A stretch of DNA of 64,000 bases from an uncultured Candidatus Rokubacteria bacterium. GTDB lineage: Bacteria; Methylomirabilota; Methylomirabilia; Rokubacteriales; CSP1-6. The DNA is taken from the NCBI GenBank assembly GCA_963743355.1, contig CAVUPM010000002.1:2546825-2610824 (forward strand). The letters are read 5' to 3'. Below, piece by piece: positions 1 through 64,000 of the stretch; within the stretch, counting starts at the first letter, position 1, and the number at the start of each line of letters is the position of its first letter. The translations under genes and the position numbers were made by a program. Below the pieces are notes generated by a model. The model was not told the origin of the DNA and ran no database searches. It was given only the letters and a program-made list of their open reading frames with translations.

Positions 1-245
1 AAGACACCGACGACGCCCGTGAGCTGCTGGCCTTCGTGCTCGAGCAGTGCGCGCCGGTGGTGACCGCGGCCGCGAACGCGACCGACGGACTCGCGGCGTT
101 CCTCCGCGACCGCCCTCGGATCGTCGTCACCGATCTCGCCATGCCCGGGCACGACGGCTACTGGCTGCTGCGCCAGGTGCGGGCGCGCGCGGCCGCCGCC
201 GACGTGCGCGCCACGGCTCCGCCGGGGCGTCCCGAGCCACCCTAG
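1..245 (+). CDS. Response regulator receiver domain protein, 5' end outside the window; ORF terminates abnormally after helix alpha3 inside a copy of the dispersed repeat element
   Basis: Translation DTDDARELLAFVLEQ...IVVTDLAMPGHDGYWLLRQVRA matches the CheY-like receiver fold (D-x-x-MPG-DG); the C-terminal ...ADVRATAPPGRPEPP* and the stop at 243-245 are encoded by the repeat element (209-278). Confidence 0.55.
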   Translation, partial: DTDDARELLAFVLEQCAPVVTAAANATDGLAAFLRDRPRIVVTDLAMPGHDGYWLLRQVRARAAAADVRATAPPGRPEPP

Positions 246-278
246 GGGCTTGGGGAGCCCGTTCGAGGCCCCCCATCC
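209..278. repeat. Copy D of the dispersed GC-rich double-hairpin repeat element
   Basis: cgccacggctccgccggggcgtcccgagccaccctaggggcttggggagcccgttcgaggcccccc aligns nearly base-for-base with the copies at 12615-12712 and 44141-44225. Confidence 0.6.
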
Positions 279-281
279 TAA

Positions 282-1082
282 CTAATCCAGCAGCCGCCGC
301 CGAAGGCCGTCGACGGCACTGCGAAAGTCGTCGCCCGCCGAATCGACACCTCGCTGGATCTCGCGCCAGTCTTCGCGGAGCTTGTTCGGCAGATCGAAGC
401 CCCGCCGGGGCGCCGGGCGTGACGCGGCCGGGGCGGGCGCAGCGTCGGTCGGTGCCGCGCGTGGAGTCACCGCCGCCACCGGCGGCGAGGGCGCGATGAT
501 GGGCGCGGGCGGCGGGGCTGGGGGATCCATGGTCCGTGACGTCGACGGTGACGCGGCCGGGGCGGGCGGCTCGGACCTGGCCATCTCTTCGATCGGCCTC
601 GCGAGAGTCGGCGGCACGGGTCTGACGGCAGGCGAAGCGCCCGGCCGGGTCCCCGCCGGCGGCGGGGTCGGCGCAGGCCGCTCGACCACCGGCCGCGGTG
701 GGGCGGCCTCGCGCCGGCGCAGCGCGTCCTGCAGCTCTCGAATCCGAGCCTCGGTCTCCATCAGCCGCGACTCCTGCCCTGCGACCTTCTCGCCAAGCGC
801 CGGGACCTGGGCGTCGGACGCCGGCACCGCAACGGCCGCTGGCGACGGTGTGGGCGAGGGCTGAACGAGCACGATGGCAATCAGGATGGCCGTCGCGGCG
901 AAGCACGCGGCGGCCACCGTGTGGCCGAGGCGGGTCAGGATGAGACGGCGGTTGGCTCGGTCAGGCGCGTCCTCGTCGCCCGGAGTGAAGCCGTAAAGCA
1001 CCACGAGGATGCAGATGACGACGGCACCGAGGGCGCTGAGGGCCACTGCGGTGGCGAGCGCGGCCGGGGCGAACGCAGGCAT
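282..1082 (-). CDS. Hypothetical membrane-anchored protein with two TM helices, a coiled-coil segment and a long Pro/Ala-rich tail
   Basis: Reading from the internal Met (MPAFAPAALATAVALSALGAVVICILVVLYGF...): hydrophobic helices, then EARIRELQDALRRRE, then P/A/S/T-rich low-complexity region; no recognisable family. Confidence 0.4.
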   Translation of the reverse strand: MPAFAPAALATAVALSALGAVVICILVVLYGFTPGDEDAPDRANRRLILTRLGHTVAAACFAATAILIAIVLVQPSPTPSPAAVAVPASDAQVPALGEKVAGQESRLMETEARIRELQDALRRREAAPPRPVVERPAPTPPPAGTRPGASPAVRPVPPTLARPIEEMARSEPPAPAASPSTSRTMDPPAPPPAPIIAPSPPVAAVTPRAAPTDAAPAPAASRPAPRRGFDLPNKLREDWREIQRGVDSAGDDFRSAVDGLRRRLLD

Positions 1083-1133
1083 GGTACTCCTCCTGCCCCC
1101 AAGTCTGCACACACTATACCAGGCCCGCCGAGC

Positions 1134-2951
1134 TCAGAGCCCGAGCGCGGACAGGCGCGCGCGCGTGGGCACCCCGTCGTCGTCCCAGCCGCGCAGCGCG
1201 TAGTAGGCGTCGAGCATGGCGGCCAGCTCGGCGGGCGGACAGTACATGCCCGCCGATGGTCCCTCGGCAATCGGCTCGTGCATGACCTTCCACGGCAGCA
1301 CGTCCTGGCCGCGGCGCACGCCCTCGCGGACGTTGAACAGGCGCTCGAGGTTGACGATGCGCTCGCCGATCCGCTCCAGCTCCTCGACGCTCACGTCCCA
1401 GCCGGTGATCGCGCTCACCATCCGCGCGTAGGGCTCGCCCACGAACAGGCCGAAGCCGCGCTCGGAGGTGAAGCGGCACAGCACGAGCGAGTCGCCGACC
1501 GCGGTGAAGTGCTGGCTGCGCGCGGCAAAGGCGGGCTTGTCCTCGGTGGATCGGCGATCGAAGGTCGGCGCGTACTGCGGCGTGGGGCGCGTGTCGTGGT
1601 GGCTGCCGCCCCGGGTCGCGGTCGCGTAACCGATCGACAGCCCCTTGAGCGCGCGCGCGGAGTGCGCGGGCAGCTCGAGGCGCTTGACCGCGTACACCAG
1701 CCGCGTCGCCTCGGGGTGGATCGACTCGGCCAGGCGCCAGGCCCCGTCGGCCAGGCGATCGCCGAAGCCCTCGCGGCGCGCGGTCATCTCGACCAGGCGC
1801 AGCATCCCGCGCCAGTCGCCCCAGCCGAACGGCACCCCGACCTCGGCCGGCGACAGCCACCCGCGCTCCAGCGCCTCGCACACGAGCGCGAGCGTGACGC
1901 CCATGGAGATCGTGTCGAGCCCCTGCAGGTCGCACAGGTCGTTGGCAAGGATCAACGCCTCCGGCTCGGCGATCCCCAGCATCGGCCCCAGCGCGAAGAT
2001 CGACTCGTACTCCGGCATCTTCGCCCGCGTGCCGGCGAATTCCCCGTCCCGGATCGCGTACTGCTTGCCGCACGCCACCGGGCACTTCAGGCACGTGGTG
2101 TCGCGCTCGTGGTAGTGCTCCTTCATCGACTCGCCGCCGATCACGCGCGCCTCGGCGAAGACCTCGCTCCGGAGGTTGTAGCTGCCGAGCGCGCCGAGCG
2201 CGTTGATCGGGCCGACCAGGAACGGCGTGCCGAACGTGGTCAGCGCCTGCGTGCCCTTCTTCAGTGGCTCGCGCGTCTCCTCGAGCAATGCCTTGAGGGC
2301 GGCGGGATCGGCGACCTCGGTCCGGCAAGCGCCCCGGACCACGACCGCCTTGACGTTTTTGCTGCCCAGCACGGCGCCGAGCCCGCCGCGCCCGGCGACG
2401 GCCTCGCGGTTTTTCCAGTAGTGCGCCATCGCCGCGAAGCGCACGCCGCGCTCGCCGGCGGGGCCGATGGCGATCGCGTCGGCGTCGGCGCCCTCGGCGG
2501 CCACCAGCGCGGTGACGGCCTCCCGCGTCGACTGCCCCCACACCGCGGCCGCGGATTTCAGGACGGCGCCGTGCTCGTCGACGGCGACGTAGCTGGGCGC
2601 CGGCGCCCGCCCGGTCAGCACGACGGCGTCGAAGCCGGTGCGCTTGAGCGTCACCGGAAAGCGGCCGCCGAACGTGGAGTCGAAGAAGAGCCCCGTGAGC
2701 GGCGACTTGGCCACCGCGCACGCGCGACTGTTGCCGGCCACCGTGGTGTCGGTCACCGGCCCGACGGCGAAGATGATCGCGTTGGCCGGATCGAACGCGT
2801 CGACGCCCGCCGGCACCAGGTCGTAGAGCAGCCGCGCGGCAAGGCCGTTGCCGCCCAGGAGGGCGCGGGCCGTGGCCTCGGCCAGCGGCTCGATGCGGGA
2901 GGAGCCCGTCGTACAGTCGACGAACAGGATGCGGCCGCCATAACCCTTCAT
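1134..2951 (-). CDS. Tungsten-containing aldehyde:ferredoxin oxidoreductase (AOR family)
   Basis: Start at MKGYGGRILFVDCTTGS (ATG at 2951); AOR N-terminal domain, GRGGLGAVLGSKNVKAVVV, and the Fe-S Cys motif EHYHERDTTCLKCPVACGK. Confidence 0.85.
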   Translation of the reverse strand: MKGYGGRILFVDCTTGSSRIEPLAEATARALLGGNGLAARLLYDLVPAGVDAFDPANAIIFAVGPVTDTTVAGNSRACAVAKSPLTGLFFDSTFGGRFPVTLKRTGFDAVVLTGRAPAPSYVAVDEHGAVLKSAAAVWGQSTREAVTALVAAEGADADAIAIGPAGERGVRFAAMAHYWKNREAVAGRGGLGAVLGSKNVKAVVVRGACRTEVADPAALKALLEETREPLKKGTQALTTFGTPFLVGPINALGALGSYNLRSEVFAEARVIGGESMKEHYHERDTTCLKCPVACGKQYAIRDGEFAGTRAKMPEYESIFALGPMLGIAEPEALILANDLCDLQGLDTISMGVTLALVCEALERGWLSPAEVGVPFGWGDWRGMLRLVEMTARREGFGDRLADGAWRLAESIHPEATRLVYAVKRLELPAHSARALKGLSIGYATATRGGSHHDTRPTPQYAPTFDRRSTEDKPAFAARSQHFTAVGDSLVLCRFTSERGFGLFVGEPYARMVSAITGWDVSVEELERIGERIVNLERLFNVREGVRRGQDVLPWKVMHEPIAEGPSAGMYCPPAELAAMLDAYYALRGWDDDGVPTRARLSALGL

Positions 2952-2970
2952 GGCGTCGTATCTTACCTGC

Positions 2971-5937
2971 TCAGCGCGGGAGCGTGGAGAGACCCTGGCG
3001 GGCGGCGTCGGCGAGGTCGGTCGGCAGGTCGCCCTGGGCGAGCAGCTTGCGATAGGCGAGCTCCGCGGCCTCGTGCTGCTTGAGCGAGGCGAACGCGCGG
3101 CCGGCGGCGAGCAGACTGCGGCGGCCCTGGGGCGACGCCGGCGCCACGTAGGCGGCGGTGAGGTAGTACTCGGCCGCGGCGAGCGCATCGCCCTCCCCGC
3201 TGTAGGTGTCGCCGATGGCCTGCGCAGCCTCGGAGGCCACCGTGATCTCGTCGCTCTTCAGGAGCCGCTCGAGGACGCCGCGGGCCTGGTCCCAGCGCTT
3301 CTCCTGGGTCAGCAGCCGCGCGTGGCCGAACAGCGCGGGCGTGCTCCACTCCGGCCCCGACCCGTCGCGGGCCGCCCGGGAGTACGCCTCGAGCGCACCC
3401 GGACGATCGCCGGCCGCCTCCCGCACGCGCGCGAGGATCATCGTGGCCCGCTGGTCGTTCGGCGTATCGACGACGGCCTTCTCGATCTCCTGGCGGGCGT
3501 CGTTCACGCGGCCGGTCTCGAACAACGCCTCCGCCACGCGCACGCGCGCCGCGGCGGTGAACGGGCTCTGCGGATAGCGTTGCCGCAGCAGCGTGTCGGC
3601 CTCGTAGGCGATCGGCCACGCCTTTGCCCCGGCGGCGGCGGCGGCCACGCGCTCGAGCGCGTCGTCGGCCGTCTCGTGAGCCGCCTGGTCGGTCGCGAGT
3701 CGGCGCGCGGTGCCGAGCGCGCCCGACCAGTCACGGCCGTCGAGCGCGACCCCCGTGAGGGCGTACAGCAGCTCGCCGGCGCGATCCGCGCTGGCCGGGC
3801 CCGGCGGCAACGCCGCCAGCGCCGCCTGGGCCGGCCTGGCGAACTCGCGGACGGCCCCCGTCTGGAAGCTCGCCACCGCCATCCCGTAGTCGGCCGCGGC
3901 GACGACGTCAGGCGTGCCGGCGTCGCGCGCCTCGGAGAAGGCCTTCTTCGCGTCGTCCCAGCGCCGCTGGCGCAGCGCGATCGCGCCCGTCCCCAGGCTC
4001 GAGAACGCCGTGAGCCCCTCGCGGCGGGCCAGCGCCAGGGCACGCTGGGCGCCGGGGAGGTCGCCGGTCGCCAGCGCGGCGGCGGCGAGCGCGGCGTGGG
4101 CACGCCCGAACAGCGCCGGGAAGGGCGCGCGGCCGAGCCAGTCGTTCAGCGCGGTCCTGGCGGCGGCGGCGTCGCCCGTGCGCACCAGCACGATGCCGCG
4201 ATTCAGCCGTGCGAAGTCTGTGCGGGGATGGGTCGGGTACGTCTGCACGATCCGGTCGAGCAGGGCCCGTCCCCCCTCCAGATCGCCGGCGCTCACCGTG
4301 AGCTCGGCGGCGAGCACGAGGGCGTCGATGGCGTTCGGGTGATTGGGCGCGCTCTGCGCGAAGTCGAGGAACTCGCGCCGCGCGACGTCGGCCCGGCCCT
4401 GCCGCAGCGACGTCCAGGCGACGGCCAGGCGGAGCATCGGACTCTCGGAGGCGCCGGGGAACTCGAGCAGGGCGCGCCGGAAGGCGGCGGCCGCGACCGC
4501 GTGATCACCGACCTGGTACGCCGCCTCGGCCTGCTGGATCAGCACGGCGACGCGCAGGTCGGGCGGCAGCGGGGCATTGGCCAGGGGTGCCAGTTCGACG
4601 AGCACCTGCCGGAACTCGCGCAGCTCGAAGTTCGTACGGGCCAGGCGGAACGCCGCCTGCCACGCCGTCGGCGTGTTGCCCGCCACCTGGCGGGCCAGCT
4701 CGAACTGCGTCCGCGCCTCGTCGCGATTGCCCTGGGCGCGATCGATCTCACCCTTGACGAGGAGCACCCAGCCGCGCACCGGCGGCGTGAGATTGGCGGC
4801 CAGCAGGTCCTGCACGATCGGATCGATCTGGGCGGTCCCTGCCGAGTCGAGCGCCGTGCGCACCAGCCGCAGCTGCAGCGGCAGCGCCAGCGGCGAGCGC
4901 CGGGCGTTGAGGGCGGCGGCCGCGTCGCGGGCGCCGTTCCACTCGCCCGTGGCCAGCAGCGCCAGCGCGAGGCCGGCCTCGCCCCACTCGCGCTCCTTGC
5001 CGGTGAACGACGGGAGATGGGTGAGATAGGCGCGGAACGCCGTCACCGCCTCGGGCGCGTGCCGGGCGGCCAGCGCCCACCAGGCCAGCCGCAGCTGCGC
5101 GGTCGGCATGAGCGGGTGCGCGCCGCCGGCGATGAAGCGCTTGAGGTTGGCCTCGGCCCGGCCCGGCTCGCCGATGCGCCCGAGCGCCTCGCCGTGCCAG
5201 AACAGGATGTCGCGCCCCAGCATGACCGGCGTGCCCCGCTGCAGCGCCAGCGCCCACGCCTGCTCGGCCTCCTGATGGCGACTGAGCGCGTAGCTGGCGA
5301 GCCCCAGGCCGTGGCGCGCCCACGCCTCGATCGGCGCCGGCGCCGCCCCCGCGAGGACCGCGGTGAATGCGTCGCGCGCGCGGGTCGCGTCGCCAACCCG
5401 CAGCGCCGTCCACCCGCTCGAGTGCTGCGCCCACACGCCCCACTCCTGGCGCGGGCTGTCCTGGCCGACCTGGCGGAACAGCCAGTCGGCCTCCTCGATG
5501 CGGTTGAGACGGTAGTAGGTCTCGCCGAGCCAGTACCGGGCCTCGCGAAGGAGGTCGCGATCGGCGCCGGGACGCGCCGCGCTCTCCAGTGCCTTGGCGG
5601 CCTCTTCGAACTCGCCGCGCTGGAAGCGCGCGCGGCCACACTCCAGGGACTCCGACGGCACGCCGGTCCACGCCCCGATGCAGGGCAGCGAGCGAGGCGG
5701 CTGGGCGAACGCAACCGGCTTGTCGCCGGCCGGCACGCTGAGCGCCGCCAGCGGCAGCGGCGGCAATTCCAGCGGCGCCGGTGGCAGCGGTGCGTCGGCA
5801 AGCACGGGCGGCTTGTCGAGGGGCGCGGCGACGAACGGAACGAGCGGCGTGATCTCGGGCGGCGGCGGCAGGAACGGACGCGGCGTCGCCGCCACCAGGC
5901 CGACCCAGACCACCGCGAGCACGAGCGCGCGCCTCAC
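2971..5937 (-). CDS. Large secreted tetratricopeptide (TPR) repeat protein, 988 aa
   Basis: Signal peptide MRRALVLAVVWVGLVAA followed by many TPR-like helical repeats (Ala/Leu/Arg-rich, W..A...Y patterns). Confidence 0.7.
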   Translation of the reverse strand: MRRALVLAVVWVGLVAATPRPFLPPPPEITPLVPFVAAPLDKPPVLADAPLPPAPLELPPLPLAALSVPAGDKPVAFAQPPRSLPCIGAWTGVPSESLECGRARFQRGEFEEAAKALESAARPGADRDLLREARYWLGETYYRLNRIEEADWLFRQVGQDSPRQEWGVWAQHSSGWTALRVGDATRARDAFTAVLAGAAPAPIEAWARHGLGLASYALSRHQEAEQAWALALQRGTPVMLGRDILFWHGEALGRIGEPGRAEANLKRFIAGGAHPLMPTAQLRLAWWALAARHAPEAVTAFRAYLTHLPSFTGKEREWGEAGLALALLATGEWNGARDAAAALNARRSPLALPLQLRLVRTALDSAGTAQIDPIVQDLLAANLTPPVRGWVLLVKGEIDRAQGNRDEARTQFELARQVAGNTPTAWQAAFRLARTNFELREFRQVLVELAPLANAPLPPDLRVAVLIQQAEAAYQVGDHAVAAAAFRRALLEFPGASESPMLRLAVAWTSLRQGRADVARREFLDFAQSAPNHPNAIDALVLAAELTVSAGDLEGGRALLDRIVQTYPTHPRTDFARLNRGIVLVRTGDAAAARTALNDWLGRAPFPALFGRAHAALAAAALATGDLPGAQRALALARREGLTAFSSLGTGAIALRQRRWDDAKKAFSEARDAGTPDVVAAADYGMAVASFQTGAVREFARPAQAALAALPPGPASADRAGELLYALTGVALDGRDWSGALGTARRLATDQAAHETADDALERVAAAAAGAKAWPIAYEADTLLRQRYPQSPFTAAARVRVAEALFETGRVNDARQEIEKAVVDTPNDQRATMILARVREAAGDRPGALEAYSRAARDGSGPEWSTPALFGHARLLTQEKRWDQARGVLERLLKSDEITVASEAAQAIGDTYSGEGDALAAAEYYLTAAYVAPASPQGRRSLLAAGRAFASLKQHEAAELAYRKLLAQGDLPTDLADAARQGLSTLPR

Positions 5938-7346
5938 GACTTCTTCCCCGCCGGCTTGGACGGCTCCGAGCGCTTCGGCGCCGCGGGCGCCGCGGGGCTC
6001 GCTTTCAGCTGGGTCTTCATCGCCGTCACGCGCTCACGCGCCCAGTCGCGCAGGCCGGAGTCGGGGCTGCGGCCGGCGACGGCCTCGTAGGCGGTCAGCG
6101 CCGCTTTCCACTCCTTCTGCTCCTCGCGCGCCAGGCCCAGCCCGGCCAGCGCGCGGTACCGCGCGCCGGCCTCGACGCCGCCGACCGCGCCGACCGCCTC
6201 GAACGCCTTGGCCGCCTGGGGAAAGCGCTTCAGCTTCAGCTCGGACTCGCCGATCAGCAGCCAGGCATCGGCGCGCACGGTGTCCTCGTCGCTCTGGGCC
6301 GCCGTCGCGCCGAGCGCGCTCGCGTCCTTCCAGTTCTTCTGCTTGAACGCCGTGTCGGCCAGACTGAGCGCCAGTCGCCGGGTGAGCGCGTGCTCGGGGA
6401 ACTGGCTCTTGAGCCGGCGCCAGGCGGCGTCGACGTCCTTGGGCCGCGAGAGCTGCCTGGCGATGTCCGCCGCCCGGGAGAGGTCCTCGGCGGTGGGCGG
6501 GCTCTGCTCCATCAAGGCTTTGTAGGCGTCGAGCATCTCGTCCTTGTTGCCGGACCGGCCGAGCGCCTGATTGATGAGCTTCTGCGCCACGGGCGCCTGC
6601 TCGTGCGACGGGTTGGCCGCGACGAACGCGCGCAGGTCGGCGAGACCGCCGCGCGGATCGCCGTTGTTGACCTTCACCCAGCCGAGCAGGTACTGGGCGT
6701 CGGGAATCAGCTTGGAGCTGGGATACTTCGTCGCAAACGTGGTGAGGAGCGGCAGCGCGTCGCTGGGGTGCTTGAGCTCGATCTGCGCCCGCGCGAGGTG
6801 CAGCGTGGCCGAGGGCGCCAGCGCGTGCTCGGGCCAGGTCGTCAGGAACTCGCGGAGCGCGGTGACGGCCGGCTCGGGGCGCTGCAGCTCGAGCTCGGTC
6901 CACGCCAAGCCGTACATCGCCTCGGGGGCGAGCGGCGAGGCGGCGTCGGTGCGCACGACTTCGTCGTACAGGGTCCGGGCCTCGCCGAATCGCTTGAGTC
7001 GGAACAGCGCCTCGGCCTGCCAGAACTTCGTCTCCAGCAGTTCGGCCGGCGCCGTGAGCGAGCCCTGCGTCCGGGCGAACGCCTCGAGGGCCGATTGCGG
7101 GTCGTTGAGGGCCAGGCGCGCCTTGCCGAGCATGACGAGGGCCCGGGCGCCGCGCGGGTCCTTGGGATACTGCGCGACGAACCGCTCGAGCGCGCGACGG
7201 GCGACCGGGTAGAACCGATCGGCCAGGGCCCGCTCGCCGACCATGAACAGACGATCGGCCTCGTCGAGCGCCGATACGGGGGCGACTGCGACCACCAGCA
7301 CCAGGAGCGCAGCGAGGGTCGAAACCATCGCCAGGCAGCGCTTCAT
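5934..7346 (-). CDS. Secreted TPR repeat protein, 470 aa, YbgF/CpoB-like architecture
   Basis: Signal peptide MKRCLAMVSTLAALLVLVVAVAPVSA; repeated TPR units; 4-bp ATGA overlap with the downstream TPR gene. Confidence 0.65.
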   Translation of the reverse strand: MKRCLAMVSTLAALLVLVVAVAPVSALDEADRLFMVGERALADRFYPVARRALERFVAQYPKDPRGARALVMLGKARLALNDPQSALEAFARTQGSLTAPAELLETKFWQAEALFRLKRFGEARTLYDEVVRTDAASPLAPEAMYGLAWTELELQRPEPAVTALREFLTTWPEHALAPSATLHLARAQIELKHPSDALPLLTTFATKYPSSKLIPDAQYLLGWVKVNNGDPRGGLADLRAFVAANPSHEQAPVAQKLINQALGRSGNKDEMLDAYKALMEQSPPTAEDLSRAADIARQLSRPKDVDAAWRRLKSQFPEHALTRRLALSLADTAFKQKNWKDASALGATAAQSDEDTVRADAWLLIGESELKLKRFPQAAKAFEAVGAVGGVEAGARYRALAGLGLAREEQKEWKAALTAYEAVAGRSPDSGLRDWARERVTAMKTQLKASPAAPAAPKRSEPSKPAGKKS

Positions 7347-7383
7347 GCCACCGAGCGTAGCACGGTCATAGTAAAGTCAGTGC

Positions 7384-8019
7384 GTGCGTTTGTGCGTGTT
7401 CGACCTGGATCACACTCTCGTCCACACCCCGCTGGACCTGGCGGCGATGGCGCTGGACATGCGCGCGACGCTGGAGCGCCGCTGGGGTCCCCTCCCGGCC
7501 CGCCCGGATCGCTACCGGGTCGGCGAGCTCATCGGCTGGTGCCAGGCGAATGCCCCCGACGCCGAGAAGCCACTCTGGGAGATCGCGCTCGATCACGAGC
7601 GCCGGGCCATGGCCATCGCCGCGCTCGAGGCCGGCGCGCGGGAGGCGATCGACGGCGCCCGCGCGGCCGGCTTCGCCACCGCGGTGTGGACGAACAACGC
7701 CCGTGAGGTCACGGCCGTCGCGCTCGAGCGATTCGAGCTTCTGCCCGTGCTCGACCTCGTGGTGACCCGCGACGAGATGCGGGCGCTCAAGCCCGACCCC
7801 GACGGCTGGCGCGTCATCCTCGAGCACTTCGGCCCCACGCGCGACGCCGTCGTCGTCGGCGACTCCTGGGTCGACGGCATCGCCGCCCAGGCGGCCGGCG
7901 TTCCCTTCGTCGCCTACCGCCCGAAGGAAGCCGACCTCGAGCGCTGGAAGATCACCCCGATCGCTCGAATCACCGATCTCGCCGCGCTGCCCGCCTGGCT
8001 TCGCCGGCGCGGGGCCTGA
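7384..8019 (+). CDS. HAD-superfamily hydrolase
   Basis: N-terminal HAD motif I in CVFDLDHTLVHT and C-terminal motif in VVGDSWVDGIAAQAAG. Confidence 0.75.
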   Translation: MRLCVFDLDHTLVHTPLDLAAMALDMRATLERRWGPLPARPDRYRVGELIGWCQANAPDAEKPLWEIALDHERRAMAIAALEAGAREAIDGARAAGFATAVWTNNAREVTAVALERFELLPVLDLVVTRDEMRALKPDPDGWRVILEHFGPTRDAVVVGDSWVDGIAAQAAGVPFVAYRPKEADLERWKITPIARITDLAALPAWLRRRGA

Positions 8020-8026
8020 CACCGCC

Positions 8027-9364
8027 ATGGAGCTGTTCGAGGAGCCCGCGAGCGCGGCCGGAGCGGCGCCGGCGGGGCCGCTGGCCGATCGCATGCGCCC
8101 GCACGTGCTCGACGAGATCGTCGGCCAGGAGCACCTGCTCGGGCCCGGCCGCGTGCTGCGGGCGGCGATCGAGAGCGGCGAGCTGCACTCGATGATCCTG
8201 TGGGGGCCGCCGGGCTCGGGCAAGACCACGCTGGCCTCGCTGATGGCCCAGGTGGCCGGCGCCCGCTTCGTCGCGTTCTCGGCCGTCCTGTCCGGCGTCA
8301 AGGAGATCCGCCAGGTGGTCGCCGAGGCGGAGACCGAGCGCGCGCGGCGCCGCCGGCGGACCATCCTCTTCGTCGACGAGATCCACCGCTTCAATCGCGG
8401 GCAGCAGGACGCCTTCCTGCCCCACGTCGAGAAGGGGACGATCGTGCTCGTCGGCGCCACGACCGAGAACCCGTCGTTCGAGGTGAACTCCGCCCTGCTG
8501 TCGCGCTGCCGCGTGTACGTGCTGCGCGCGCTCACCGACGAGGATCTGACATCGATCATGCGGCGCGCGCTGGCCGACGGCGAGCGCGGCCTGGCCAGGC
8601 TTCAGGCCGAGGTCCCCGACGATGCGCTGCGGCACATCGCGCGCCTGGCCAACGGCGACGCGCGGTCGGCGCTGAACATCCTGGAGCTGGCGGTGCAGCT
8701 CGCCCCGGTGACGAATGGCCGGCGGCGGGTGACCGAGCCCGCGATCCGCGACGCCGCCCAGCGCAAGACGCTGCTCTACGACAAGAGCGGAGAGGAGCAC
8801 TACAACCTCATCTCGGCCCTCCACAAGTCGCTGCGTGACTCCGACGCCGACGCCGCCCTCTACTGGATGACCCGCATGCTCGACTCCGGCGAGGACGCGC
8901 TCTACGTCGCCCGCCGGCTCGTGCGCTTCGCCTCGGAAGACATCGGCAACGCCGATCCGCGGGCGCTCACGCTCACGCTTGCCGCCAAGGACGCCTACGA
9001 CTTCCTCGGCTCCCCGGAGGGCGAGCTGGCGCTGGCCCAGGCCACCCTCTACCTGGCGCTGGCGCCGAAGTCCAACGCCGCCTACGTGGCGTTCAACGAG
9101 GCCAAGGCCGACGTGCAGGAGCGGCCCGCCGAGCCGGTCCCGCTGCACATCCGCAACGCCCCCACCGGCCTCATGCGCGACCTGGGCTACGGCGCCGGCT
9201 ACCAGTACGCGCACGACGCCCCCCAGGCCCGGGTGGAGCAGGAGCACCTGCCCGAGGCGCTGCGCGATCGCCAGTACTACCGCCCCGTCGAGCGCGGCCT
9301 CGAGGCCGAGCTGGGCCGGCGCCTGGCCGAGTGGCGCCGCTGGCGGGCCGAGCGGCAGAAGTGA
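8027..9364 (+). CDS. rarA: Replication-associated recombination protein A (AAA+ ATPase RarA/MgsA)
   Basis: Walker A GPPGSGKTT, Walker B LFVDEIHRFN, sensor motifs and the MgsA C-terminal domain (YQYAHD). Confidence 0.9.
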   Translation: MELFEEPASAAGAAPAGPLADRMRPHVLDEIVGQEHLLGPGRVLRAAIESGELHSMILWGPPGSGKTTLASLMAQVAGARFVAFSAVLSGVKEIRQVVAEAETERARRRRRTILFVDEIHRFNRGQQDAFLPHVEKGTIVLVGATTENPSFEVNSALLSRCRVYVLRALTDEDLTSIMRRALADGERGLARLQAEVPDDALRHIARLANGDARSALNILELAVQLAPVTNGRRRVTEPAIRDAAQRKTLLYDKSGEEHYNLISALHKSLRDSDADAALYWMTRMLDSGEDALYVARRLVRFASEDIGNADPRALTLTLAAKDAYDFLGSPEGELALAQATLYLALAPKSNAAYVAFNEAKADVQERPAEPVPLHIRNAPTGLMRDLGYGAGYQYAHDAPQARVEQEHLPEALRDRQYYRPVERGLEAELGRRLAEWRRWRAERQK

Positions 9365-9379
9365 ACTTCCCGACCTGAC

Positions 9380-9394
9380 TGGCACCCGCCTTGC
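9380..9394 (+). promoter_or_regulatory. Sigma54 (RpoN) -24/-12 promoter, TGGCAC-N5-TTGC
   Basis: ctTGGCACccgccTTGCc sits 27 nt upstream of the ATG at 9421, followed by RBS GAGGAGG. Confidence 0.5.
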
Positions 9395-9420
9395 CTGAAC
9401 GACAGGCGAGGAGGTCCGTC

Positions 9421-10050
9421 ATGAAGCGCTCCCTCATCACCCTCGCTATCCTCGCGCTCACTGCCGGCACGGCGCTCGCCGCGCCCGGTGACCCGCGCAT
9501 CATCCAGGGGACCGTCGAATGGCCCCCCACCCTGTCCACCGAGCCCTTCGTCGTGATACGCGGCGACGACGGCCGTCTCTACTACGCCGACATCAGCGCC
9601 GCTCAGCGCCGCGCGCCCGGCGCGGTGACGGCCGGCTCGCCGGTCGCTGCGCTCGGGATCGAGGGCAGCCGGCCGTACGAGCTGGCGGGCCTCGCCTTCG
9701 GGCCGGGCACCGCGGCCTCGCTCGGGCTGACAACGCTCACGCCGTCCCCGGCGCCCTCGGCCTCGATGCCGTCCACGGCGCCCCAGGCGAGCTCGGCCCC
9801 GGAGCCCATGTGGCGGCTCGACGGGACTGTGCAATCCGTTTCCGGCACGATGGTGGCGTTGCAGACTGCTGACGGGCGAACCCACACCGTCGACGCCTCC
9901 CAGCTCAGCAACGGGACGATCCGCGCCCTCCGACCCGGCGATCCCGTGACGCTGTTCGGGGTGCCACGCGCCGACAACAAGCTCATCGCCAACGGCTATG
10001 TCCAGAGCGAGCCGGCCTCGCCCGCCGCCTCGCCACCTTCCACCCGCTAG
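9421..10050 (+). CDS. Secreted hypothetical protein with two similar beta-rich modules and a Ser/Pro/Ala-rich linker
   Basis: Signal peptide MKRSLITLAILALTAGTALA; internal duplication (GTVEWPP...RGDDGRLYYADIS and GTVQSVSGTMVALQTADGRTHTVDAS); strong RBS. Confidence 0.5.
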   Translation: MKRSLITLAILALTAGTALAAPGDPRIIQGTVEWPPTLSTEPFVVIRGDDGRLYYADISAAQRRAPGAVTAGSPVAALGIEGSRPYELAGLAFGPGTAASLGLTTLTPSPAPSASMPSTAPQASSAPEPMWRLDGTVQSVSGTMVALQTADGRTHTVDASQLSNGTIRALRPGDPVTLFGVPRADNKLIANGYVQSEPASPAASPPSTR

Positions 10051-10359
10051 TTTCTGCGATTGATGAATCTCGTGCTACGTGGTGACGCCGGGCCCCGGAC
10101 CCGAGGGCCGCGGGCGCGCCATCACGGCGGCCGTCGTCGCCGTTCGAGCGCAGGGGGCGGCGAGCGAGCCGCCGAGGATTCGGCTGGTCCGCGCCCGAGC
10201 CCCCGCGGGGGGATGGGGGCCCCGAGCGAGCCGGGCAGGCGCGCCCGCGGCCCTCGGGCCTGGCGCCCGGCGTCACCAGACTCCACGAGGATCGTTCGCC
10301 CCGCGGCGTCGGACTTCCGCATTCACGTGTGGCTGAGCGGGACTGCTACAATCCGGGGC

Positions 10360-11472
10360 ATGCGGCGCGTCGGCGTGATTTTCGGGGGGCGCTCCGGCGA
10401 GCACGAGGTGTCCCTGGCCTCCGCCGCCTCGGTGATCGCCGCGCTTGAGCGCCGCGGGCACCACGTGGTCCCCATCGGCATCGCGCGCGATGGGGGCTGG
10501 GTGGTGGGCGGCGATCCGATGCGCGCGCTCGCCGAGCAGGCCCGGGTCGCACTCCCCAACGGTGACGAGACCGGCGCCGTCAAGAAGGCCCTGGCCGATC
10601 GCGCCGAGGGCGTCCTGAGCGACACTGCCGTCTCCCTCGTGCGCTCGGAGCCGGCCGGTAGCGTGCCCAGCGAGCTGCGCCAGGGTCTCGACGTCGTCTT
10701 CATCGCGCTGCACGGGCCGTACGGCGAGGACGGCACCATCCAGGGCCTGCTGGAGGTCGCCGACATCCCCTACGTCGGCGCCGGGGTGCTGGCCTCCGCC
10801 GTCGGCATGGACAAGGCAACCATGAAGACGGTGTTCCGGGCGCACGGGCTGCCGATCGTCGAGCACGTGGTCGTCATGCGTCGCGACTGGCGCGAGCGGC
10901 CCGCCGCCGTCGCCCGCGAGATCGCCGAGACCATCGGCTTCCCCTGCTTCGTCAAGCCCTCCAACCTCGGCTCCAGCGTCGGCATCAGCAAGGTGAAGTA
11001 CGCCGGCGACCTCGCCGCCGCCATCGACGAGGCCGCCCGCCACGACCGCAAGCTGGTCGTCGAGCGGGCGGTCCGCGCGCGCGAGATCGAGGTCAGCGTT
11101 CTCGGCAACGACGCGCCGGACGCCTCGCTGCCGGGCGAGATCGTCTACGAGGGTGAGTGGTACGACTACGCCACCAAGTACGGCGAGGGCCAGGCCCGCC
11201 TCGTCTGCCCGGCGCCGGTGACCCCGGAGCTCACGGCCCAGTTCCGCGAGCTCGCGGTGGCGACGTTCCGCGCGATCGACTGCGCCGGGATGGCCCGCGT
11301 CGACTTCTTTCTCGAGGGCAATCGCATCCTCGTGAACGAGATCAACACGATCCCCGGCTTCACGTCGACCAGCGGCTACGCGCGGATGTGGGAAGCAACC
11401 GGGCTGTCGTATCCCGACCTCGTCCAGCGCCTCGTCGACCTCGCCCTGGAGCGGCACCGCGAAAAGTCGTAG
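10360..11472 (+). CDS. ddl: D-alanine--D-alanine ligase
   Basis: [19 protein letters not shown]..., ATP-grasp motifs [16 protein letters not shown] and [10 protein letters not shown]. Confidence 0.9.
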
Positions 11473-11473
11473 C

Positions 11474-12580
11474 GTGACGATCGTCATCGCGGGCGGCGGG
11501 ACCGGGGGCCACACCAGCCCCGGACTCGCCGTGGCCACGCTGTTGCGCGAGCGCGGCGTGGGCCACGCCTGGATCGGCAGTCGGGACGGCGTCGAAGCGC
11601 GGCGCGCGCCCGAAGAAGGCATCCCCTACCACGCCATCGCGACCGGCAAGCTGCGCCGCTACTGGGCGTGGCGCAACGTCACCGACCTCGCGATCAACGT
11701 GCCGGCCGGCATCGTCGGCGCCCACGTCCTGCTGCGCCGGCTGCGCCCGCGCGTCGTGCTGGCCACCGGCGGCTTCGTCGCCCTGCCCGTTGTGCTGGGC
11801 GCCGCGCTGGCCGGCATCCCGGTCGTCGTCCACGAGCAGACGGCGGTGCCGGGCCTGGCCAACCGGATCGCCGCCCGGGGCGCGCGCCGCATCGCGGTGA
11901 CGTTCGCGGAGAGCGCGCGACACTTCCCGGCCGACCGGGTGGTCGTCACCGGCAACCCGCTGCGTCCGGACCTGCGCGCCGGCTCGCGGGCGGATGCGGT
12001 GGGGCGCTTCGGCCTGGATGCCGCGTTGCCCCTCGTCTACGTCACGGGCGGCGCGCTGGGCGCGCACGCCATCAACCGGGTCGTCGGCGAGATCGCGGGC
12101 GACCTGCTCGCGCACGCCCAGGTGATCCACCAGTGCGGCGACAACGCCGTCACCGGCGACCGCGCCTGGCTCGAGGCCAGGCGCAACGCGCTGCCGGCAG
12201 CACTCGCGCGCCGGTACACGGTGCAGCCGTGGGTCGGCCCGGAGCTGGCCGGCATTTACGCGACCGCGGCGCTCGTGGTCGCCCGCTCCGGCGCCGGCAC
12301 CGTGAACGAATGCTGCCAGCTCGGGCTGCCGGCCCTCTACGTCCCGATGCCCGGCGCCAGCGGCGACGAGCAGACGGCCAACGCCCGGCTGGTCGGCCGT
12401 GTCGGCGGCTGCTCGATCGCGCCCCAGGCCTCGCTCACACCCGAGCTGCTCCTCGAGCGCATCCGCGGCCTCCTGGCCGAGCCCGCCCGACTCAAAGACA
12501 TGGGCGAGCGCGCCCGCACCCTGGCGATTCCCGACGCCGCCGAGCGCCTCGTCAACCTCCTGCTGGAGATCGTCGGGTGA
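11474..12580 (+). CDS. murG: MurG-family glycosyltransferase (UDP-GlcNAc:lipid I GlcNAc transferase)
   Basis: GTG start; GGTGGH motif near the N-terminus (IAGGGTGGHTSPGLAV) and GT28 C-terminal domain. Confidence 0.8.
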   Translation: MTIVIAGGGTGGHTSPGLAVATLLRERGVGHAWIGSRDGVEARRAPEEGIPYHAIATGKLRRYWAWRNVTDLAINVPAGIVGAHVLLRRLRPRVVLATGGFVALPVVLGAALAGIPVVVHEQTAVPGLANRIAARGARRIAVTFAESARHFPADRVVVTGNPLRPDLRAGSRADAVGRFGLDAALPLVYVTGGALGAHAINRVVGEIAGDLLAHAQVIHQCGDNAVTGDRAWLEARRNALPAALARRYTVQPWVGPELAGIYATAALVVARSGAGTVNECCQLGLPALYVPMPGASGDEQTANARLVGRVGGCSIAPQASLTPELLLERIRGLLAEPARLKDMGERARTLAIPDAAERLVNLLLEIVG

Positions 12581-12585
12581 TCAGG

Positions 12586-13377
12586 CTACCGGCGTTTCGT
12601 GGTGTGGCGGCTCGACGGATATCGAGGAGCGCCCCGGCTCCGCCGGGGCGCTCCGAGCGTCGGGGGGGTCTGGGGGGCCATCTCGGGGCCCCCCATCAGG
12701 TCGAAGCGGGCCGGGCAGGAATCGCAGCGCGGGATCGTGCGGCAGTGTGCCTTGGCAACCGCGACCAGCAAGGCGTGGAACTCGTTGAAGAGCGCGGGGT
12801 CCGAGGGCAGGTGCGCCTCGAGGAACGCGCGCGTCTCCTCGTAGCCGGCGTGGAGCCGCAGCAGGCGGTGACGCACGAGCACGCGGCGCGTGTAGGCGTC
12901 GGCGACGAAGACCGGACGGCCGGCGGCGTAGAGCAGGATCGCGTCGGCCGTCTCCGGCCCCAGGCCGGGGACCCCGAGCAGCTCACGCCGCACGGGCCCC
13001 AGCGGCGCCCGGCGCATGGCGCGGAAGTCGCCGCCGAAGCGCTCGAGCAGCCAGCCGGTGAAGTCGAGCAGGCGGCGCGCCTTCAGGCGATAGGTGCCGG
13101 CCGGTCGCACCAGCGCGCCGAGGGCGACGACATCGCAGCCGGCCAGGCGTCTCGGGGTCAGCAGTCGATGGGCCCGGAGCGCGGCCACGGCCCGAGCGGC
13201 GCCCGGCCAGGCCGTGTGCTGGGTCAGGATCGCTCCGACGGCCACCTCGAAGGCCGTGCGGGCCGGCCACCAGCCCTGCGGGCCGTAGCGCGCCTGCAGC
13301 GCGCGGTAGAGCCGCAGCAGGCGCGCCTTGCTGGGATCGCGCGGCGGGCCGGGGATCCGGCGCCAGCCCGGCAGCAT
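12586..13377 (-). CDS. Endonuclease III-like HhH-GPD DNA glycosylase family protein with an atypical, repeat-derived C-terminus
   Basis: HhH-GPD motif LLGVPGLGPETADAILLYAAGRPVFVADAYTRRV; Fe-S motif HCRTIPRCDSC keeps 3 Cys but the fourth is replaced by a tail (MGGPEMAPQTPPTLGAPRRSRG...) encoded by the repeat element. Confidence 0.6.
   Translation of the reverse strand: MLPGWRRIPGPPRDPSKARLLRLYRALQARYGPQGWWPARTAFEVAVGAILTQHTAWPGAARAVAALRAHRLLTPRRLAGCDVVALGALVRPAGTYRLKARRLLDFTGWLLERFGGDFRAMRRAPLGPVRRELLGVPGLGPETADAILLYAAGRPVFVADAYTRRVLVRHRLLRLHAGYEETRAFLEAHLPSDPALFNEFHALLVAVAKAHCRTIPRCDSCPARFDLMGGPEMAPQTPPTLGAPRRSRGAPRYPSSRHTTKRR
12615..12712. repeat. Copy A of the dispersed GC-rich double-hairpin repeat element, overlapping the 3' end of the endonuclease III-like gene
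   Basis: Hairpin 1 GGAGCGCCCCGG-ctccg-CCGGGGCGCTCC (12-bp stem) and hairpin 2 GGGGGGCC-atctcgg-GGCCCCCC; about 90% identical to the copy at 44141-44225. Confidence 0.65.
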
Positions 13378-13393
13378 GGGACGGCCTGAGGCA

Positions 13394-14359
13394 ATGCTGG
13401 GCGTCATCATCCTGGTCCAGACTCTCGTGCTGGCGATTGCGGGCCCGGCGACCTCACCGGAGTATCTCCCGCTCCGCGTCGCCGAGGCCGAGGGGTTCTT
13501 CGCGCGCGAGGGTCTGAACGTCGTCCTGCGCACCACGCGGGCCGAGCCCGGCGCCGCCGAGGCGCTGGTGCAGGCCCAGGCCGACCTGGTCGCGACCTCG
13601 CTCGACGCGATCCTGCGCTTCGGTCCGCGCTCCGTCACGCAGGGCCCGCGGCTGGTGTTCGGGCTGACCGCGGCGCCGCCGGTCGCCCTGCTGGTACCGA
13701 CCTCCCAGGTCACGATCGTCAGGTCGCTGAACGACCTGCCGGGCACGCGCGTGGGACTGTCCAGCCCCGGCGCGCCCGAGCAGATGTGGTTCGGGTGGTT
13801 GCTGGCCCGGACGGGGCTCAGCGTGGCGCAGATGTGGGTCGTGAGCTACGGCAGCCGGGGCCTCGTCGCCGCGGTGGAGAGTGGCGACGTCCACTCCGGG
13901 CTCGTGCACGAGCCGGCGGCGTCGCGACTGATCGCGGACGGCCAGGCGCGGGTGCTCGTGGATCTGCGGAGCCCGGCCGCGGTCGCGCAGGCGATCGGCA
14001 CGTCGACGGTGAACGCCGCGGTCTTCGCGCGGGCCGACCGGCGGCCGCGCGACCGTGACCTCGGCGCCTTCGCGCGGGCCGTGCTCGCCGCCGAGCAGCG
14101 CATCGCGGCCGCCAAGGCGGACGACCTGGCCACGCGCCTGCCCAAGCGCATCGGCGCCGATGACTTCGCGACCCGGCTGGAGGCGACGCGAGCGATCTAT
14201 CTGCCCGACGGCCTCGTCACCGCCGACCAGCTCCGCGAGACGCTGGCGCTGATCCGCGCCCATCAGCCGCTGCCCGTCACCAGCCGGGTGCCTTCGCCGG
14301 AGGAGCTGCTCCACATCGAGCCTCTGCGCCGCGTCCTCAGCGCTCCGGCGGAACGCTGA
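13394..14359 (+). CDS. ABC transporter substrate-binding protein (NMT1/SsuA/TauA-like periplasmic binding fold)
   Basis: N-terminal signal/anchor MLGVIILVQTLVLAIAG and periplasmic binding-protein type 2 pattern; specific substrate not assignable. Confidence 0.55.
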   Translation: MLGVIILVQTLVLAIAGPATSPEYLPLRVAEAEGFFAREGLNVVLRTTRAEPGAAEALVQAQADLVATSLDAILRFGPRSVTQGPRLVFGLTAAPPVALLVPTSQVTIVRSLNDLPGTRVGLSSPGAPEQMWFGWLLARTGLSVAQMWVVSYGSRGLVAAVESGDVHSGLVHEPAASRLIADGQARVLVDLRSPAAVAQAIGTSTVNAAVFARADRRPRDRDLGAFARAVLAAEQRIAAAKADDLATRLPKRIGADDFATRLEATRAIYLPDGLVTADQLRETLALIRAHQPLPVTSRVPSPEELLHIEPLRRVLSAPAER

Positions 14360-14900
14360 CCGGCACCCCGAAGGCCGCCAGCAGCCCGGCCGTCTCCTCG
14401 AGCGGCAGCCCGACCACGTTGCTGAAGGAGCCCTCGAGCCCGGCCACCAGCGCGCCGCCGCGCCCCTGGATCGCGTAGGCGCCGGCCTTGTCGAGCGGCT
14501 CGCCGGTCGCCACGTAGGCCTCGATGTCGCCCTCGCCGTACTCGGCCATCCGTACCCGGCTCACCACCACCGTCGCCTGGGACCGTCCGGTGCGCGCGTC
14601 CACGACCGCCACGCCGGTAATCACCTCGTGCTCGCGCCCGCGCAACCGTCGGAGCATGACGCGCGCGTCGCCGGCGTCGGCCGGCTTGCCGAGCGCTTCC
14701 CCGTCGATCACCACGATGGTGTCGGCGCCGAGCACCACCCCCTCGCCCACGCGCGTCGCCACCGCTCGCGCCTTGTCGAGCGCCAACCGGGCGACGGCGT
14801 CGGCGAGCGGGCCGGGGGCGAGCGCTTCCTCGACGTCACTGGGCACGACGCGGAAGTCGGCGCCGAGCGAGCCGAGGAGCTCCCGCCGTCTCGGCGAGGC
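14337..14900 (-). CDS. maf: Maf-like nucleoside triphosphate pyrophosphatase (septum formation protein Maf); start codon unresolved
   Basis: SLILASASPRRRELLGSLGADFRVVPSDVEE... and AYAIQGRGGALV; no ATG/GTG/TTG in the roughly 25 in-frame codons upstream of the conserved N-terminus. Confidence 0.65.
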   Translation of the reverse strand, partial: ASPRRRELLGSLGADFRVVPSDVEEALAPGPLADAVARLALDKARAVATRVGEGVVLGADTIVVIDGEALGKPADAGDARVMLRRLRGREHEVITGVAVVDARTGRSQATVVVSRVRMAEYGEGDIEAYVATGEPLDKAGAYAIQGRGGALVAGLEGSFSNVVGLPLEETAGLLAAFGVPVSVPPER

Positions 14901-14935
14901 CGACGCGAGGATGAGAGACGGCGCCGCGGCGGGTC

Positions 14936-15856
14936 CTACGTGACGATCAGGGGGTGGGCGTCGGTGACCACGCGCGTCTGCGCGGCGATGGCCGCCCGGA
15001 TGTGCCGGGGCAGGTGGAACGCGTGCTGGTGGGTCTGGCCGTCCCAGTACGTCATCGGCCCCTTGATCCGCTCGCTGATGAGCCGGTCCACCGTCGCGGC
15101 GTCCTGCCGGAGGGGATCGACCTTCTTGGTGGCCGTGATGAAGCCCCACGGCGTGCCGAAGCAGGAGATGAACGTCTGGTAGCCGGCGACGACGGGGAAG
15201 ACCTCGCGCAGCGTGCGGTGGATCGACGTGAAGAAGTCGAGCTCGCCGAGCTTGGTCATGCCGGCTTGCAGGGTGAGCGCGCCGCCGGGAGTCAGGCGGT
15301 CGCGCACCAGGGTATAGAACTCCTTCGTGAACAGCAGACAGGCCGGGCCTTCTTCGAGCGGCTCGACCAGGTCGATCGTGATGAAGTCGAAGCGCTCGCT
15401 GGTCTTCTCGAGGTAGGCCCGGGCGTCCTCGTGCCGCAGCTCGGAGCGCCGGTCCTCGAACGCCCCCTGGTGCATCTCCGGCAGGTGTTTCTTGCAGAGC
15501 TCGACCACCTCGTCGTCGATGTCGACCATGACGGCGCGCCTGATCGAGGGGTAGCGCAGGATCTCGCGCAGGGTGGCGCCCTCACCCCCGCCGATGACCA
15601 GGCCCGACTCGGGGGCGCGCTCGGAGGCCAGCATGCCCGGGTGGACGAGGGCCTCGTGATAGACGAAGTCTTCGGCCTGGCTCGACTGGATCCGCCCGTC
15701 GAGAACCAGGACCTTGCCGTAGGCGTGGGTTTCCATGATCTCGACGTGCTGAAACTTCGTCTGAGCCTCGACGATCGTCCGCCGGATGGCGTGCATGTGG
15801 CCTTCGACGGCCGTGGTGGGCTCGAAGAACCACTTATAGGACTGCGGGGTGATCAA
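14936..15856 (-). CDS. speE: Spermidine synthase (putrescine aminopropyltransferase)
   Basis: WFFEP...HVEIMETHAYGKVLVLDG...VYHEALVHPGM...VIGGGEGATLREILR; probable TTG start overlapping the speD stop (TTGA). Confidence 0.85.
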   Translation of the reverse strand: MITPQSYKWFFEPTTAVEGHMHAIRRTIVEAQTKFQHVEIMETHAYGKVLVLDGRIQSSQAEDFVYHEALVHPGMLASERAPESGLVIGGGEGATLREILRYPSIRRAVMVDIDDEVVELCKKHLPEMHQGAFEDRRSELRHEDARAYLEKTSERFDFITIDLVEPLEEGPACLLFTKEFYTLVRDRLTPGGALTLQAGMTKLGELDFFTSIHRTLREVFPVVAGYQTFISCFGTPWGFITATKKVDPLRQDAATVDRLISERIKGPMTYWDGQTHQHAFHLPRHIRAAIAAQTRVVTDAHPLIVT

Positions 15857-16248
15857 CTGATGGCGACCGGGCTCTTGTTGACGACCGCCGACGGGGAGTT
15901 GATGAACATGCCCCGCTGCATCTCCACGACCGAGGCGCGCTCGGCCCCGAACTGCTCGACCAGGTAGTTGGCCGCCACCTCCGGCTGAAGGACGTCGCCG
16001 CACGAGAAGATGTCGACCGCGGCGTAACGGTACTCCGGCCAGGTGTGGATGGACAGGTGGGACTCGGCGATCACGACGACTCCGCTGATGCCGAACGGGT
16101 TGAACTCGTGGAACACCACGTCGACGATGGTGGCCTGGGCCCGCTTTGCCGCTTCGACGAGGGCGCCCTTGACACTTTCAAGATTGTTGATGGCGTCCGT
16201 GTCGCAGTCGAACAACTCGAGAAGCAGGTGCCGCCCCAGCGCGTTCAA
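15853..16248 (-). CDS. speD: S-adenosylmethionine decarboxylase proenzyme (class 1A, self-processing)
   Basis: MNALGRHLLLELFDCD...VVIAESHLSIHTWPE, with the ES/H processing site that generates the pyruvoyl group. Confidence 0.85.
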   Translation of the reverse strand: MNALGRHLLLELFDCDTDAINNLESVKGALVEAAKRAQATIVDVVFHEFNPFGISGVVVIAESHLSIHTWPEYRYAAVDIFSCGDVLQPEVAANYLVEQFGAERASVVEMQRGMFINSPSAVVNKSPVAIS

Positions 16249-16323
16249 TCCACTGACCCTCCTTTGTCCGGTCCGCCCATCTACCGCACCTCACTTGCGA
16301 CGTTGCGGTCGCGTCGCTGTTAC

Positions 16324-16342
16324 GGCGAAAAAGTTTTTCGCC
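16324..16342. promoter_or_regulatory. Perfect 19-bp palindrome GGCGAAAAAGTTTTTCGCC about 75 bp upstream of speD; candidate operator
   Basis: Exact inverted repeat with an AT-rich centre in an otherwise GC-rich intergenic region, followed by a GTGACAAAA motif. Confidence 0.35.
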
Positions 16343-16675
16343 GGTGACAAAATCTGTTTCACTGTATGGTCCGCAAACCCCCATTGCAAGAAAAAAACGC
16401 GTCTCGCCGCCGTTTCCGTCCCGTCTCTCTCCCGATTCACCTCACCGACAGCGCGCCGCGCGCCCGCGTGCGCACCTCGCAAGGCGCTTCACAGTCTCGC
16501 CGCGCGGTGGCGCGCTCCACGTGCTCGTCGCCCTCGCCTCGTGCAGCCTCGGCGGCGGGTTCTTCGTCTCACCGACGAGCCGCTCGCGCCCGCCGGCGCG
16601 CCGCGCGCACGCCGGTGTCGCCGGCGCGCGTACCGGCGGCCTGCTCGCGCGCCCGGCGGCCGCCGGAGCGGCGCG

Positions 16676-16745
16676 GTGACGTCACTTTTCTCTTGCGTTG
16701 AGTCGACGGGCCGGTAAAGTGACAAAAGATTTCTCTCCGCCCTGG
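16676..16745. promoter_or_regulatory. Cluster of GTGAC-containing inverted and direct repeats upstream of pdaD
   Basis: Palindrome GTGACGTCAC (16676-16685), inverted repeat GTCACTTTT...AAAGTGAC (16681-16733) and GTGACAAAAGATTTCTC (16729-16745); a related GTGACAAAATCTGTTTCAC lies at 16344-16362. Confidence 0.35.
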
Positions 16746-16796
16746 TGGCGGCACGGTGATTGGAGGCGAGATCCCAGCGTGAGGAGGAGCGAGCGA

Positions 16797-17276
16797 ATGA
16801 CGAAGACGGTGACGATGGCGGCAGCGACTGCGGGTCACGCAGAAGGCGGCACCACCCTCAATGCCTTCGACAACGCGCTTCTGGCCGCGGGCATCGGCAA
16901 CATCAACCTCATCAAGGTGTCGAGCATCCTGCCCCCCGAAGTGCCGGTGATCGACCTCCCCAAGATCAAGCCCGGCGCCCTGATTCCGACGGCCTACGCG
17001 GCCATCACCAGCGAGACGCCCGGCGAGACCCTGGCAGCGGCGGTCGGCTACGCCGTGCCCGACGACCCGGCCAAGAACGGCGTCATCATGGAGTTCCACG
17101 GGGTGGCGACGAAGGCCGAGGCCGAGCGGCAGATCCATCTGATGCTGGAAGAGGCGTTCCGGACCCGCGGCGAGGTCATCCGCGAGCGCGCGGTCTTCGC
17201 CGTCGAGCACACGGTGGAGCGGGTCGGCTGCGCGCTGGCCGCCATCACCCTGCTCGCGGACGAGGACCTCGTCTAG
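16797..17276 (+). CDS. pdaD: Pyruvoyl-dependent arginine decarboxylase
   Basis: ATG at 16797 with RBS GAGGAGGA; hallmark GNINLIKVSSILPP with the Ser-Ser self-cleavage site. Confidence 0.85.
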   Translation: MTKTVTMAAATAGHAEGGTTLNAFDNALLAAGIGNINLIKVSSILPPEVPVIDLPKIKPGALIPTAYAAITSETPGETLAAAVGYAVPDDPAKNGVIMEFHGVATKAEAERQIHLMLEEAFRTRGEVIRERAVFAVEHTVERVGCALAAITLLADEDLV

Positions 17277-17304
17277 GCCGGACGCGGCGGCAGTACCCGA
17301 CGGG

Positions 17305-18171
17305 ATGCGACCGGTCTCACCGCGCTTCATCGCCTGCGACCGGTCGCTCACCGACGGGCGGATCATCGTCTACGGCATCCCGTTCGAGGGCCAGGTCAAC
17401 CTCCGCAAGGGCGCCGACAGCGGTCCGCTCGACCTGCGGCTGGCCTCCGACTCCATCGAGACGTACTCGCCGTGGGTCGAACGCGACCTCGAAGATCTGG
17501 CGCTCGCCGACATCGGCGACTGTGAGCTGCCGAAGGACGTCTCGCCCCGCGAGCAGCTCGACGCGGCGCGCAAGCAGATCGCGGCCTGGTGGCGGCCCGG
17601 GCTGATCCCCTTCATGCTGGGCGGCGACCATACCTCGACCGTGCCGGTGATCGAGGTGCTCGCGCCCTCCTTTCCGGACCTGCGCATCCTGCAGCTCGAC
17701 GCCCACCCCGACACCCGCGAGGAGTTCCTCGGTGAGCGCTACAACTACGCCTCGGCGATGGCGCGGGTGATGGAGGTGGTCGAGCCGGCGCGCGTGTTCC
17801 AGGTGGGCATGCGGACGGGCTCGCGCGAGGAGTACGTGAACCGTCGGCCCAACTTCTACCCGGTGCTGGCCGGCCATCCGGTCGACGTCGTCCGCCGGCT
17901 CCTGCCCCAGCTTCGGCGCCACCCACTCTACGTGACGATCGACGTGGACGTGCTCGACCCGGCCGAGGCGCCGGGAACGGGCTCGCCGGAGCCCGGCGGC
18001 CTGCGCGTCCCCGAGCTGCTCGAGATCGTCCGCATGCTGGCCGACTGCCAGATCATCGGCGGCGACCTGGTCGAGGTCACCCACGCGTGGGATCCGAGCG
18101 GACGCACTGGCATCGCCGCCGCCTGGGTCATCCGCGAGGCCATGCTGACCTGGTGGGGCGACACCCGGTGA
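17305..18171 (+). CDS. speB: Agmatinase (ureohydrolase family)
   Basis: Arginase-fold metal-binding motifs GGDHTST, LDAHPDT, DVDVLDPAEAPGTGSPEPGG. Confidence 0.85.
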   Translation: MRPVSPRFIACDRSLTDGRIIVYGIPFEGQVNLRKGADSGPLDLRLASDSIETYSPWVERDLEDLALADIGDCELPKDVSPREQLDAARKQIAAWWRPGLIPFMLGGDHTSTVPVIEVLAPSFPDLRILQLDAHPDTREEFLGERYNYASAMARVMEVVEPARVFQVGMRTGSREEYVNRRPNFYPVLAGHPVDVVRRLLPQLRRHPLYVTIDVDVLDPAEAPGTGSPEPGGLRVPELLEIVRMLADCQIIGGDLVEVTHAWDPSGRTGIAAAWVIREAMLTWWGDTR

Positions 18172-18959
18172 CGTCGCGGCAGGGCGCCCGGCGCGAGCGT
18201 GAGTACACCGCGCCCCGGCTCTACGAGATCGCCTTCGACATGAACCGCAAGGGCGAGGTCGATTTCCTCGTCCACTGCTTCAAGCGCTACGCCCGCCGGC
18301 CGGTCAAGCGCGTGCTCGACATCGCGTGTGGCACCGGGCCCCACCTGGTCCGGCTCGCCGAGCGGGGGTACCGCATGGCCGGGCTCGACCTGTCCCGCCG
18401 CAACGTCGAGTTCCTCGGCGAGCGGCTGGCCGACAAGGGACTGGCGGGCGAGCTCGTCGTCGGCGACATGACCGACTTCCGCCTCGCGAAGCCGGTCGAC
18501 GCCGCCATCTGCATGCAGGACTCGCAAGGGCACCTGCTCACCAACGCGCAGCTGCTCGCCCACCTGCGAAGCGTGGCGGGCAATCTCCGAAGGGGCGGGC
18601 TCTACATCTTCGACCGCTACATGGCGTCGTCGTGGACGAACCCGGCGCGCTCGTGGTCGTGGTCGCGCCGCCGCGGCGGCCTGATCGTCCGCGCCTCGTT
18701 CTCGGCGCTGAACGACGTCGATCCGGTTTCCCAGGTCTTCAAGGAGCACATGACGCTGGAGGCCGTCGAGAACGGCACCCGTCGCGTGTACCGCCAGACG
18801 CATCTCTCGCGGATGGTCTTCCCCCAGGAGCTGCGCGGTCTCGTGGAGCTGGCGGGCGGGTTTGAGTTCGAGCAGTGGTTTTTCGGCTTCAAGCCGCACC
18901 AGCTCCTGGAGAAATCGAAGCACCCGCTGCTGATGGTGGTCGTTCTCAGGCGCACCTGA
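18168..18959 (+). CDS. Class I SAM-dependent methyltransferase, translationally coupled to speB (GTGA overlap)
   Basis: SAM-binding motif I VLDIACGTGPHLVRLAERG and motif II/post-I acidic residues; GTG start overlaps the speB stop codon. Confidence 0.65.
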   Translation: MTSRQGARREREYTAPRLYEIAFDMNRKGEVDFLVHCFKRYARRPVKRVLDIACGTGPHLVRLAERGYRMAGLDLSRRNVEFLGERLADKGLAGELVVGDMTDFRLAKPVDAAICMQDSQGHLLTNAQLLAHLRSVAGNLRRGGLYIFDRYMASSWTNPARSWSWSRRRGGLIVRASFSALNDVDPVSQVFKEHMTLEAVENGTRRVYRQTHLSRMVFPQELRGLVELAGGFEFEQWFFGFKPHQLLEKSKHPLLMVVVLRRT

Positions 18960-19065
18960 TCGACGGGCCGCCGAACAGCGGCCATCCGCGGCGTTGGCTC
19001 CTCGCTCTTCCCTGAGGCGCCTGCGGCATACGCCTCAGAGCTCGTGCACGAATCGCGTGGTCGAG

Positions 19066-19093
19066 GCGCGCCCCGGGTGTCCCGGGGCGCGCC
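19066..19093 (+). terminator. Candidate intrinsic terminator hairpin after the polyamine/methyltransferase operon
   Basis: Perfect palindrome GGCGCGCCCCGGG-tgt-CCCGGGGCGCGCC (13-bp stem), preceded by a second hairpin CTGAGGCG-11nt-CGCCTCAG at 19012-19038; no U-tract, as is common in high-GC genomes. Confidence 0.4.
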
Positions 19094-19141
19094 GAGCGCA
19101 TGGGGGGCGTGGGGCCCTGACCGCGAGGTAGGCTTCAGACC

Positions 19142-20320
19142 ATGCCCAGACTGACGGCGGTTGTGAGGCTCAAGCGCGGACGTGAGCAGAAGGCTCGGGT
19201 GCATCCGTGGATCTTCAAGGGCGATGTCGCCGATGCCAGCGATGTTGCGCCCGGCAGCATCGTGACGGTGGTGGATGCCGGGGGACGGTTCGTGGGGCGG
19301 GGGTTCTTCAATCCGCGGCCGGCGCTGTGCTGTCGGATCGTGACGTGGGAAGACGAGGCGGTCGACGCCCGGCTCCTGTCGCGCCGGCTCGTGGCGGCGG
19401 TCGACGCGCGGGGGCGCGGGGGAGCGGTGCCCGACGTCGGGCGGCTGGTGTGGAGCGAGGCGGACGGGTTGCCGGGGCTGGTGGTCGATCGGTACGGGCC
19501 GGGGCTGGTGGTGCAGTGTCTGACGCTGGGCATGGCGCGGGTACGGGATGACATCGTTGCCGGGCTCCGCGCCCGGGTCGGCGATCTCGCCGTGTTCAGC
19601 ATGGACGACGCCGTGGTGGCTCAACTGGAGGGCTTCGAACCGGCGGCCGGCTGGGTGGATCGGCCCGGGCCCGAGGAGATCGTGATCGACGAGGGCGGTG
19701 TGCGCTTCGCGGTGCGGCCCGGCGTCGGCCACAAGACCGGCGTCTACCTCGACCAGGCCGGTAACCGGGTAGCCGTCGGGGCCGCGGCCGGTCCCGGCGT
19801 CGCCCTGGACGTCTTCGCCTACACCGGCGGCTTCGCCTGCCACGCGCTCCAACGGGGCGCGCGGCGGGTGGTGTGCATCGAGTCCTCCCCCGAGGCCATC
19901 GCGGGCGCCCGCCGCAACCTCGAGCTGAACGGCTTCACCGAGCGCGCGGAAATCCGCGCCGTCAACGCCTTCGACGAGCTCCGCCGCCTGGACCGCGACC
20001 GCACCCGCTTCGACCTCATCGTCCTCGACCCCCCACCCTTCGCCCGCAGCCGATCAGCCCTGGACGCCGCCCTCCGCGGCTACAAGGAGATCAACCTGCG
20101 CGCGCTGCGCCTGCTGGCTCCCGGCGGCCGCCTGGCCACGTTCTCGTGCTCCCACCACGTGGACGAGACCACCTTCGAAGCCACCATCCGCGACGCCGCC
20201 ACCGACGCCGCCGTCCGTCTCCGCCTCCTCACCCGCCTGGACCAAGCCCCCGACCACCCGATCCTCCTGACCATCCCCGAGACCCGCTATCTGAAAGGAT
20301 TTCTCCTCCAAGCGCTGTGA
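19142..20320 (+). CDS. rlmI: 23S rRNA (cytosine1962-C5)-methyltransferase RlmI (PUA plus class I methyltransferase)
   Basis: N-terminal PUA-like region (RVHPWIFKGDV), SAM motif LDVFAYTGGFACHA, DPPPFARS motif IV. Confidence 0.8.
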   Translation: MPRLTAVVRLKRGREQKARVHPWIFKGDVADASDVAPGSIVTVVDAGGRFVGRGFFNPRPALCCRIVTWEDEAVDARLLSRRLVAAVDARGRGGAVPDVGRLVWSEADGLPGLVVDRYGPGLVVQCLTLGMARVRDDIVAGLRARVGDLAVFSMDDAVVAQLEGFEPAAGWVDRPGPEEIVIDEGGVRFAVRPGVGHKTGVYLDQAGNRVAVGAAAGPGVALDVFAYTGGFACHALQRGARRVVCIESSPEAIAGARRNLELNGFTERAEIRAVNAFDELRRLDRDRTRFDLIVLDPPPFARSRSALDAALRGYKEINLRALRLLAPGGRLATFSCSHHVDETTFEATIRDAATDAAVRLRLLTRLDQAPDHPILLTIPETRYLKGFLLQAL

Positions 20321-20488
20321 CCGCGCGGGGCCCGGCGCTGGCGCCGGGTGGCGGGCGAGGCACTCCCGCCGGACGAGCCGTGGCACCACCCGCAACGCAA
20401 GGCTGGCCGGGCGAGCCGGCGGGCGGGTGCCGAGCCGGACAGGGCCCGGCGCCAGCGCCGGGCCCCGCGCGGTCACAGCGCTTGGAGG
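20305..20488. repeat. Perfect 44-bp inverted repeat flanking a 96-bp spacer between convergent genes; MITE-like element or very long bidirectional terminator
   Basis: Left arm CCTCCAAGCGCTGTGACCGCGCGGGGCCCGGCGCTGGCGCCGGG (20305-20348) is the exact reverse complement of the right arm (20445-20488); the last 5 codons and stop of rlmI lie inside the left arm and the stop of the minus-strand gene abuts the right arm. Confidence 0.6.
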
Positions 20489-20489
20489 A

Positions 20490-21540
20490 CTACCAGGCGC
20501 GCGTCTCGCCGTGCGTGAGGATCCAGACGCGATCGGGGTCGAGGCCGAGCCGGCGCGCCTCGACCTGAAGCCGCGCCGGCGGCTCGGTCAGCGGCTCGTC
20601 CGCGAGGTCGAACGTCCCCCAGTGCATGGCGACGAAGCGGCGCCCGCGCACGTCGCCGAAGATCCGCAACGACTCCTCGGGCGTCGTGTGCGTGTGGCGC
20701 ATGATGGCCGCCGGCATGTAGGCGCCGATCGAGATCGCCGCCAGGTCGAAGGGGCCGAGGCGGGCGCCGATCTCCTTGAAGTACGGCTCCCAGTATCCCG
20801 TGTCCCCCGTGAAGAGCAGGCGTCGGTCGCGGCCGACCACGGTCCAGCCGCTCCAGAGCCGGCCGTTCTGCTCGAAGAACGCGCGGGCCGTCCAGTGCTG
20901 CACGGGCACGCACGTCAGCGTGAGCCCGCGCTCCGTCCGGCTGTCCCACCAGTCGAGCTCGACGACGTCGGTGATGCCGCGGCCGGCGAACCACGCCTTG
21001 AGCCCGAGCGGCACGTAGAACCGCGGCCGGTGAGCGGCGGCCAGCCGGGTGACCGTCGCCTCGTCGAGGTGATCGAAGTGGTCGTGCGAGATCAGCACGA
21101 CGTGGATCGGCGGCAGGTCCTCGAAGCGCAGCCCGGGCGGCGTCACCCGCCGGGGGCCGGCGAAGCTCAGCGGACTGGCGCGCTCCGACCACTGCGGGTC
21201 GGTGAGCACGTTCACGCCGTCGAGCTGGATCAGCAGCGTGGCGTGTCCGACCCACGTGATGGTGGCCTCGGTCTGGTTGGCCCGCAGGGCGGCCCCGTCG
21301 TTGGGCACGCGGGGCAGCGTCACCGTGCGCGGCGAGAAGGTGCTGGCCCACACCCGCTTCGCGAAGAACCTGGTGCGGGTCCAGAACGCCGGCCGGGCGA
21401 AGTCGGGATTGGCGTTGGCGAAGCCGCGCTCACGGTGGTGGGCGGGCGCGCCGGGGATGGGTCCTCCGACCCCGGTACAGGCGGCGGCCAGGAGGAGACA
21501 CGGCACGAGCAGGGCGAGCCGGCGACACGGGCGGAGCGAC
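20490..21540 (-). CDS. MBL-fold metallo-hydrolase lipoprotein (NAPE-PLD/Lactamase_B_2-like); start codon unresolved
   Basis: Lipoprotein signal ...RLALLVPCLLLAAACTG; metal motif HVVLISHDHFDHLD, GDTGY, MHWGTFD; only CTG/GTG candidates for the start, overlapping the histidine kinase stop. Confidence 0.6.
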
Positions 21541-21547
21541 GACAGCC

Positions 21548-22804
21548 TCAGGCGGTCTCTCCGGCCGGCAACGCCACGGTGAAGATCGCGCCACGGCGGT
21601 CGAGGCGGTTCTCGCCGCGCAGCGTACCCTTGTGCTCGGCCACGATGCCGTAGGACACCGACAGGCCGAGACCGCTGCCCTCGCCCGGCGGCTTGGTGGT
21701 GAAGAAGGGATCGAACAACCGCGGCAGCGCCTCCGGCGGAATGCCGTGGCCCGTGTCGAGAATCTCCACCAGGAGCGTCGCCGCCAGCGGCCGCACCCGG
21801 ACGGTCAAGACCCTCTCGTCCCCCTGCTGGAGCATCGCCTGGTGGGCATTCTGCACCAGGTTGAGAATGACCTGCTGGATCTGGTTCTCGTCGGCGGAGG
21901 CCGAGGCGCACGGCTCGAAGTCCGTCAGCACCTCCACCCGATCCCGCTCGAGCTGGTAGGCCTTGAGCTCGATCACCCGACGCACCTGCTCGGCCAGCGA
22001 GCAGGGCCGCCGCTCGGGCGGGTAGTGACGCGAGAACAACAAGAGGTTCTGCACGATGCGGCCGGCACGCGAGGCCTCGTCGGCGATGATCGCCAGCCGG
22101 CTGCGGACGTGGGACGTGACCTCGCGGTGATCCAGCAGCAGGTGCGCCTGGCCCAGGATCGTGGTGAGCGGGTTGTTGATCTCGTGGGCGACGCCGGAGG
22201 CCAGCTCGCCGACCGCCGACAGCTTCTCGACGTGGACCAGATGGGCCTGCGTCCGCTGCTGCTCCTCGAGCTGGCGCCGCGCCTCCGAGTAGAGCCGCGC
22301 GTTGTCGAGCGCCGCCCCGATCTGATCGGCCGTCGCCTCGACGAGCGTCACCTCCCGTTCGTCGAACGGGTCGCTGTTCTGGCGGCCGAGCGACAGGGTG
22401 CCGAGCCGCCGCCCCCGGCTGTTGATCGGCACGCACAGGAAGCCACGCATGCGGTCCTGCTGCACGACCGCCTTGGCCGCCGGCAGCAGGTGCGGCGATT
22501 TGACGACGTTGCGTAGATTGAGCGTCTGCCCGGTGGCGGCCACCGTGCCGATCAGCCCGTGGCCGACCGTGAGGACGCGATTGATCTCGCGCAGCCCCGC
22601 GGACAGGCCGCGGTCGCCGCGCAGCTGGAGGGTTGCGCCGTCCTCGGACAGCAGGTGCAGGCTGGAGATCTCGTGGCCGGTCACGTGCGTGAGCGCGTCG
22701 AGCGCCGTGCGCAGGACTTCGTCGACGTCGAGCGATCGGCTCACCGTCCCCGCGACGGTGTGCAGGATCTCCAGATGCCGCGCGGAGCCCAGGCGGTCAC
22801 TCAT
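21548..22804 (-). CDS. GAF-domain sensor histidine kinase (GAF, HisKA, HATPase_c)
   Basis: GAF-like N-terminus; H-box SGVAHEINNPLTTI; N, G1 and G2 boxes (QNAHQAM, DTGHGIP, GSGLGLS). Confidence 0.8.
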   Translation of the reverse strand: MSDRLGSARHLEILHTVAGTVSRSLDVDEVLRTALDALTHVTGHEISSLHLLSEDGATLQLRGDRGLSAGLREINRVLTVGHGLIGTVAATGQTLNLRNVVKSPHLLPAAKAVVQQDRMRGFLCVPINSRGRRLGTLSLGRQNSDPFDEREVTLVEATADQIGAALDNARLYSEARRQLEEQQRTQAHLVHVEKLSAVGELASGVAHEINNPLTTILGQAHLLLDHREVTSHVRSRLAIIADEASRAGRIVQNLLLFSRHYPPERRPCSLAEQVRRVIELKAYQLERDRVEVLTDFEPCASASADENQIQQVILNLVQNAHQAMLQQGDERVLTVRVRPLAATLLVEILDTGHGIPPEALPRLFDPFFTTKPPGEGSGLGLSVSYGIVAEHKGTLRGENRLDRRGAIFTVALPAGETA

Positions 22805-22997
22805 GTGGCGTGACCCATCCCGTCGGGCATTCTAGCATCACCGTTGTCGGCCGCTCTCGGCGCTCGAGCTGATCGAGCAGCGTCTTGACCCGCCGCAGCG
22901 CGCCCACGCGCGCACGCAGCTCGAGGAAGTCGAACGGCTTGCCGAAGACGTCGTGGTAGCGCCGCCGTTGCCGTGCAGGGACTGGAGCATCACTCAC
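22797..22997 (-). pseudogene. Remnant of a response-regulator receiver domain (C-terminal beta5-alpha5 only), 66 codons wedged between the alaS stop and the kinase start
   Basis: YHDVFGKPFDFLELRARVGALRRVKTLL matches the conserved ...DDYLTKPFD..EL.ARI.ALLRR end of CheY-like receivers; upstream in frame is the alaS stop codon, so the N-terminal 80-90% of the domain is absent. Confidence 0.35.
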
Positions 22998-23033
22998 CTG
23001 GAGGCCCCCCGGGCGGGCCGGCGGGTGTCCGGC

Positions 23034-25724
23034 TTACGCGCCGGTGCGGGCCACGGCGTCGTACACGCCGTCGAGAGCAGCGTCGAGCTTGGCGGGTTCC
23101 TTGCCGCCGGCCTGGGCGAGATCCGGACGGCCGCCCCCGCCCCCGCCGACGGCGCGGGCCACCTCCTGCACCAGCTTGCCGGCCTGGAAGCGCTTGGTCA
23201 GGTCCTTGGTGACCGCCGCCACGAGATTGACCTTGCCGTCCACGACGCTGCCGACGAGCACGATGCCCGAGCCGAGCCGCTCGCGCAGGCGATCGGCCAC
23301 CGCGCGCAGGCCGTCGGCGTCGAGCCCGTCGATGCGGCCGGTCACGACGGCGACCCCGTTCACCTGGCGGGCGCCCGCCACCAGATCGTCGGCCTTCGAG
23401 CGGGCGGCCTTGCCCTGGAGCTCCTGGAGCTGGCGCTCGAGCGCGCGCTGCTCGTCCAGCAACTTGCGCAACCGCTGCGGCGCCTCGGCCGGCGCGATCC
23501 TGAGGATGTCGCCGATCTCGCGCAGCACCCGTTGCTGGCGAGCCACCGCCTCGATCGCGGCGGTGCCGGCCACCGCCTCGATGCGGCGCACGCCGGCCGC
23601 CACGGCCCCTTCGGTGTCGACCTTGAAGAAGCCGATCTGGCCGGTGGAATCCAGGTGCGTACCGCCGCACAGCTCGGTCGAGAAGTCGCCGATGCGCACC
23701 ACGCGCACGCGGTCGCCGTACTTCTCGCCGAACAGCGCCATGGCGCCGGAGGCCAGCGCCTCCTTGATGCCCATCACGTCGTGGGTGACGGGCGTGTTGG
23801 CCTGGACCTGCTCGTTGACCAGCTCCTCGATCTGCTCGACCTCGCGGTCCTTCACCGAGCCGCCGTGCGAGAAGTCGAAGCGCAGGTGGTCGGGCGCGAC
23901 GAGCGAGCCAGCCTGGGCCACGTGCGTGCCGAGCACGCGGCGGAGCGCGGCGTGTAGCAGGTGGGTGCCGGTGTGGTGCTGGCGCAGCCCCTGGCGCCGA
24001 GGCGTCTGCACCGCCACCGCCACGTCCTCGTTGTCGCGGAAGCCGCCCGACCGCACGGCCACGCGGTGCACGATGAGCTTGGAGCCTCGGTAGTACGTGT
24101 CGAGAATCTCGCCGCGGCCCTGGCGACCGGCCAGCGTGCCGGTGTCGCCGATCTGGCCGCCCGACTCGGCGTAGGCGGGCGTGCGATCGAGAATGACCTC
24201 GACCTCGTCGCCGGCCGCCGCCTCCCGCACGCGCTGCGTGCCGCGCACCATCGCGAGGATCCGCGCCGGCGTCGTCAGCGTCTCGTAGCCGACGAACTGG
24301 ACCGCGGGGATCTCCGCGCTCAGTCGCTGGTAGACGGCGGCGCTCTCGCTCTCGTCGCCCGCGGTGAACGTCGCGCCCGCCCGCGCCCGGTCGCGCTGGG
24401 CGGTCATCTCGGCCTCGTACGCCACTTGCGTCTCGTCGGTCACGCGCCAGCCCTTCTCCTGGAAAATCTCCTCGGCGAGGTCTTTGGGGAATCCGTGGGT
24501 GTCGTACAGCTTGAAGAGGAACTTCCCATCGAGCTCGAGCGGAGTCGTGAGGTCCGACGGTCCCTGACGGCCCTGGACCCCGGCGTACTCATCTATCAGG
24601 CGCATACCGCTGTCGAGGGTCTCGGCGAACCGCTCCTCCTCGCTCCGCACCACGTCCTCGATGCGCACCCGCTCCTTGAGGATCTCCGGGTACGCCGCAC
24701 CCATCACGTCACCGACCCAGGCTACGGTCTTCCAGAGGAACGGCTCGGTGAGGCCGAGCATGCGGCCGTGGCGCATGGCCCGGCGCATGATCCGTCGCAG
24801 CACGTAGCCGCGCCACTCGTTGGACGGCGTCACGCCGTCGGCGATGAGGAAACTCGCCGTGCGGCCGTGGTCGGCGATGACGCGCATGGAGACGTCGTCG
24901 TCCCCGGAGGCGCCGGGGCGCTTGCCGGCCAGCTCACTGATGCGCGCGATGAGCGGCGCGAACAGGTCGGTCTCCCAGCTCGAGAGCTTACCCTGCATCA
25001 CCGCGGCGACGCGCTCGAGCCCCATGCCGGTGTCGATCGACGGCCGCGGCAGCGGTGTCATGCGCCCGCTGGCGTCGCGGTTGAACTGCATGAACACGAG
25101 GTTCCAGATCTCCAGCCAGCGATCGCACTCGCAGGCCGGCCCCTGGCACACGCGCCCGGCCGCCTCTTCGGCGCACGGCAGGTGATCGCCCTGGTGGAAG
25201 TGGACCTCCGAGCACGGCCCGCAGGGCCCGGTGTCCCCCATCGCCCAGAAGTTGTCCTTCTCGCCCAGGCGCAAGACGCGGTCGTCCTTCAGCCCCGCGA
25301 TCTGCTTCCACAGGGCGAAGGCGTCGTCGTCGTCGGTGTAGACGGTGGCGATGAGCCGGCTCGCGTCGATCCCGAGCTCCTTGGTGAGGAACTCCCAGCC
25401 GAAGGTGATGGCCTCGGCCTTGAAGTAGTCGCCGAACGAGAAGTTGCCGAGCATCTCGAAGAACGTGTGGTGGCGCGCGGTCCGGCCGACGTTCTCGAGG
25501 TCGTTGTGCTTACCGCCGGCCCGCACGCACTTCTGGCAGGTGGTGGCCCGCACGTAGTCGCGCCGCTCCTCACCGAGGAACACGCTCTTGAACTGCACCA
25601 TCCCGGCGTTGGTGAACAGCAGGGTGGGGTCGTTGCCGGGGACGAGCGGGGAGGACTGCACCCGGGTATGGCCGTGGCGCTCGAAGTAGCGGAGGAAGGC
25701 TTCGCGAATGTCGCTACCGGTCAT
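23034..25724 (-). CDS. alaS: Alanine--tRNA ligase
   Basis: MTGSDIREAFLRYFERHGH..., class II aaRS motifs, editing-domain HxxxH/CxxxH region, C-terminal DHHA1 domain. Confidence 0.95.
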   Translation of the reverse strand: MTGSDIREAFLRYFERHGHTRVQSSPLVPGNDPTLLFTNAGMVQFKSVFLGEERRDYVRATTCQKCVRAGGKHNDLENVGRTARHHTFFEMLGNFSFGDYFKAEAITFGWEFLTKELGIDASRLIATVYTDDDDAFALWKQIAGLKDDRVLRLGEKDNFWAMGDTGPCGPCSEVHFHQGDHLPCAEEAAGRVCQGPACECDRWLEIWNLVFMQFNRDASGRMTPLPRPSIDTGMGLERVAAVMQGKLSSWETDLFAPLIARISELAGKRPGASGDDDVSMRVIADHGRTASFLIADGVTPSNEWRGYVLRRIMRRAMRHGRMLGLTEPFLWKTVAWVGDVMGAAYPEILKERVRIEDVVRSEEERFAETLDSGMRLIDEYAGVQGRQGPSDLTTPLELDGKFLFKLYDTHGFPKDLAEEIFQEKGWRVTDETQVAYEAEMTAQRDRARAGATFTAGDESESAAVYQRLSAEIPAVQFVGYETLTTPARILAMVRGTQRVREAAAGDEVEVILDRTPAYAESGGQIGDTGTLAGRQGRGEILDTYYRGSKLIVHRVAVRSGGFRDNEDVAVAVQTPRRQGLRQHHTGTHLLHAALRRVLGTHVAQAGSLVAPDHLRFDFSHGGSVKDREVEQIEELVNEQVQANTPVTHDVMGIKEALASGAMALFGEKYGDRVRVVRIGDFSTELCGGTHLDSTGQIGFFKVDTEGAVAAGVRRIEAVAGTAAIEAVARQQRVLREIGDILRIAPAEAPQRLRKLLDEQRALERQLQELQGKAARSKADDLVAGARQVNGVAVVTGRIDGLDADGLRAVADRLRERLGSGIVLVGSVVDGKVNLVAAVTKDLTKRFQAGKLVQEVARAVGGGGGGRPDLAQAGGKEPAKLDAALDGVYDAVARTGA

Positions 25725-25740
25725 GAGAAAGATAGTTTAC

Positions 25741-25800
25741 CACCCCGGGCGGTGGGGCCCCGGCGCCTGGCACCCCCCGACAGGGGGGGCCGGGGTTACT
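25741..25800. repeat. Degenerate G/C-hairpin sequence possibly related to the dispersed repeat family
   Basis: caccccgggcggtggggccccggcgcctggcaccccccgacagggggggccggggttactcccc between alaS and recX; similarity to the main family is weak. Confidence 0.25.
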
Positions 25801-26260
25801 CCCCGTCTGGCTGTATGCGCAGCGACTCGCGCACCACCCGGGCCACCACCCCGCCCGGAAACCCGCGCCGTAGCAGGTGATCGCGCAGGCGCGCGGCGGC
25901 CTTGCGAGGCTCCGCGCGGGCCAGTGCTGGAAGCCGGCGGCGGGCCAGGCGCCGCGCTTCTTCGAGCTGATCGCCGCGGTCCACGACGGTCAGCGCCGTG
26001 TCGATGAGCGGGGCGGGAACCCCGCGGGCCCGAAGCTCGGCCCGCAGCCGGGCGGTGCCATAGCCGCGGGGGGCGCGGGTCGTGACCCAGTGCCGGGCGA
26101 ACGCCGCATCGTCCACGTGGCCGCGCGCAACGAGGTCGTCGGTGACGCTGGCGGCGACGTCCAGCGGGGCGCCGCGGCGCCGGAGCCTGGTCATGAGGTC
26201 GGCCCGGGTCCAGGCGCGGCGGGCCAGCAGGTCACCCGCGGCCAGGCGGGCGGCCTTGAG
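25796..26260 (-). CDS. recX: RecA regulator RecX; N-terminal extent uncertain (no canonical start codon in frame)
   Basis: RecX helical repeats ...DLLARRAWTRADLMTRLRRRG...LRAELRARGVP...AARLRDHLLRRGF; the frame stays open up to the recA stop with RecX-like sequence but no ATG/GTG/TTG. Confidence 0.65.
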   Translation of the reverse strand, partial: LKAARLAAGDLLARRAWTRADLMTRLRRRGAPLDVAASVTDDLVARGHVDDAAFARHWVTTRAPRGYGTARLRAELRARGVPAPLIDTALTVVDRGDQLEEARRLARRRLPALARAEPRKAAARLRDHLLRRGFPGGVVARVVRESLRIQPDGE

Positions 26261-26293
26261 ATCCAGCTCCCGCCGTGGCGCGCGGATGGTCGG

Positions 26294-28396
26294 CTACTTC
26301 AGCGAGGCGGCCGCCCGCAGGCCGAGCGCCTCGCGGACCTTGGCCTCGAGGTCGGCCAGCGCCACCGGGTTCTCCTGCAGCCACTTCTTGGCGTTCTCCC
26401 GGCCCTGCCCGATGCGCTCGTTCTTGAAGCTGTACCAGGTGCCGGACTTCTCGACGAGGCTCTGCTCGACCGCCGCGTCGAGCACGGTCCCCGACTTGGA
26501 CACACCCTCGCCGTAGATGACGTCGAACTCGGCCTCGCGGAACGGCGGCGCCAGCTTGTTCTTCACGACCTTCACCTTGGTGCGCACGCCGATCGACTCC
26601 GTCCCCTGCTTGATCGCATCCTGCCGCCGGATGTCCAGCCGCACGGAGGCGTAGAACTTGAGCGCGCGCCCGCCGGTCGTGGTTTCTGGCGAGTTGTGCA
26701 CGACGACGCCGTCGGCCAGGTAGGTATGGTTGCCCTCGATCTCGAGGTCGAAGCGGTGCGTCGACCGCGTCGGTGGCTTGATGTAGCACTTCGTGATCTC
26801 GACAGGGACAACGCGCAGTCGGCGTCGGCCCGCGAGGCGCTCAGTCTCACTCAGATGAGCATCTCCATCGTCGACGTGCCAGATGAACCGGCCCCTCTGA
26901 GAGGGATGCAGCTTGTAGTCCATCGAGGGATGAAGGTATGGCGAGATCAGCTCGTGAAACCGGGCCGTGTCCTCGGAGTTGAACCAGAAACCGCGATCAT
27001 CGTCACGAACATCGGGGAACCCAAGGCGGGCCAAGGCCCCGAGGACTACGGCGCGTCCGGCAGCCTTCAATGACGTATTGTAGATGACTGCCTTGCCCTT
27101 GCCCCAGCGATTGTAAGACCCCATGAAGGAGCCGTCGTCGCCATACCAGACAGCGAGCCCTCGGGCATCGAGGCGGCCGAGACCGGGGTTCGTTGCGATG
27201 CGGCGTCCGGTCGTGTCGTAGAGCTCACCGTGCAGTTCAGCAAGGGCAGGCATCGTGAGAATGCTGAACCCGACGCCGTTGCCGACCCGGCCAATCGGCC
27301 GCGCGAAGGGTTCGAGCATCGAATGCTTCCATTCCAGGTAAGCCTTTTGCGCCGGCGCGTGGGCCACCCGGAAATGCGCGGCGTGACGCCCCACCATACG
27401 GATCGAACCGTCGCCTAGGGTCCCCCCGAGCAGAAGCTGGTACTGGTCACCGGACAACGCATAGTCCGGCATGGCGAACAGCACCTTGTCACCGACCTTC
27501 AGCTTACCCGCAGGAACTTCACCAGTGGGGGTAAAGACCATGTGGTTCGGAGTCGCGGCAAAGCAGCGTCGGCGCGCTGGTCCTCCACGAACTTCAAACT
27601 GAATAAAGTGCTCGGTCACGCCGTTGTCGAACCAGTTGACGACGCGGCGAGGCTCTACCCGTCCGCTCTCGGGATCGTACGAGAGCACCTCCACCGCTCG
27701 ACGTTCCCGGACGATCCGACCGATCGGTACGCGGGTTCCATCGGCTAGAAGCACGAGAGTGTCGTGATGCAGACACCCAAACATTACTCCGATCTTCTCG
27801 CGGATCTGGTTGATGAAGACGACGACGACGCCGGAGCGGGAGATGGCGGCGGTGAGCTTGCGCAGGGCCTGCGACATGAGGCGCGCCTGCAGGCCGGGCA
27901 GCGAGTCGCCCATGTCGCCGTCGAGCTCGGCGCGCGGCACCAGCGCGGCGACCGAGTCGATCACGATGACGTCGACCGCGTTGGAACGCACGAGCGTCTC
28001 GGTGATCTCCAGCGCCTGCTCGCCGGTGTCGGGCTGCGAGATCAGCAGCTCGTCGATGTTGACGCCGAGCTTGCGCGCGTAGATGGGATCGAGGGCGTGC
28101 TCGGCGTCGATGAAGGCCGCGATGCCGCCCAGGTTCTGGGCCTCGGCGATGACGTGCAGGGCCAGCGTCGTCTTGCCCGACGACTCCGGCCCGTAGATCT
28201 CGACGACCCGACCGCGCGGCAGGCCCCCGATGCCGAGCGCGGCGTCGAGCGAGAGGGCGCCGGTGGGGATGACGGCGATCTCCTCGAGCGGGCCGTTCGC
28301 GCCCAGCCGCATGACCGAGCCCTTGCCGAACTGTCGCTCGATCTGCGAGATCGCCAGCTCGAGGGCCTGCCGCCGATCGTTCTTGCTCTCAGCCAT
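26294..28396 (-). CDS. recA: Recombinase RecA interrupted by an in-frame intein (700-codon ORF: 207-aa N-extein, 361-aa intein, 132-aa C-extein)
   Basis: RBS AAGGAG then [26 protein letters not shown]...; Walker [10 protein letters not shown]; the extein junction ...KIGVMFG/[[10 protein letters not shown]...GVVVHN]/[23 protein letters not shown]. Confidence 0.9.
26693..27775 (-). mobile_element. RecA intein of 361 aa with Hint splicing blocks and a double-motif LAGLIDADG homing endonuclease, at the RecA-a insertion site
   Basis: Block [22 protein letters not shown] at N-end; block G ...[17 protein letters not shown] followed by +1 Ser; LAGLIDADG-like [12 protein letters not shown] and VWYGDDGSF; markedly lower GC (about 58-60%) than the flanking recA exteins. 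Confidence 0.8.
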
Positions 28397-28445
28397 GCGT
28401 AGGCTCCTTGTCTCGTGTAAGGGTCGAACGCGGCTCACGAGGGTG

Positions 28446-28487
28446 ATGCACGCGTGCATTCTAGGTGCGTGCGCACGACACCGTCAA
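28446..28487 (-). promoter_or_regulatory. Near-consensus sigma70 promoter for recA (TTGACG-18-TAGAAT) overlapped by a perfect 14-bp palindrome ATGCACGCGTGCAT (candidate SOS/repressor operator)
   Basis: On the recA strand: ttgacggtgtcgtgcgcacgcacctagaatgcacgcgtgcatcac; -35 at 28482-28487, -10 at 28458-28463, palindrome 28446-28459, a second palindrome GTGCGCAC in the spacer. Confidence 0.45.
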
Positions 28488-28525
28488 TGTCCCGGATCGC
28501 GGACAGCGATCTTTTTCGCCGGGGC

Positions 28526-28765
28526 TCACCCATCACGCCGGCTCGTGTAGCCCTTGCGCTCCATGCACTCGTTGATCGCCTCCTGGTCCAGGCGCCCCGC
28601 GCGCGTCACCGCGAACCACTGCGGGCGAACCGACTGCCGCCGGCAGGCTTCCAGGTCATGATCGAGACCGGCCGGCGTCAAGCCGGGCTTGGCGTAGGTC
28701 CACGGCTCGGTCGCGCATCCCGCCAGCAGGCCGAGCCCGAGCACCGCCCAGGCGCGGCCCCTCAC
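28526..28765 (-). CDS. Small Cys-containing lipoprotein (79 aa), GTG start overlapping the patatin stop (GTGA)
   Basis: MRGRAWAVLGLGLLAGC lipobox, then ATEPWTYAKPGLTP...EACRRQ...LDQEAINECMERKGYTS; paralog of the lipoprotein at 55588-55914. Confidence 0.45.
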   Translation of the reverse strand: MRGRAWAVLGLGLLAGCATEPWTYAKPGLTPAGLDHDLEACRRQSVRPQWFAVTRAGRLDQEAINECMERKGYTSRRDG

Positions 28766-29727
28766 GGGCGGTCCGCCTGCCAGCGCTCGAGGCACCGCAC
28801 CGCGTCGGCCCGGCCGCGCGCGAGCGCCGCGATCATGCCAGCCGGATCGAACTCGAGCGGCCGCAGTTGCAGCGGCCCCCCCGGCGTGAGGAGCTGAACG
28901 TCCACGGCCGGGTACTTGAAGCGCGCCAGCTCGGCGTCGCGCCGGATCTGATGAATCATCGCCGTCTCGAATGCCTCCTCCAGCGTGCGGCGCAAGCGAG
29001 TGGGTGCCTGGCCGGGCTCGTCGGCGGCGTAGCTCAACAGCACGAGCGCGCGGCCGATCGGGACCTCGGTCGCCAGCGCCTCCAGCACCGGCGCGCGGCC
29101 GGTGAGCCCGCCGTCGACGAGCAGCGTGCCGTCCACGCTCACCGGCGGGAAGGCGCCGGGCACCGCCGCCGCCGCCATCAGCGCGTCCACGCTGACCGTG
29201 GCGTTGTCGAAGATGCGGGGCGCGCGCCGGGCCAGGTCGGTGGTGACGACGAGCAAGCGGCGGGGCGAGACGCGGATGCGCTCGACGTCCAGCGCGCCGG
29301 CGATCAGCTCGCGCAGCGGGGTCGGGTCGAAGAGCGAGCCAGCCGCGTCGAGCGCGAGAAGCGTCAGCCAGCCCGGCAACAGGCCGGCGAAGATCACGCT
29401 GGGACGGAAGGCGTACACCTGCTCGCGTGACAGCGAGCGCCAGAGCGCCTGCAGCCGGTCGAGACGTCCGTCGGCGAGCATGGCCGCGTTGAGGGCGCCG
29501 GCCGAGGAGCCGGCGACCAGGTTCACCGGCAGGCCGCGCTCGATGAGGGCCGCGGCGGCGCCGGCCTCCCACGCGCCCTTGGCCCCCCCGCCGGACAGGA
29601 CGAGCGCGACGGGCGTGTCGAGGGCCGTGCGGGCCGGCTCGCAGGCGTGCGCGGGGGTCACCGAGACGAGAAGGACGGCGGCGAGCAGCGTGCGGAGCGC
29701 CCGTGGGGCTGACGGCACGCCCCACAT
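28762..29727 (-). CDS. Secreted patatin-like phospholipase
   Basis: Signal peptide MWGVPSAPRALRTLLAAVLLVSVTPAHA; oxyanion GGGAKG, nucleophile elbow GSSAG, catalytic DGG (LVDGGL). Confidence 0.8.
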   Translation of the reverse strand: MWGVPSAPRALRTLLAAVLLVSVTPAHACEPARTALDTPVALVLSGGGAKGAWEAGAAAALIERGLPVNLVAGSSAGALNAAMLADGRLDRLQALWRSLSREQVYAFRPSVIFAGLLPGWLTLLALDAAGSLFDPTPLRELIAGALDVERIRVSPRRLLVVTTDLARRAPRIFDNATVSVDALMAAAAVPGAFPPVSVDGTLLVDGGLTGRAPVLEALATEVPIGRALVLLSYAADEPGQAPTRLRRTLEEAFETAMIHQIRRDAELARFKYPAVDVQLLTPGGPLQLRPLEFDPAGMIAALARGRADAVRCLERWQADRP

Positions 29728-29728
29728 T

Positions 29729-30290
29729 CTACCCGGGCGATCCAGCCACCAGCGGCACGGCGGCGAGCTCGGTGTAGCGGGCTCCACGCGGAGACAGCTC
29801 GCTGCGCATCAGCGCCAGACGATCCACGCGCTGCCGGCCGAAGGCCGCGCCGCCGGCCAGCGCCTCGACCAAGCGCGGGTTGGAGCGCGGCGCGCGCACG
29901 CGACCGAGGGTCACGTGGGCGGAGAACGCGCGCGACTCGGCCGGAAAGCCGAGCGCGACGAGCGCGTCGTCGACCCGGCGGGCCAGCGTCGCCGCCAGTG
30001 CAGCGCCCTCGTCGGCCCCGGCCCAGAGCACGCGCGGGCGCGCCGGAGTGGGAAAGGCGCCCAGGCCGCGCACGGTGAGGTCGAAGGGGCGACAGCCCGC
30101 CACCGCGCCGGCCAGCGCGCCAGCGACGGCGTCGAGCCGAGCCGCCTCGACGCCGCCAAGAAACTTGAGCGTCAGGTGGACGTTGTCGGGGGCGACCCAG
30201 GCCACGTCCCGGGCCACGAGCCGCAGGCGCTCGACCTCCGTCGCCAGCCGCTCCCGGATGTCCTCGGTCAGCAGGATGGCGACGAAGGAC
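29729..30290 (-). CDS. thpR: RNA 2',3'-cyclic phosphodiesterase / 2'-5' RNA ligase (2H phosphoesterase, ThpR/LigT); start codon unresolved
   Basis: Two H-x-T-x motifs (HLTLKFLG and HVTLGRV); no canonical start in the short window between the upstream stop and the conserved N-terminus VRSFVAILL. Confidence 0.65.
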
Positions 30291-30300
30291 CGAACGGTCG

Positions 30301-31143
30301 CTATGGTGCGCTTTCCAGCATCCGCAGGAGATTCTCGAGCGAGACCCGCCGCGCCGGGTCCTTCTCCATGTCGAGCGCGGCTCGGAGATCCTGCAGCGCG
30401 CCGGCGCGGTCGCCATCGAGCTGACGGCTGATCGCCCGCGTGGCCAGCGCTCGCGCGTCGATCGACTCGGGCGTGGGCGGCGAGGCCGCCGGCGCCGTCG
30501 GCGGCGTGGCCGCCAGCGTCGCGGGTGGCGGGAGCGGTACGGCATCGGTCGCCATGCCGGGCGGCGGCGCCGGCGCCACCGTGGCCGCGGTCGTCGGCAC
30601 CCCGGCCGTGGCCAGCGCCGGGCTCCGCTCGAGGCCGGCGCTGCGGCGCATGGCCGCACGCGCCCATGGATCGCCCTCCACGTCGATGGCGTGCAGCCAG
30701 TCCTTCATGGCCGCCTCGGGTTGGCCGGCCAGCGCGCGCGCGCTGCCGCGGTTGAACCACGCCTTGGCGTACACCGGCGACAGCTCGACGGCCCGAGTGA
30801 AGTCCTCGATCGCCGGCCCGTACTGGCCGGCGGCGACCAGGGCGTTGCCGCGGTTGAAATAGATTGCGGGGTCGTCGTTGTCGAGTTGGATGGCCCGGTT
30901 GTAGTCCTCGATCGCCAAATTGAGCTGGCCCAGCCTCACTCGCGCGATGCCGCGATTGACGTAGGCGTCGACCGAGCGCGGATCCTGCCGGACCGCCTCG
31001 TTGAACTCGCCGGCGGCGAAGACGTAGTTGCCGTCCTGATAGTGCGCGATCCCCCGCTCGAGCGGGCGGGCCGAGGTCGCGCATCCGGCCGCGACGACGG
31101 CGAGGCCCCCGAGCGTCACAGTGGTCAACGTCTTGCGCATCAT
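30301..31143 (-). CDS. TPR-repeat lipoprotein
   Basis: MMRKTLTTVTLGGLAVVAAGC lipobox, three TPR units (AYVNRGIARVRLGQLNLAIEDYNRAIQLD...), Pro/Ala-rich linker, C-terminal helical region. Confidence 0.7.
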   Translation of the reverse strand: MMRKTLTTVTLGGLAVVAAGCATSARPLERGIAHYQDGNYVFAAGEFNEAVRQDPRSVDAYVNRGIARVRLGQLNLAIEDYNRAIQLDNDDPAIYFNRGNALVAAGQYGPAIEDFTRAVELSPVYAKAWFNRGSARALAGQPEAAMKDWLHAIDVEGDPWARAAMRRSAGLERSPALATAGVPTTAATVAPAPPPGMATDAVPLPPPATLAATPPTAPAASPPTPESIDARALATRAISRQLDGDRAGALQDLRAALDMEKDPARRVSLENLLRMLESAP

Positions 31144-32378
31144 GGTCGCGAGCCTCCCAGCGACCTGCGCAGCATATCTAGTGCCATCTGGGACGACTGC
31201 CACTTGACGGCCGCACGGCCGCCGGCGAACCGGAAGTGCCGCGCCTCCACCGCCCCCGCGACCGCCAGGCCGATGAAGACGGTGCCCACCGGCTTGCTCG
31301 GCGTCCCGCCGTCGGGCCCGGCGATGCCCGTGATCGAGAGACCGCACGCCGTACCCGACCGCTCGCAGATCCCCCGCACCATCGCCTCCGCGCACGGGCC
31401 GCTGACGGCGCCGTGCGTGCGGAGGATCTCGGACGGCACCCCGAGCAGCTCCTCCTTGGCGCGGTTGGAATAGACGACGACGCCACGCTCGAAGAACGCG
31501 GACGAGCCCGACACGCTCGTGAGTCGATGGCCCACCAGTCCGCCCGTGCACGACTCGGCCACCGCCAGCGTCATCCCGCGCGCCCCGAGCCGGCGTCCCA
31601 CCGCTTGCTCCAGTGACTCGCCGTCGCGGCCGTAGCAGTCGTCGCCCAGCACCTCGGCGATGCGCCGGTCGAGGGCGTTCAGCGCCTCGGCCGCCGCCTC
31701 GGGCGTGCCCGCTCGCGCGCGCAGCCGCACCCACACCTCACCCTCGCCGGAGGCGGTCAGCGCGACGTCGCCGCCACCGTCGCCGGGGACCAGCCACGGC
31801 GCCAGCCGCTCCTCGAGATCTGCCAGCGACACGCCGGCAGTGCGCAGCGTGCGGACGCCCAGGGCCGGGCCGCGACCGAGCCGCGCGCGGGCGAAGTCGA
31901 TCACGAGCGCGGCGAGGTCCGCGCTCAGGCCGCCGCGGGGCAAGACCACCCAGGCGACGCCGTCGCCCTCCAGCGCCCACGCCGGCTCCCCCTCCGGCAG
32001 CGCCCACACCGTGGCCCCCTGCGGCAGCAGCGCCAGCCGCTCGTCGCGGCGCGGCAGCGGGCGATCGCGGCGACGGTGGATCTCCCCCAGCGCCACCAGC
32101 ATGCGCTCGTTGAGGACGAGCCGGGCGCCGGTCACGCGCGCCAGCACACGGCGCGTGACGTCGCCCGTCGAGCCGCCGGGACCCGCCACGAGCACGGTCA
32201 GCGGCGCGGCGGGGGTGAGCGCGCGCTCGAGCGCGGCCTCGTCCTCCTCGACGACCGTGCGGCTCTCGAGCCCGACGCCGGCGCCGGCCAGCGCCGCCGC
32301 CACCACCGCCCCGTCGTCGTCGAGGGCGACGAGCGGCGAGCCGATCGCGACCAGGCGGACGCCGGGGCTCACAGCCAT
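31140..32378 (-). CDS. cinA: Competence/damage-inducible protein CinA (MoCF-biosynthesis-like N-domain plus CinA C-domain)
   Basis: Start MAVSPGVRLVAIG; C-terminal CinA domain LAVAESCTGGLVGHRLTSVSGSSAFF...GLSITGIAGPDGG; ATGA overlap with the downstream gene. Confidence 0.8.
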   Translation of the reverse strand: MAVSPGVRLVAIGSPLVALDDDGAVVAAALAGAGVGLESRTVVEEDEAALERALTPAAPLTVLVAGPGGSTGDVTRRVLARVTGARLVLNERMLVALGEIHRRRDRPLPRRDERLALLPQGATVWALPEGEPAWALEGDGVAWVVLPRGGLSADLAALVIDFARARLGRGPALGVRTLRTAGVSLADLEERLAPWLVPGDGGGDVALTASGEGEVWVRLRARAGTPEAAAEALNALDRRIAEVLGDDCYGRDGESLEQAVGRRLGARGMTLAVAESCTGGLVGHRLTSVSGSSAFFERGVVVYSNRAKEELLGVPSEILRTHGAVSGPCAEAMVRGICERSGTACGLSITGIAGPDGGTPSKPVGTVFIGLAVAGAVEARHFRFAGGRAAVKWQSSQMALDMLRRSLGGSRP

Positions 32379-32812
32379 CCGAGCGACCTCGCCAGCACCA
32401 CGAGCGCGAGCGCGTAGAGGCCGGCGATCAGATCGTCGACCATCACGCCCAGGCCGCCGCGCAGCCGCTGGGAGACGTTGGCCGGGAACGGCTTGACGAC
32501 GTCGAACGCGCGGAACAGGAGGAAGGCGACGATCAGCGCCGGCAGCGTCGGCGGAGCCGTGAGGAGTGCCAGGGTCATGCCGGCGACCTCGTCCACGACG
32601 ATGGCGCCGGGGTCCTTGCCGCCGCCGAGCGTGCGCTCGGCTTCGTGGGCGGCCCAGGTACCGAGCACGGTGACGACGATCAGCAGCCCGAGGAGTACCA
32701 GCGGCGAGAGATTCAGCAGCCACAGGACGACGGCGGTGAGGGCACTGGCGACGGTCCCCGGCGCCAGCGGCGCCCGGCCGACGCCGCCGAGCGTGGCGAC
32801 GGCGATCGCCAG
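32369..32812 (-). CDS. pgpA: Phosphatidylglycerophosphatase A; probable non-ATG start just after the rimO stop
   Basis: Conserved N-terminal LATLGGVGRAPLAPGTVASAL and C-terminal FDVVKPFP...GVMVDDLIAG; the first in-frame ATG/GTG/TTG (a GTG at 32668) lies inside the conserved region, so the start must be non-canonical (a CTG at 32812 is a candidate) or there is an upstream frameshift. Confidence 0.65.
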   Translation of the reverse strand: MAIAVATLGGVGRAPLAPGTVASALTAVVLWLLNLSPLVLLGLLIVVTVLGTWAAHEAERTLGGGKDPGAIVVDEVAGMTLALLTAPPTLPALIVAFLLFRAFDVVKPFPANVSQRLRGGLGVMVDDLIAGLYALALVVLARSLGWL

Positions 32813-32831
32813 GCGGGTGCGGAGGGCGAGG

Positions 32832-34151
32832 CTAGGCGCGCTCGCCGACGAGCTCGTAGCCGTCGACCTCGACGACGCGCACGCGGGCGAAGTGTCCGGC
32901 GCGGAAATCGCGCCGGCCGCGCAGGTACACGACGCCGTCGATCTCCGGGGCCTGGCCGGCGGTCCGGCCCTCCCAGGCGAAGGCGCCGTCCTCGCTGGTC
33001 CCGTCCACCAGCACGTCGGTCTCGGTCCCCACGAGCTTGGCCGCCCGCTCCCAGGCGATCGCGTCCTGCGCCTCCTGCACCCGCGCCGCGCGCTCGGCCG
33101 CCGTCTCGGGATCGACCTGGCCGGGGAACTCCGGCGACGGGGTGCCCTCCTCCGCGGAGTACGTGAAGACGCCCAGCCGGTCGAAGCGCACCTCGTCGAC
33201 GAACGCCAGCAGCCGCTCGAAGGCGGCGTCGGTCTCGCCGGGGAAGCCGACCAGCACGGTGGTGCGCACGGTCACCCCGGGAATCGCCGCGCGGAACTGC
33301 GCGACGATGTCGCGCATGCGCCGGACGGTGACCGCGCGGCGCATCGACTTCAAGATTGCGTCGTCGGCGTGCTGGATCGGCATGTCGAGGTACGGAACGA
33401 CCCGCGCGCTGGCCCACGCCTCCACGAGCCGGTCGTTGACGTGGGCCGGGTGCAGGTACATCGGGCGGATCCACGGCATGCGCGTGTCGCCGAGCGCCAG
33501 CAGCAGCGCGCCGATGTCGCCGTTGCCCGGCAGGTCACGGCCGTAGGCGAGCGTGTCCTGGGAGACGAGGATCGCCTCCTGCACGCCGCGCGCGGCCAGG
33601 CCCTCGACCTCCCGGACGATGTCCGCCAGCGGGCGGCTGCGGTGGCGGCCGCGGAACTGGGGGATCGCACAGAAGGTACAGCCCATGTCGCAACCCTCGG
33701 CGATCTTCACGTACGTGTAGGGCACCTTCGCGGTCAGCAGCCGCGGCGTGCTGGCGTCGTACAGGTAGCCGGGCGGGGCCGCCGTCGCCCAGTCGTGGCG
33801 ATTGGCGGCCTGGCGAACCAGGTCCACGATGGCGGGCAGGTTGGAGGTGCCGAGGATGCCGTCGATCTCCGGCATCTCCTTCATCACCTCGGCGCCGTAG
33901 CGCTGGGTGAGGCAGCCGGTGACGATCAGCGCCCGGCAGCGGCCGCGCTCCTTGAGGCGGGCCAGCTCCAGGATCGTCTGCACCGACTCCTCGCGCGCCC
34001 GGTCGATGAACGCGCAGGTGTTGACGATCAGGCACTCGGCGTCCTCGGCGCGCTCGGCCAGCACGAAGCCGGCCTCGCCGAGGAGCCCGAGCATGATTTC
34101 GGAATCCACCTGATTCTTCGGACAGCCCAGCGTCGTGAGATGGACCTTCAT
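32832..34151 (-). CDS. rimO: Ribosomal protein S12 methylthiotransferase RimO (radical-SAM MTTase with TRAM domain)
   Basis: MKVHLTTLGCPKNQVDSEIM..., radical SAM CDMGCTFCAIP, C-terminal TRAM domain; RimO-type length and architecture. Confidence 0.8.
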   Translation of the reverse strand: MKVHLTTLGCPKNQVDSEIMLGLLGEAGFVLAERAEDAECLIVNTCAFIDRAREESVQTILELARLKERGRCRALIVTGCLTQRYGAEVMKEMPEIDGILGTSNLPAIVDLVRQAANRHDWATAAPPGYLYDASTPRLLTAKVPYTYVKIAEGCDMGCTFCAIPQFRGRHRSRPLADIVREVEGLAARGVQEAILVSQDTLAYGRDLPGNGDIGALLLALGDTRMPWIRPMYLHPAHVNDRLVEAWASARVVPYLDMPIQHADDAILKSMRRAVTVRRMRDIVAQFRAAIPGVTVRTTVLVGFPGETDAAFERLLAFVDEVRFDRLGVFTYSAEEGTPSPEFPGQVDPETAAERAARVQEAQDAIAWERAAKLVGTETDVLVDGTSEDGAFAWEGRTAGQAPEIDGVVYLRGRRDFRAGHFARVRVVEVDGYELVGERA

Positions 34152-34181
34152 GGACGAGGAGAAAGTATACCCTGCCGGTGA

Positions 34182-34877
34182 CTAGCGGTCGCGCTTGCGG
34201 AAGCGACGGGCCTCCAGGCGGAGCAGCCGCCGGTCGACCCTCGTGAACTGAGCGCGAACCTCGCTCTGGAAGCGGTCGAGCCGCTCGTTGGTCCCTCGCA
34301 CGCCTTCGGCGACCAGCTCGATCTTCATGATGAGGCCCTCGGCGACGACCCCGGCGTGCCGACGCGTCTCCGCGCCCTGCTCGTCGACGTAGTGGCGGGT
34401 CTCCACGCCCTGCTCGTCGACGTAGCGGCGCGTCTCCACGCCCTGCTCATCGATGTAGCGGCGCGTCTCCACGCCCTGCTCATCGATGTAGCGGCGCGTC
34501 TCCACGCCCTGCTCATCGATGTAGTGACGCGTCTCCACGCCCTGCTCATCGATGTAGCGGCGCGTCTCCACGCCCTGCTCATCGATGTAGTGACGCGTCT
34601 CCACGCCCTGCTCATCGATGTAGCGGCGCGTCTCCACGCCCTGCTCATCGATGTAGTGACGCGTCTCCACGCCCTGCTCATCGATGTAGCGGCGCGTCTC
34701 CACGCCCTGCTCATCGATGTAGCGGCGGGTCTCGGCGTGACTCGCGTCGACGTCGCGACGGGTCTCGGCCGCACTCTCGTCGACACGGTGCAGGATCCGC
34801 TGTTCGAGAGCGGCCAGAGTAGCGAGCAGCTCCTGACGGAAGGGATCGGGAGACGGCTCAGGTGCGGGCGTGTCCAC
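34182..34877 (-). CDS. Hypothetical protein built around about 12 tandem copies of an 11-residue repeat ETRR(Y/H)(I/V)DEQGV, flanked by short coiled-coil-like N- and C-terminal regions
   Basis: MDTPAPEPSPDPFRQELLATLAALEQRIL...[ETRRYIDEQGV]x12...LIMKIELVAEGVRGTNERLDRFQSEVRAQFTRVDRRLLRLEARRFRKRDR; GC3-rich codons on this strand, whereas the opposite-strand ORF runs antisense into yajQ. Confidence 0.55.
   Translation of the reverse strand: MDTPAPEPSPDPFRQELLATLAALEQRILHRVDESAAETRRDVDASHAETRRYIDEQGVETRRYIDEQGVETRHYIDEQGVETRRYIDEQGVETRHYIDEQGVETRRYIDEQGVETRHYIDEQGVETRRYIDEQGVETRRYIDEQGVETRRYVDEQGVETRHYVDEQGAETRRHAGVVAEGLIMKIELVAEGVRGTNERLDRFQSEVRAQFTRVDRRLLRLEARRFRKRDR
34356..34784. repeat. Tandem array of about 13 units of a 33-bp repeat (GTAGCGGCGCGTCTCCACGCCCTGCTCATCGAT), near-identical, with alternating CGGCGC/GTGACG variants
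   Basis: Eight central units are identical apart from the 66-bp alternation (CGGCGC vs GTGACG variants); outer units progressively diverge. Confidence 0.9.
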
Positions 34878-34933
34878 GACCCGCAGTGTGGTCCGGCGGC
34901 GCCGGCAGTGTCAATGTCTCCGCCCGGAGACGG

Positions 34934-35431
34934 TCAGGCGTTGCGGCGGTTCGTGAACTGCAGCGCGATCCCGAAGTCGCGCTCGCGCAACAAGGCCATG
35001 ATCCGCTGCAAGTCGTCGAGGCTCTTGCCGGATACGCGGACCTGGTCCTCCTGGATGGAGGCCTGCACCTTGATCTTCGTGTCCTTGATGAGCCGCACGA
35101 TCTCCTTGGCTTTGTCGATGGGGATCCCCTGCTGCAGCCCGATCTTCTGCCGGAGCACGCCGGCAGCACCCGTCTCCACCGTGCCATAGGTCAGGGCCTT
35201 GAGCGGCACGCCGCGCTTGTGCAGCTTGGACTGGAGAATGTCGGTCACGGCCTTGAGCTTCATGTCGTCGGCCGAGGTCAGCTTGATGTCGGTCTTCTCC
35301 AGCACGATCTCGTTCTTGGAGCCCTTGAGGTCGTAGCGGGTCTCGATCTCCCGCCGGGCCTGGTCGAGCGCGTTGGTGACCTCCTGCATGTCGATCTTGC
35401 AAACGACGTCGAAGGAGTTGTCGGCGGCCAT
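34934..35431 (-). CDS. yajQ: YajQ-family nucleotide (cyclic-di-GMP)-binding protein (UPF0234)
   Basis: MAADNSFDVVCKIDMQEVTNALDQARREIETRYDLKGS..., the characteristic 160-aa tandem ferredoxin-like YajQ sequence. Confidence 0.85.
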   Translation of the reverse strand: MAADNSFDVVCKIDMQEVTNALDQARREIETRYDLKGSKNEIVLEKTDIKLTSADDMKLKAVTDILQSKLHKRGVPLKALTYGTVETGAAGVLRQKIGLQQGIPIDKAKEIVRLIKDTKIKVQASIQEDQVRVSGKSLDDLQRIMALLRERDFGIALQFTNRRNA

Positions 35432-35441
35432 GCCCGGCAGT

Positions 35442-36134
35442 CTACCGCAACGGGACCGTGGCCACGCCTTTGGGTGCCACGAAGGTGAAGAGCGAGTCGG
35501 CCAGCCCGGTGTTCACGGCCGGCTTGCGGAACAGCATGGTCACCGTGTTCTCGAACTGGTCGTAGACCACCCCCCGCCGCACCTCCCAGGAACGCGGGTC
35601 GAAGGACAGGACCAGCCGGTTCATGGTCGGCAGCGGCTGCTTGGGCACCAGGTCGAGCACGATGTTGCCGTCGCGGTCGCGCGGCTCGGCCGGATTGAGG
35701 AAGCGCGCGTTGAAGTGCTCGCGCACACGGCCCAGCCCGGTCAGGAACGAACCGGCCGGCCCCGCCAGCGCCTCGGGCGCGGGGCCGACGTTCACCTGGT
35801 TGAGCGCCGGGGTGTAGATCCAGACGGTCTTGCCGTCAGAGACGATCTGCTGGGGCGTGGGATCGGCGTACTCCCAGCGCAGCTTGCCGCCCTTCTTGAG
35901 GTAGACCGTCCCCTGGGCGGGGATGCTCTGGTTGAGGCTCTTGTTGAAGGCGGTCTGGGTGAACTCGGCCTTGAGGTCGATGATTCGACCGTACGCGCTC
36001 TCCACGGACTTGATGACCTCCTCGAGCGAGGGCACCTTCCCGGGCGCCGGGGCGGGTGCCGGGGCCTGGGCCCAGGCGGCGGCGGCACCGAGGACGAGCA
36101 CGCTGAGGACGAGGGCGACGAGCCTCCGGGCCAT
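35442..36134 (-). CDS. lolA: Outer-membrane lipoprotein carrier protein LolA
   Basis: Signal peptide MARRLVALVLSVLVLGAAAAWA; LolA fold pattern ...FTQTAF...QGTVYLKKGGKLRWEY...VSDGKTVWIYTP. Confidence 0.75.
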   Translation of the reverse strand: MARRLVALVLSVLVLGAAAAWAQAPAPAPAPGKVPSLEEVIKSVESAYGRIIDLKAEFTQTAFNKSLNQSIPAQGTVYLKKGGKLRWEYADPTPQQIVSDGKTVWIYTPALNQVNVGPAPEALAGPAGSFLTGLGRVREHFNARFLNPAEPRDRDGNIVLDLVPKQPLPTMNRLVLSFDPRSWEVRRGVVYDQFENTVTMLFRKPAVNTGLADSLFTFVAPKGVATVPLR

Positions 36135-36191
36135 GAGCTTACTGTACATGAGCACCTCCCGAGGGATAGACGAACGGAAGCGCCACTGCCT

Positions 36192-36881
36192 TCAGCCGGC
36201 AAACGCCACCGGCCGCCGAACGGCCGCGGCCAGCCGCATGAGGTACTCGTCGCGGGGGATCGCCCGGGCGCCCAGCGTGGTCAGGTGCTCCGAGAGCACC
36301 TGCACGTCGAGCAGCGCGGTGCCCACGCGCCGGGCGTGCTGAACCAGCGCGACGACCGCCACCTTGGAGGCGTCGGTCACGCGGTGGAACATCGACTCGG
36401 CCGCGAAGAGGCCACCGATCGCCACGCCGTAGAGCCCACCGGCCAGCGCGCCGTCCGTTCCCCACACCTCCACGCTGTGCGCCCAGCCCAGGCCGTGCAG
36501 CCGCACGTAGGCCGCGCGCATGGCCGGCGTGATCCACGTCTCCTGCCGCGCCGCGCAGCCGTCGATCACCGCCGCAAACGCCGCGTTGAGGGTGACGCGA
36601 AAGCGGCCGCGCCGCACGGTGCGCGCCAGACTGCGCGAGACGTGCAGCGCGTCCAGCGGCAGGACCGCCCGCGGATCCGGCGACCACCAGAGCAGCGCCG
36701 TCTCGTCGTACGGCCAGGGAAACACGCCCTGGCGGTAGGCGGCGACGAGCGTGCCGGGCTCCAGGTCGCCGCCCTGGGCGAGGAGCCCTTCGGCGTCGGC
36801 CCGCGCGGGGTCGGGAAAGCGGAAGCGGCAGGCCGGCAACCGCGCCGGCGCCGGAGCCGGGGCGATCGCGATGTCGAGCAC
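36192..36881 (-). CDS. aat: Leucyl/phenylalanyl-tRNA--protein transferase
   Basis: AAYRQGVFPWP...DPRAVLPLDALHVSRSL...HSVEVW, typical Aat sequence. Confidence 0.85.
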   Translation of the reverse strand: MLDIAIAPAPAPARLPACRFRFPDPARADAEGLLAQGGDLEPGTLVAAYRQGVFPWPYDETALLWWSPDPRAVLPLDALHVSRSLARTVRRGRFRVTLNAAFAAVIDGCAARQETWITPAMRAAYVRLHGLGWAHSVEVWGTDGALAGGLYGVAIGGLFAAESMFHRVTDASKVAVVALVQHARRVGTALLDVQVLSEHLTTLGARAIPRDEYLMRLAAAVRRPVAFAG

Positions 36882-36910
36882 GCCCCGAGCCTCCGCGCCG
36901 GCGATAGGCG

Positions 36911-37258
36911 TCAGCGCGCCAGCGTCAGCTCGGCCGCCAGCACCAGCGCGGTGAAGGCCAGCTCCAGCGTGGCCGGCAGGCGCTCGAGCACGAGCCCGAA
37001 CGCCGGCTGCTGGTGACGGAAGGACTCCCCGAGGTCGCCGCGGACGGCGCCGCCGAGGAACGCCACGTACTGCACGGGCACCGACCGGTCGAGACCGAGC
37101 TCACGGCGCAGATGGGCCAGCTCGTCGACCGTGGCGTCGCCGGGGAGCATCGAGGCTGCCGGGTCACCGCTGAGCCGCAGGGCGATGAACACCAGGGTAG
37201 CGACGCCGACGGTCACGAGGGCGGTGTGCAGGAGACGGCGGGCGACGAACTCGAGCAC
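36911..37258 (-). pseudogene. N-terminal 115-codon fragment of a DppB/OppB-family ABC transporter permease; remainder of the gene absent
   Basis: MLEFVARRLLHTALVTVGVATLVFIALRLSGDPAASMLPGD...LAHLRRELGLDRSVPVQY matches the conserved permease N-terminus; stop after about 115 aa, followed 30 bp later by the aat start. Confidence 0.4.
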
Positions 37259-37300
37259 GGCCAGACTCTAGCACCGCACCGCTGTGGTAGGGTAACCACG

Positions 37301-37588
37301 ATGCTGCGCCGCGCCGCTCTCCTCGCGCTCGTCCTGGCGCTCGCCGCGTGCGACGGGCCCAAGCCCCCCAAGACCCAGGCCGCGGAGCGCCTCGCCAAGG
37401 CCCAGACCGCAATGGAGGAGTGCAAGAAGCGCGTCGGGCTCGGCGACATCGCGACGCCGACGGCCGCCATCCTCGACGATCCGGCCACACGCGGTCAGGC
37501 GCTGACGCAGGAGCTGGCGGGGCAGTTGCGGCTCAAGGTCCAGTGCCGGCTGGAGCTCGACGAATTGCTGGCGGCCGGCGGGCGGTAG
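37301..37588 (+). CDS. Small lipoprotein (95 aa), hypothetical
   Basis: MLRRAALLALVLALAACDG lipobox, then a helical Lys/Glu-rich sequence with two Cys. Confidence 0.5.
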   Translation: MLRRAALLALVLALAACDGPKPPKTQAAERLAKAQTAMEECKKRVGLGDIATPTAAILDDPATRGQALTQELAGQLRLKVQCRLELDELLAAGGR

Positions 37589-37590
37589 GT

Positions 37591-38349
37591 CTACGAACGG
37601 CGGTCGTCGGCGCTGTCGACCGGCGCCCAGCCCAGGACGGCGCGCGCGTGCTCGAGGTCGCGGTAGCTCCAGCGATTGTTGGAGACGACGAAGAACGTGT
37701 CGAAGCGCAGCGTGGCGGGCGCCTCGATACACGCGACGAGCATGCGGACCACGTCGCGCTGGCTGCACCAGACAGAGAGATCGCGCGGTCCGGTCGGCCG
37801 GTCCTCCTCCTTCACGCGGCCGATCCGCAGACAGATGACCGACATCCCGTAGGCGTCGGAGTAGTGGCGCGCGAGGGCTTCGCCCCACACCTTGCTGGCG
37901 CCGTAGAGCCCGCCCGGACGCAGCGGGGACTCGTGCGTCAGCTTCGCCCAGGCGCCGAGCTTGTCGTAGTCGCCGGCGACGACGTGCGCGAGCGGCGGCT
38001 CACGCTCCCAGCCGGCGACGGTCGCGCCGCTGCTGGCGAAGATGACGCGGGCGACGCCGGCCAGCCGCGCCGCCTCGAAGACGTGGTAGGCGCCCATCAC
38101 GTTGGATCTCAGGATATCGGCGGGCGCGTTGTTGTCGCCGGCGGCGGCGGCCAGATGCACGACGGTGTCAATGCCGGCGAACGCGGGCCGGATCGCGGCG
38201 AGATCGCCGAGGTCGGCCAGGTGACAATCTACGCCGGGGACCGCGCGCCGGTTCAGCGCGCGCAGCGTGTACGTCCCCTCGACGTGCTTGCGCAGCGCGC
38301 CGCCGATGAGACCGCTCAGCCCGGTGATCAGCAGGCGACGGGTCGCCAC
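37591..38349 (-). CDS. NAD-dependent epimerase/dehydratase family (SDR) protein
   Basis: Rossmann LITGLSGLIGGAL and catalytic YGASK motif. Confidence 0.75.
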   Translation of the reverse strand: MATRRLLITGLSGLIGGALRKHVEGTYTLRALNRRAVPGVDCHLADLGDLAAIRPAFAGIDTVVHLAAAAGDNNAPADILRSNVMGAYHVFEAARLAGVARVIFASSGATVAGWEREPPLAHVVAGDYDKLGAWAKLTHESPLRPGGLYGASKVWGEALARHYSDAYGMSVICLRIGRVKEEDRPTGPRDLSVWCSQRDVVRMLVACIEAPATLRFDTFFVVSNNRWSYRDLEHARAVLGWAPVDSADDRRS

Positions 38350-38356
38350 GGCCGGA

Positions 38357-39271
38357 CTAGCCGTCCACCTCGTGGTTGAGCCCGAAGTCGTCCGGCACCG
38401 GCGGCCCCCACCGGTAGAGCGCGTCGGCCTCCGGGAAATCGCGCGGCTCCCACGCGCACTGCTCGGGAATGTAGTCGAGGTCGTGGAAGTACTCGGCGAA
38501 GGAGCCCCACGGGTCGCGGATGTAGTAGAAGAAGTTCGAGCCGATGACGTGACGGCCCAGCCCCCAGCCCGGCTGCCAGCCGGCCTCCTGCATCCGCAGC
38601 GCCCCCATGGCGATCTCGTCCACGCTGCCGACCTCGAACGAGGCGTGGTGGAAGCCCGGGCCCCGGGAGGTCAGGAACGCCACGTTGTGATGGTCGGTCG
38701 TGCAGCGCAGGAACGCGATGATGCTCTGCGACCGGTCGGAGAGCTTCAGCCCGAGCACGCGCGTGTAGAAGTCGAGCTGGCGCTGGACCTCGGGGGTGAA
38801 GAGCAGCACGTGGCCGAGCCGGCGGGGGCTCGCGGTCAGCCCCGCGTCGGGGGCGCCGCGGTCGACCTGGCGCGCGATGTGGCCGGGGCTGTTGAGCCGC
38901 AGGGGCGGGTCGGCCGGCGGCGGCGCCGGCGCCTCGTCGCGCACCGTGAGGAGGTTGCCGTCGGGATCGCGCACCCACACGCCGCCGTCGGGGACGCCGC
39001 GCGGCGGGTCCACCTCCGGCACACCGGCGCGGCGGATCGACGCGACCGTCGCCTCGTAGTCGCCGCCGGGCGCGCCGAAGGCCAGATGGTGCAGGCGCTT
39101 CCTGGGGCCGGGGTAGAGACGGACGGACTCGCGCGTCAGCGGCGCCGGCCGCAGGTGCACGGCGCCGTCGCGCCCCGCCTCGTCGACCAGGCCGAAGCTC
39201 CGGTAGAATTTTTCGCCGACCGTCTGGTCGGGCACCTCGAGCGCGTAGTGGAGCAGCGAGCGGACCGCCAT
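38357..39271 (-). CDS. VOC-superfamily extradiol dioxygenase-like protein (two glyoxalase/bleomycin-resistance/dioxygenase modules)
   Basis: ATG at 39271 with RBS GGAGGTG; HHLAF, HVLLFTPE, HHASFEV metal-binding patterns typical of type I extradiol dioxygenases. Confidence 0.65.
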   Translation of the reverse strand: MAVRSLLHYALEVPDQTVGEKFYRSFGLVDEAGRDGAVHLRPAPLTRESVRLYPGPRKRLHHLAFGAPGGDYEATVASIRRAGVPEVDPPRGVPDGGVWVRDPDGNLLTVRDEAPAPPPADPPLRLNSPGHIARQVDRGAPDAGLTASPRRLGHVLLFTPEVQRQLDFYTRVLGLKLSDRSQSIIAFLRCTTDHHNVAFLTSRGPGFHHASFEVGSVDEIAMGALRMQEAGWQPGWGLGRHVIGSNFFYYIRDPWGSFAEYFHDLDYIPEQCAWEPRDFPEADALYRWGPPVPDDFGLNHEVDG

Positions 39272-39371
39272 GTCGGCACCTCCGGGTGACGCTGCGCGAG
39301 TGTACACCGGCCGGAGCGCCGGCGATCGCTGCGACCGTTCCGAGCGCTCGGAGCCGATGGGAGGATCCGAA

Positions 39372-39400
39372 TTGACACCCGTGAGACCGGCGCCTAGAAT
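39372..39400 (+). promoter_or_regulatory. Near-consensus sigma70 promoter TTGACA-17-TAGAAT for the liv-type transporter operon
   Basis: gaTTGACAcccgtgagaccggcgccTAGAATtcc about 60 nt upstream of the ATG at 39459 (RBS CAGGAGGA). Confidence 0.5.
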
Positions 39401-39458
39401 TCCGCCACTTGCGCGCGGAGGACATTCCTACGGAGGGACTCCTCAGGAGGACATTTCC

Positions 39459-40667
39459 ATGGATCGTCGCACATTTCTGCACTCGACCACGGCCGCTGTC
39501 GCCATCCTCGGCTTCCCCTCGATCCTGCGAGCCCAGAGCGGCCCCCTGAAGATCGGCTTCCCGCTGCCCCTCACCGGGCCCTTCGCCTCCATCGCCGCCG
39601 ACCAGAAGCGCGGGGCCGAGCTGGCCGTGGACGAGCTGAACGCCAAGGGCGGGGTGCTCGGCCGCAAGGTCGAGGTGCTCTTCCGTGACGACGAGCTCAA
39701 GCCGGCCGTGGGCGCGCAGCGCACGAAGGAGCTGATCGAGAACCAGAACGTCGACTTCGTGGTCGGCGGGCTGGCCGCCCACGTGCAGATGGCGATCAAC
39801 GAGCAGACGAAGAGAGCCGGCAAGCTCTTCATCTCGATCAGCCAGTCCGACGAGATCTCGGCCAAGCCCGACACCAGCCCGATCACCTTCCACGAGGCCC
39901 TGAACCCGACCATCACCGGCCGGGCGGTCGGGGGCTGGGGCGTGCAGAACCTCGGCAAGAAGTGGTGGATCGTCTACGCCGACTACGCGTGGGGCAAGCA
40001 GAACAACGCGGTCTTCACCGACGTCGTCCAGAAGGGCGGCGGCACGGTGCTCGGCAGCACGCCCTACCCGCTCGGCAAGCCCGAGTTCTCCGCCCACATT
40101 CCCAAGATCCAGTCGGCCAAGCCCGAGGTGCTGCTGGCCGTGACGCCCGGCGCCGACGGCGTGGCGTTCATGAAACAGGCCATCAGCTTCGGGATGAAGA
40201 AGGAGATGAAGATCCTCGTCCCGCTCCACTTCCTCTTCCTGGCCAAGGAGGGCGGGGCCGAGCTGTTCGCCGACGTCTACGGCGGCACCAACTTCTACTG
40301 GGAGCTGGCCGAGACGCTGCCCCAGGCCAAGAAGTTCGTCGACGCCTCGCTCAAGAAGTTCGGCGTGCCGCCCGACGGCTACGCCGGTTACGGCTACAAC
40401 GGCATCATGGAGGTCGCCCGCGGCGCCACGCTGGCCAAATCCACCGACGCCAACGCGGTGGCCGACGCCCTCCGCAAGAACGCCACCTACGACCACTACA
40501 AGGGCAAGCAGTTCTGGCGGGCCTGCGACAACAAGTCCTTCCAGGACCTCTACCTCGTCAAGGGGCGGGCCCAGGCCAAGGGCGAGTGGGGCTACTTCGA
40601 GGTCACCGGCAAGGTGCCGGCCGACGAGAAGCTCGAGCGCACCTGCGCCGAGAAGGGCCACGTGTAA
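39459..40667 (+). CDS. Branched-chain amino-acid-type ABC transporter substrate-binding protein (LivK/periplasmic binding protein type 1) with a twin-arginine signal
   Basis: MDRRTFLHSTTAAVAILGFPSILRA (RR Tat motif), then the Leu/Ile/Val-binding-protein fold. Confidence 0.8.
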   Translation: MDRRTFLHSTTAAVAILGFPSILRAQSGPLKIGFPLPLTGPFASIAADQKRGAELAVDELNAKGGVLGRKVEVLFRDDELKPAVGAQRTKELIENQNVDFVVGGLAAHVQMAINEQTKRAGKLFISISQSDEISAKPDTSPITFHEALNPTITGRAVGGWGVQNLGKKWWIVYADYAWGKQNNAVFTDVVQKGGGTVLGSTPYPLGKPEFSAHIPKIQSAKPEVLLAVTPGADGVAFMKQAISFGMKKEMKILVPLHFLFLAKEGGAELFADVYGGTNFYWELAETLPQAKKFVDASLKKFGVPPDGYAGYGYNGIMEVARGATLAKSTDANAVADALRKNATYDHYKGKQFWRACDNKSFQDLYLVKGRAQAKGEWGYFEVTGKVPADEKLERTCAEKGHV

Positions 40668-40670
40668 GGC

Positions 40671-41555
40671 GTGCCCGACGTCACGCTGTCCGCCCTGGCG
40701 GCCCAGCTCTTCACGGGGCTCGTCCTCGGCGGCATCCTGGTGTTGCTCGCCATCGGGCTCAGCCTGATCTTCGGGCTGATGACCGTCGTGAACTTCGCCC
40801 ACGGGTCCTTCTTCATGCTGGGCGCCTACGCGGGCTTCTTCGTGCTGGCCTACACGAAGAGCTTCTGGGTTGCGCTCGTGGTGGCCCCGCTCGTGGTCGG
40901 GGCCTTCGGCCTCGTCGTCGAGCGGTTCCTCATCCGCCCCCTCTACGGGCGCGGCCCCGACGACCCGCTGCTCCTCACCTTCGGGCTGTCGCTGGTGCTG
41001 ATCGAGGCGGTCAAGCTCCTCGTCGGCAAGATCGGCCTCACGCTCGATCCCCCGGCCGCGCTGGCCGGCGCCGCCGACCTCGGCTTCATGATGTTCCCGG
41101 CCTATCGGATCTTCGTGCTCGTGGTGACCGCGGTGGTGCTGCTCGCGCTCTGGCTCTTCCTCGAGAAGACCAACGTCGGCCTCGTGGTCCGCGCGGGCTC
41201 CCGGGACGCCCTCATGGTCCGCGCGCTCGGCATCGATCTGGGGCGGGTGTGGTTTCTCGTCTTCGGCCTCGGCATCGCCATGGCCGGGCTCGCCGGCATC
41301 CTGGCCGGACCGCTGCGCGGTGTCTACGCCGAGATGGGGATCGAGATCATCATCGAGGCCTTCGTGGTGGTCGTGGTCGGTGGCATGGGCAGCCTGCCGG
41401 GGGCGATCGTCGCCGGCCTGATGATCGGCCAGGTCATCAGCCTCACGACCTTCTTCGCGCCCAAGCTCGCCGAGATCGTCGTCTTCGTCGTGATGGCGGT
41501 CGTCCTCCTGACCCGACCCAGCGGGTTGCTCGGCGAAGCGGGTCTCGCGGAATGA
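40671..41555 (+). CDS. livH: Branched-chain amino-acid ABC transporter permease LivH
   Basis: Multi-TM LivH-family sequence, GTG start. Confidence 0.85.
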   Translation: MPDVTLSALAAQLFTGLVLGGILVLLAIGLSLIFGLMTVVNFAHGSFFMLGAYAGFFVLAYTKSFWVALVVAPLVVGAFGLVVERFLIRPLYGRGPDDPLLLTFGLSLVLIEAVKLLVGKIGLTLDPPAALAGAADLGFMMFPAYRIFVLVVTAVVLLALWLFLEKTNVGLVVRAGSRDALMVRALGIDLGRVWFLVFGLGIAMAGLAGILAGPLRGVYAEMGIEIIIEAFVVVVVGGMGSLPGAIVAGLMIGQVISLTTFFAPKLAEIVVFVVMAVVLLTRPSGLLGEAGLAE

Positions 41556-42520
41556 CGCGCGGTCCGCTCGCGCCGGTCGCTGCGTGGATCGCCGCCCACC
41601 CGGTCGTCTCCATCGTGGCCTTCTTCGCCGTGCTGCCGTTCGTGGTGCCGTACACGTCGCTGGCCACCCAGATCCTCGTCTACGGTCTCTTCGCGCTCGG
41701 ATTCAACCTGCTCTACGGCTACACCGGCCTGCTGTCGTTCGGTCACGCCGCCTACTGGGGTCTCGGCGCCTACGGTGCCGGGATCATGCTGGCCAAGCTC
41801 GGGTGGACCTCGCTGTGGGGCGCGCTCGCCGTCGGCGTGCTCACCGCCGGCCTGGGGGGCGCCTTCGTCGGGTTCTTCGCGCTGCGGCGGCGCGGCATCT
41901 ACTTCGCGATGCTGACACTGGCCTTCGCCCAGCTCTTCTACTTCGTCGCGTTCCACCTCGCCGATCTCACCGGCGGCGACGACGGCCTGCGTGGCATCCC
42001 CCAGCTGCCGCTGGGGTTCTTCTGGTGGTCGATCCCCCTCAAGACCCCGCTGGCCTTCCACTACTTCGCGCTGGCCTGGGCGGCGCTGGCGGTGGCCGGA
42101 CTGCAGCGCGTGCTGAAGTCCCCGTTCGGGGCGGTGCTCGCCGCCATCCGGGAAAACGGGGACCGAGCCTCCGCGTGCGGCTACGACGTCAACCGGGCGA
42201 GGCTGCTGTCGTTCGTGTTCTCGGCGTCCATCACCGGGCTGGCCGGGTCGCTCGACGCGCTCCGGCTCAACGTCGTGCCGGTCGAAGCGCTGTTCTGGTC
42301 GACGTCGGGCCAGGTGGTGATCATGACCCTGCTCGGCGGGGCCGGGACGTTCTTCGGGCCGTTCGTGGGCGCGGCAACCTTCCTCGTACTCGCCGACCGG
42401 CTGAGCCTGGTGATGGCCGACTCGTGGCCCATCGTGATCGGAAGCGTGTTCATGGCGTTCGTGCTCTTCCTTCCCAAGGGCATCTGGGGCACGTTGATCG
42501 GAGGGTTCCATGGCCGTTAA
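41552..42520 (+). CDS. livM: Branched-chain amino-acid ABC transporter permease LivM
   Basis: ATGA overlap with livH; LivM-family multi-TM sequence. Confidence 0.85.
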   Translation: MTRGPLAPVAAWIAAHPVVSIVAFFAVLPFVVPYTSLATQILVYGLFALGFNLLYGYTGLLSFGHAAYWGLGAYGAGIMLAKLGWTSLWGALAVGVLTAGLGGAFVGFFALRRRGIYFAMLTLAFAQLFYFVAFHLADLTGGDDGLRGIPQLPLGFFWWSIPLKTPLAFHYFALAWAALAVAGLQRVLKSPFGAVLAAIRENGDRASACGYDVNRARLLSFVFSASITGLAGSLDALRLNVVPVEALFWSTSGQVVIMTLLGGAGTFFGPFVGAATFLVLADRLSLVMADSWPIVIGSVFMAFVLFLPKGIWGTLIGGFHGR

Positions 42521-42968
42521 AGTGCTCGAGCTGCATCATCACGGCATCCGCGTCGGCCCCTCGCCGGAGGAGGTCGCGAAGGCCCGCCAGTTCTACGGCG
42601 ACGTGCTCGGCCTCGGGCACGACCCCGGTCGTCCGACCATTCCGACCATCGACGGGTACTGGATGGACGTGGGCGGCACCGCGCAGATCCACCTCATGGG
42701 TGTGAACGGGCAGTCGAAGTTCGCCAAGGGGCCCGGCCGGGACCCGTCGACGCCGCACGTGGCCCTCGCCGTCGCCGACATCCAGGAGACGCGCCAGGAG
42801 CTGGAACGGCTCGGCGTGGACTACTGGGTAGCCGAGAGCGTCGTGGGTCCCCAGTCGCAGCAGATCTTCATGAAGGACCCGTTCGACAACATGATCGAGC
42901 TGCACCAGATCGACACCTGCCGGTGCGTGACGTCGCGGCGCTCGGCCGCGGGCGGCCGGATGGCGTGA
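42510..42968 (+). CDS. VOC-family protein (glyoxalase/bleomycin resistance/dioxygenase)
   Basis: LHHHGIRVGP...HVALAVADIQETRQELERLGVDYW single VOC module. Confidence 0.6.
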   Translation: MAVKVLELHHHGIRVGPSPEEVAKARQFYGDVLGLGHDPGRPTIPTIDGYWMDVGGTAQIHLMGVNGQSKFAKGPGRDPSTPHVALAVADIQETRQELERLGVDYWVAESVVGPQSQQIFMKDPFDNMIELHQIDTCRCVTSRRSAAGGRMA

Positions 42969-44141
42969 GTGAGCCCCGCCTCGACCGGGATCGTCGCGAC
43001 GGCGGCCCGGCTCGCCCGCGAATGCCTGGCGCCGCGGGCGGCCCGCTACGACCGCGACGCCGCCAACCCGGTCGACAGCTGGCGTGATCTACACGCCGAG
43101 CACCTGATCGCGGCCGCCGTCCCCACCGCCCACGGGGGCCTCGGCCTCGACATGCCCACCTACGTGGAGGTCATCCGCGCGCTGGCCCAGGGCTGCGCCA
43201 GCACCGCGATGACCCTGCACATGCACTCCACCGTCATGCGCTTCATCGCGGCGCTCGGCACCTGCGACCAGCAGCGGCGCTACTTCGGCGAGGTCGTCGA
43301 CCGCGGCCGGATGTTCGGCTCGTGGGGCAGCGAGCCGGCCGTGAGCCTGTCACGCACGTTCCTGATGGAGACGACGCTGCGCGCCGACGGCGACGGGTTC
43401 GTCGTGGACGGTGTGAAGTACTTCTGCACGATGGCGCTCGGCGCGTCCTTCTACATGGTGTGGTGCGCGCTCGACGGCGAGGCCGACATGGGCAAGGCGC
43501 TGTGCCTGGCCCTGGTGCCGGCCGACACCGCCGGCCTGGCCACCGACGGCAAGTGGGACACGCTCGGCATGCGGGGGACGTACAGCCCGTCGGTGACGCT
43601 CACCGGCGTATGGATCCCGGGCGACGCGGTGCTGGGCCGGCCGGGCGCGGCGACCCAGGTCGGCGTCGTCGAGAGCTTCGGCCTGGGCTACGCGGCGGTC
43701 TACGTCGGAATCGCCGAGGCCGCGCTGGATTTCACGCTCGACTACGCCAAGAAGCGCGTGGTGAAGCCGGAGAACGTCGCGGTCGCCCAGGACCCCACCG
43801 TGCAGCGCCACCTCGGCGGGCTCGTCGTGCACCTGGATGCCGCCCGTCTGGTGCTGCGCGCCGCCGCCGCCGGCTGGGAGGTGGCCGACGTGGCCGAGCG
43901 CGGCAACCTCGCCAACCGCGCCAAGTTCCTCGGCACCGAGGTCGGGCTGGACGTGACGTCGAAGTGCATCCAGGTCGTGGGCGGCCGCGGCGCCTACCGC
44001 GATTACCCAGTGGAGCGCGCCTTCCGCGACGCCCGTACCGCCACGCTCATGCCGCCGACGATGGACCGCATGGCGGAGCTGATTGGCAAGAGCGCGCTCG
44101 GGCTCACCGAGGGGATGTTCCGGATCAGCGGCGAGAGCTGA
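42969..44141 (+). CDS. Acyl-CoA dehydrogenase family protein
   Basis: ACAD fold; C-terminal QVVGGRGAYRDYPVERAFRDARTATL FAD/CoA-binding motif. Confidence 0.8.
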   Translation: MSPASTGIVATAARLARECLAPRAARYDRDAANPVDSWRDLHAEHLIAAAVPTAHGGLGLDMPTYVEVIRALAQGCASTAMTLHMHSTVMRFIAALGTCDQQRRYFGEVVDRGRMFGSWGSEPAVSLSRTFLMETTLRADGDGFVVDGVKYFCTMALGASFYMVWCALDGEADMGKALCLALVPADTAGLATDGKWDTLGMRGTYSPSVTLTGVWIPGDAVLGRPGAATQVGVVESFGLGYAAVYVGIAEAALDFTLDYAKKRVVKPENVAVAQDPTVQRHLGGLVVHLDAARLVLRAAAAGWEVADVAERGNLANRAKFLGTEVGLDVTSKCIQVVGGRGAYRDYPVERAFRDARTATLMPPTMDRMAELIGKSALGLTEGMFRISGES

Positions 44142-44225
44142 CGGGACATCGAGGGGCGCCACGGCTCCGCCGGGGTGCCCCGAGCGACTGGGGGGTCTAG
44201 GGGGGCCATGTCGGGGCCCCCCTAC
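44141..44225. repeat. Copy B of the dispersed GC-rich double-hairpin repeat element (intergenic, between convergent genes)
   Basis: gccacggctccgccggggtgccccgagcgactggggggtctaGGGGGGCCatgtcggGGCCCCCC. Confidence 0.65.
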
Positions 44226-44929
44226 ACTTCGAGGAAGCGCTGCTGGATCGTGGGGTCGCGGCGCAGCTCGGCCGGCGTTCCCTCGAACTGGATCCGTCCC
44301 TGGTCCATCACGTAGAGGCGGTGGGAGAGGCTCATCGCCACCTCCAGCGTCTGCTCCACCAGCAGCAGCGTCGTGCCGCGCTGGTTGATGCGGGCCAGGA
44401 TCGCGGTCAGGTTCTGCACGATCAGCGGCGCCAGCCCCTCGGTGGGCTCGTCGACCAGCATCACCGACGGCCGGGCCACCAGCCCCCGCGCGATGGCGAG
44501 CATCTGCTGCTCGCCCCCCGACAGGAAGACCCCGCGCTGATCCACGCGCTCGCGCAGCCGCGGGAAGTACTCGAAGACCTCGTCGAGAGCGCCAGGGGCC
44601 GCCCCGCCCGCGCGGCCGAGCATGCCGAGCCGCAGGTTCTCGAGCACGGTGAGGTTCGGCAGGATCCGGCGCTCCTCGGGGATCCACGCGATGCCGTGGC
44701 GGGCGATCTCGTGGGTCTCGAGGCGGCCGATGTCGACGCCGCGCAGGGTGACCCGGCCACGGCTCGGCCGCGCGATGCCCATGATCGAGCGCAGCGTGGT
44801 GGTCTTGCCGGCGCCGTTGCGCCCGATCAGCGTGACGACCTCGCCTTCGTCCAGGCGCAGCGACACGCCCTGGAGGATATGCGCCTCGCCGTAGTAGGTG
44901 TGGATGTCCTCGACGCTGAGGAACGCCAT
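44222..44929 (-). CDS. livF: Branched-chain amino-acid ABC transporter ATP-binding protein LivF
   Basis: Walker A GRNGAGKTT, signature LSGGEQQM, Walker B VMLVDEP. Confidence 0.85.
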   Translation of the reverse strand: MAFLSVEDIHTYYGEAHILQGVSLRLDEGEVVTLIGRNGAGKTTTLRSIMGIARPSRGRVTLRGVDIGRLETHEIARHGIAWIPEERRILPNLTVLENLRLGMLGRAGGAAPGALDEVFEYFPRLRERVDQRGVFLSGGEQQMLAIARGLVARPSVMLVDEPTEGLAPLIVQNLTAILARINQRGTTLLLVEQTLEVAMSLSHRLYVMDQGRIQFEGTPAELRRDPTIQQRFLEV

Positions 44930-44933
44930 CGAA

Positions 44934-45683
44934 TTAGCGGACGACGCCGAGGTAGGTCTGCTGGACGCGGTCGTTGTTGCGGATCTCCTCGGGCGTGCCC
45001 TCGGCGAGCACCTGGCCCTGGTGGAGCACGGTGATCCGGTCGGAGATCTTCATCACGACCTTCATCTTGTGCTCGACCAGGATCACGGTGCGGCCGACGG
45101 CCAGCTCGCGGATGAGGCGCATCGTCTCGTCGGTCTCCTCGGGGCTCATCCCGGCGGTCGGCTCGTCGAGCAGGAGCAGTGCCGGGTTGGACGCGAGCGC
45201 GATGCCGAGCTCCAGGTGCCGCTTCTCCCCGTGGGAGAGATGCGCGGCCAGCTGGTCGCCCTTGGCCGTGAGCCCGACCGTCTTCAGCAGGGCGGCCGCC
45301 CGGTCGCGCACGTCGTCGAGATGGTCGGCCCGCGACCAGAAGTCGAAGGCGCGCGCGGGCCCCTGGACGGCGACGCGGACGTTCTCGTGCACGGAGAGGT
45401 GCGGAAAGACATTCGTGATCTGGTACGACTTCGCGATGCCGAGCCGCACCACCGCGTGCTGGGGCAGGCCGGTGATGTCGCGGTCGTCGAAGACGATGCG
45501 CCCCGAGCTCGGCGTCGTCTCGCCCGAGATGAGCCGGAAGAAGGTCGTCTTGCCGGCGCCGTTGGGGCCGATGATCGAGCGCAGCTCGCCGCGGTGGACG
45601 ACAACGTCCACGCGATCGACGGCGATGAGGCTGCCGAACGCCCGGGTCAGGCGCTCGGTGCGCAGCAGGACGGGCTCGGGCAT
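44934..45683 (-). CDS. livG: Branched-chain amino-acid ABC transporter ATP-binding protein LivG
   Basis: Start MPEPVLLRTERLTRAFG; Walker A GPNGAGKTT, signature LSHGEKRHLEL, Walker B LLLLDEPTAG. Confidence 0.85.
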   Translation of the reverse strand: MPEPVLLRTERLTRAFGSLIAVDRVDVVVHRGELRSIIGPNGAGKTTFFRLISGETTPSSGRIVFDDRDITGLPQHAVVRLGIAKSYQITNVFPHLSVHENVRVAVQGPARAFDFWSRADHLDDVRDRAAALLKTVGLTAKGDQLAAHLSHGEKRHLELGIALASNPALLLLDEPTAGMSPEETDETMRLIRELAVGRTVILVEHKMKVVMKISDRITVLHQGQVLAEGTPEEIRNNDRVQQTYLGVVR

Positions 45684-45843
45684 ACGCGCAAATAGCACGC
45701 CCGCTTTCGACGTGTCAAGCCGAGCGGCGGTGTAGTATCGACTCGCGATGACGACGCCGCCCGCCGACGGCATGCCGACCACGCGCGGGCCGAACGTCTA
45801 TCTCGCCGAGCCCGCCGGAGGCTGCTGAGATCCCGCCGCCGCG

Positions 45844-45871
45844 GGAACTTCCCGGACCGCGCCCGGTCTAA
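45844..45871 (+). promoter_or_regulatory. ECF-sigma-type promoter GGAACTT-N15-GTCTAA upstream of the ECF sigma factor gene (autoregulation)
   Basis: gcGGGAACTTcccggaccgcgcccgGTCTAAcc, ending 2 nt before the annotated GTG start, so the transcript may be leaderless or the true start lies downstream. Confidence 0.5.
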
Positions 45872-45873
45872 CC

Positions 45874-46431
45874 GTGCGTGAGGGGCTCACAGACGACGCC
45901 CCGCTGCTCGCGCGGCTGCGCGCCGGCGACACGCGGGCGTTCGAGGAGCTGGTGACGATGTACCAGCACCGGGTCTTCGGGGTCGCGCTCCGCATGCTGG
46001 GCAATCGCGCCGAGGCCGAGGAGATCGCCCAGGAGACCTTCCTGCGCGCCCACCGCGCGCTCGACGCGTTCCGCGGCGAGGCCCGGCTCGCCACCTGGCT
46101 CTACGGGATCGCTTCCCGGCTGTGTCTGAATCGGCTGGCCTCCGGCCCCCGCCGTCACGAGCGGAGCGACGTCATCGCGTTGTCGCTGGCGCCGGCCGAG
46201 GGCGCCGACGCCGTCGGGGCGCTGGAGCGCGGCGAGCTGGAGGCCGCGCTCCACGAGGCCGTCGCCGCGCTGCCGGAGGAGCGGCGGATCGTCGTCGTGC
46301 TCCGCGATCTCGAGGGGCTGAGCTACGAGGAGATCGCCGAGGTCCTCGGGGTACCGCTCAACACGGTCCGCACGCGCCTGCACCGGGCGCGGCTGGACCT
46401 CAAGGCCAAGCTGGAGCGATGGCTGCCGTGA
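45874..46431 (+). CDS. ECF-subfamily RNA polymerase sigma-70 factor
   Basis: Region 2 (DTRAFEELVTMYQHRVFGVALRMLGNRAEAEEIAQETFLRAHR) and region 4 (LEGLSYEEIAEVLGVPLNTVRTRLHRAR). Confidence 0.85.
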   Translation: MREGLTDDAPLLARLRAGDTRAFEELVTMYQHRVFGVALRMLGNRAEAEEIAQETFLRAHRALDAFRGEARLATWLYGIASRLCLNRLASGPRRHERSDVIALSLAPAEGADAVGALERGELEAALHEAVAALPEERRIVVVLRDLEGLSYEEIAEVLGVPLNTVRTRLHRARLDLKAKLERWLP

Positions 46432-47424
46432 CGTGCCCGGAGATCCGCGAGCTGTTCTCGTCGCGCGTGGACGACGCGCTCACCGCCGCCGAGCGCGGCC
46501 GTCTCGACGCGCACCTGGCCACGTGCGCCGAGTGCACGGCCGAGTGGCAGCGCTTCGAGCGCACCGTCGGCCTGCTGCGGGCGGTCGCGCCGGCCCGGGC
46601 GCCTGCCGGCTTCGTCGACCGGATGCTGGCCGCCCGGCCCCGGCCGTGGTACCGGCGGCTCGCGCGTGGCCTGTTCGTGCCGTGGCCGGTGAAGCTGCCG
46701 CTCGAGGCCGCTGCCCTCGTGCTCGTCGCCGGCCTGGCGGTCATGATCTTCCAGCGGTCACCCGAGCTGCGGCAGGCGGCGCGCGCGCCGGAGACGCCGT
46801 CCGGCGTGACGGCGCCGGCGCCCACGGTTCCAGCACCCGGCACCCTCGAGCCGGACTCCGTCCAGACTCTAACCAACCCCGAGGCCAAGCGCTCGCTCCA
46901 GGACGATGCCACGTCGCGGGCTGCCGAGCCTCCCTCCGCCGACACGCGGACGGACCTGAAAGCGGCCCGCGACGCCCCCCCGGCGGCACCACCAGCCGCG
47001 TCGTCGCCGCGCCTCTCCGAAGAATCGCGGACGAAGCGCGCGGACGCGCCGGAGGCGGGCGCGCGGCAGGAGGCCGTCTCAGGAGCGGACAGGCGCCGCG
47101 GCCCGCCAGGCGGCTCCGGCGCCGGCCCTGGGCAAGTCCGGCGAGATCCAGGCGCTGGCGGCTCCGACGTCGTTGCAGGGGCGTCTGACCGTCGGGGACC
47201 ACGCCGCGGCCGAGCGCACGGTGAGCGATCTCGTGACCCGGGCCGGAGGTCGCATCGTCACTCGCGTCGAGGAGCCGGGTGCGCTCGTCCTGGGTCTCGC
47301 CGTTCCCGGCGACCGCTGGGACGAGGTGAGGCGCGGCCTGGAGTCGCTGGGCACGCTCCGGCTCGAGGGTGAGCGCGGGCCCGCGACCGGTCCGCTGCGC
47401 GTCACCCTTCGCCTCGAGCGCTGA
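46419..47424 (+). CDS. Anti-sigma factor (zinc-finger N-domain, one TM helix, Pro/Ala-rich linker, C-terminal folded domain) with an apparent +1/-1 frameshift near 47090-47130
   Basis: Frame 0: MAAVTCPEIRELFSS...HLATCAECTAEW (HxxxCxxC) and TM LEAAALVLVAGLAVMIF; after about 47100 frame 0 becomes Arg/Gly junk, while the adjacent frame reads a clean domain ...GRLTVGDHAAAERTVSDLVTRAGGRIVTRVEEPGALVLGLAVPGDRWDEV... ending at 47424. Confidence 0.55.
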
Positions 47425-47432
47425 GCGCTCCG

Positions 47433-47460
47433 GGAACTTCCTCGCCACCGCCCTGTCTAA
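47433..47460 (+). promoter_or_regulatory. Second ECF-type promoter GGAACTT-N15-GTCTAA, upstream of the secreted DUF4139-like gene
   Basis: ccGGGAACTTcctcgccaccgccctGTCTAAcc about 37 nt upstream of the ATG at 47497 (RBS GGAGGGG). Confidence 0.5.
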
Positions 47461-47496
47461 CCGGGCAGGAGTCGATTCGATCGCCCGGAGGGGCCC

Positions 47497-48906
47497 ATGA
47501 AGACCCGGCTGCTCGCGCTCGCGTTGCTCATCGTGTTCGTGACGGCGCCGCCCGCCTCCGCCGCCACGCTCGCCGTCACCCGCGAGGTCCAGAAGGACGT
47601 GATGGTGACCATCTACAACGGCAACCTCGGCCTCGTGAAGGACGTGCGCGAGGTGCGGTTTCCGATCGGGCTCACCGAGGCGCAGTTCATGGACGTGGCC
47701 GCCCAGATCGACCCCACGACCGTCCACCTCAAATCGCTCACCGCTCCGGCCGGCCTCAAGATCCTGGAGCAGAACTACGAGTACGACCTGCTCTCCAGCG
47801 ACAAGCTGCTCGAGAAGTACGTCGGCAAGATCGTACGCCTCTACCAGTCCGACGGCACCTTCCACGAGGCCCGGCTCCTGTCGACGGCCGGGCCGGTGTT
47901 CGAGATCAACGGCCAGATCCATCTCGGCTACTCCGGCCGGATGGTGCTGCCCTCGCTGCCGGAGAACCTCGTGGCCAGGCCCACGCTGGTCTGGCTGCTC
48001 CGCAACCAGACGGCGGCGCCCCAGAAGGTGGAGGCGTCCTACCTCACCGGCGGGATCACCTGGAAGGCCGACTACGTGATGGTCGTCAACGACACCGATG
48101 CGAAGAGCGACCTCACCGGCTGGGTCACGATCGACAACAAGAGCGGCGCGACCTACGCCAACGCCGCGCTCAAGCTCGTGGCCGGCGACGTCAACCGCGC
48201 CCGCGAGGGCCGGCGTGACGGACGCCTGATGGAGCTGGCCGCCAAGGCCGCCTCCCCGCGCGAGGCCAGCCGCGACTTCGCCGAGGAGGGCTTCTTCGAG
48301 TACCACCTCTACACCCTCGACGGCCGCACGACGATCAAGAACCAGCAGACCAAGCAGCTCGCGCTCCTGAACGCCGCCGAGGTGCCGGTGACCAAGCACC
48401 TGATGTACTACGGCGCCCAGGACTACTACCGGACGTCCTACGGCATGCCGATGTCCAACCAGAAGGTGTCGGTGCTGCTCGAGCTGAAGAACAGCAAGGA
48501 GCACCGCCTGGGGCTGCCGCTACCCAAGGGCAAGGTGCGCGTCTACAAGGCCGATGCCTCCGGCAGCCAGCAGTTCATCGGCGAGGACTGGATCGACCAC
48601 ACGCCCCAGGGCGAGCGCGTGAAGATCAAGCTGGGCGAGGCGTTCGACGTGGTCGGCGAGCGCACGCAGAAGGAGTATCGCAAGCTGGCCCCCGGCCTCT
48701 GGGAGGTCGAGTGGGAGATCTCGCTGCGCAACCACAAGAAGCAGGATCAGACGGTGACCGTCATCGAGCCGGTGCCCGGCGACTGGCAGGTGCTGCACGC
48801 GACGCACCCCTACGAGAAGCCCCAGGCCCACACGCTGCGTTTCTCGATCCCCGTCCCGAAAGAGAGCGCCGCGAAGCTCGTCTACCGCGTCCGCATCCGC
48901 GGCTAG
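47497..48906 (+). CDS. Secreted hypothetical protein, possibly DUF4139 (mucoidy-inhibitor-A-like) family; likely target of the ECF sigma
   Basis: Signal peptide MKTRLLALALLIVFVTAPPASA; 469-aa beta-rich sequence; family name is a tentative recollection, not verified. Confidence 0.5.
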   Translation: MKTRLLALALLIVFVTAPPASAATLAVTREVQKDVMVTIYNGNLGLVKDVREVRFPIGLTEAQFMDVAAQIDPTTVHLKSLTAPAGLKILEQNYEYDLLSSDKLLEKYVGKIVRLYQSDGTFHEARLLSTAGPVFEINGQIHLGYSGRMVLPSLPENLVARPTLVWLLRNQTAAPQKVEASYLTGGITWKADYVMVVNDTDAKSDLTGWVTIDNKSGATYANAALKLVAGDVNRAREGRRDGRLMELAAKAASPREASRDFAEEGFFEYHLYTLDGRTTIKNQQTKQLALLNAAEVPVTKHLMYYGAQDYYRTSYGMPMSNQKVSVLLELKNSKEHRLGLPLPKGKVRVYKADASGSQQFIGEDWIDHTPQGERVKIKLGEAFDVVGERTQKEYRKLAPGLWEVEWEISLRNHKKQDQTVTVIEPVPGDWQVLHATHPYEKPQAHTLRFSIPVPKESAAKLVYRVRIRG

Positions 48907-49133
48907 CGTCCCCGGTCTGATATCGCGCACCGTGACAGCGGTGTCGCCGACGCGGGCGGAGGACGTACGAGATGGGGTCCGTGGACCCGTTCCCGCCACC
49001 CATCACCGTGTGCCCCCCAGCCGGATGGAGCCCAGCCACGGCCGGGCGAGGCGGCCTCCGGCCGCGTGGTGCCACGGACCCCACCTCGTACGTCCTCCGC
49101 CCGCGTCGGCGACACCGACCGGCGGCGCGGAGG

Positions 49134-49526
49134 CTAGCCGGCGGGACCGAGAACGGTCGCGACGATGTGGTTGAGGTACTGGAACTTCACGGGCTTGGGC
49201 AGGTAGGAGTAGGCGCCGTCCCTGATCACCTCACCGGCAACGCGCGTGCTCGCGTTGCCGGTGACCATGATGACCGGGATCCTGGCGTCGATGGCGCGCA
49301 TGCCCCGCAGCGCCTCGACGCCGTCCATGCCGGGCATGTCGATGTCGAGCAGGACCAGCGCGGGCCGCCGGCGGCGCACCGCCGCCAGCGCCTCGGCGCC
49401 GTCACCGGCCGTCTCGACGCTGTAGCCACGCGGCCCGTAGTGATGCTCGAAGTAGCCGACCAGCACCTCGCGCACCGACGGCTCGTCATCCACGATCAGG
49501 ATCGTCTTGCTGACCGGCGCGCTCAT
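49134..49526 (-). CDS. Single-domain response regulator (CheY-like receiver)
   Basis: MSAPVSKTILIVDDEPSVREVL...LLDIDMPGMDGVEALRG...PVIMVTG...SYLPKP. Confidence 0.8.
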   Translation of the reverse strand: MSAPVSKTILIVDDEPSVREVLVGYFEHHYGPRGYSVETAGDGAEALAAVRRRRPALVLLDIDMPGMDGVEALRGMRAIDARIPVIMVTGNASTRVAGEVIRDGAYSYLPKPVKFQYLNHIVATVLGPAG

Positions 49527-49656
49527 GCCGGCCACCCTACACCGGCGCCGCGCGGCTGGCGCGTCCCTATCCATCTACTGTGGACAAAATCTGACCGCCC
49601 CATGGAGACGCTCGCCGGATCGCCATGCTGGCAGGAGGTTACGGGTCACCCGGGGT

Positions 49657-51120
49657 ATGGTGCCGCCCTTGCAGCCCATGCTCGGTTCGATGACCGACAT
49701 CGCGGCATCGCGATCGACGACGGCCGGGCGGAGGCCGGGGACGAGCGGCGGCCCGCTGGCGCCCGCAGCGCACCCTGCGGCGGCGAGCGAAGCCGACGCG
49801 GTCTTCGTGCGTCCACCGACCGACGCCGAGCGCCGGCGCACGCGGCTGCGCCAGGAGATCGCCGCCCGCGTCATCGTCTCCGTCGCGGCGCTGGTCTTCA
49901 ACGAGCTCGTCGCGTTCGACCACGAGGCCGCCGCGGTCATCCGCGTCACCGCGCTGATCGCGCTCGGCGTCAACCTGCCCTACCTCCTCGCGGTCCGCAC
50001 CGGCCGTGCGCTGCGTACGCAGGCCCATCTCAGGATCCTGATCGACGTCGCACTCACCACCGCCGGCCTCTACGGCGCCGGCGGACTCAGCGCCGCGCCC
50101 TACATCGGCATCTACGCCATCGTGCCCGTGTACAGCGCCATCGTGTTCTCGAGCCTCGCCTGCGTGCTGGCCGTGCTGTTCGCGACGGCCACCTATCTCG
50201 TGCTCGCCGCGCTCCAGTCGGCCGGCGTCCTGCCGTTCCTGGCGCCACCGCCGCCGGGCGCCTGGACGACGGCCGCCTTCAATCTGCTGATCCTCAACAT
50301 CGTCGGCTGGCTGGCGGCCCTGCTCGCCCACGCCTACCGCGTCAGCCGCGAGCGCCTGGCCGCGCTCTACGCCGAGCTGGAGCGGGCCCACGACCACTCG
50401 GTGCAGATGAACACGCAGCTGCAGCTCGCGACGCGGCGCTACGTGCTGGGCGAGGTGGTGACCGGCGTCACCCACGAGGTGCGCGACGCGCTGCAGGGCG
50501 TGTTCGGCCACCTGTGGCTGGCGCGGCGCGGGGGCCCGGCGCTGCCGGCCGCCGCTCTCGACCACCTGGCCCGGGCCGAGCAGGCGTGCGAGAACGCCAT
50601 GCGCATCATGGCGACCACGCTCGACATGGCGCGCCGCCCCGAGCCCACGCGCGAGACCGTTGCCGTCGCGGAGGTCGTGCGCCGCGTGGCCGAGCTCAAG
50701 GCCGTCGAGTTCCGCCGCGAGCGCATCGTGCTGCGCGTGGAGCTCGCCGAGCCGCTGCCGCCCATCCTCGGCGGCTCGCTCCAGCTCCAGCAGGCGTTGC
50801 TGAACCTGGTCGTCAACGCGCAGGAGGAGCTGCGCGGCGCGGGCGGCCGGCGCGAGATCTCGATCGTGGCGCGGGAGGACGGCGACCGGGTGCTCCTGGA
50901 CGTGCGCGACACCGGCCGGGGCATCCCGCCCAGCATCCTGCCCCACCTCTTCGAGCCGTTCCACACGACCAAGACGGCCGGCACCGGGATCGGGCTGGCG
51001 ATGTCGGCGGGCATCGCGGAGAGTCTGGCGGGCACGCTGACCGGCGAGAACCGCCCCGAGGGCGGCGCCGCCTTCCGCCTCACGCTGCCCGCCGCTACTC
51101 GCCGGGCTGCAGCTTCCTGA
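49657..51120 (+). CDS. Membrane sensor histidine kinase; start position approximate
   Basis: Several TM helices, then H-box VTGVTHEVRDAL and HATPase_c boxes (NLVVNAQEE, DTGRGIP, GTGIGLAMS). Confidence 0.7.
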   Translation: MVPPLQPMLGSMTDIAASRSTTAGRRPGTSGGPLAPAAHPAAASEADAVFVRPPTDAERRRTRLRQEIAARVIVSVAALVFNELVAFDHEAAAVIRVTALIALGVNLPYLLAVRTGRALRTQAHLRILIDVALTTAGLYGAGGLSAAPYIGIYAIVPVYSAIVFSSLACVLAVLFATATYLVLAALQSAGVLPFLAPPPPGAWTTAAFNLLILNIVGWLAALLAHAYRVSRERLAALYAELERAHDHSVQMNTQLQLATRRYVLGEVVTGVTHEVRDALQGVFGHLWLARRGGPALPAAALDHLARAEQACENAMRIMATTLDMARRPEPTRETVAVAEVVRRVAELKAVEFRRERIVLRVELAEPLPPILGGSLQLQQALLNLVVNAQEELRGAGGRREISIVAREDGDRVLLDVRDTGRGIPPSILPHLFEPFHTTKTAGTGIGLAMSAGIAESLAGTLTGENRPEGGAAFRLTLPAATRRAAAS

Positions 51121-51607
51121 GCAGGCGACGCGTGATGGGGCGTTCGTCCTCGCCCTGATCGGTCAGGAGCACGTCGCCGGGTAGCACCGGCACCTTGCTC
51201 CCCGGATCGCGTACCGCCCGCATCACCACCCGGCACTCGCCCTTCTCGACCCGCGTGGCGCCGGCGTTCTGCCGCATCAGCCGGCCGCCGGCATCCAGCG
51301 CCCAGGTCGTCGCGGCCGGCGCCAGCAGCATCGCGCGGTGCTCGTCCGGCGTCGGAGGCGCCGGGGAGGCCGCGTAGGCCATCGTGGCGTTGGAGTTGAA
51401 GACGTAGCGCTGGTGCATCTGGTAGGCCGGCGCGCTGCGGTCGACGTCAGCCCCGGTCGCGAACCCGAAGCGGACCACGCGCCAGAAGCCCAGGAGGTCG
51501 GCGCGCCGGCACGGACGCAGGACGTCCACCTCCTGCGCGAGCGCCGGCACCGCCATCAGCCCGAGCAGCACCAGCACCAGGACCGGCGACAGTCGCCGGG
51601 GCGGCAC
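51095..51607 (-). CDS. Secreted hypothetical protein (about 170 aa), GTG start just after the ftsK stop
   Basis: Signal peptide (M)PPRRLSPVLVLVLLGLMAVPALA-QE; no recognisable domain. Confidence 0.45.
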   Translation of the reverse strand: MPPRRLSPVLVLVLLGLMAVPALAQEVDVLRPCRRADLLGFWRVVRFGFATGADVDRSAPAYQMHQRYVFNSNATMAYAASPAPPTPDEHRAMLLAPAATTWALDAGGRLMRQNAGATRVEKGECRVVMRAVRDPGSKVPVLPGDVLLTDQGEDERPITRRLLRKLQPGE

Positions 51608-51612
51608 GGCCC

Positions 51613-53839
51613 TTACCGTCCGGCCTTGGCCAGGAACTCCGGACCGACGAGGATCTCGCGCGGCTTGGCGCCCTGGCCGGGACCGATGATCCGGTCCTGC
51701 TCCATCATGTCGATGAAGCGCGCGGCCTTCGGGTAGCCCAGGCTCATGCGACGCTGCAGGAACGAGATCGACCCCTGCCGCTGGCCGATGACGAGCCGCA
51801 CGCAGTCCCAGTACAGGTCGTCGCGCTCGGCACCGTCGCCACCTTCGCCGCCGTCGGCGTCGGCGGGCAGCACGACCTCCTCGTAGACGGCCGTCCCCTG
51901 CTTCCTCAAGAATTCGCAGACGCCCTTGACCTCGTCGTCGGCCACCCAGGCGCCGTGCACGCGCATCTGCTTGTTCGCGCCCGGCGGCACGTAGATCATG
52001 TCGCCCCGGCCCAGCAGCTGCTCGGCGCCGTTGCCGTCGAGCACGGTGCGCGAGTCGACCTTGGAGGCCACCTGGAACGCGATGCGGGTGGGGAAGTTGG
52101 CCTTGATCAGCCCGGTGACGACGTCGACGGACGGCCGCTGCGTCGCGATGATCAGGTGGATGCCGACCGCCCGGGCGATCTGGGCCAGCCGCACCAGCGA
52201 CGTCTGGACCTCGCCGGCCGAGACCATCATGAGGTCGGCCAGCTCGTCGACGACGACCACCCAGTAGGGCAGCCGCTCCTCGGGGCCGACGGCGCGGTTG
52301 TAGCCCTCGATGTTGCGCACCTGCTTGTGCTGCAGCGTCTTGTAGCGCTCGTCCATCTTGCCGACGATCCAGCGCAGCCGGGCCGCCGCCTCCTTGGCGT
52401 CGGTGACGACCGGCGCCAGCAGGTGCGGAATGCCCTCGTAGCAGGACAGCTCCAGCCGCTTGGGGTCGATCATCAGGAAGCGCACGTCGGCCGGCGTGGC
52501 CTTGTACAGGATCGAGCAGATCATGCCGTTGAGGCCGACCGACTTGCCGCTGCCGGTGGCGCCGGCGATGAGCAGGTGCGGCATCGCGGTGAGATCGGCC
52601 ACGACCGGCTGGCCCTGGACGTCCTTGCCGAGGGCCAGCGGCAGCTTGCCCTTGGACTCGGCGAACTCCGGCGAGACGAAGATCTCGCGCAGGTAGACGA
52701 TCGCGTGGTCGTCGTTGGGGACCTCGATCGCCACCGTGCCGCGCCCCGGGATCGGTCCCACGATGCGCACGGAGGCGGCCTTGAGCGCCAGCGCCAGGTC
52801 GTCGGAGAGGTTCACGACCTGGCTCACCTTGATGCCCGGCGCCGGCTCGAACTCGTAGGACGTGATGATCGGGCCCGGGCTCACCTGCACGATGCGGCCG
52901 TCGACCTCGAAGTCCTGCAGCTTGCGCCGCAGGACCTCGGCGTTGTCCTGCAGCTCCAGGCGCGTGCGCTTCAGCTCGGACGCCGGCGGCGGCTTGAGCA
53001 GGCCGACCGGCGGAAGCTGGAAGGACTGGGCGCCGCCCTTGCCGAAGTCGAAGGTCTCCTGCCACGCCAGCCCCTGCTCCATGAGGCGGCCGCGCGGCTT
53101 GGCCGGCTCGACCACGACCGGCAGCGGCGGCTCGACGGCGTCCGCGGGCAACGCGATGGCCGGCGAGGTCCGCTCGAGCTCGAGCCGGGGTACGGCCGGC
53201 TTGGCCGCGCGACGCGTGCGCCGCAGCTTCGCCACGCCGGACCGCCGTGAGCCGGGCGACGGCGGCGTAGGAGGCCTGGGTGACGAGCAGCACGCCGACC
53301 GGCACGGCGGCGAGCAACAGCAGCCAGGCTCCGACCCGGCCGAGCGTGGCGTGCAGCGACGCCGTGAGCGTCCAGCCCAGCCAGCCGCCGGTGGCCAGGA
53401 TGCCGCCGCGGGTCACGCGCGTGGCGACGAACGTATCGGCCGCCTGCTGCAGCAGTCCGGCGGAGGCGAGCAGCAGGACGCCGAGGCCGGCCAGCGGCAG
53501 CCAGCCCTTCGCCACGTGCGGCCGCACGAACGCCGCCGCGCCCCAGGCGCCGAGCAACAGCGGGAGCAGGAACCCCGCGTACCCCAGCACGCGGAACAGC
53601 CCCCAGCCCAGGTACCAGCCACCGGGGCCGACGGGCGAGCCCTGGTCGGCCGGCGGCAGCGCCGGGTCGAAGACGGCCAGCGAGATCAGCGCGAAGCCGG
53701 CGATGGCGAGGGCCACGATGCCGCGCGCCTCGCGCGTCCACCGGCGTGGATCGCTCTTGCGGCGCTTCCGGGGCCGGGCGGCCACCGGCCTGGGGATGGT
53801 GAGGGGCTTGTCGCGCTCGACGGAGACGGTCGCGGGCAT
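51613..53839 (-). CDS. ftsK: DNA translocase FtsK (N-terminal 4-TM domain, Pro/Ala-rich linker, RecA-like motor, gamma domain) with an apparent single-nucleotide frameshift near 53215-53250
   Basis: N-terminal membrane domain MPATVSVERDKPL...IVALAIAGFALISL... in one frame from ATG 53839 (RBS GGAGGT); motor Walker A GATGSGKS, VVVDELADLMM and winged-helix gamma domain in the adjacent frame from 53235. Confidence 0.75.
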
Positions 53840-55521
53840 CAGACCTCCAGGATCATGGGCAGCACCACGGGCTTGCGCTGGAAGCGGTGGTTCACGAACT
53901 GACGCACCGTGGTGCGCACGCGGGCGCCGATGGCCTCGCGGTCCCACGGCTCGTCCGGCACGCGCTCGCCGAGCGCGGCGATCACCGCCGCGCGCATCGC
54001 CTCCAGCAGCGCCTCGTTCTCCTTGACGTAGATGACGCCGCGGGTGGCAATCTCGGGGCCCGCCACCAGCGCGCCCTTGGCGTCGACGGCGAGCGAGACG
54101 GCGATGACGCCGTCCTCGTTCAGGATCTGCCGGTCGCGCAGGACGACCGCGCCGACGTCGCCGATCCCCTTGCCGTCGACCAGCACGCGGCCGGCCGGGA
54201 ACCCCTCCACCACGCGCGCGGACGTCGGCGTGGCCTCCAGGCCGGCGCCGTCCTCGATGAGGAAGATCCGCTCGGAGGGCAGCCCCGTCGACGCGGCCAG
54301 GCGGGCGTGGCCCAGCAGGTGCCGATACTCGCCGTGAACGGGCACGAAGTAGCGCGGGCGCGTGAGCGCGAGCATCCGCTTGAGGTCTTCCTGACTCGCG
54401 TGCCCGGAGACGTGCACGAAGGCGTTGTCGTCGTACAGCACCTCGGCGCCCAGCCGGTAGAGCGCGTTGATCACCCGCCCCACGGTGCGCTCGTTGCCGG
54501 GGATGACGCGCGCGGAGATGACGACGAGGTCGCCGCGCGCGACCTGCACGTACTTGTGCTCGCCGGCGGCCATGAGGGCCAGCGCGGAGTGCGGCTCGCC
54601 CTGGCTGCCGGTGGAGAGGATCACCTGGCGCTCGGGCGGCAGCGCCACCAGCTCCTCCAGCGGCAGCAGCAGGCCCTCCGGCACGCGCAGGTACCCGAGC
54701 TCGGCGGCGATCGCCACGTTGCGCTCCATCGAGCGCCCCAGCAGCGCGACCTGCCGGCCGAACCGTGCGGCCTGAGTGAGGACCTGCTGGATGCGATGGA
54801 TGTGCGAGGCGAAGGTGGCGAGGATGATGCGGCCGGAGGCGTGCGCGAACCGCTCGGCGAACGCGGCCCCCACCTCGAGCTCCGAGGGCGTGTGGCCGGG
54901 CCGGTCGACGTTGGTGGAGTCCGAGCACAGCACGAGGACGCCGCGCTCGCCCAGCTCGGCGAACCGGCGATCGTCGGACGGCTCGCCGTCGAGCGGGCTC
55001 GGATCGAGCTTGAAGTCGCCGGTGAGGACGACGGTGCCGGCGGGCGTGTCGACCGCCAGGCCGATGCCGTCCACGATCGAGTGGGTCACCCGGATCGGCT
55101 CCACCCGGAACGGCCCCACCTCGAACGCCTCCCGCGGCCGCATGACCCGCAGGTCCGCGCTCTCGAGCAGACCGTGCTCGCGCAGCTTCTCGGTGACCAG
55201 CGCCAGCGTCAGCGGCGTGCCGTACACCGGCACGGTGGCCGCGCGCAGCAGGTACGGGATCGCGCCGATGTGGTCTTCGTGACCGTGCGTCAGCACCACC
55301 GCCCGAAACCCGTCGCCCTTGGCCAGCGCGTGGGAGAAATCCGGGATGACGTAGTCGATGCCCGGCAGCTCGTCGTCCGGGAACATCAGGCCGCAGTCCA
55401 CGGCGATGACGTCGTCCCCGAACTCGACGAGCATCATGTTCAAACCGATTTCGCCGAGCCCACCGAGGGGAATGAGACGAACCGCTGGCTCCACCAGAAC
55501 TCCTTTCGAGACGCCAGTCAT
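53839..55521 (-). CDS. rnj: Ribonuclease J (MBL, beta-CASP, C-terminal domain)
   Basis: MTGVSKGVLVEPAVRLIPLGGLGEIGLNMM..., HGHEDHIGA motif II, beta-CASP motifs; TGA stop overlaps the ftsK ATG; start coordinate uncertain by 1 nt. Confidence 0.85.
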   Translation of the reverse strand: MTGVSKGVLVEPAVRLIPLGGLGEIGLNMMLVEFGDDVIAVDCGLMFPDDELPGIDYVIPDFSHALAKGDGFRAVVLTHGHEDHIGAIPYLLRAATVPVYGTPLTLALVTEKLREHGLLESADLRVMRPREAFEVGPFRVEPIRVTHSIVDGIGLAVDTPAGTVVLTGDFKLDPSPLDGEPSDDRRFAELGERGVLVLCSDSTNVDRPGHTPSELEVGAAFAERFAHASGRIILATFASHIHRIQQVLTQAARFGRQVALLGRSMERNVAIAAELGYLRVPEGLLLPLEELVALPPERQVILSTGSQGEPHSALALMAAGEHKYVQVARGDLVVISARVIPGNERTVGRVINALYRLGAEVLYDDNAFVHVSGHASQEDLKRMLALTRPRYFVPVHGEYRHLLGHARLAASTGLPSERIFLIEDGAGLEATPTSARVVEGFPAGRVLVDGKGIGDVGAVVLRDRQILNEDGVIAVSLAVDAKGALVAGPEIATRGVIYVKENEALLEAMRAAVIAALGERVPDEPWDREAIGARVRTTVRQFVNHRFQRKPVVLPMILEV

Positions 55522-55587
55522 CGTAGCACCCGGCCCGCGCCGCCCCGAAGTTCTGCTACGGGCACGATTCTTGGATACCCAAAGGGT

Positions 55588-55914
55588 ATGAAAGTTTTCA
55601 TCCTGGCCGTTTTGGTAGGTCTTCTCGCTGGTTGCACGAACTCGTACTGGGCGCGGCCGGGGGCCACGCTGCCCGATCTGGTAAGCGAATCCGAGAATTG
55701 TTACCGGGCCGCGTTCGACTTCGACGCGCCTTCCGCACTCCCCGGCCCCAGCGGCGCGCCACAGCTGCTGCCCCGGACGACCCCGCCGCCCAGGCTGTGG
55801 GAGCGGGCGCCGTCGGCGGCCGCCTTCGAACGCTTCGATGAGCAGTTGAAATACGAGCGCTGCATGCACACGCGCGGCTGGGACTCGGCCCGGGCCTCCG
55901 CCCCGAAACTCTGA
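55588..55914 (+). CDS. Small Cys-containing lipoprotein (108 aa), paralog of the one at 28526-28765; 5' end notably AT-rich
   Basis: MKVFILAVLVGLLAGC lipobox, then TNSYWARPGATLPDL...ENCYR...FDEQLKYERCMHTRGWDS, sharing the WxYAxPG, ExC and ECMxxxGY/W-xS motifs with the other copy. Confidence 0.5.
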   Translation: MKVFILAVLVGLLAGCTNSYWARPGATLPDLVSESENCYRAAFDFDAPSALPGPSGAPQLLPRTTPPPRLWERAPSAAAFERFDEQLKYERCMHTRGWDSARASAPKL

Positions 55915-55934
55915 CGCTCGGCCCGCAAGGCGGC

Positions 55935-55995
55935 GCCGCCGGGCCGGCACCCCCGAGCCACCCGGGGGGTCTGGGGGCCATGTCGGGGCCCCCCA
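55935..55995. repeat. Copy C (partial) of the dispersed GC-rich hairpin repeat element
   Basis: ggcacccccgagccacccggggggtctGGGGGCCatgtcggGGCCCCCC. Confidence 0.55.
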
Positions 55996-56026
55996 GGCAG
56001 GCTATCCCCCCGGTAAACTATCCCGC

Positions 56027-56725
56027 GTGCCGCTGCGCCGCCTGCGCTACGCGACCCTGGATGCCCTGCTCCGCCGCGAGCTGGTCCGCGAGGAGCATCC
56101 GGCCACCGCGGCGCTGATCCGCGACCTCGCCGGCGTGCGCGCGCGCGGCGCCTTCACGCGCGGGGAGTTCACGCGGATGTGCCGGTGGAAGAGCCCGCGG
56201 GCGCGCCTGCTGTGGGGGGCCAACTCCCCGGCGCGCGTCCGCGCGGTCTCTCGCGCAGTCCTGGCGACCCGCAGCGAGCGGCGCCGGATGGAACTGCTGA
56301 CGAGCCTGCGCGGCGTCGGCGTGCCCATCGCCTCCGCCATCCTCACCCTCATCGACCCGCGCCGCTACGGCGTCCTCGACATCCGCGCCTGGCAACTCCT
56401 CGTCGCCATCCGCTCCGTCCGCACGAACGCCCGCGGCCAAGCCTTCACCATCGCGCAGTGGGAGCAATACCTCTCGGCCCTACGCCACCACGCCCGTTGC
56501 CTCGGCGTCACCGCCCGTACGATCGAATACACGCTGTTCGAGTGCCACCGGAAATTTCAACAGGGGACTCTCTACGTCCGCTCCGAGCGCCGGCTCCGCC
56601 GGCGCAATCCTGTCCTCGGGGGAGGCAGCGAGGAGCGCGCCGCCAGGCGCGCGACGACCGTCGGCCGGGGAGTCCGAGGGGGCGTAGCCCCCTCGCTCAC
56701 ACGGGGGACGAAGTCCCCCGTGTGA
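56027..56725 (+). CDS. Small HhH-GPD-like (DNA-glycosylase-fold) hypothetical protein
   Basis: LTSLRGVGVPIASAILTLIDPRRYGVLDIRAWQLL resembles the helix-hairpin-helix plus Gly/Pro loop plus Asp of the EndoIII superfamily (compare LPGVGRKTANVVL...AVDTHIFRV); GTG start; the last 9 codons are the hairpin at 56698-56728. Confidence 0.45.
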   Translation: MPLRRLRYATLDALLRRELVREEHPATAALIRDLAGVRARGAFTRGEFTRMCRWKSPRARLLWGANSPARVRAVSRAVLATRSERRRMELLTSLRGVGVPIASAILTLIDPRRYGVLDIRAWQLLVAIRSVRTNARGQAFTIAQWEQYLSALRHHARCLGVTARTIEYTLFECHRKFQQGTLYVRSERRLRRRNPVLGGGSEERAARRATTVGRGVRGGVAPSLTRGTKSPV

Positions 56726-56728
56726 GTC
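56698..56728. terminator. Perfect 14-bp-stem hairpin between convergent genes (candidate bidirectional terminator)
   Basis: CTCACACGGGGGAC-gaa-GTCCCCCGTGTGAG. Confidence 0.45.
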
Positions 56729-57968
56729 CTAAAACGGCGAGGAGTCCTCGAGCCGGCGGACGAGGGCGCGCGCTTCCTTGAGGTAGCGGCGGTGCTCGGC
56801 GCCATCCAGCGGCTGGCCGGGGACGAACTTCTCGTTCAGCGGGTTCACGAAGCGCCCGTTCTTCTTGACGCGATAGTCCAGATGGGGGCCGGTGCTCAAT
56901 CCGGTGGACCCGACGTAGCCGATCACGTCGCGCTGGCTCACGCGCGTGCCCGTCCGGACGCCAGGCCCGAGCCGCGCGAGATGGTTGTACAGCGTCTCGT
57001 AGCCCGCGTGGTGCCGCAGGTGCACCTGGATGCCGTTGCCGCCGTTCCAGCCGGCCAGGACCACGGTGCCGTCGGCGACGGCGCGAACGGGCGTGCCCAC
57101 CGGCGCCCCGTAGTCCACCGCCAGGTGCGGCCGCACGCCGCCCAGGATCGGGTGCGGGCGCGCGTAGGTGAAGCCCGAGGTGACGCGCGTGAACTCCAGC
57201 GGCGACTTCAGGAAGGTCTTCTTCAGCGAGCGGCCGTCGAGATCGTAGTACGCGTTCCGCCCGCCGGCCGGCTCGAAGCCCACCCCGGTCAGGATGCGGC
57301 CGTCACTCAGATACTGCGCGACGAGGATCTGGCCGTAGTCCACGAACTGCTCGCCGGCGTAGCGCTTCTCGACGAGCAGGCGGAAGCGGTCGCCGCCGCG
57401 GCTGTCGGCGGTGAAGTCGAAGTCCGAGGAGAAGATCTCGACCAGCTCGAGCACGAGCTGCGGCGACTCGCCCAGCGCCTCGACCGCCTCGAACAGCGAG
57501 CGCTTCAGCTCGCCGCCCACCGCCTCCACGCGCACGTCGGGACGGGTCTCGGCGCGCCGCACCTCCCAGCCCGGTGTCGGTCGCCACCACCGCGAAGCCC
57601 AGCCACGGGCTCGGCTCCCAGCGCACCGCGACCGGCTCGCCCTCGAGCGTCCACGTGATCTCCAGCTCGTCGCTCGGGCGCATGCGCCGCAGGTCGGCGC
57701 CGCCGGCGCGCAGCGCGGCGGCGATGCCGGTGGAGGCGCGGCGGTCGAGGCCGAGCCGGCCGAGCGCGCTGACGAGCGTGTCGCCCCGGCGCAGCGAGAC
57801 CGACTCCGTGCGGACCTGGGGCGGCGGGGGCTCGGCGGCGACGGGCTCGGGCGCCGGCGCCGGGGCGATCGCAACCGGGGGCGGGGCCGACGGCTTGAAG
57901 ACGACGAGGCCGGTGGCGGCAACTGGCAACACGGCGAGGAGCGAGAGCACGATCGTGCGCCGCGACAT
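56729..57968 (-). CDS. M23-family metallopeptidase with N-terminal membrane anchor; apparent 1-nt frameshift near 57570-57600
   Basis: N-terminal MSRRTIVLSLLAVLPVAATGLVVF...VRWEPSPWLGFAVVATDTGLG in one frame; LytM/M23 core HxxxD...GSTGLSTGPHLDYRV...H in the adjacent frame. Confidence 0.7.
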
Positions 57969-57973
57969 CCCCG

Positions 57974-58762
57974 TTATGATAGCCGAGCCGTCAGCGCGAC
58001 GAACTCCTCAATCGTCAGGGTCTCAGCCCGGCGCCCGGGGTCGACCCCAGATCTGGTGGCCGCCTCGCGTGCGACCCCCAGCGAAAGGCCGAGCCCGCCC
58101 GTGAGCGCGTTGGCGAGGGTCTTGCGCCGACTCGCGAACGCCGCGCGCACGACGTCGCGAAAGCGCGCCTCGAGCCCGGGGGGCACCCGCGTCTGCGCGC
58201 GCGGCGTGAGCCGCACCACGGCGGAGTCCACCTTGGGGGGCGGACGGAACGCGCCGGGCGGCACCCGCAACGCCAGCTCCACGTCGCACACGGCCTGGGT
58301 CAGCACCGACATCGCGCCGTACACCTTGCCGCCGGGCGGCGCGGCCAGACGCTCGGCCACCTCGCGCTGGAGCATGAGCGCCATCGCGTCGATCACGCCC
58401 CGCGCCTCGAGCAGGGCCGCCACGATCGGCTTGCCGACGCTGTAGGGCAGGTTGCCGACGACGAGCACGCGGCCGCCGGCCGGCCGCTCGAGCGTGCCGT
58501 AGTCCCACGTCCGCGCATCCGCCTCCAGCACCTCCACCGCCGGCCACCGGCGGCGCAGCGCCTCGAGGAGCCCGCGGTCCACCTCCAGCGCGATGAGTCG
58601 GCCCGCCCGGCGGGCCAGCTCGTGCGTGAGCGCGCCCTCCCCCGGCCCGATCTCGACGACGAGGTCGGCGGAGGTCGGCGCGACGAGATCGACGATGGAT
58701 CGGGCGATGCCGGCGTCGCGGAGAAAGTGCTGCCCGAGCGCCCGGCGCTTACCGCCCGGCAC
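57974..58762 (-). CDS. rsmA: 16S rRNA (adenine1518-N6/adenine1519-N6)-dimethyltransferase
   Basis: GTG start (M)[15 protein letters not shown]..., SAM motif VVEIGPGEGALT, NLPYSV. Confidence 0.85.
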   Translation of the reverse strand: MPGGKRRALGQHFLRDAGIARSIVDLVAPTSADLVVEIGPGEGALTHELARRAGRLIALEVDRGLLEALRRRWPAVEVLEADARTWDYGTLERPAGGRVLVVGNLPYSVGKPIVAALLEARGVIDAMALMLQREVAERLAAPPGGKVYGAMSVLTQAVCDVELALRVPPGAFRPPPKVDSAVVRLTPRAQTRVPPGLEARFRDVVRAAFASRRKTLANALTGGLGLSLGVAREAATRSGVDPGRRAETLTIEEFVALTARLS

Positions 58763-59379
58763 GGGTGCGCAGGTCTTCGAGGAGGGCGGCGTGGACCTCG
58801 CGGGTGCGGGCCTCGGTGGCGGCGCGGTCGCCGGAGTTGTCGATGACGTGGTCGGCGAGCCTGGCCTTGTCGGCCAGCGACATCTGGCTGGCGATCTTGC
58901 GCTCGGCGTCGGCCCGGTCGCCGTCGCGGGCCAGCGCGCGGGCGCGCTGGGTCGCATCGTCGGTGATCACGACGATCAGCCGGTCCATGTCACGGTAGCC
59001 ACCCGACTCGATCATCACGGGCGCGTCCCAGACGACGATCCCCTCGAAGCCCCGCGCCTCCAGCTCGGTCAGGCGGGCGCGGTAACGGTCGCGGATCGCG
59101 GGGTGCGTGATCGCCTCCAGGCGTTGGCGCCGAGCCGGGTCGGCGAAGACGACGGCGCCGAGTCGCCTGCGGTCGAGCGTGCCGTCCGCCTGCAGGACGT
59201 CGCGGCCGAACTCCTCGGCGATGGCGACCAGGGCGGGCTCGCCCGGGGTCGACGACCTCGCGGGCCAGCACGTCGGCATCGAGCACGACGCAGCCGAGCC
59301 CCCGCAAGGTCTCCGACACGGTGCTCTTGCCGGTCGCGAGGCCGCCGGTGAGCCCGACCAGCAGGAAGCGGCGGCTCAC
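58749..59379 (-). CDS. coaE: Dephospho-CoA kinase with an apparent 1-nt insertion in a CCCCGGG run near 59243-59249
   Basis: [25 protein letters not shown]...[15 protein letters not shown] in one frame, continuing [27 protein letters not shown]...ITHPAIR in the adjacent frame; GTGA overlap with the polA stop. Confidence 0.7.
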
Positions 59380-61979
59380 ACGTCCGACCAGTCGGCGCCT
59401 GTCTTGACGTCCACGACGATCGGCACCGCCAGCGGCAACGCCGCCTCCATGATCTCCTGCGCCAGCGCCGCCATCGCGTCGACCTCCTCGGGCGGCGACT
59501 CGAAGAGCAGCTCGTCGTGCACCTGCAGCAGCATGCGGCTGGCCAGCCCGCGCTCGCGCAGCGCCGCCTGCATGCGCACCATCGCGATCTTGATCATGTC
59601 GCTGGCGGTCCCCTGCACCGGCGCGTTCATGGCCATGCGCTCGGCCGCGTTGCGGGCCACCGGGTTGTTGGAGCGCAGGTCGGGCAGGTAGCGCCGGCGG
59701 CCCAGCAGCGTGGTGACGTAGCCGCGCTCGCGGCCGTCGGCCAGCGTGCGGTCGATGAACGCCCGCACCCGCGGATGGGCGGCGAAGTACGCCTCGATGT
59801 ACCGCTGCGCCTCCTTCTGGTCGATCTTGGTCGCCTGCGACAGCCCGAACGCCGAGACGCCGTAGAGGATCGCGTAGTTGGCGCTCTTGGCGATCGTGCG
59901 CTGCAGCGACGTCACGCTCGCCGGCGCGATCTTGAAGACCTCGCAGGCCGTGCGGGTGTGGATGTCCTCGCCCCGCTGGAACGACTCGATGATCGCCGTC
60001 TCGCCGGAGAGGTGCGCGAGGATGCGCAGCTCGATCTGCGAGTAGTCGGCGGCCACGAAGCGCCAGCCCTCCTCCGGCACGAACGCCTGCCGGATCCGCC
60101 GCCCCAGCTCGGTCCGGATCGGAATGTTCATGAGGTTCGGGTCCTGGCTCGACAGCCGTCCCGTCGCCGCCACCAGCTGGTTGAACGTGGTGTGGATCCG
60201 GCCCGTCCCCGGATTCACCAGCACCGGCAGCGCGTCGGCGTAGGTGCCCTTGAGCTTCGACAGCGTGCGGTGCTCGAGGATCTTGGCCGGGAGCGGATGG
60301 CCCACGGCCAGCTCGGTGAGCACGTCGGCGTCGGTGGAGTAGCCGGTCTTGGTGCGCCGGATGGCCGGCAGCTTGAGCTTCTCGAACAGGATCTGGGCGA
60401 GCTGCTTGGGCGAGGCGATGGTGAACGACTCGCCGGCCAGCTCGTAGATCTCACGGGTGAGATTGTCGAGGCCGCGCTCCAGCTCCTTGGCGAACGCCTC
60501 CAGCCGGGCCGGCTCCACCCGGATGCCGTGCCGCTCCATCTCGGCCAGCACGGGCACCAGCGGGCGCTCGATGTCGTCGTAGATCCGGCGCAGCGCGCGC
60601 TCGTCGAGCTCGGCCGCCGCGTGCGTCCAGTAGCGCACCAGCCAGCGGGCGCGCTCGCCGAGGATCGCGCCGAGCGCGTCGTCGACCACGCGGCCGTCCG
60701 GAGCGGGCGCGGGCGGCGTGGGTGGACACTCGCCGAACGCCTCCATGCACACCTCGTCCAGCCGGTACGTCGCCCGCGCCGGGTTCAGCAGATAGGCGGC
60801 CAGCGCGGTGTCCTCCGCCGAGGGCAACGCGACGCCCGCGGCCAGGCCGGCCTCCAGGAGCGGCTTGGCGTCGTGCACGATCACCGGCCGCCCGGCGAGC
60901 GCCGCGCCCGGCGCCAGGCGCGTCCACGCCGCGCCGGCCGCCGGATGGAACAGCCCGAGCGCGTCGATGCGCGGCACCGGCGGGCGCGCCTCGCCGACCC
61001 AGTCGACGGCCAGCGGCGCGCCGGCCGGTACCCGACCCAGATAGTCGGCGAGAGCCGCCGCGTCGTCGAGCCGCGCCACCGGCTCCGCACTCACCGACAC
61101 CACGGTGGCCGGCAGCTCCTTGACGAGGCGCGTGAACTCCATCTCCATCCAGAGCCCGCGCAGCCGCACCCAGTCCGGCTCGCCGAGACGGAACGCCTCG
61201 AGGTCCAGCGTCGCCGGCGCCGAGCGCGACAGCGAGGCCAGCTCGCGCGAGAGCAGCGCCTGCTTGCGGCTGGCCGCCAGGGTCTCGCGCAGCTTGCCGC
61301 CCACCAGCGTGAGGTTCTCGTACAGGCGCTCGACCGAGCCGAACTGCGTGATCAGCTTCACCGCGGTCTTCTCGCCCACGCCCTTGACGCCGGGGATGTT
61401 GTCGATGGCGTCGCCCATGAGCGCCAGTACGTCGGCGATCTGGGCCGGCTCCACGCCCCACCGCTCGCGCACCTTGGCCTCGTCGTACATCACGCGCTCG
61501 CCGGTGCGGCCGAGCACCGAGAGCACGCGCACGCGGGGCCCGACCAGCTGCAGCAGGTCCTTGTCGCCGCTGACGACCACGACGTCGAGGTCCTCCTGAC
61601 GAAGCGCCTGCTCGACCAGGGTGGCGAGCACGTCGTCGGCCTCGTAGCCGGGCACCTCGACGACCGGCGTCCGCAGGGCCTCGAACAGCCGTCGCACATA
61701 CGGAAGCTGGCGCACGAGGTCGTCGGGCATGGCGGTCCGCGTGGCCTTGTACTCGGCGAACATCGCGTCGCGGAAGGTGGGGCCGGGCGGATCCAGCGCG
61801 ATGCCGAGATAGTCGGGCCGCTCCTCGCGGATCAGCTTCCACAGCATCGTGCTGAGGATCAGCACCGCGTGGCTCGGCACGCCCTTGGAGGTCGAGAGGT
61901 AGCCGACCGCATGGTAGGCCCGGAAGATGTGCGAGTGCCCATCGACGATGTAGAGCGTGGGTGTGGTAGCGGGTGTCAT
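59376..61979 (-). CDS. polA: DNA polymerase I
   Basis: 5'-3' exonuclease N-terminus [24 protein letters not shown]; polymerase motifs A (DYSQIELR), B ([14 protein letters not shown]) and C ([10 protein letters not shown]). Confidence 0.9.
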
Positions 61980-64000
61980 GAGCCCGGCTCGGGACGTGGG
62001 TGGCCCGCACTCGAGGGTTGCCGGCTCCGTGCGTTGTCGGGAGAGAAGACTTCGTCGTACGCAGCTCGCACCCTCGACGTGCGCTCGCGGTAGGCGGCCA
62101 GGAATGCGTCGCGGGAGGCGAGGCCGAGTGCGCTGGCCACGCGGGCGGGCATCGGGCCGGCCAGCTCCAGCGTGTCGCTGGGGCGAGCGCCGAGAAGACG
62201 CAGGGCCGTCGAGACGCGGCGCAGGAACCGATAGTCGTCGCTCAGCCGGGCGGCGGCCGCCGCCGGCAGCGCCCCCACGCGGACCAGCCCGGCCAGGGCC
62301 GCGGTCGTGGACGTCCGTCGCACGTCGGGATGCGTGGCGCCGTGCACGAGCTGGAGCGCCTGGGTCAGGAACTCGACGTCCACGAGGCCGCCGCGGCCGA
62401 ACTTCACGTGCCACCGGCCCGGCGTCTCCTTGCCCAGCTCCAGCTCCATCCGCGTCCGCACCTCCCCGATCTCCTTCAGCGCGCTGTGGGGCAGGGGCGC
62501 CCCGTACACGAGCCCCCGCAGCGTCGCCCGCACCCGGCGGCCCAGCGCGCGATCGCCCAGCACGAGGCGCGCGCGGGTCAGGGTCTGGCGCTCCCACAGG
62601 TCCCCGTGCTCCTCATAGTACCGTCGTAGCGCATCGACGGAGGCCGCGAAGCCACTGCCCTTGCTGCCGGGTCGCAAGCGCAGGTCGACGGCGAACGCCA
62701 CCCCGGCCGGAGTGATGTCGCCGAGCGCGCCGGCCAGTCGCTCGACGGCGCCGCTGTAGAAGGTGTGGGCGTCCACCGGGGCGGCGCCGTCGGTCATCCC
62801 GTCGCGGGATCCCGGCGTGTCGAACACGACGAACAGGTCGAGGTCGGAGCCCGTCGTCAGCTCGCGCCCCCCCAGCTTGCCGACCCCGACGATCACGGCG
62901 GGGACGAAGCGACCACGGTCGTCGCGCGGCACGCCGTGGCGCTCGACCTGGGCGCCGAGCGCCATCAGCCAGCCGGCCTGCAGCGTGGCCTCGGCGAGCC
63001 CGGTCATCTCGCGGGCGTAGCGCTCGATCGTGGTCACCCCCAGCAGGTAGCGCCACACGATCGTCAGCTCCTCGGCTTGCTTGATCCGGCGCAGCCGGTC
63101 GCGCCGCTCGGCCGGCGCCGGGCCGGGCGCGAACACCGCCGCCAGCGCCGCGCCCAGGCTCGACCGCGTGCGCCGCCCCGCGAGCGATGCCGGATCGGCC
63201 AGCGACGCCAGCAGCTCGGGCTGCGTGATCAGGAGCTGCGTGAGCAGGTCGCCTCCGGCGCACAGGCGCACCAGGCCCTCGAGCAAGTGGGGGTCGTCAG
63301 CCAGCAGCTCGATGTAGCCGGCCCGGGGGCCGGCCGCCGACAGGAAGCGCTCGAACTGGTTCAGCGCCTCGTCGGGATCCGGGCTCTTCCAGAGCGCGTC
63401 GAGCAGCGCCGGGTAGAGCCGCTCGAGCGCCGCCCCGAGGGCGCCCGCGTAGGGCACCAGCGGGCGCCCCTCCAGGATCAGCCGGAGATTGTGGCGGGCG
63501 CGCTCGGGATCGGCGAAGCCGGTGGCCTGCAGCGCGACGAGCCCGGGCAGGCGCAGCCGTCGTCGCGACGGCGCCGGCCGCTCGCGGAAGAACTCGACGA
63601 ACGCCCGGTGCACGGCGGTCGTCACCGCCCGGTGGCGCGCGCGGAACGTGCGGGCCGCCGCCGCCGGCGACCCCTCGATGCCGAGCCGGCGGGCCAGACG
63701 CCCGAGCGACGGCGCGTCATCCGGCAGGGTGTGCGTCTGGAACTCGTGCAGCAGCTGTAGCCGGTGCTCGACGGTCCGCAGGTGCACGAGGGCGTGCGAC
63801 AGGGCGCGGCCGAGGGCGGGCGCCAGGAAGCCGCGCTCGGTGAGCCGGAAGAGCGCCTTGAGCGAGTTGCGCTCGCGCAGCCACGGGTCGTCGCCCCCGT
63901 ACAGGAGCTGCAGCGCCTGCACGATGAACTCGATCTCGCGGATGCCGCCGCGCCCGAGCTTGACGTTGGTCGCCAGCGACTCCCCGCGCCGGCCCAGCTC
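61976..64000 (-). CDS. glnE: Glutamine synthetase adenylyltransferase/adenylyl-removing enzyme GlnE, 5' end beyond the window
   Basis: Two nucleotidyltransferase repeats (GSDLDLFVVF...LRLRPGSKGSG and KFGRGGLVDVEFLTQALQL / KLGRGGIREIEFIVQALQL); TGA stop overlaps the polA ATG. Confidence 0.8.
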   Translation of the reverse strand, partial: ELGRRGESLATNVKLGRGGIREIEFIVQALQLLYGGDDPWLRERNSLKALFRLTERGFLAPALGRALSHALVHLRTVEHRLQLLHEFQTHTLPDDAPSLGRLARRLGIEGSPAAAARTFRARHRAVTTAVHRAFVEFFRERPAPSRRRLRLPGLVALQATGFADPERARHNLRLILEGRPLVPYAGALGAALERLYPALLDALWKSPDPDEALNQFERFLSAAGPRAGYIELLADDPHLLEGLVRLCAGGDLLTQLLITQPELLASLADPASLAGRRTRSSLGAALAAVFAPGPAPAERRDRLRRIKQAEELTIVWRYLLGVTTIERYAREMTGLAEATLQAGWLMALGAQVERHGVPRDDRGRFVPAVIVGVGKLGGRELTTGSDLDLFVVFDTPGSRDGMTDGAAPVDAHTFYSGAVERLAGALGDITPAGVAFAVDLRLRPGSKGSGFAASVDALRRYYEEHGDLWERQTLTRARLVLGDRALGRRVRATLRGLVYGAPLPHSALKEIGEVRTRMELELGKETPGRWHVKFGRGGLVDVEFLTQALQLVHGATHPDVRRTSTTAALAGLVRVGALPAAAAARLSDDYRFLRRVSTALRLLGARPSDTLELAGPMPARVASALGLASRDAFLAAYRERTSRVRAAYDEVFSPDNARSRQPSSAGHPRPEPGS

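What the first reader, a model, noticed from the sequence alone, without database searches (positions are those of the whole stretch)
44141..44225. Dispersed GC-rich double-hairpin repeat family of about 85 bp, with at least four copies in 64 kb
Highly similar copies lie at 209-278, 12615-12712, 44141-44225 and 55935-55995. Each has hairpin 1 (GGAGCGCCCCGG-ctccg-CCGGGGCGCTCC in the best copy), a spacer (cgagcgNctggggggtct) and hairpin 2 (GGGGGGCC-atgtcgg-GGCCCCCC). Copies are about 85-90% identical and sit at gene ends, convergent intergenic regions or upstream regions. This behaves like a REP/MITE-type small mobile or recombinogenic element, or possibly a family of structured RNA or terminator modules. 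I cannot match it to a named family from memory.
Basis: seen in the sequence. Interest (0 to 1): 0.6.

Follow-up and report, generated by a model that had tools for sequence, protein, structure and literature searches.

The report
Double-hairpin dispersed repeat of Rokubacteria
The flagged sequence is one copy of a real, apparently undescribed family of about 90-base GC-rich two-hairpin repeats that has spread to the ends of genes throughout genomes of the uncultured soil and groundwater phylum Rokubacteria, an ordinary kind of bacterial "junk or regulatory" repeat in a lineage where none had been described.

Summary
A covariance model finds five copies in the window, all on the + strand.

There are many copies per genome at unrelated sites, singly or in head-to-tail arrays with periods of about 75-100 nt.

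Anatomy: TCGAGG box, hairpin 1 (variable stem with many compensatory changes), CCGAGCG box, a run of six G, then hairpin 2 (GGGGGGCC-ATNTCGG-GGCCCCCC).

Copies avoid divergent promoter regions. Hairpin 2 usually lies 1-7 nt from the stop codon of a converging gene. Some copies are read through, which lengthens or fuses ORFs.

Close relatives have empty sites, so the element is gained by insertion. No terminal inverted repeats, consistent target duplication, transposase or Rfam match were found, and no copy has a terminator-type T-run.

Best reading: a non-autonomous REP/BIME/RIME-like mosaic repeat. It is a new member of a known kind. Its mobilising enzyme and any effect on the host are unknown.

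The parts
44137..44236 (+). The flagged copy (full). It fills the whole spacer between the stop of an acyl-CoA dehydrogenase gene (+, TGA 44139-44141) and the stop of an ABC-transporter ATPase gene (-, CTA 44222-44224).
   Evidence: CM 85.2 bits, E 1.8e-15. Sequence. Pfam of the flanking genes. Absent from the same gene pair in relatives L121 (92% aa), L155 (87%), L127, L152 and L171.
44150..44184 (+). Hairpin 1 of the flagged copy with its flanking boxes: (T)CGAGG, stem GGGGCGCCACGG, loop CTCCG, stem CCGGGGTGCCCC, then (C)CGAG. It carries the family's frequent A.G mismatch.
   Evidence: Read. Fold. In the family, 12 of 14 pairs show changes on both sides.
44190..44195 (+). Conserved unpaired run of six G between the two hairpins.
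   Evidence: Alignment columns 58-63 are 93-99% G in 137 copies. The run stays at 80-99% in 78 copies that were not selected by the search pattern.
44200..44222 (+). Hairpin 2 of the flagged copy: GGGGGGCC, loop ATGTCGG, GGCCCCCC. Its last C is the first base of the converging gene's stop codon.
   Evidence: The 2-3 bases on each side of the stem covary in the family (column 65 with 97: GC 38, AU 31, UA 11, CG 9).
12610..12708 (+). Best full copy (hairpin 1 at 12623-12657, G-run 12662-12668, hairpin 2 at 12672-12694). It lies between murG (+, stop 12578-12580) and an endonuclease III-related gene on the - strand. That gene's ORF reads through the whole element and ends at 12586.
   Evidence: CM 87.8 bits. 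Pfam. Translation ...CPARFDL-MGGPEMAPQTPP...KRR*. The same 263-aa product is on record in NCBI/ENA (P0001). Most orthologues are about 233-245 aa and end ...FDLRGRSR or similar.
19049..19152 (+). Hairpin 1 and the G-run are intact and hairpin 2 is degenerate. It lies between two + strand genes and ends at the ATG (19142) of a PUA/SAM-methyltransferase gene.
   Evidence: CM 52.1 bits. Alignment. Coding direction of the flanks. Pfam.
190..288 (+). Diverged copy that follows a response-regulator receiver domain cut off at profile position 70 of 111. That ORF ends inside the element at 243-245. A - strand ORF ends at 282.
   Evidence: CM 37.3 bits. Pfam. Sequence.
55964..55997 (+). Remnant copy with the spacer and hairpin 2 only. 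It sits in a divergent region between RNase J (-) and a + strand ORF that starts near 56027.
   Evidence: CM 29.2 bits, model positions 53-87. Pfam. Coding phase.

Best explanation
This is one copy of a lineage-restricted family of non-coding, modular, GC-rich palindromic repeats, here called a mosaic element.

Anatomy. The unit is about 88-100 nt and reads: short head, TCGAGG, hairpin 1, CCGAGCG, a run of six G, hairpin 2, then usually a short A/T-richer tail.

What is shown:
- The family has multiplied within Rokubacteria genomes by inserting into the 3' ends of genes and the short spacers behind them.
- Insertions sometimes remove the last few codons or the stop codon of a gene.
- Units or sub-modules (hairpin 1 alone, hairpin 2 alone) can be reiterated head to tail.

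What is inferred:
- The element is non-autonomous. Whatever enzyme moves it acts in trans and probably recognises the invariant parts (the CGAG boxes, the G-run, and the stem and loop of hairpin 2), most plausibly on folded single strands.
- After insertion the hairpins tend to be kept.
- The likely effect on the host is that of REP-type elements. Stable 3'-terminal RNA hairpins would block 3'-5' exonucleases or hinder read-through between converging genes. A hairpin placed 1-7 nt after a stop codon would interfere with the terminating ribosome.
For: Real and multicopy:
- Five copies in 64 kb.
About 18 blocks come from each of two single MAGs (JACPDG01, JACPCW01).
- 213 nhmmer hits in 919 kb.

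Structure kept:
- 89.6% of cells are paired against 81.4% in shuffles.
- 252 double-change cells against 70 expected, reached by 0 of 500 shuffles. Sliding the partners drops pairing to about 46-57%.
- The orthologous pair L016/L064 differs by compensatory changes in hairpin 1 (read from the alignment).

Gained by insertion:
- The ACAD/ABC-ATPase spacer is 27 nt, 2 nt or overlapping, with no element, in relatives at 76-92% aa identity.
- L117 is filled and L088 is empty. L098 is filled and L056 is empty, with an 11-nt flanking direct repeat.
- In L063 a four-unit array sits in a livG/livF ATGA overlap that is uninterrupted in 8 homologous loci, including the window.
- The endonuclease III-related gene has its native end (...FDLRGRSR*) in a 95%-identical relative.

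Placement:
- Flank orientations are (-,-) 34, (+,-) 27, (+,+) 26 and (-,+) 1.
- A converging gene's stop lies 1-7 nt from hairpin 2 in about 50 of 75 cases (mode 6 nt, 21 cases).

Not coding: the G-run and spacer vary in length, so frames differ between copies.

REP-type roles, including stalling when a REP lies within 15 nt of a stop codon, are documented for E. coli (as summarised in PMC5082802). Repeats that extend the 3' ends of ORFs are known (PMC3184786).
Against: - No transposase was found. Clustering the ORFs of the 119 loci gives only what look like ordinary sensor, transporter and metabolic families on reading the ten largest clusters (these were not scanned against a family library). 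E. coli RayT finds nothing better than E = 1.7 in 919 kb.
- There are no terminal inverted repeats.
- Flanking direct repeats are not significantly above a shuffled-pair control (5-mers: 18 against 13 +/- 3).
- The two hairpins are unlike each other, which does not fit the paired ends of IS200/IS605-type elements.
- The orthologous copies in L202 and L203 have decaying hairpin 2 stems. Not every copy is therefore under selection.
- Nothing here shows transcription, termination or mRNA stabilisation. No copy has a T-run.
- The copies used for statistics include orthologues and tandem units, and most loci were selected by an exact hairpin-2 match. Conservation and covariation counts are therefore inflated to an unknown degree.
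Confidence: 0.62

Rival explanations
1. A selected cis-acting structured RNA, either a 3'-UTR or intercistronic regulatory motif or a protein-binding motif. It would be copied to many genes because the host uses it, and would work as RNA from the strand that carries the G-runs.
For: - Conservation is uneven. The CGAG...CGAG boxes could form a tandem sheared G.A motif, and they, the G-run and the hairpin-2 loop are near-invariant, while the hairpin-1 stem covaries.
- G:T wobble cells outnumber A:C cells 58 to 21 on the G-rich strand.
- The G-run can compete with the 5' arm of hairpin 2 for the C-run (alternative fold).
Against: - In co-directional gene pairs the element lies in either orientation relative to transcription (26 sense, 34 antisense).
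- The G:T excess persists where the element should be transcribed antisense (11 to 6).
- There is no Rfam family.
- Orthologous copies decay.
- Close relatives do without it at the same genes.
Confidence: 0.17
2. The same kind of dispersed element, but specifically mobilised as single-stranded DNA by a Y1/HUH enzyme. It would then be a RAYT-type REP or a miniature IS200/IS605 derivative (PATE).
For: - It has two subterminal hairpins, no terminal inverted repeats and no regular target duplication.
- Several copies are bracketed by the same short sequence. CTCAG flanks L002, L090 and L022, and GATGAG flanks L063 and L043. Insertion next to a preferred short target that the element regenerates would produce this, and would also explain head-to-tail arrays.
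Against: - There is no GTAG box.
- The two hairpins are dissimilar.
- No RAYT or TnpA was found in the sampled DNA.
- Neighbouring copies have mixed orientation (18 same, 19 different), so there is no sign of a replication-strand bias.
- Bracketing sequences are seen in a minority of copies only.
Confidence: 0.12
3. Ordinary factor-independent or bidirectional terminator hairpins that arose in place behind genes and look alike through convergence or gene conversion, so that they are not mobile.
For: - Copies lie behind genes, often between converging genes, and are almost absent from divergent regions.
- The same ACAD/ABC spacer holds other GC-rich hairpins in other lineages (L139, L142, L144, L163).
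- A simpler hairpin resembling hairpin 2 sits at the orthologous site in L098 where L056 has the full element.
Against: - Shared unpaired sequence (boxes, G-run, loop) over about 90 nt cannot be convergence.
- Copies occur inside coding 3' ends and operon overlaps.
- Tandem arrays occur.
- No copy has a T-run or is flagged as terminator-like, and terminator-like sites in the window are no more frequent than in shuffles.
Confidence: 0.05
4. A small protein-coding or translationally coupled unit, like the small ORFs proposed for mycobacterial MIRUs. The reverse strand reads (A/G/T)TG GGG GGC CCC GAN ATG GCC CCC CAN ACC CCC, that is MGGPEMAPxTP.
For: - The two freely varying positions in this stretch fall on third codon positions.
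- Upstream stop codons lie 1-7 nt before this ATG.
- Three read-through ORFs use this frame.
- Public gene calls include the peptide (P0001, P0003, P0004).
Against: - One of those two positions covaries with a pairing partner.
- The frame is not kept beyond the G-run, so downstream peptides differ.
- No ribosome-binding site is conserved.
- The reverse-strand ORF shares the frame of the downstream gene in 14 of 32 cases, about the 1 in 3 expected by chance.
- All frames are open simply because the DNA is about 75% G+C.
Confidence: 0.03

Closest known systems
REP / BIME elements of enterobacteria and pseudomonads
   Same: Both are GC-rich imperfect palindromes present in hundreds of copies. Both lie behind genes and between converging genes and are rare in promoter regions. 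Both are often clustered. REP roles at the RNA level (3' protection, attenuation, ribosome stalling when within 15 nt of a stop codon) fit the placement seen here (PMC5082802).
   Different: The unit here is about 90 nt with two unlike hairpins and invariant unpaired boxes, not a single 35-40 nt palindrome. There is no GTAG box. Arrays are head to tail rather than alternating in orientation. No RAYT was found.
Mosaic palindromic repeats of alpha-proteobacteria: Br-REP1/Br-REP2 of Bradyrhizobium (PMC5082802) and, from my own knowledge, RIME elements of rhizobia
   Same: Both are composite elements of two or three palindromes of about 100 nt. Both occur in intergenic regions and overlapping 3'-UTRs of converging genes. 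In both, sub-modules occur alone or together, and abundance differs strongly between related lineages.
   Different: There is no sequence relationship, and the phylum is different. Here there is direct evidence of insertion into coding 3' ends and of tandem arrays.
BOX elements of Streptococcus pneumoniae (modular boxA-boxB(n)-boxC); recalled from my own knowledge
   Same: Both are modular, with one module reiterated a variable number of times. Here hairpin 1 alone repeats with a period of 43-54 nt (L117).
   Different: BOX elements are AT-rich and unrelated in sequence. This was not tested further.
MITEs such as Correia elements of Neisseria
   Same: Both are small, non-autonomous and dispersed. 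Both show filled and empty sites, and both can extend or fuse ORFs (PMC3184786).
   Different: Defining terminal inverted repeats are absent. Target-site duplication is not consistently present. No parent insertion sequence is known.
MIRUs of Mycobacterium (tandem 46-101 bp intercistronic repeats); recalled from my own knowledge
   Same: Both come from high-GC organisms, form head-to-tail arrays of variable copy number between genes of an operon, and have ORFs that can run through the repeat (L063, L117).
   Different: MIRUs are not built of hairpins and are oriented with transcription. Here both orientations occur, and the test for translational coupling gave a chance-level result.

Membership tests
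REP (RAYT-associated repetitive extragenic palindrome) | Short GC-rich imperfect palindrome in many extragenic copies per genome | tested here: met
   There are five copies in 64 kb. At least 18 separate 8-kb blocks come from each of two MAGs even though the scan was truncated. Hairpins are supported by folding and covariation. However, the unit has two palindromes, and some copies overlap the ends of ORFs.
REP (RAYT-associated repetitive extragenic palindrome) | Conserved GTAG-type tetranucleotide next to the palindrome | tested here: not met
   The consensus of 137 copies has no GTAG at a fixed position. The invariant flanks are CGAG and CGAGCG.
REP (RAYT-associated repetitive extragenic palindrome) | A RAYT (Y1 transposase) gene in the genome, typically flanked by inverted REPs | tested here: inconclusive
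   tblastn and phmmer with E. coli RayT against 919 kb of element-bearing DNA gave a best E of 1.7. The one close head-to-head pair checked (L044) flanks a conserved-looking ORF that I read by eye as a YfiH-like gene (no family scan was run), not a transposase. Whole genomes could not be scanned.
BIME | Clusters of REPs in alternating orientation | tested here: not met
   Clusters are head-to-tail direct arrays with periods of about 75-100 nt.
MITE | Terminal inverted repeats | tested here: not met
   The left end (information only in the 4 nt before TCGAGG) and the right end (CCCCCC AT...) are not complementary.
MITE | Target-site duplication of fixed length | tested here: inconclusive
   Individual cases exist: 11 nt in L098, 9 nt in L017, GATGAG in L063, and CTCAG in three loci. 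Shared 5-mers between flanks number 18 against 13 +/- 3 in the control.
MITE | Presence/absence at orthologous sites | tested here: met
   Window 44137-44236 against L121, L155, L127, L152 and L171. L117 against L088. L098 against L056. L063 against 8 loci. The window endonuclease III-related gene against P0002/L201.
IS200/IS605-derived miniature element (PATE) | Similar subterminal hairpins at both ends recognised by one TnpA, with insertion 3' of a fixed 4-5 nt target | tested here: not met
   Hairpin 1 (13-14 bp, 3-5 nt loop, A.G mismatch) and hairpin 2 (8-11 bp, 7-nt loop) are unlike each other. A recurrent flanking pentamer is seen in only a minority of copies.
Intrinsic (Rho-independent) terminator | GC-rich hairpin followed directly by a T-run | tested here: not met
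   No copy is reported by the terminator scan. The bases after hairpin 2 are A (92%) then T (60%), with no run of T.
Any Rfam 15 family | Score at or above the family's gathering threshold | tested here: not met
   There are 0 matches over the whole window. In E-value mode the best match is gyrA RNA at 22.5 bits against a gathering score of 45, for one copy only, and it is not repeated for the second copy.
MIRU-type intercistronic repeat | Small ORF in the repeat coupled to the flanking genes, in one orientation relative to transcription | tested here: not met
   Both orientations occur in co-directional pairs (26 and 34). The repeat ORF shares the frame of the downstream gene in 14 of 32 cases, about chance.

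The most novel reading that the evidence does not exclude
The uneven conservation may mean more than an inert selfish repeat. The invariant parts are the CGAG/CGAG boxes (able to form a tandem G.A motif), an invariant unpaired run of six G, and a fixed hairpin-2 loop. They sit beside a freely covarying hairpin-1 stem.

Two readings remain open:
- A new class of hairpin-recognising mobilisation system. This would be a non-autonomous element with no inverted ends, no regular target duplication and no RAYT, inserted at stop codons.
- A phylum-wide structured RNA or single-stranded-DNA module bound by a dedicated protein, which the host uses at the 3' ends of genes.
Probability: 0.15. Interest if true: 0.7.

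Novelty: new member of a known kind. Interest (0 to 1): 0.42.

Why it matters
- Rokubacteria are abundant, uncultured soil and groundwater bacteria with large genomes. Two literature searches here found no description of repeat families in them.
- Annotation: a defined family with a working covariance model improves annotation. Public gene calls already carry element-derived tails, for example the 263-aa endonuclease III-related protein of this genome. An apparent 994-aa fusion of two radical-SAM genes in L117 is created by one copy.
- Assembly and binning: the family is a cheap lineage marker. A few hits labelled Acidobacteria, Binatia or Anaerolineaceae may be mis-binned contigs.
- Biology: it gives a tractable case for asking how hairpin repeats spread without recognisable transposase ends, and whether a hairpin placed 1-7 nt after a stop codon tunes expression in a high-GC organism that lacks canonical terminators.

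Tried and rejected
- Rfam, at gathering thresholds over the whole window and in E-value mode on two copies, gave nothing usable.
- Viral contigs gave 0 matches to the hairpin-2 pattern.
- Transposase association: clustering 730 ORFs from the 119 loci showed no transposase-like family among the ten largest clusters read. E. coli RayT searched by tblastn and phmmer found nothing. The gene between a close head-to-head pair of copies in L044 does not look like a transposase.
- Target-site duplication: the longest shared substrings are mostly array artefacts. The 4-, 5- and 6-mer sharing test is not significant.
- Terminal inverted repeats: none.
- Coding or translational coupling on the reverse strand: frames are not conserved, and frame agreement with the downstream gene is at chance level.
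- Replication-strand or local orientation bias: 18 same against 19 different. The window's five + strand copies are therefore not meaningful.
- Transcribed-strand test from G:T against A:C: the excess on the G-rich strand (58 to 21) does not reverse in antisense contexts, so it does not identify an RNA strand.
- Canonical terminators: not met.
- Exact-sequence look-ups of two window proteins to find the source record returned nothing.
- Two literature searches for Rokubacteria repeats returned nothing relevant.
Full report
**1. Checking the observation**

The best copy (12617-12694) reads TCGAGG-AGCGCCCCGG-CTCCG-CCGGGGCGCT-CCGAGCG-TC-GGGGGGG-TCT-GGGGGGCC-ATCTCGG-GGCCCCCC-AT. The flagged copy (44144-44222) matches it apart from a few substitutions and one extra base.

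- The hairpin-2 pattern, with up to 3 mismatches, has 4 matches in the window against 0.01 expected from dinucleotide shuffles.
- I built a covariance model (R1) from 137 copies and ran it over the whole window with filters off. It finds exactly five significant matches, all on the + strand.
  - 12610-12708: 87.8 bits.
  - 44137-44236: 85.2 bits.
- 19049-19152: 52.1 bits.
  - 190-288: 37.3 bits.
  - 55964-55997: 29.2 bits, hairpin 2 only.
- Every other match has E above 0.2, apart from reverse-strand echoes of the palindromic stems.

The family is therefore real. The window holds two full, two diverged and one remnant copy. The figure of 85-90% identity applies only to the two full copies. Both full copies fold into the two hairpins on either strand, more stably than shuffles (z = -2.7 to -3.7).

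**2. Where else the element occurs**

- Almost all records are titled Candidatus Rokubacteria, Rokuibacteriota, Methylomirabilota or Methylomirabilia. Five carry other labels: Acidobacteria, Acidoferrum, Binatia, Anaerolineaceae and "uncultured bacterium".
- About 18 separate 8-kb blocks come from each of two single MAGs, JACPDG01 and JACPCW01. Copies are therefore numerous within a genome and lie at unrelated sites.
- nhmmer finds 213 copies in the 919 kb held.
- The viral collection has none.
- Rfam 15 has no matching family at gathering thresholds. In E-value mode there are only sub-threshold matches that are not reproduced between copies.
- Two full-text searches for repeats in Rokubacteria found nothing relevant.

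The window itself is Rokubacteria-like. It is 72% G+C. Its genes match Rokubacteria MAG loci at 65-78% nucleotide identity. Orthologues of its endonuclease III-related protein are named Methylomirabilota or Rokuibacteriota by NCBI.

**3. Anatomy from 137 aligned copies (A2)**

The consensus is nnnnGCGnGnnn-TCGAGG-AGCGCCACGG-CTnCG-CCGGGGCGCT-CCGAGCG-nT-GGGGGG-TnT-GGGGGGCC-ATGTCGG-GGCCCCCC-A(T)...

- Overall pairing: on the structure I specified, 89.6% of cells pair against 81.4% in shuffles. There are 252 cells with changes on both sides against 70 expected, reached by 0 of 500 shuffles. Sliding the 3' partners by 1-3 columns drops pairing to 46-57%.
- Hairpin 1: 12 of 14 pairs show changes on both sides. 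One position is a conserved A.G mismatch in 70 of 137 copies.
- Hairpin 2: the core stem hardly varies, but the 2-3 bases on each side of it covary (GC 38, AU 31, UA 11, CG 9).
- Near-invariant unpaired parts are:
  - CGAG before hairpin 1 and CGAG(CG) after it. Together these could form C-G, G.A, A.G, G-C, a tandem G.A motif. That reading is my inference.
  - The run of six G.
  - The loop AT-N-TCGG.
- These parts stay 80-99% conserved in the 78 copies that were not selected by the search pattern. Detection by similarity still biases that figure.
- Left edge: information stops about 4 nt before TCGAGG.
- Right edge: a semi-conserved tail (A 89-92%, T 57-60%, then about 8 weakly conserved bases) follows in most copies. 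The window's two full copies have only AT or nothing.

The family is modular.

- Hairpin 1 alone can be reiterated with periods of 43-54 nt (L117).
- A simpler hairpin resembling hairpin 2, without hairpin 1, sits in L098 at the site where its orthologue L056 carries the full element.
- Extra hairpins are inserted in some copies (L010, L031, L066, L081).
- Whole units form head-to-tail arrays with periods of about 75-100 nt. Of 157 clusters, 115 are single, 32 double, 6 triple and 4 larger.

**4. Placement**

I assigned the coding direction of flanks from codon-position G+C and oriented each element with hairpin 1 on the left.

- The (left, right) gene directions are (-,-) 34, (+,-) 27, (+,+) 26 and (-,+) 1. 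The element is almost never in a divergent promoter region. It is always behind at least one gene, and in co-directional pairs it lies in either orientation.
- When the right-hand gene converges on hairpin 2 (88 of 124 assignable cases), its stop codon lies 1-7 nt beyond the C-run in about 50 of 75 cases, with modes at 6 nt (21 cases) and 3 nt (10 cases).
- On the left the stop-to-TCGAGG distance is broad, 1-26 nt in most cases.
- In the window the contexts are as follows.
  - 44137-44236, 12610-12708 and 190-288 lie between converging genes.
  - 19049-19152 lies between two + strand genes and ends at a start codon.
  - The remnant at 55964-55997 is in a divergent spacer next to RNase J.
- None of the copies has a T-run or is flagged as terminator-like. 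Terminator-like sites in the window are no more frequent than in shuffles.

**5. Evidence that copies are gained by insertion**

(a) The flagged copy. I fetched 80 metagenome loci that encode relatives of the acyl-CoA dehydrogenase.
- Those that keep the converging ABC-ATPase gene have no element. The spacer is 27 nt in L121 (92% aa identity), 2 nt in L155 (87%) and 20-26 nt in L127 and L152. The stops overlap in L171.
- In the window the element replaces that spacer and the last codons of the dehydrogenase (...ISGES* against ...ISGAPGDATAT* in L121). It abuts the unchanged stop of the ATPase gene.
- In L086 a homologue of the same dehydrogenase has the element at its 3' end in the opposite orientation and reads through it.

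(b) The copy at 12610-12708.
- The endonuclease III-related ORF on the - strand reads through the whole element...CPARFDL-MGGPEMAPQTPPTLGAPRRSRGAPRYPSSRHTTKRR*.
- The identical 263-aa protein is on record (P0001).
- Most orthologues are about 233-245 aa and end soon after ...FDL. The 95%-identical P0002 ends ...FDLRGRSR*.
- P0003 and P0004 (84% and 80% identical) carry diverged element-derived tails.
- DNA alignment shows homology resuming at AGGTCGAA immediately after CCCCCCAT(C).
- L202 and L203 keep the murG-element-endonuclease arrangement, but their hairpin 2 is decaying.

(c) Other pairs.
- L117 is filled and L088 is empty.
- L098 is filled and L056 is empty, with an 11-nt direct repeat (CTGAGGAGGGC) on both sides in L098.
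- In L063 a four-unit array sits exactly in a livG/livF ATGA overlap and is bracketed by GATGAG. Eight homologous loci, including the window (44929-44934), are uninterrupted.

(d) Copies can also persist. L016/L064, L031/L097 and L052/L060 hold the element at orthologous positions. The L016/L064 pair differs by compensatory changes in hairpin 1 (read).

**6. What I could not find**

- Terminal inverted repeats: none.
- Target duplication: single cases are striking, but flanking 5-mers are shared in 18 of 54 copies against 13 +/- 3 for shuffled pairs.
- Transposase: the ORFs of the 119 loci cluster into what look like ordinary sensor, transporter and metabolic families, judged by reading the ten largest clusters, which were not scanned against a family library. 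E. coli RayT gives nothing better than E = 1.7. Because the scan was truncated and each block is only 8 kb, this does not exclude a transposase elsewhere in the genomes.
- Orientation bias: neighbouring clusters agree 18 times and differ 19 times.

**7. Coding or RNA gene?**

The reverse strand reads (A/G/T)TG GGG GGC CCC GAN ATG GCC CCC CAN ACC CCC, and both free positions are third codon positions.

Evidence against a coding unit:
- One of those positions covaries with a pairing partner.
- The G-run and spacer vary in length, so downstream peptides differ.
- The reverse-strand ORF shares the frame of the downstream gene in 14 of 32 cases, about the 1 in 3 expected by chance.
- ORFs stay open only because the sequence is about 75% G+C. 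In L117 this produces a 994-aa ORF that fuses two radical-SAM genes through the element.

On the transcribed strand: G:T cells exceed A:C cells 58 to 21 on the G-rich strand. The excess does not reverse where the element should be transcribed antisense. It therefore does not identify an RNA strand.

**8. Interpretation**

Shown:
- A lineage-restricted, multicopy, modular double-hairpin repeat.
- It is gained by insertion at the 3' ends of genes, is sometimes reiterated, is sometimes read through, and is excluded from divergent regions.

Inferred:
- It is non-autonomous.
- Its invariant parts are what the unknown mobilising activity recognises, probably on folded single strands.
- Its effect on the host is REP-like. 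REP elements protect mRNA 3' ends, attenuate read-through, and stall ribosomes when they lie within 15 nt of a stop codon (Liang et al. 2015, as summarised in PMC5082802).
- Repeats that extend the 3' ends of ORFs are a known phenomenon (PMC3184786).

The closest described analogues in architecture are mosaic palindromic repeats such as Br-REP1, which has three palindromes and lies between converging genes at about 200 sites (PMC5082802). From my own knowledge, RIME and BOX elements are also close.

Strict membership fails for REP (no GTAG box, no RAYT shown, arrays not alternating), for MITE (no inverted ends), for IS200/IS605 miniatures (unlike hairpins), for intrinsic terminators (no T-run) and for MIRUs.

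**9. Verdict**

The finding is real and correctly read in outline. It is a new member of a known kind of bacterial repeat, in a phylum where none was described. Interest is moderate.

The open points are the mobilising enzyme, the meaning of the invariant G-run and CGAG boxes, and whether the stop-codon-proximal hairpin has a regulatory effect.

Caveats:
- Most loci were selected by an exact hairpin-2 match.
- Copies include orthologues and tandem units, so counts are not independent events.
- Gene directions rest on codon-position G+C rather than annotation.

Noticed in passing
window 20304-20489; 48939-49117; 10069-10289: There are three long inverted repeats, with arms of 45, 46 and 60 nt (100%, 98% and 82% complementary) separated by about 90-100 nt. 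The first lies between converging genes, and its arms include the last 17 nt of the + strand gene. The second and third have about 87% and 78% matches in other Rokubacteria loci (L102:6728-6848, L118:5060-5211). A similar long inverted repeat sits beside the endonuclease III-related gene in L201. These are probably further repeat families.
   Followed up: partly
window 34363-34784 (inside the - strand ORF 34182-34910): A 33-bp tandem repeat of about 13 units at 94% identity encodes an 11-residue protein repeat (ETRRYIDEQGV) in a small protein.
   Followed up: partly
window 3-245: A response-regulator receiver domain is cut off at profile position 70 of 111, exactly where the diverged element copy begins. 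The copy has also lost its 5' box. This looks like a deletion or rearrangement that left a truncated gene.
   Followed up: no
L117:105-3089 (- strand): One element copy (with hairpin 1 duplicated) joins two neighbouring radical-SAM genes in frame into a single 994-aa ORF. In the orthologous L088 the two genes are separate, with a spacer of about 35-50 nt.
   Followed up: partly
L139, L142, L144 (about 100 nt after the acyl-CoA dehydrogenase stop) and L163: A different GC-rich two-hairpin element (GGAGGGGGGC-TTT-GCCCCCCTTCC ... GCGCCGGC-AAAA-GCCGGCGC) occupies the same converging spacer in another lineage. L152 has a truncated version. The site seems to attract hairpin repeats.
   Followed up: no
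window 12586-13377 (- strand) and proteins P0001, P0003, P0004, P0035: Public gene predictions include element-derived C-terminal tails (MGGPEMAP..., MGDRDMAG..., TRGPAMAH...). Protein databases for this phylum therefore contain repeat-encoded extensions.
   Followed up: partly
L004, L006, L013, L058, L075: Five contigs that carry the exact hairpin-2 pattern are labelled as other taxa (uncultured bacterium, Acidoferrum, Acidobacteria, Anaerolineaceae, Binatia). They may be mis-binned Rokubacteria contigs.
   Followed up: no
L030:1954-2985 and L096:5525-6470: Two indels of about 1 kb separate otherwise collinear contigs that are 85-90% identical. They contain no copy of the element, and I did not look at their content.
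   Followed up: no

What the first reader, a model, noticed from the sequence alone, without database searches (positions are those of the whole stretch)
53200..53260. ftsK is split between two reading frames; first of four conserved genes with apparent single-nucleotide frameshifts
The FtsK N-terminal 4-TM domain (from ATG 53839) reads in one frame to ...LLVTQASYAAVARLTAV. The linker, motor (GATGSGKS) and gamma domain read in the adjacent frame from about 53235 (VAKLRRTRRAAKPAVPRLELE...). There is no stop between them, only a frame change. ftsK is essential, so a sequencing or assembly indel is the most likely cause. Together with coaE, the M23 peptidase and the anti-sigma factor (all the same pattern, often at G/C runs), this suggests systematic consensus indel errors such as long-read homopolymer errors, rather than pseudogenisation. 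Programmed frameshifting or real gene decay are less likely.
Basis: partly seen in the sequence, partly recalled or inferred. Interest (0 to 1): 0.5.

Follow-up and report, generated by a model that had tools for sequence, protein, structure and literature searches.

The report
One-base assembly errors splitting ftsK
The split ftsK gene, and three nearby split genes, each carry one extra base that is most likely a consensus error of a long-read metagenome assembly rather than biology.

Summary
ftsK on the minus strand changes reading frame at base 53236. Residues 1-201 are read from ATG 53839. Residues 202-741 are read from GTG 53235 in the +1 frame, with no stop codon between them. More than 100 orthologues from Methylomirabilota/Rokubacteria MAGs (76-93% identity) are single 740-750 aa proteins. 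They read ...TA[VTA]R-[VL]AKLRR... straight across the break. The window differs by exactly one extra C (sense strand), CCGG[C]GTGG. coaE (59246-59249), the M23 peptidase gene (57573-57574) and the anti-sigma gene (about 47076-47079) also each carry one extra base. Removing one base per gene restores ORFs of 741, 209, 412 and 334 aa with complete Pfam domains. FtsK shows no sign of decay. The window comes from a 3.28-Mb contig, so probably a long-read assembly. In the same gene cluster, seven Nanopore-only Microflora Danica Rokubacteria MAGs carry 15 frameshifts, about 1 per 3.8 kb, and 14 of them shift by +1. The other 78 loci, almost all from short-read MAGs, carry 6, about 1 per 99 kb. The window matches the long-read pattern in rate and direction. 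Verdict: a consensus insertion artefact, not a biological feature. Only coaE is a clear homopolymer case. Interest is low.

The parts
53237..53839 (-). ftsK 5' part: codons 1-201, covering the FtsK_4TM membrane domain and ending ...ARLTAVR
   Evidence: tblastn with L001/L002 FtsK places residues 1-201 at 53839-53237 in frame -1. Pfam FtsK_4TM matches residues 33-196 of the repaired protein.
53236..53236 (-). The single extra base. It is C on the sense strand and G on the + strand, in the context CCGG[C]GTGG. It is absent from all orthologues.
   Evidence: DNA alignment with L001-L005 and with L086. Protein alignment with 40 orthologues. Deleting it gives a 741-aa ORF.
51613..53235 (-). ftsK 3' part: codons 202-741 plus the stop codon. 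It covers the linker and the alpha, motor (GATGSGKS) and gamma domains. It is called as a separate 540-aa gene in the source record.
   Evidence: tblastn places residues 202-743 at 53235-51616 in frame -2 at 95-96% identity. Pfam FtsK_alpha, FtsK_SpoIIIE and FtsK_gamma match. The exact 540-aa product is present in NCBI/ENA on a 3,283,468-bp contig.
58749..59379 (-). coaE (dephospho-CoA kinase) with one extra C in a C run. The sense strand reads GAC[C]CCGGG, and the run is 59246-59249.
   Evidence: tblastn frame change from -2 to -3 at 59242-59246. DNA alignment. The repaired ORF is 209 aa with CoaE domain positions 2-177 of 180.
56729..57968 (-). M23 peptidase gene with one extra base at 57573-57574. 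The sense strand reads GACA[C]CGGGC.
   Evidence: tblastn frame change from -3 to -1 at 57570-57586. DNA alignment. The repaired ORF is 412 aa with a complete Peptidase_M23 domain.
46419..47424 (+). zf-HC2 anti-sigma factor gene with one extra base at about 47076-47079 (GCCGTC[T]CAGGAG). The break lies in a poorly conserved linker, so the exact base is uncertain.
   Evidence: tblastn frame change from 3 to 1. DNA and protein alignment. The repaired ORF is 334 aa, against 329-334 aa in the orthologues.

Best explanation
The window is part of a long-read metagenome-assembled genome of a Methylomirabilota/Rokubacteria bacterium. It is most likely Nanopore-only, without short-read polishing. Its consensus sequence contains sporadic spurious one-base insertions. 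One of them, base 53236, falls after codon 201 of an otherwise normal, intact ftsK and pushes the rest of the gene into the +1 frame. Three more hit coaE, an M23 peptidase gene and an anti-sigma factor gene within the same 13 kb. In the organism these genes are almost certainly uninterrupted. Shown here: the frame breaks, their one-base nature, the intact orthologues, the absence of decay, and the same error signature in related Nanopore MAGs. Inferred: that the window's own assembly is long-read, and that its reads do not support the extra bases.
For: 1. All of the 120 best FtsK orthologues (76-93% identity) are single proteins of about 740-750 aa with all four Pfam domains. They read continuously across the break...TA[VTA]R-[VL]AKLRR.... 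At DNA level the window has exactly one extra base.

2. coaE, M23 and the anti-sigma gene show the same lesion, one extra base each. Deleting one base per gene restores ORFs of 741, 209, 412 and 334 aa. These match the orthologue lengths and have complete Pfam domains.

3. There is no decay. The FtsK part after the break is 95-96% identical to orthologues and its GC3 stays near 98%. The repaired protein has 0 private substitutions at columns that are near-invariant in 60 orthologues. The orthologues average 0.6 in the N-terminal part and 0.9 in the C-terminal part.

4. The window's proteins occur in NCBI/ENA on a single contig of 3,283,468 bp. That length implies long reads for an uncultured bacterium of this kind.

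5. Control. In the same gene cluster, 7 Microflora Danica Rokubacteria MAG loci carry 15 frameshifts in 19,174 aligned residues, and 14 of the 15 shift by +1. Those MAGs are Nanopore R10.4.1 assemblies made with Flye and one round of Medaka, with no short-read polishing (PMC12313526). The other 78 loci, almost all short-read MAGs by their contig names, carry 6 in 198,639 residues, in mixed directions. The odds ratio is 26 and Fisher p = 5e-12. The window has 4 of 4 +1 events in about 5,900 residues. That fits the long-read rate (4.6 expected) and not the rate of the other loci (p = 4e-5).

6. The insertion contexts in the MFD loci resemble the window's sites, for example TCG[C]GTCG, TCG[C]GCG and AGAC[C]GGCG.

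7. Nanopore consensus indels are a documented cause of frameshifted gene calls. R10.4 MAGs below about 40-fold coverage still need polishing (PMC9262707).
Against:
- No second assembly of the same species was found to show the intact allele directly. The nearest DNA is 88-90% identical.
- The four breaks cluster in 13 kb of the 64 kb, with none seen in the other 51 kb. My own back-of-envelope estimate for uniformly scattered errors is about p = 0.03. This is unexplained. It could reflect locally low coverage or mixing of strains.
- Two of the four sites are not homopolymers, the textbook Nanopore error context.
Confidence: 0.9

Rival explanations
1. The frameshifts are genuine, very recent mutations. 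ftsK, coaE, the M23 peptidase gene and the anti-sigma gene would then be fresh pseudogenes in this strain, or in a sub-population that dominated the consensus.
For: The sequence as given contains the breaks. The same neighbourhood shows real gene-content change: an acyl-CoA dehydrogenase gene is reduced to 22 codons at 45748-45813. The four breaks are clustered.
Against: This needs four independent inactivating one-base insertions within 13 kb, two of them in core housekeeping genes (ftsK and coaE; general knowledge). None of the four genes shows any secondary lesion or relaxed selection. The direction bias (4 of 4 are +1) and the rate match those of related Nanopore-only MAGs, where different positions in the same genes are hit. 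The short-read MAGs of the clade almost never show such breaks.
Confidence: 0.06
2. FtsK is naturally made as two polypeptides. The membrane domain would be one product. A separately initiated motor protein would start at GTG 53235.
For: A GTG codon sits exactly at the first codon of the downstream frame. The source annotation calls a 540-aa gene from it.
Against: That GTG is simply Val202, or Leu, of the continuous orthologues. The upstream frame has no stop until 51095, so the N-terminal product would carry about 700 residues of out-of-frame sequence. No Shine-Dalgarno-like sequence precedes the GTG: the upstream bases are GGCGGTCCGGC. None of the 120 best orthologues is split.
Confidence: 0.02
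3. The breaks are sites of programmed +1 ribosomal frameshifting or transcriptional slippage that restores the frame during expression.
For: All four breaks need the same +1 correction.
Against: The ftsK site reads GTC CGG C GTG. It has no slippery codon, no in-frame stop or other obvious pause signal, and no long A/T run that would allow transcriptional slippage (read directly). The frameshift is absent from every orthologue, so it is not a conserved recoding site. The four sites share no motif.
Confidence: 0.01

Closest known systems
Residual consensus indels in Nanopore-only (Flye plus Medaka) metagenome-assembled genomes, which fragment gene calls. This is the problem addressed by the IDEEL test, proovframe and short-read polishing.
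   Same: The lesions are single-base indels that split otherwise intact conserved genes. The source is a very long contig. The rate, about 1 per 4 kb in the affected gene cluster, equals that measured here in Microflora Danica Nanopore MAGs of the same clade. The problem is documented in PMC9262707, and the pipeline in PMC12313526.
   Different: The classic description stresses errors in homopolymer length. Here, and in the related Nanopore MAGs, most events are insertions of a single C or G at very short runs or at non-homopolymer positions in DNA of 72% G+C. Almost all are insertions rather than deletions.
DNA translocase FtsK (4TM, alpha, beta/motor and gamma domains) of Methylomirabilota/Rokubacteria
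   Same: After removing base 53236 the gene encodes a 741-aa protein with all four Pfam domains. It is up to 93% identical to the orthologues, in the conserved order RNase J - FtsK - hyp168.
   Different: As deposited, it is read in two frames.
Programmed +1 frameshifting, for example in prfB
   Same: A +1 shift would be needed to read through.
   Different: There is no slippery site, no in-frame stop, no upstream Shine-Dalgarno stimulator and no conservation among orthologues.

Membership tests
FtsK/SpoIIIE DNA translocase | An N-terminal 4TM membrane domain, FtsK alpha, the FtsK_SpoIIIE motor with a Walker A motif, and a gamma (KOPS-binding winged-helix) domain, all in one polypeptide | tested here: met
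   The repaired 741-aa protein matches FtsK_4TM (33-196), FtsK_alpha (275-375), FtsK_SpoIIIE (383-571, containing GATGSGKS) and FtsK_gamma (671-731). As deposited, the domains lie in two frames.
Long-read consensus indel artefact | The lesion is a 1-base indel whose removal restores an ORF colinear with the orthologues | tested here: met
   at all four sites.
Long-read consensus indel artefact | The assembly was made from error-prone long reads without accurate-read polishing | tested here: inconclusive
   The source contig is 3,283,468 bp and is held in NCBI/ENA, which implies long reads. The platform and the polishing are not known. The nearest long-read relatives are Nanopore-only MFD MAGs.
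Long-read consensus indel artefact | The same class of lesion is enriched in comparable long-read assemblies relative to short-read assemblies | tested here: met
   15 in 19,174 aligned residues against 6 in 198,639, odds ratio 26, p = 5e-12. 14 of the 15 are +1, as are 4 of 4 in the window.
Long-read consensus indel artefact | Accurate reads do not support the extra base | not testable with these tools
   No reads were available.
Genuine pseudogene | Additional lesions or relaxed selection downstream of the first break | tested here: not met
   The 540 codons after the break contain no further stops or indels and are 95-96% identical to orthologues. There are 0 private changes at near-invariant columns. 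A very recent event cannot be excluded.
Programmed ribosomal frameshift site | The frameshift is conserved among orthologues | tested here: not met
   All 120 best orthologues are in a single frame. The DNA of L001-L005 and L086 lacks the extra base.
Programmed ribosomal frameshift site | A slippery sequence plus a stimulatory element such as a stop codon, an SD-like sequence or RNA structure | tested here: not met
   GTC CGG C GTG has no slippery codon and no in-frame stop (read directly). RNA structure was not examined.

The most novel reading that the evidence does not exclude
The four one-base insertions are real in the organism. A free-living Rokubacteria strain would then carry frameshifted ftsK and coaE. 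It would either tolerate them, or express them through an unrecognised +1 recoding mechanism at sites that are not slippery.
Probability: 0.03. Interest if true: 0.55.

Novelty: not a real feature. Interest (0 to 1): 0.07.

Why it matters
Biologically it does not matter. The organism almost certainly has ordinary, intact ftsK, coaE, M23 peptidase and anti-sigma genes.

The practical value concerns data quality. The deposited record calls truncated proteins, such as a 540-aa 'FtsK' lacking its membrane domain, and these propagate into protein databases. The control run here suggests the problem is wider. Public Nanopore-only MAGs of this high-G+C phylum carry about one spurious +1 insertion per 4 kb of conserved coding sequence in this gene cluster. 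That would inflate pseudogene counts and fragment gene families unless the frameshifts are corrected.

Tried and rejected
- **Fifth frameshift in hyp211 (56027-56725).** Only residues 1-184 of 211 aligned. The DNA alignment shows a divergent basic tail, not a frame change.
- **In-frame stop at 26294 with coding signal on both sides.** This is just the recA stop followed by recX in the same frame.
- **Low-GC3 stretch 26810-27775 inside an ORF.** This is a recA intein, not an error.
- **Weak flag at 12586-13329(-).** The HhH-GPD domain is complete.
- **A methylation-motif (CCGG/CCSGG) link to the insertions.** Three of the four window sites touch CCGG. However, 17.5% of all window positions lie within 4 nt of CCGG, and only a minority of the MFD insertion sites do. 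This is not convincing.
- **Finding the source record or an independent same-species assembly.** Exact look-ups of window proteins in the contig index found nothing. The genome-contig scan found no 100% match; the best hits were 97% amino-acid identity over a partial match and 93% over the full length. The metagenome scan across the junction found only one intact relative, 89% identical. Fragments in the 90% protein cluster are at most 97% identical, and the only two that span the break are 87-93% identical.

Full report
**What is there.** The window is 72% G+C. On the minus strand, an ATG at 53839 overlaps the stop codon of the upstream RNase J gene. It opens a frame that encodes the four-helix membrane domain of FtsK and ends ...QASYAAVARLTAVR. 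From GTG 53235 the adjacent frame encodes VAKLRRTRR..., followed by the alpha, motor (GATGSGKS) and gamma domains, down to a stop at 51613.

The third-position G+C signal is close to 98% in coding DNA here. It moves from one phase to the next between 53206 and 53266. A codon-usage scan gives two abutting coding segments, 53240-53842 and 51622-53238. The first lies in a frame that does not reach a stop until 51095.

**Comparison with relatives.** A search with the stitched protein returned thousands of FtsK sequences. The best 120 are 76-93% identical and nearly all 740-750 aa long. Each carries FtsK_4TM, FtsK_alpha, FtsK_SpoIIIE and FtsK_gamma in one polypeptide. Those that are named come mostly from Methylomirabilota / Candidatus Rokuibacteriota MAGs. 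Aligned, they read ...RLTA[VTA]R-[VL]AKLRR... without interruption, and the window loses or gains no residue at the join.

Five syntenic contigs, L001-L005, are 88-90% identical to the window at DNA level. They show CCCGG-GTGGCG where the window has TCCGGCGTGGCG. That is one extra C on the sense strand, base 53236. A sixth relative from a metagenome scan is also intact.

**The other three genes.** The syntenic contigs carry the following genes in the same order as the window:

- PolA
- CoaE
- RsmA
- M23 peptidase
- two hypothetical proteins
- RNase J
- FtsK
- hyp168
- a histidine kinase
- a response regulator
- DUF4139
- a zf-HC2 anti-sigma factor
- an ECF sigma factor

tblastn of their proteins against the window shows single-frame matches for most of these genes. 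Four genes show colinear two-frame matches: CoaE, M23, FtsK and the anti-sigma factor. The nucleotide alignments show one extra base in each:

| Gene | Sense-strand context | Window position |
|---|---|---|
| coaE | GAC[C]CCGGG | 59246-59249 |
| M23 peptidase | GACA[C]CGGGC | 57573-57574 |
| anti-sigma factor | GCCGTC[T]CAGGAG | about 47076-47079 |

The anti-sigma break lies in a variable linker, so the exact base is uncertain. Deleting one base per gene gives uninterrupted ORFs of 741, 209, 412 and 334 aa. The orthologues are 743, 209, 413-414 and 329-334 aa. The repaired ORFs have complete Pfam domains. All four events shift the frame the same way, by +1. Only coaE is a clear homopolymer extension.

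**Is it decay?** There is no sign of it. The 540 codons after the ftsK break are 95-96% identical to the orthologues and contain no further stop or indel. At alignment columns that are nearly invariant in 60 orthologues, the window has no private substitutions in either half. The orthologues average 0.6 and 0.9.

No programmed-frameshift signal is visible either. GTC CGG C GTG has no slippery codon, no in-frame stop and no A/T run, and no orthologue shares the shift. The GTG at 53235 is simply codon 202 (Val or Leu) of the continuous protein. The upstream frame would add roughly 700 out-of-frame residues to the membrane domain, so a natural two-protein FtsK is implausible.

**Where the sequence comes from.** The exact products of four window genes are present in NCBI/ENA on a single contig of 3,283,468 bp. 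One of them is the truncated 540-aa 'FtsK'. A contig of that size from an uncultured bacterium of this kind implies a long-read assembly. The record itself could not be retrieved.

**A control for the error hypothesis.** The genome scan returned 80 related loci. Seven of them come from Microflora Danica MAGs. Those are Nanopore R10.4.1 assemblies made with Flye and one round of Medaka, without short-read polishing (PMC12313526). I applied the same tblastn test to all 85 loci then held.

| Set | Frameshifts | Aligned residues | About one per | Direction |
|---|---|---|---|---|
| 7 Nanopore loci | 15 | 19,174 | 3.8 kb | 14 of 15 are +1 |
| 78 other loci, almost all short-read by contig name | 6 | 198,639 | 99 kb | mixed |
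| Window | 4 | about 5,900 | 4.4 kb | 4 of 4 are +1 |

The difference between the Nanopore loci and the rest has an odds ratio of 26 and Fisher p = 5e-12. Five of the 7 Nanopore loci are affected, against 5 of the 78 others. In the Nanopore loci the breaks fall in PolA, RsmA, RNase J, FtsK, CoaE and DUF4139, at a different position in each MAG.

The window's count fits the Nanopore rate, which predicts 4.6 events. It is very unlikely at the rate of the other loci (p = 4e-5). Local alignments show that the Nanopore-MAG events are mostly single C or G insertions, such as TCG[C]GTCG, TCG[C]GCG, AGAC[C]GGCG and CCCGGG[G]CTC. These are the same kind of context as in the window. That Nanopore consensus indels fragment gene calls, and that R10.4 MAGs below about 40-fold coverage still need polishing, is documented (PMC9262707).

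**What remains unexplained.** The rest of the window looks clean. The codon-score scan and Pfam profile coverage of about 40 further ORFs show no other split gene. The four errors therefore sit within 13 of the 64 kb. My own rough estimate for uniformly scattered errors is about p = 0.03. Locally low coverage or mixing of strains would explain this, but I could not test it. A link to CCGG-type methylation motifs was considered and is not supported.

**Verdict.** These are most likely spurious one-base insertions in a long-read consensus (confidence about 0.9), not pseudogenes, a split FtsK or recoding. The decisive test is inspection of reads at the four sites. As biology the finding is ordinary. 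Its only value is as a warning about data quality.

Noticed in passing
window 26294-28390 (-): recA encodes a 698-aa product interrupted by an intein that carries a LAGLIDADG_2 homing-endonuclease domain. The junctions are ...[13 protein letters not shown]... and ...[13 protein letters not shown]. The intein accounts for a stretch of about 1 kb with low third-position G+C (26810-27775). recX follows directly at 25796-26293.
   Followed up: partly
L006, L034, L049, L065, L081 (Microflora Danica Nanopore MAG loci): Public Nanopore-only Rokubacteria MAGs carry about one frameshift per 3.8 kb in conserved housekeeping genes of this cluster. 14 of the 15 shift by +1, almost all through single-base insertions and mostly of C or G. 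The other 78 loci, almost all short-read MAGs, show about one per 99 kb. This points to a systematic insertion bias of that pipeline on DNA of about 72% G+C.
   Followed up: partly
window 45748-45813 (+): Only the first 22 codons remain of the 585-aa acyl-CoA dehydrogenase gene. In L001-L003 and L012 that gene lies between the ABC ATPase and ECF sigma genes. About 1.7 kb is missing from the window. The gene is also absent from L073, L011 and L018, so it is a variable gene with a remnant here.
   Followed up: partly
window 36911-37264 (-): A 117-aa ORF matches only BPD_transp_1_N, the N-terminal segment of an ABC-transporter permease. No permease body follows it. The next gene downstream is the leucyl/phenylalanyl-tRNA protein transferase gene. 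It may be a gene remnant.
   Followed up: no
window 46419-59379: All four one-base insertions fall within 13 kb. The other 51 kb of the window show no split genes. The cause of this clustering is unknown; coverage or strain heterogeneity are possibilities.
   Followed up: partly
L081 about 5369-5376 (PolA): A 16-nt imperfectly duplicated insertion (…CCGGACGCCTGAGCAGCCGGACGGTTA…) disrupts polA in a Nanopore MAG. It looks like an artefact of consensus building or strain collapse rather than a single-base error.
   Followed up: no
window 56690-56725 (+): A G+C-rich inverted repeat (CACACGGGGGAC GAA GTCCCCCGTGTG) sits at the end of the hyp211 ORF. It is probably a terminator hairpin shared by the two convergent genes.
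   Followed up: no
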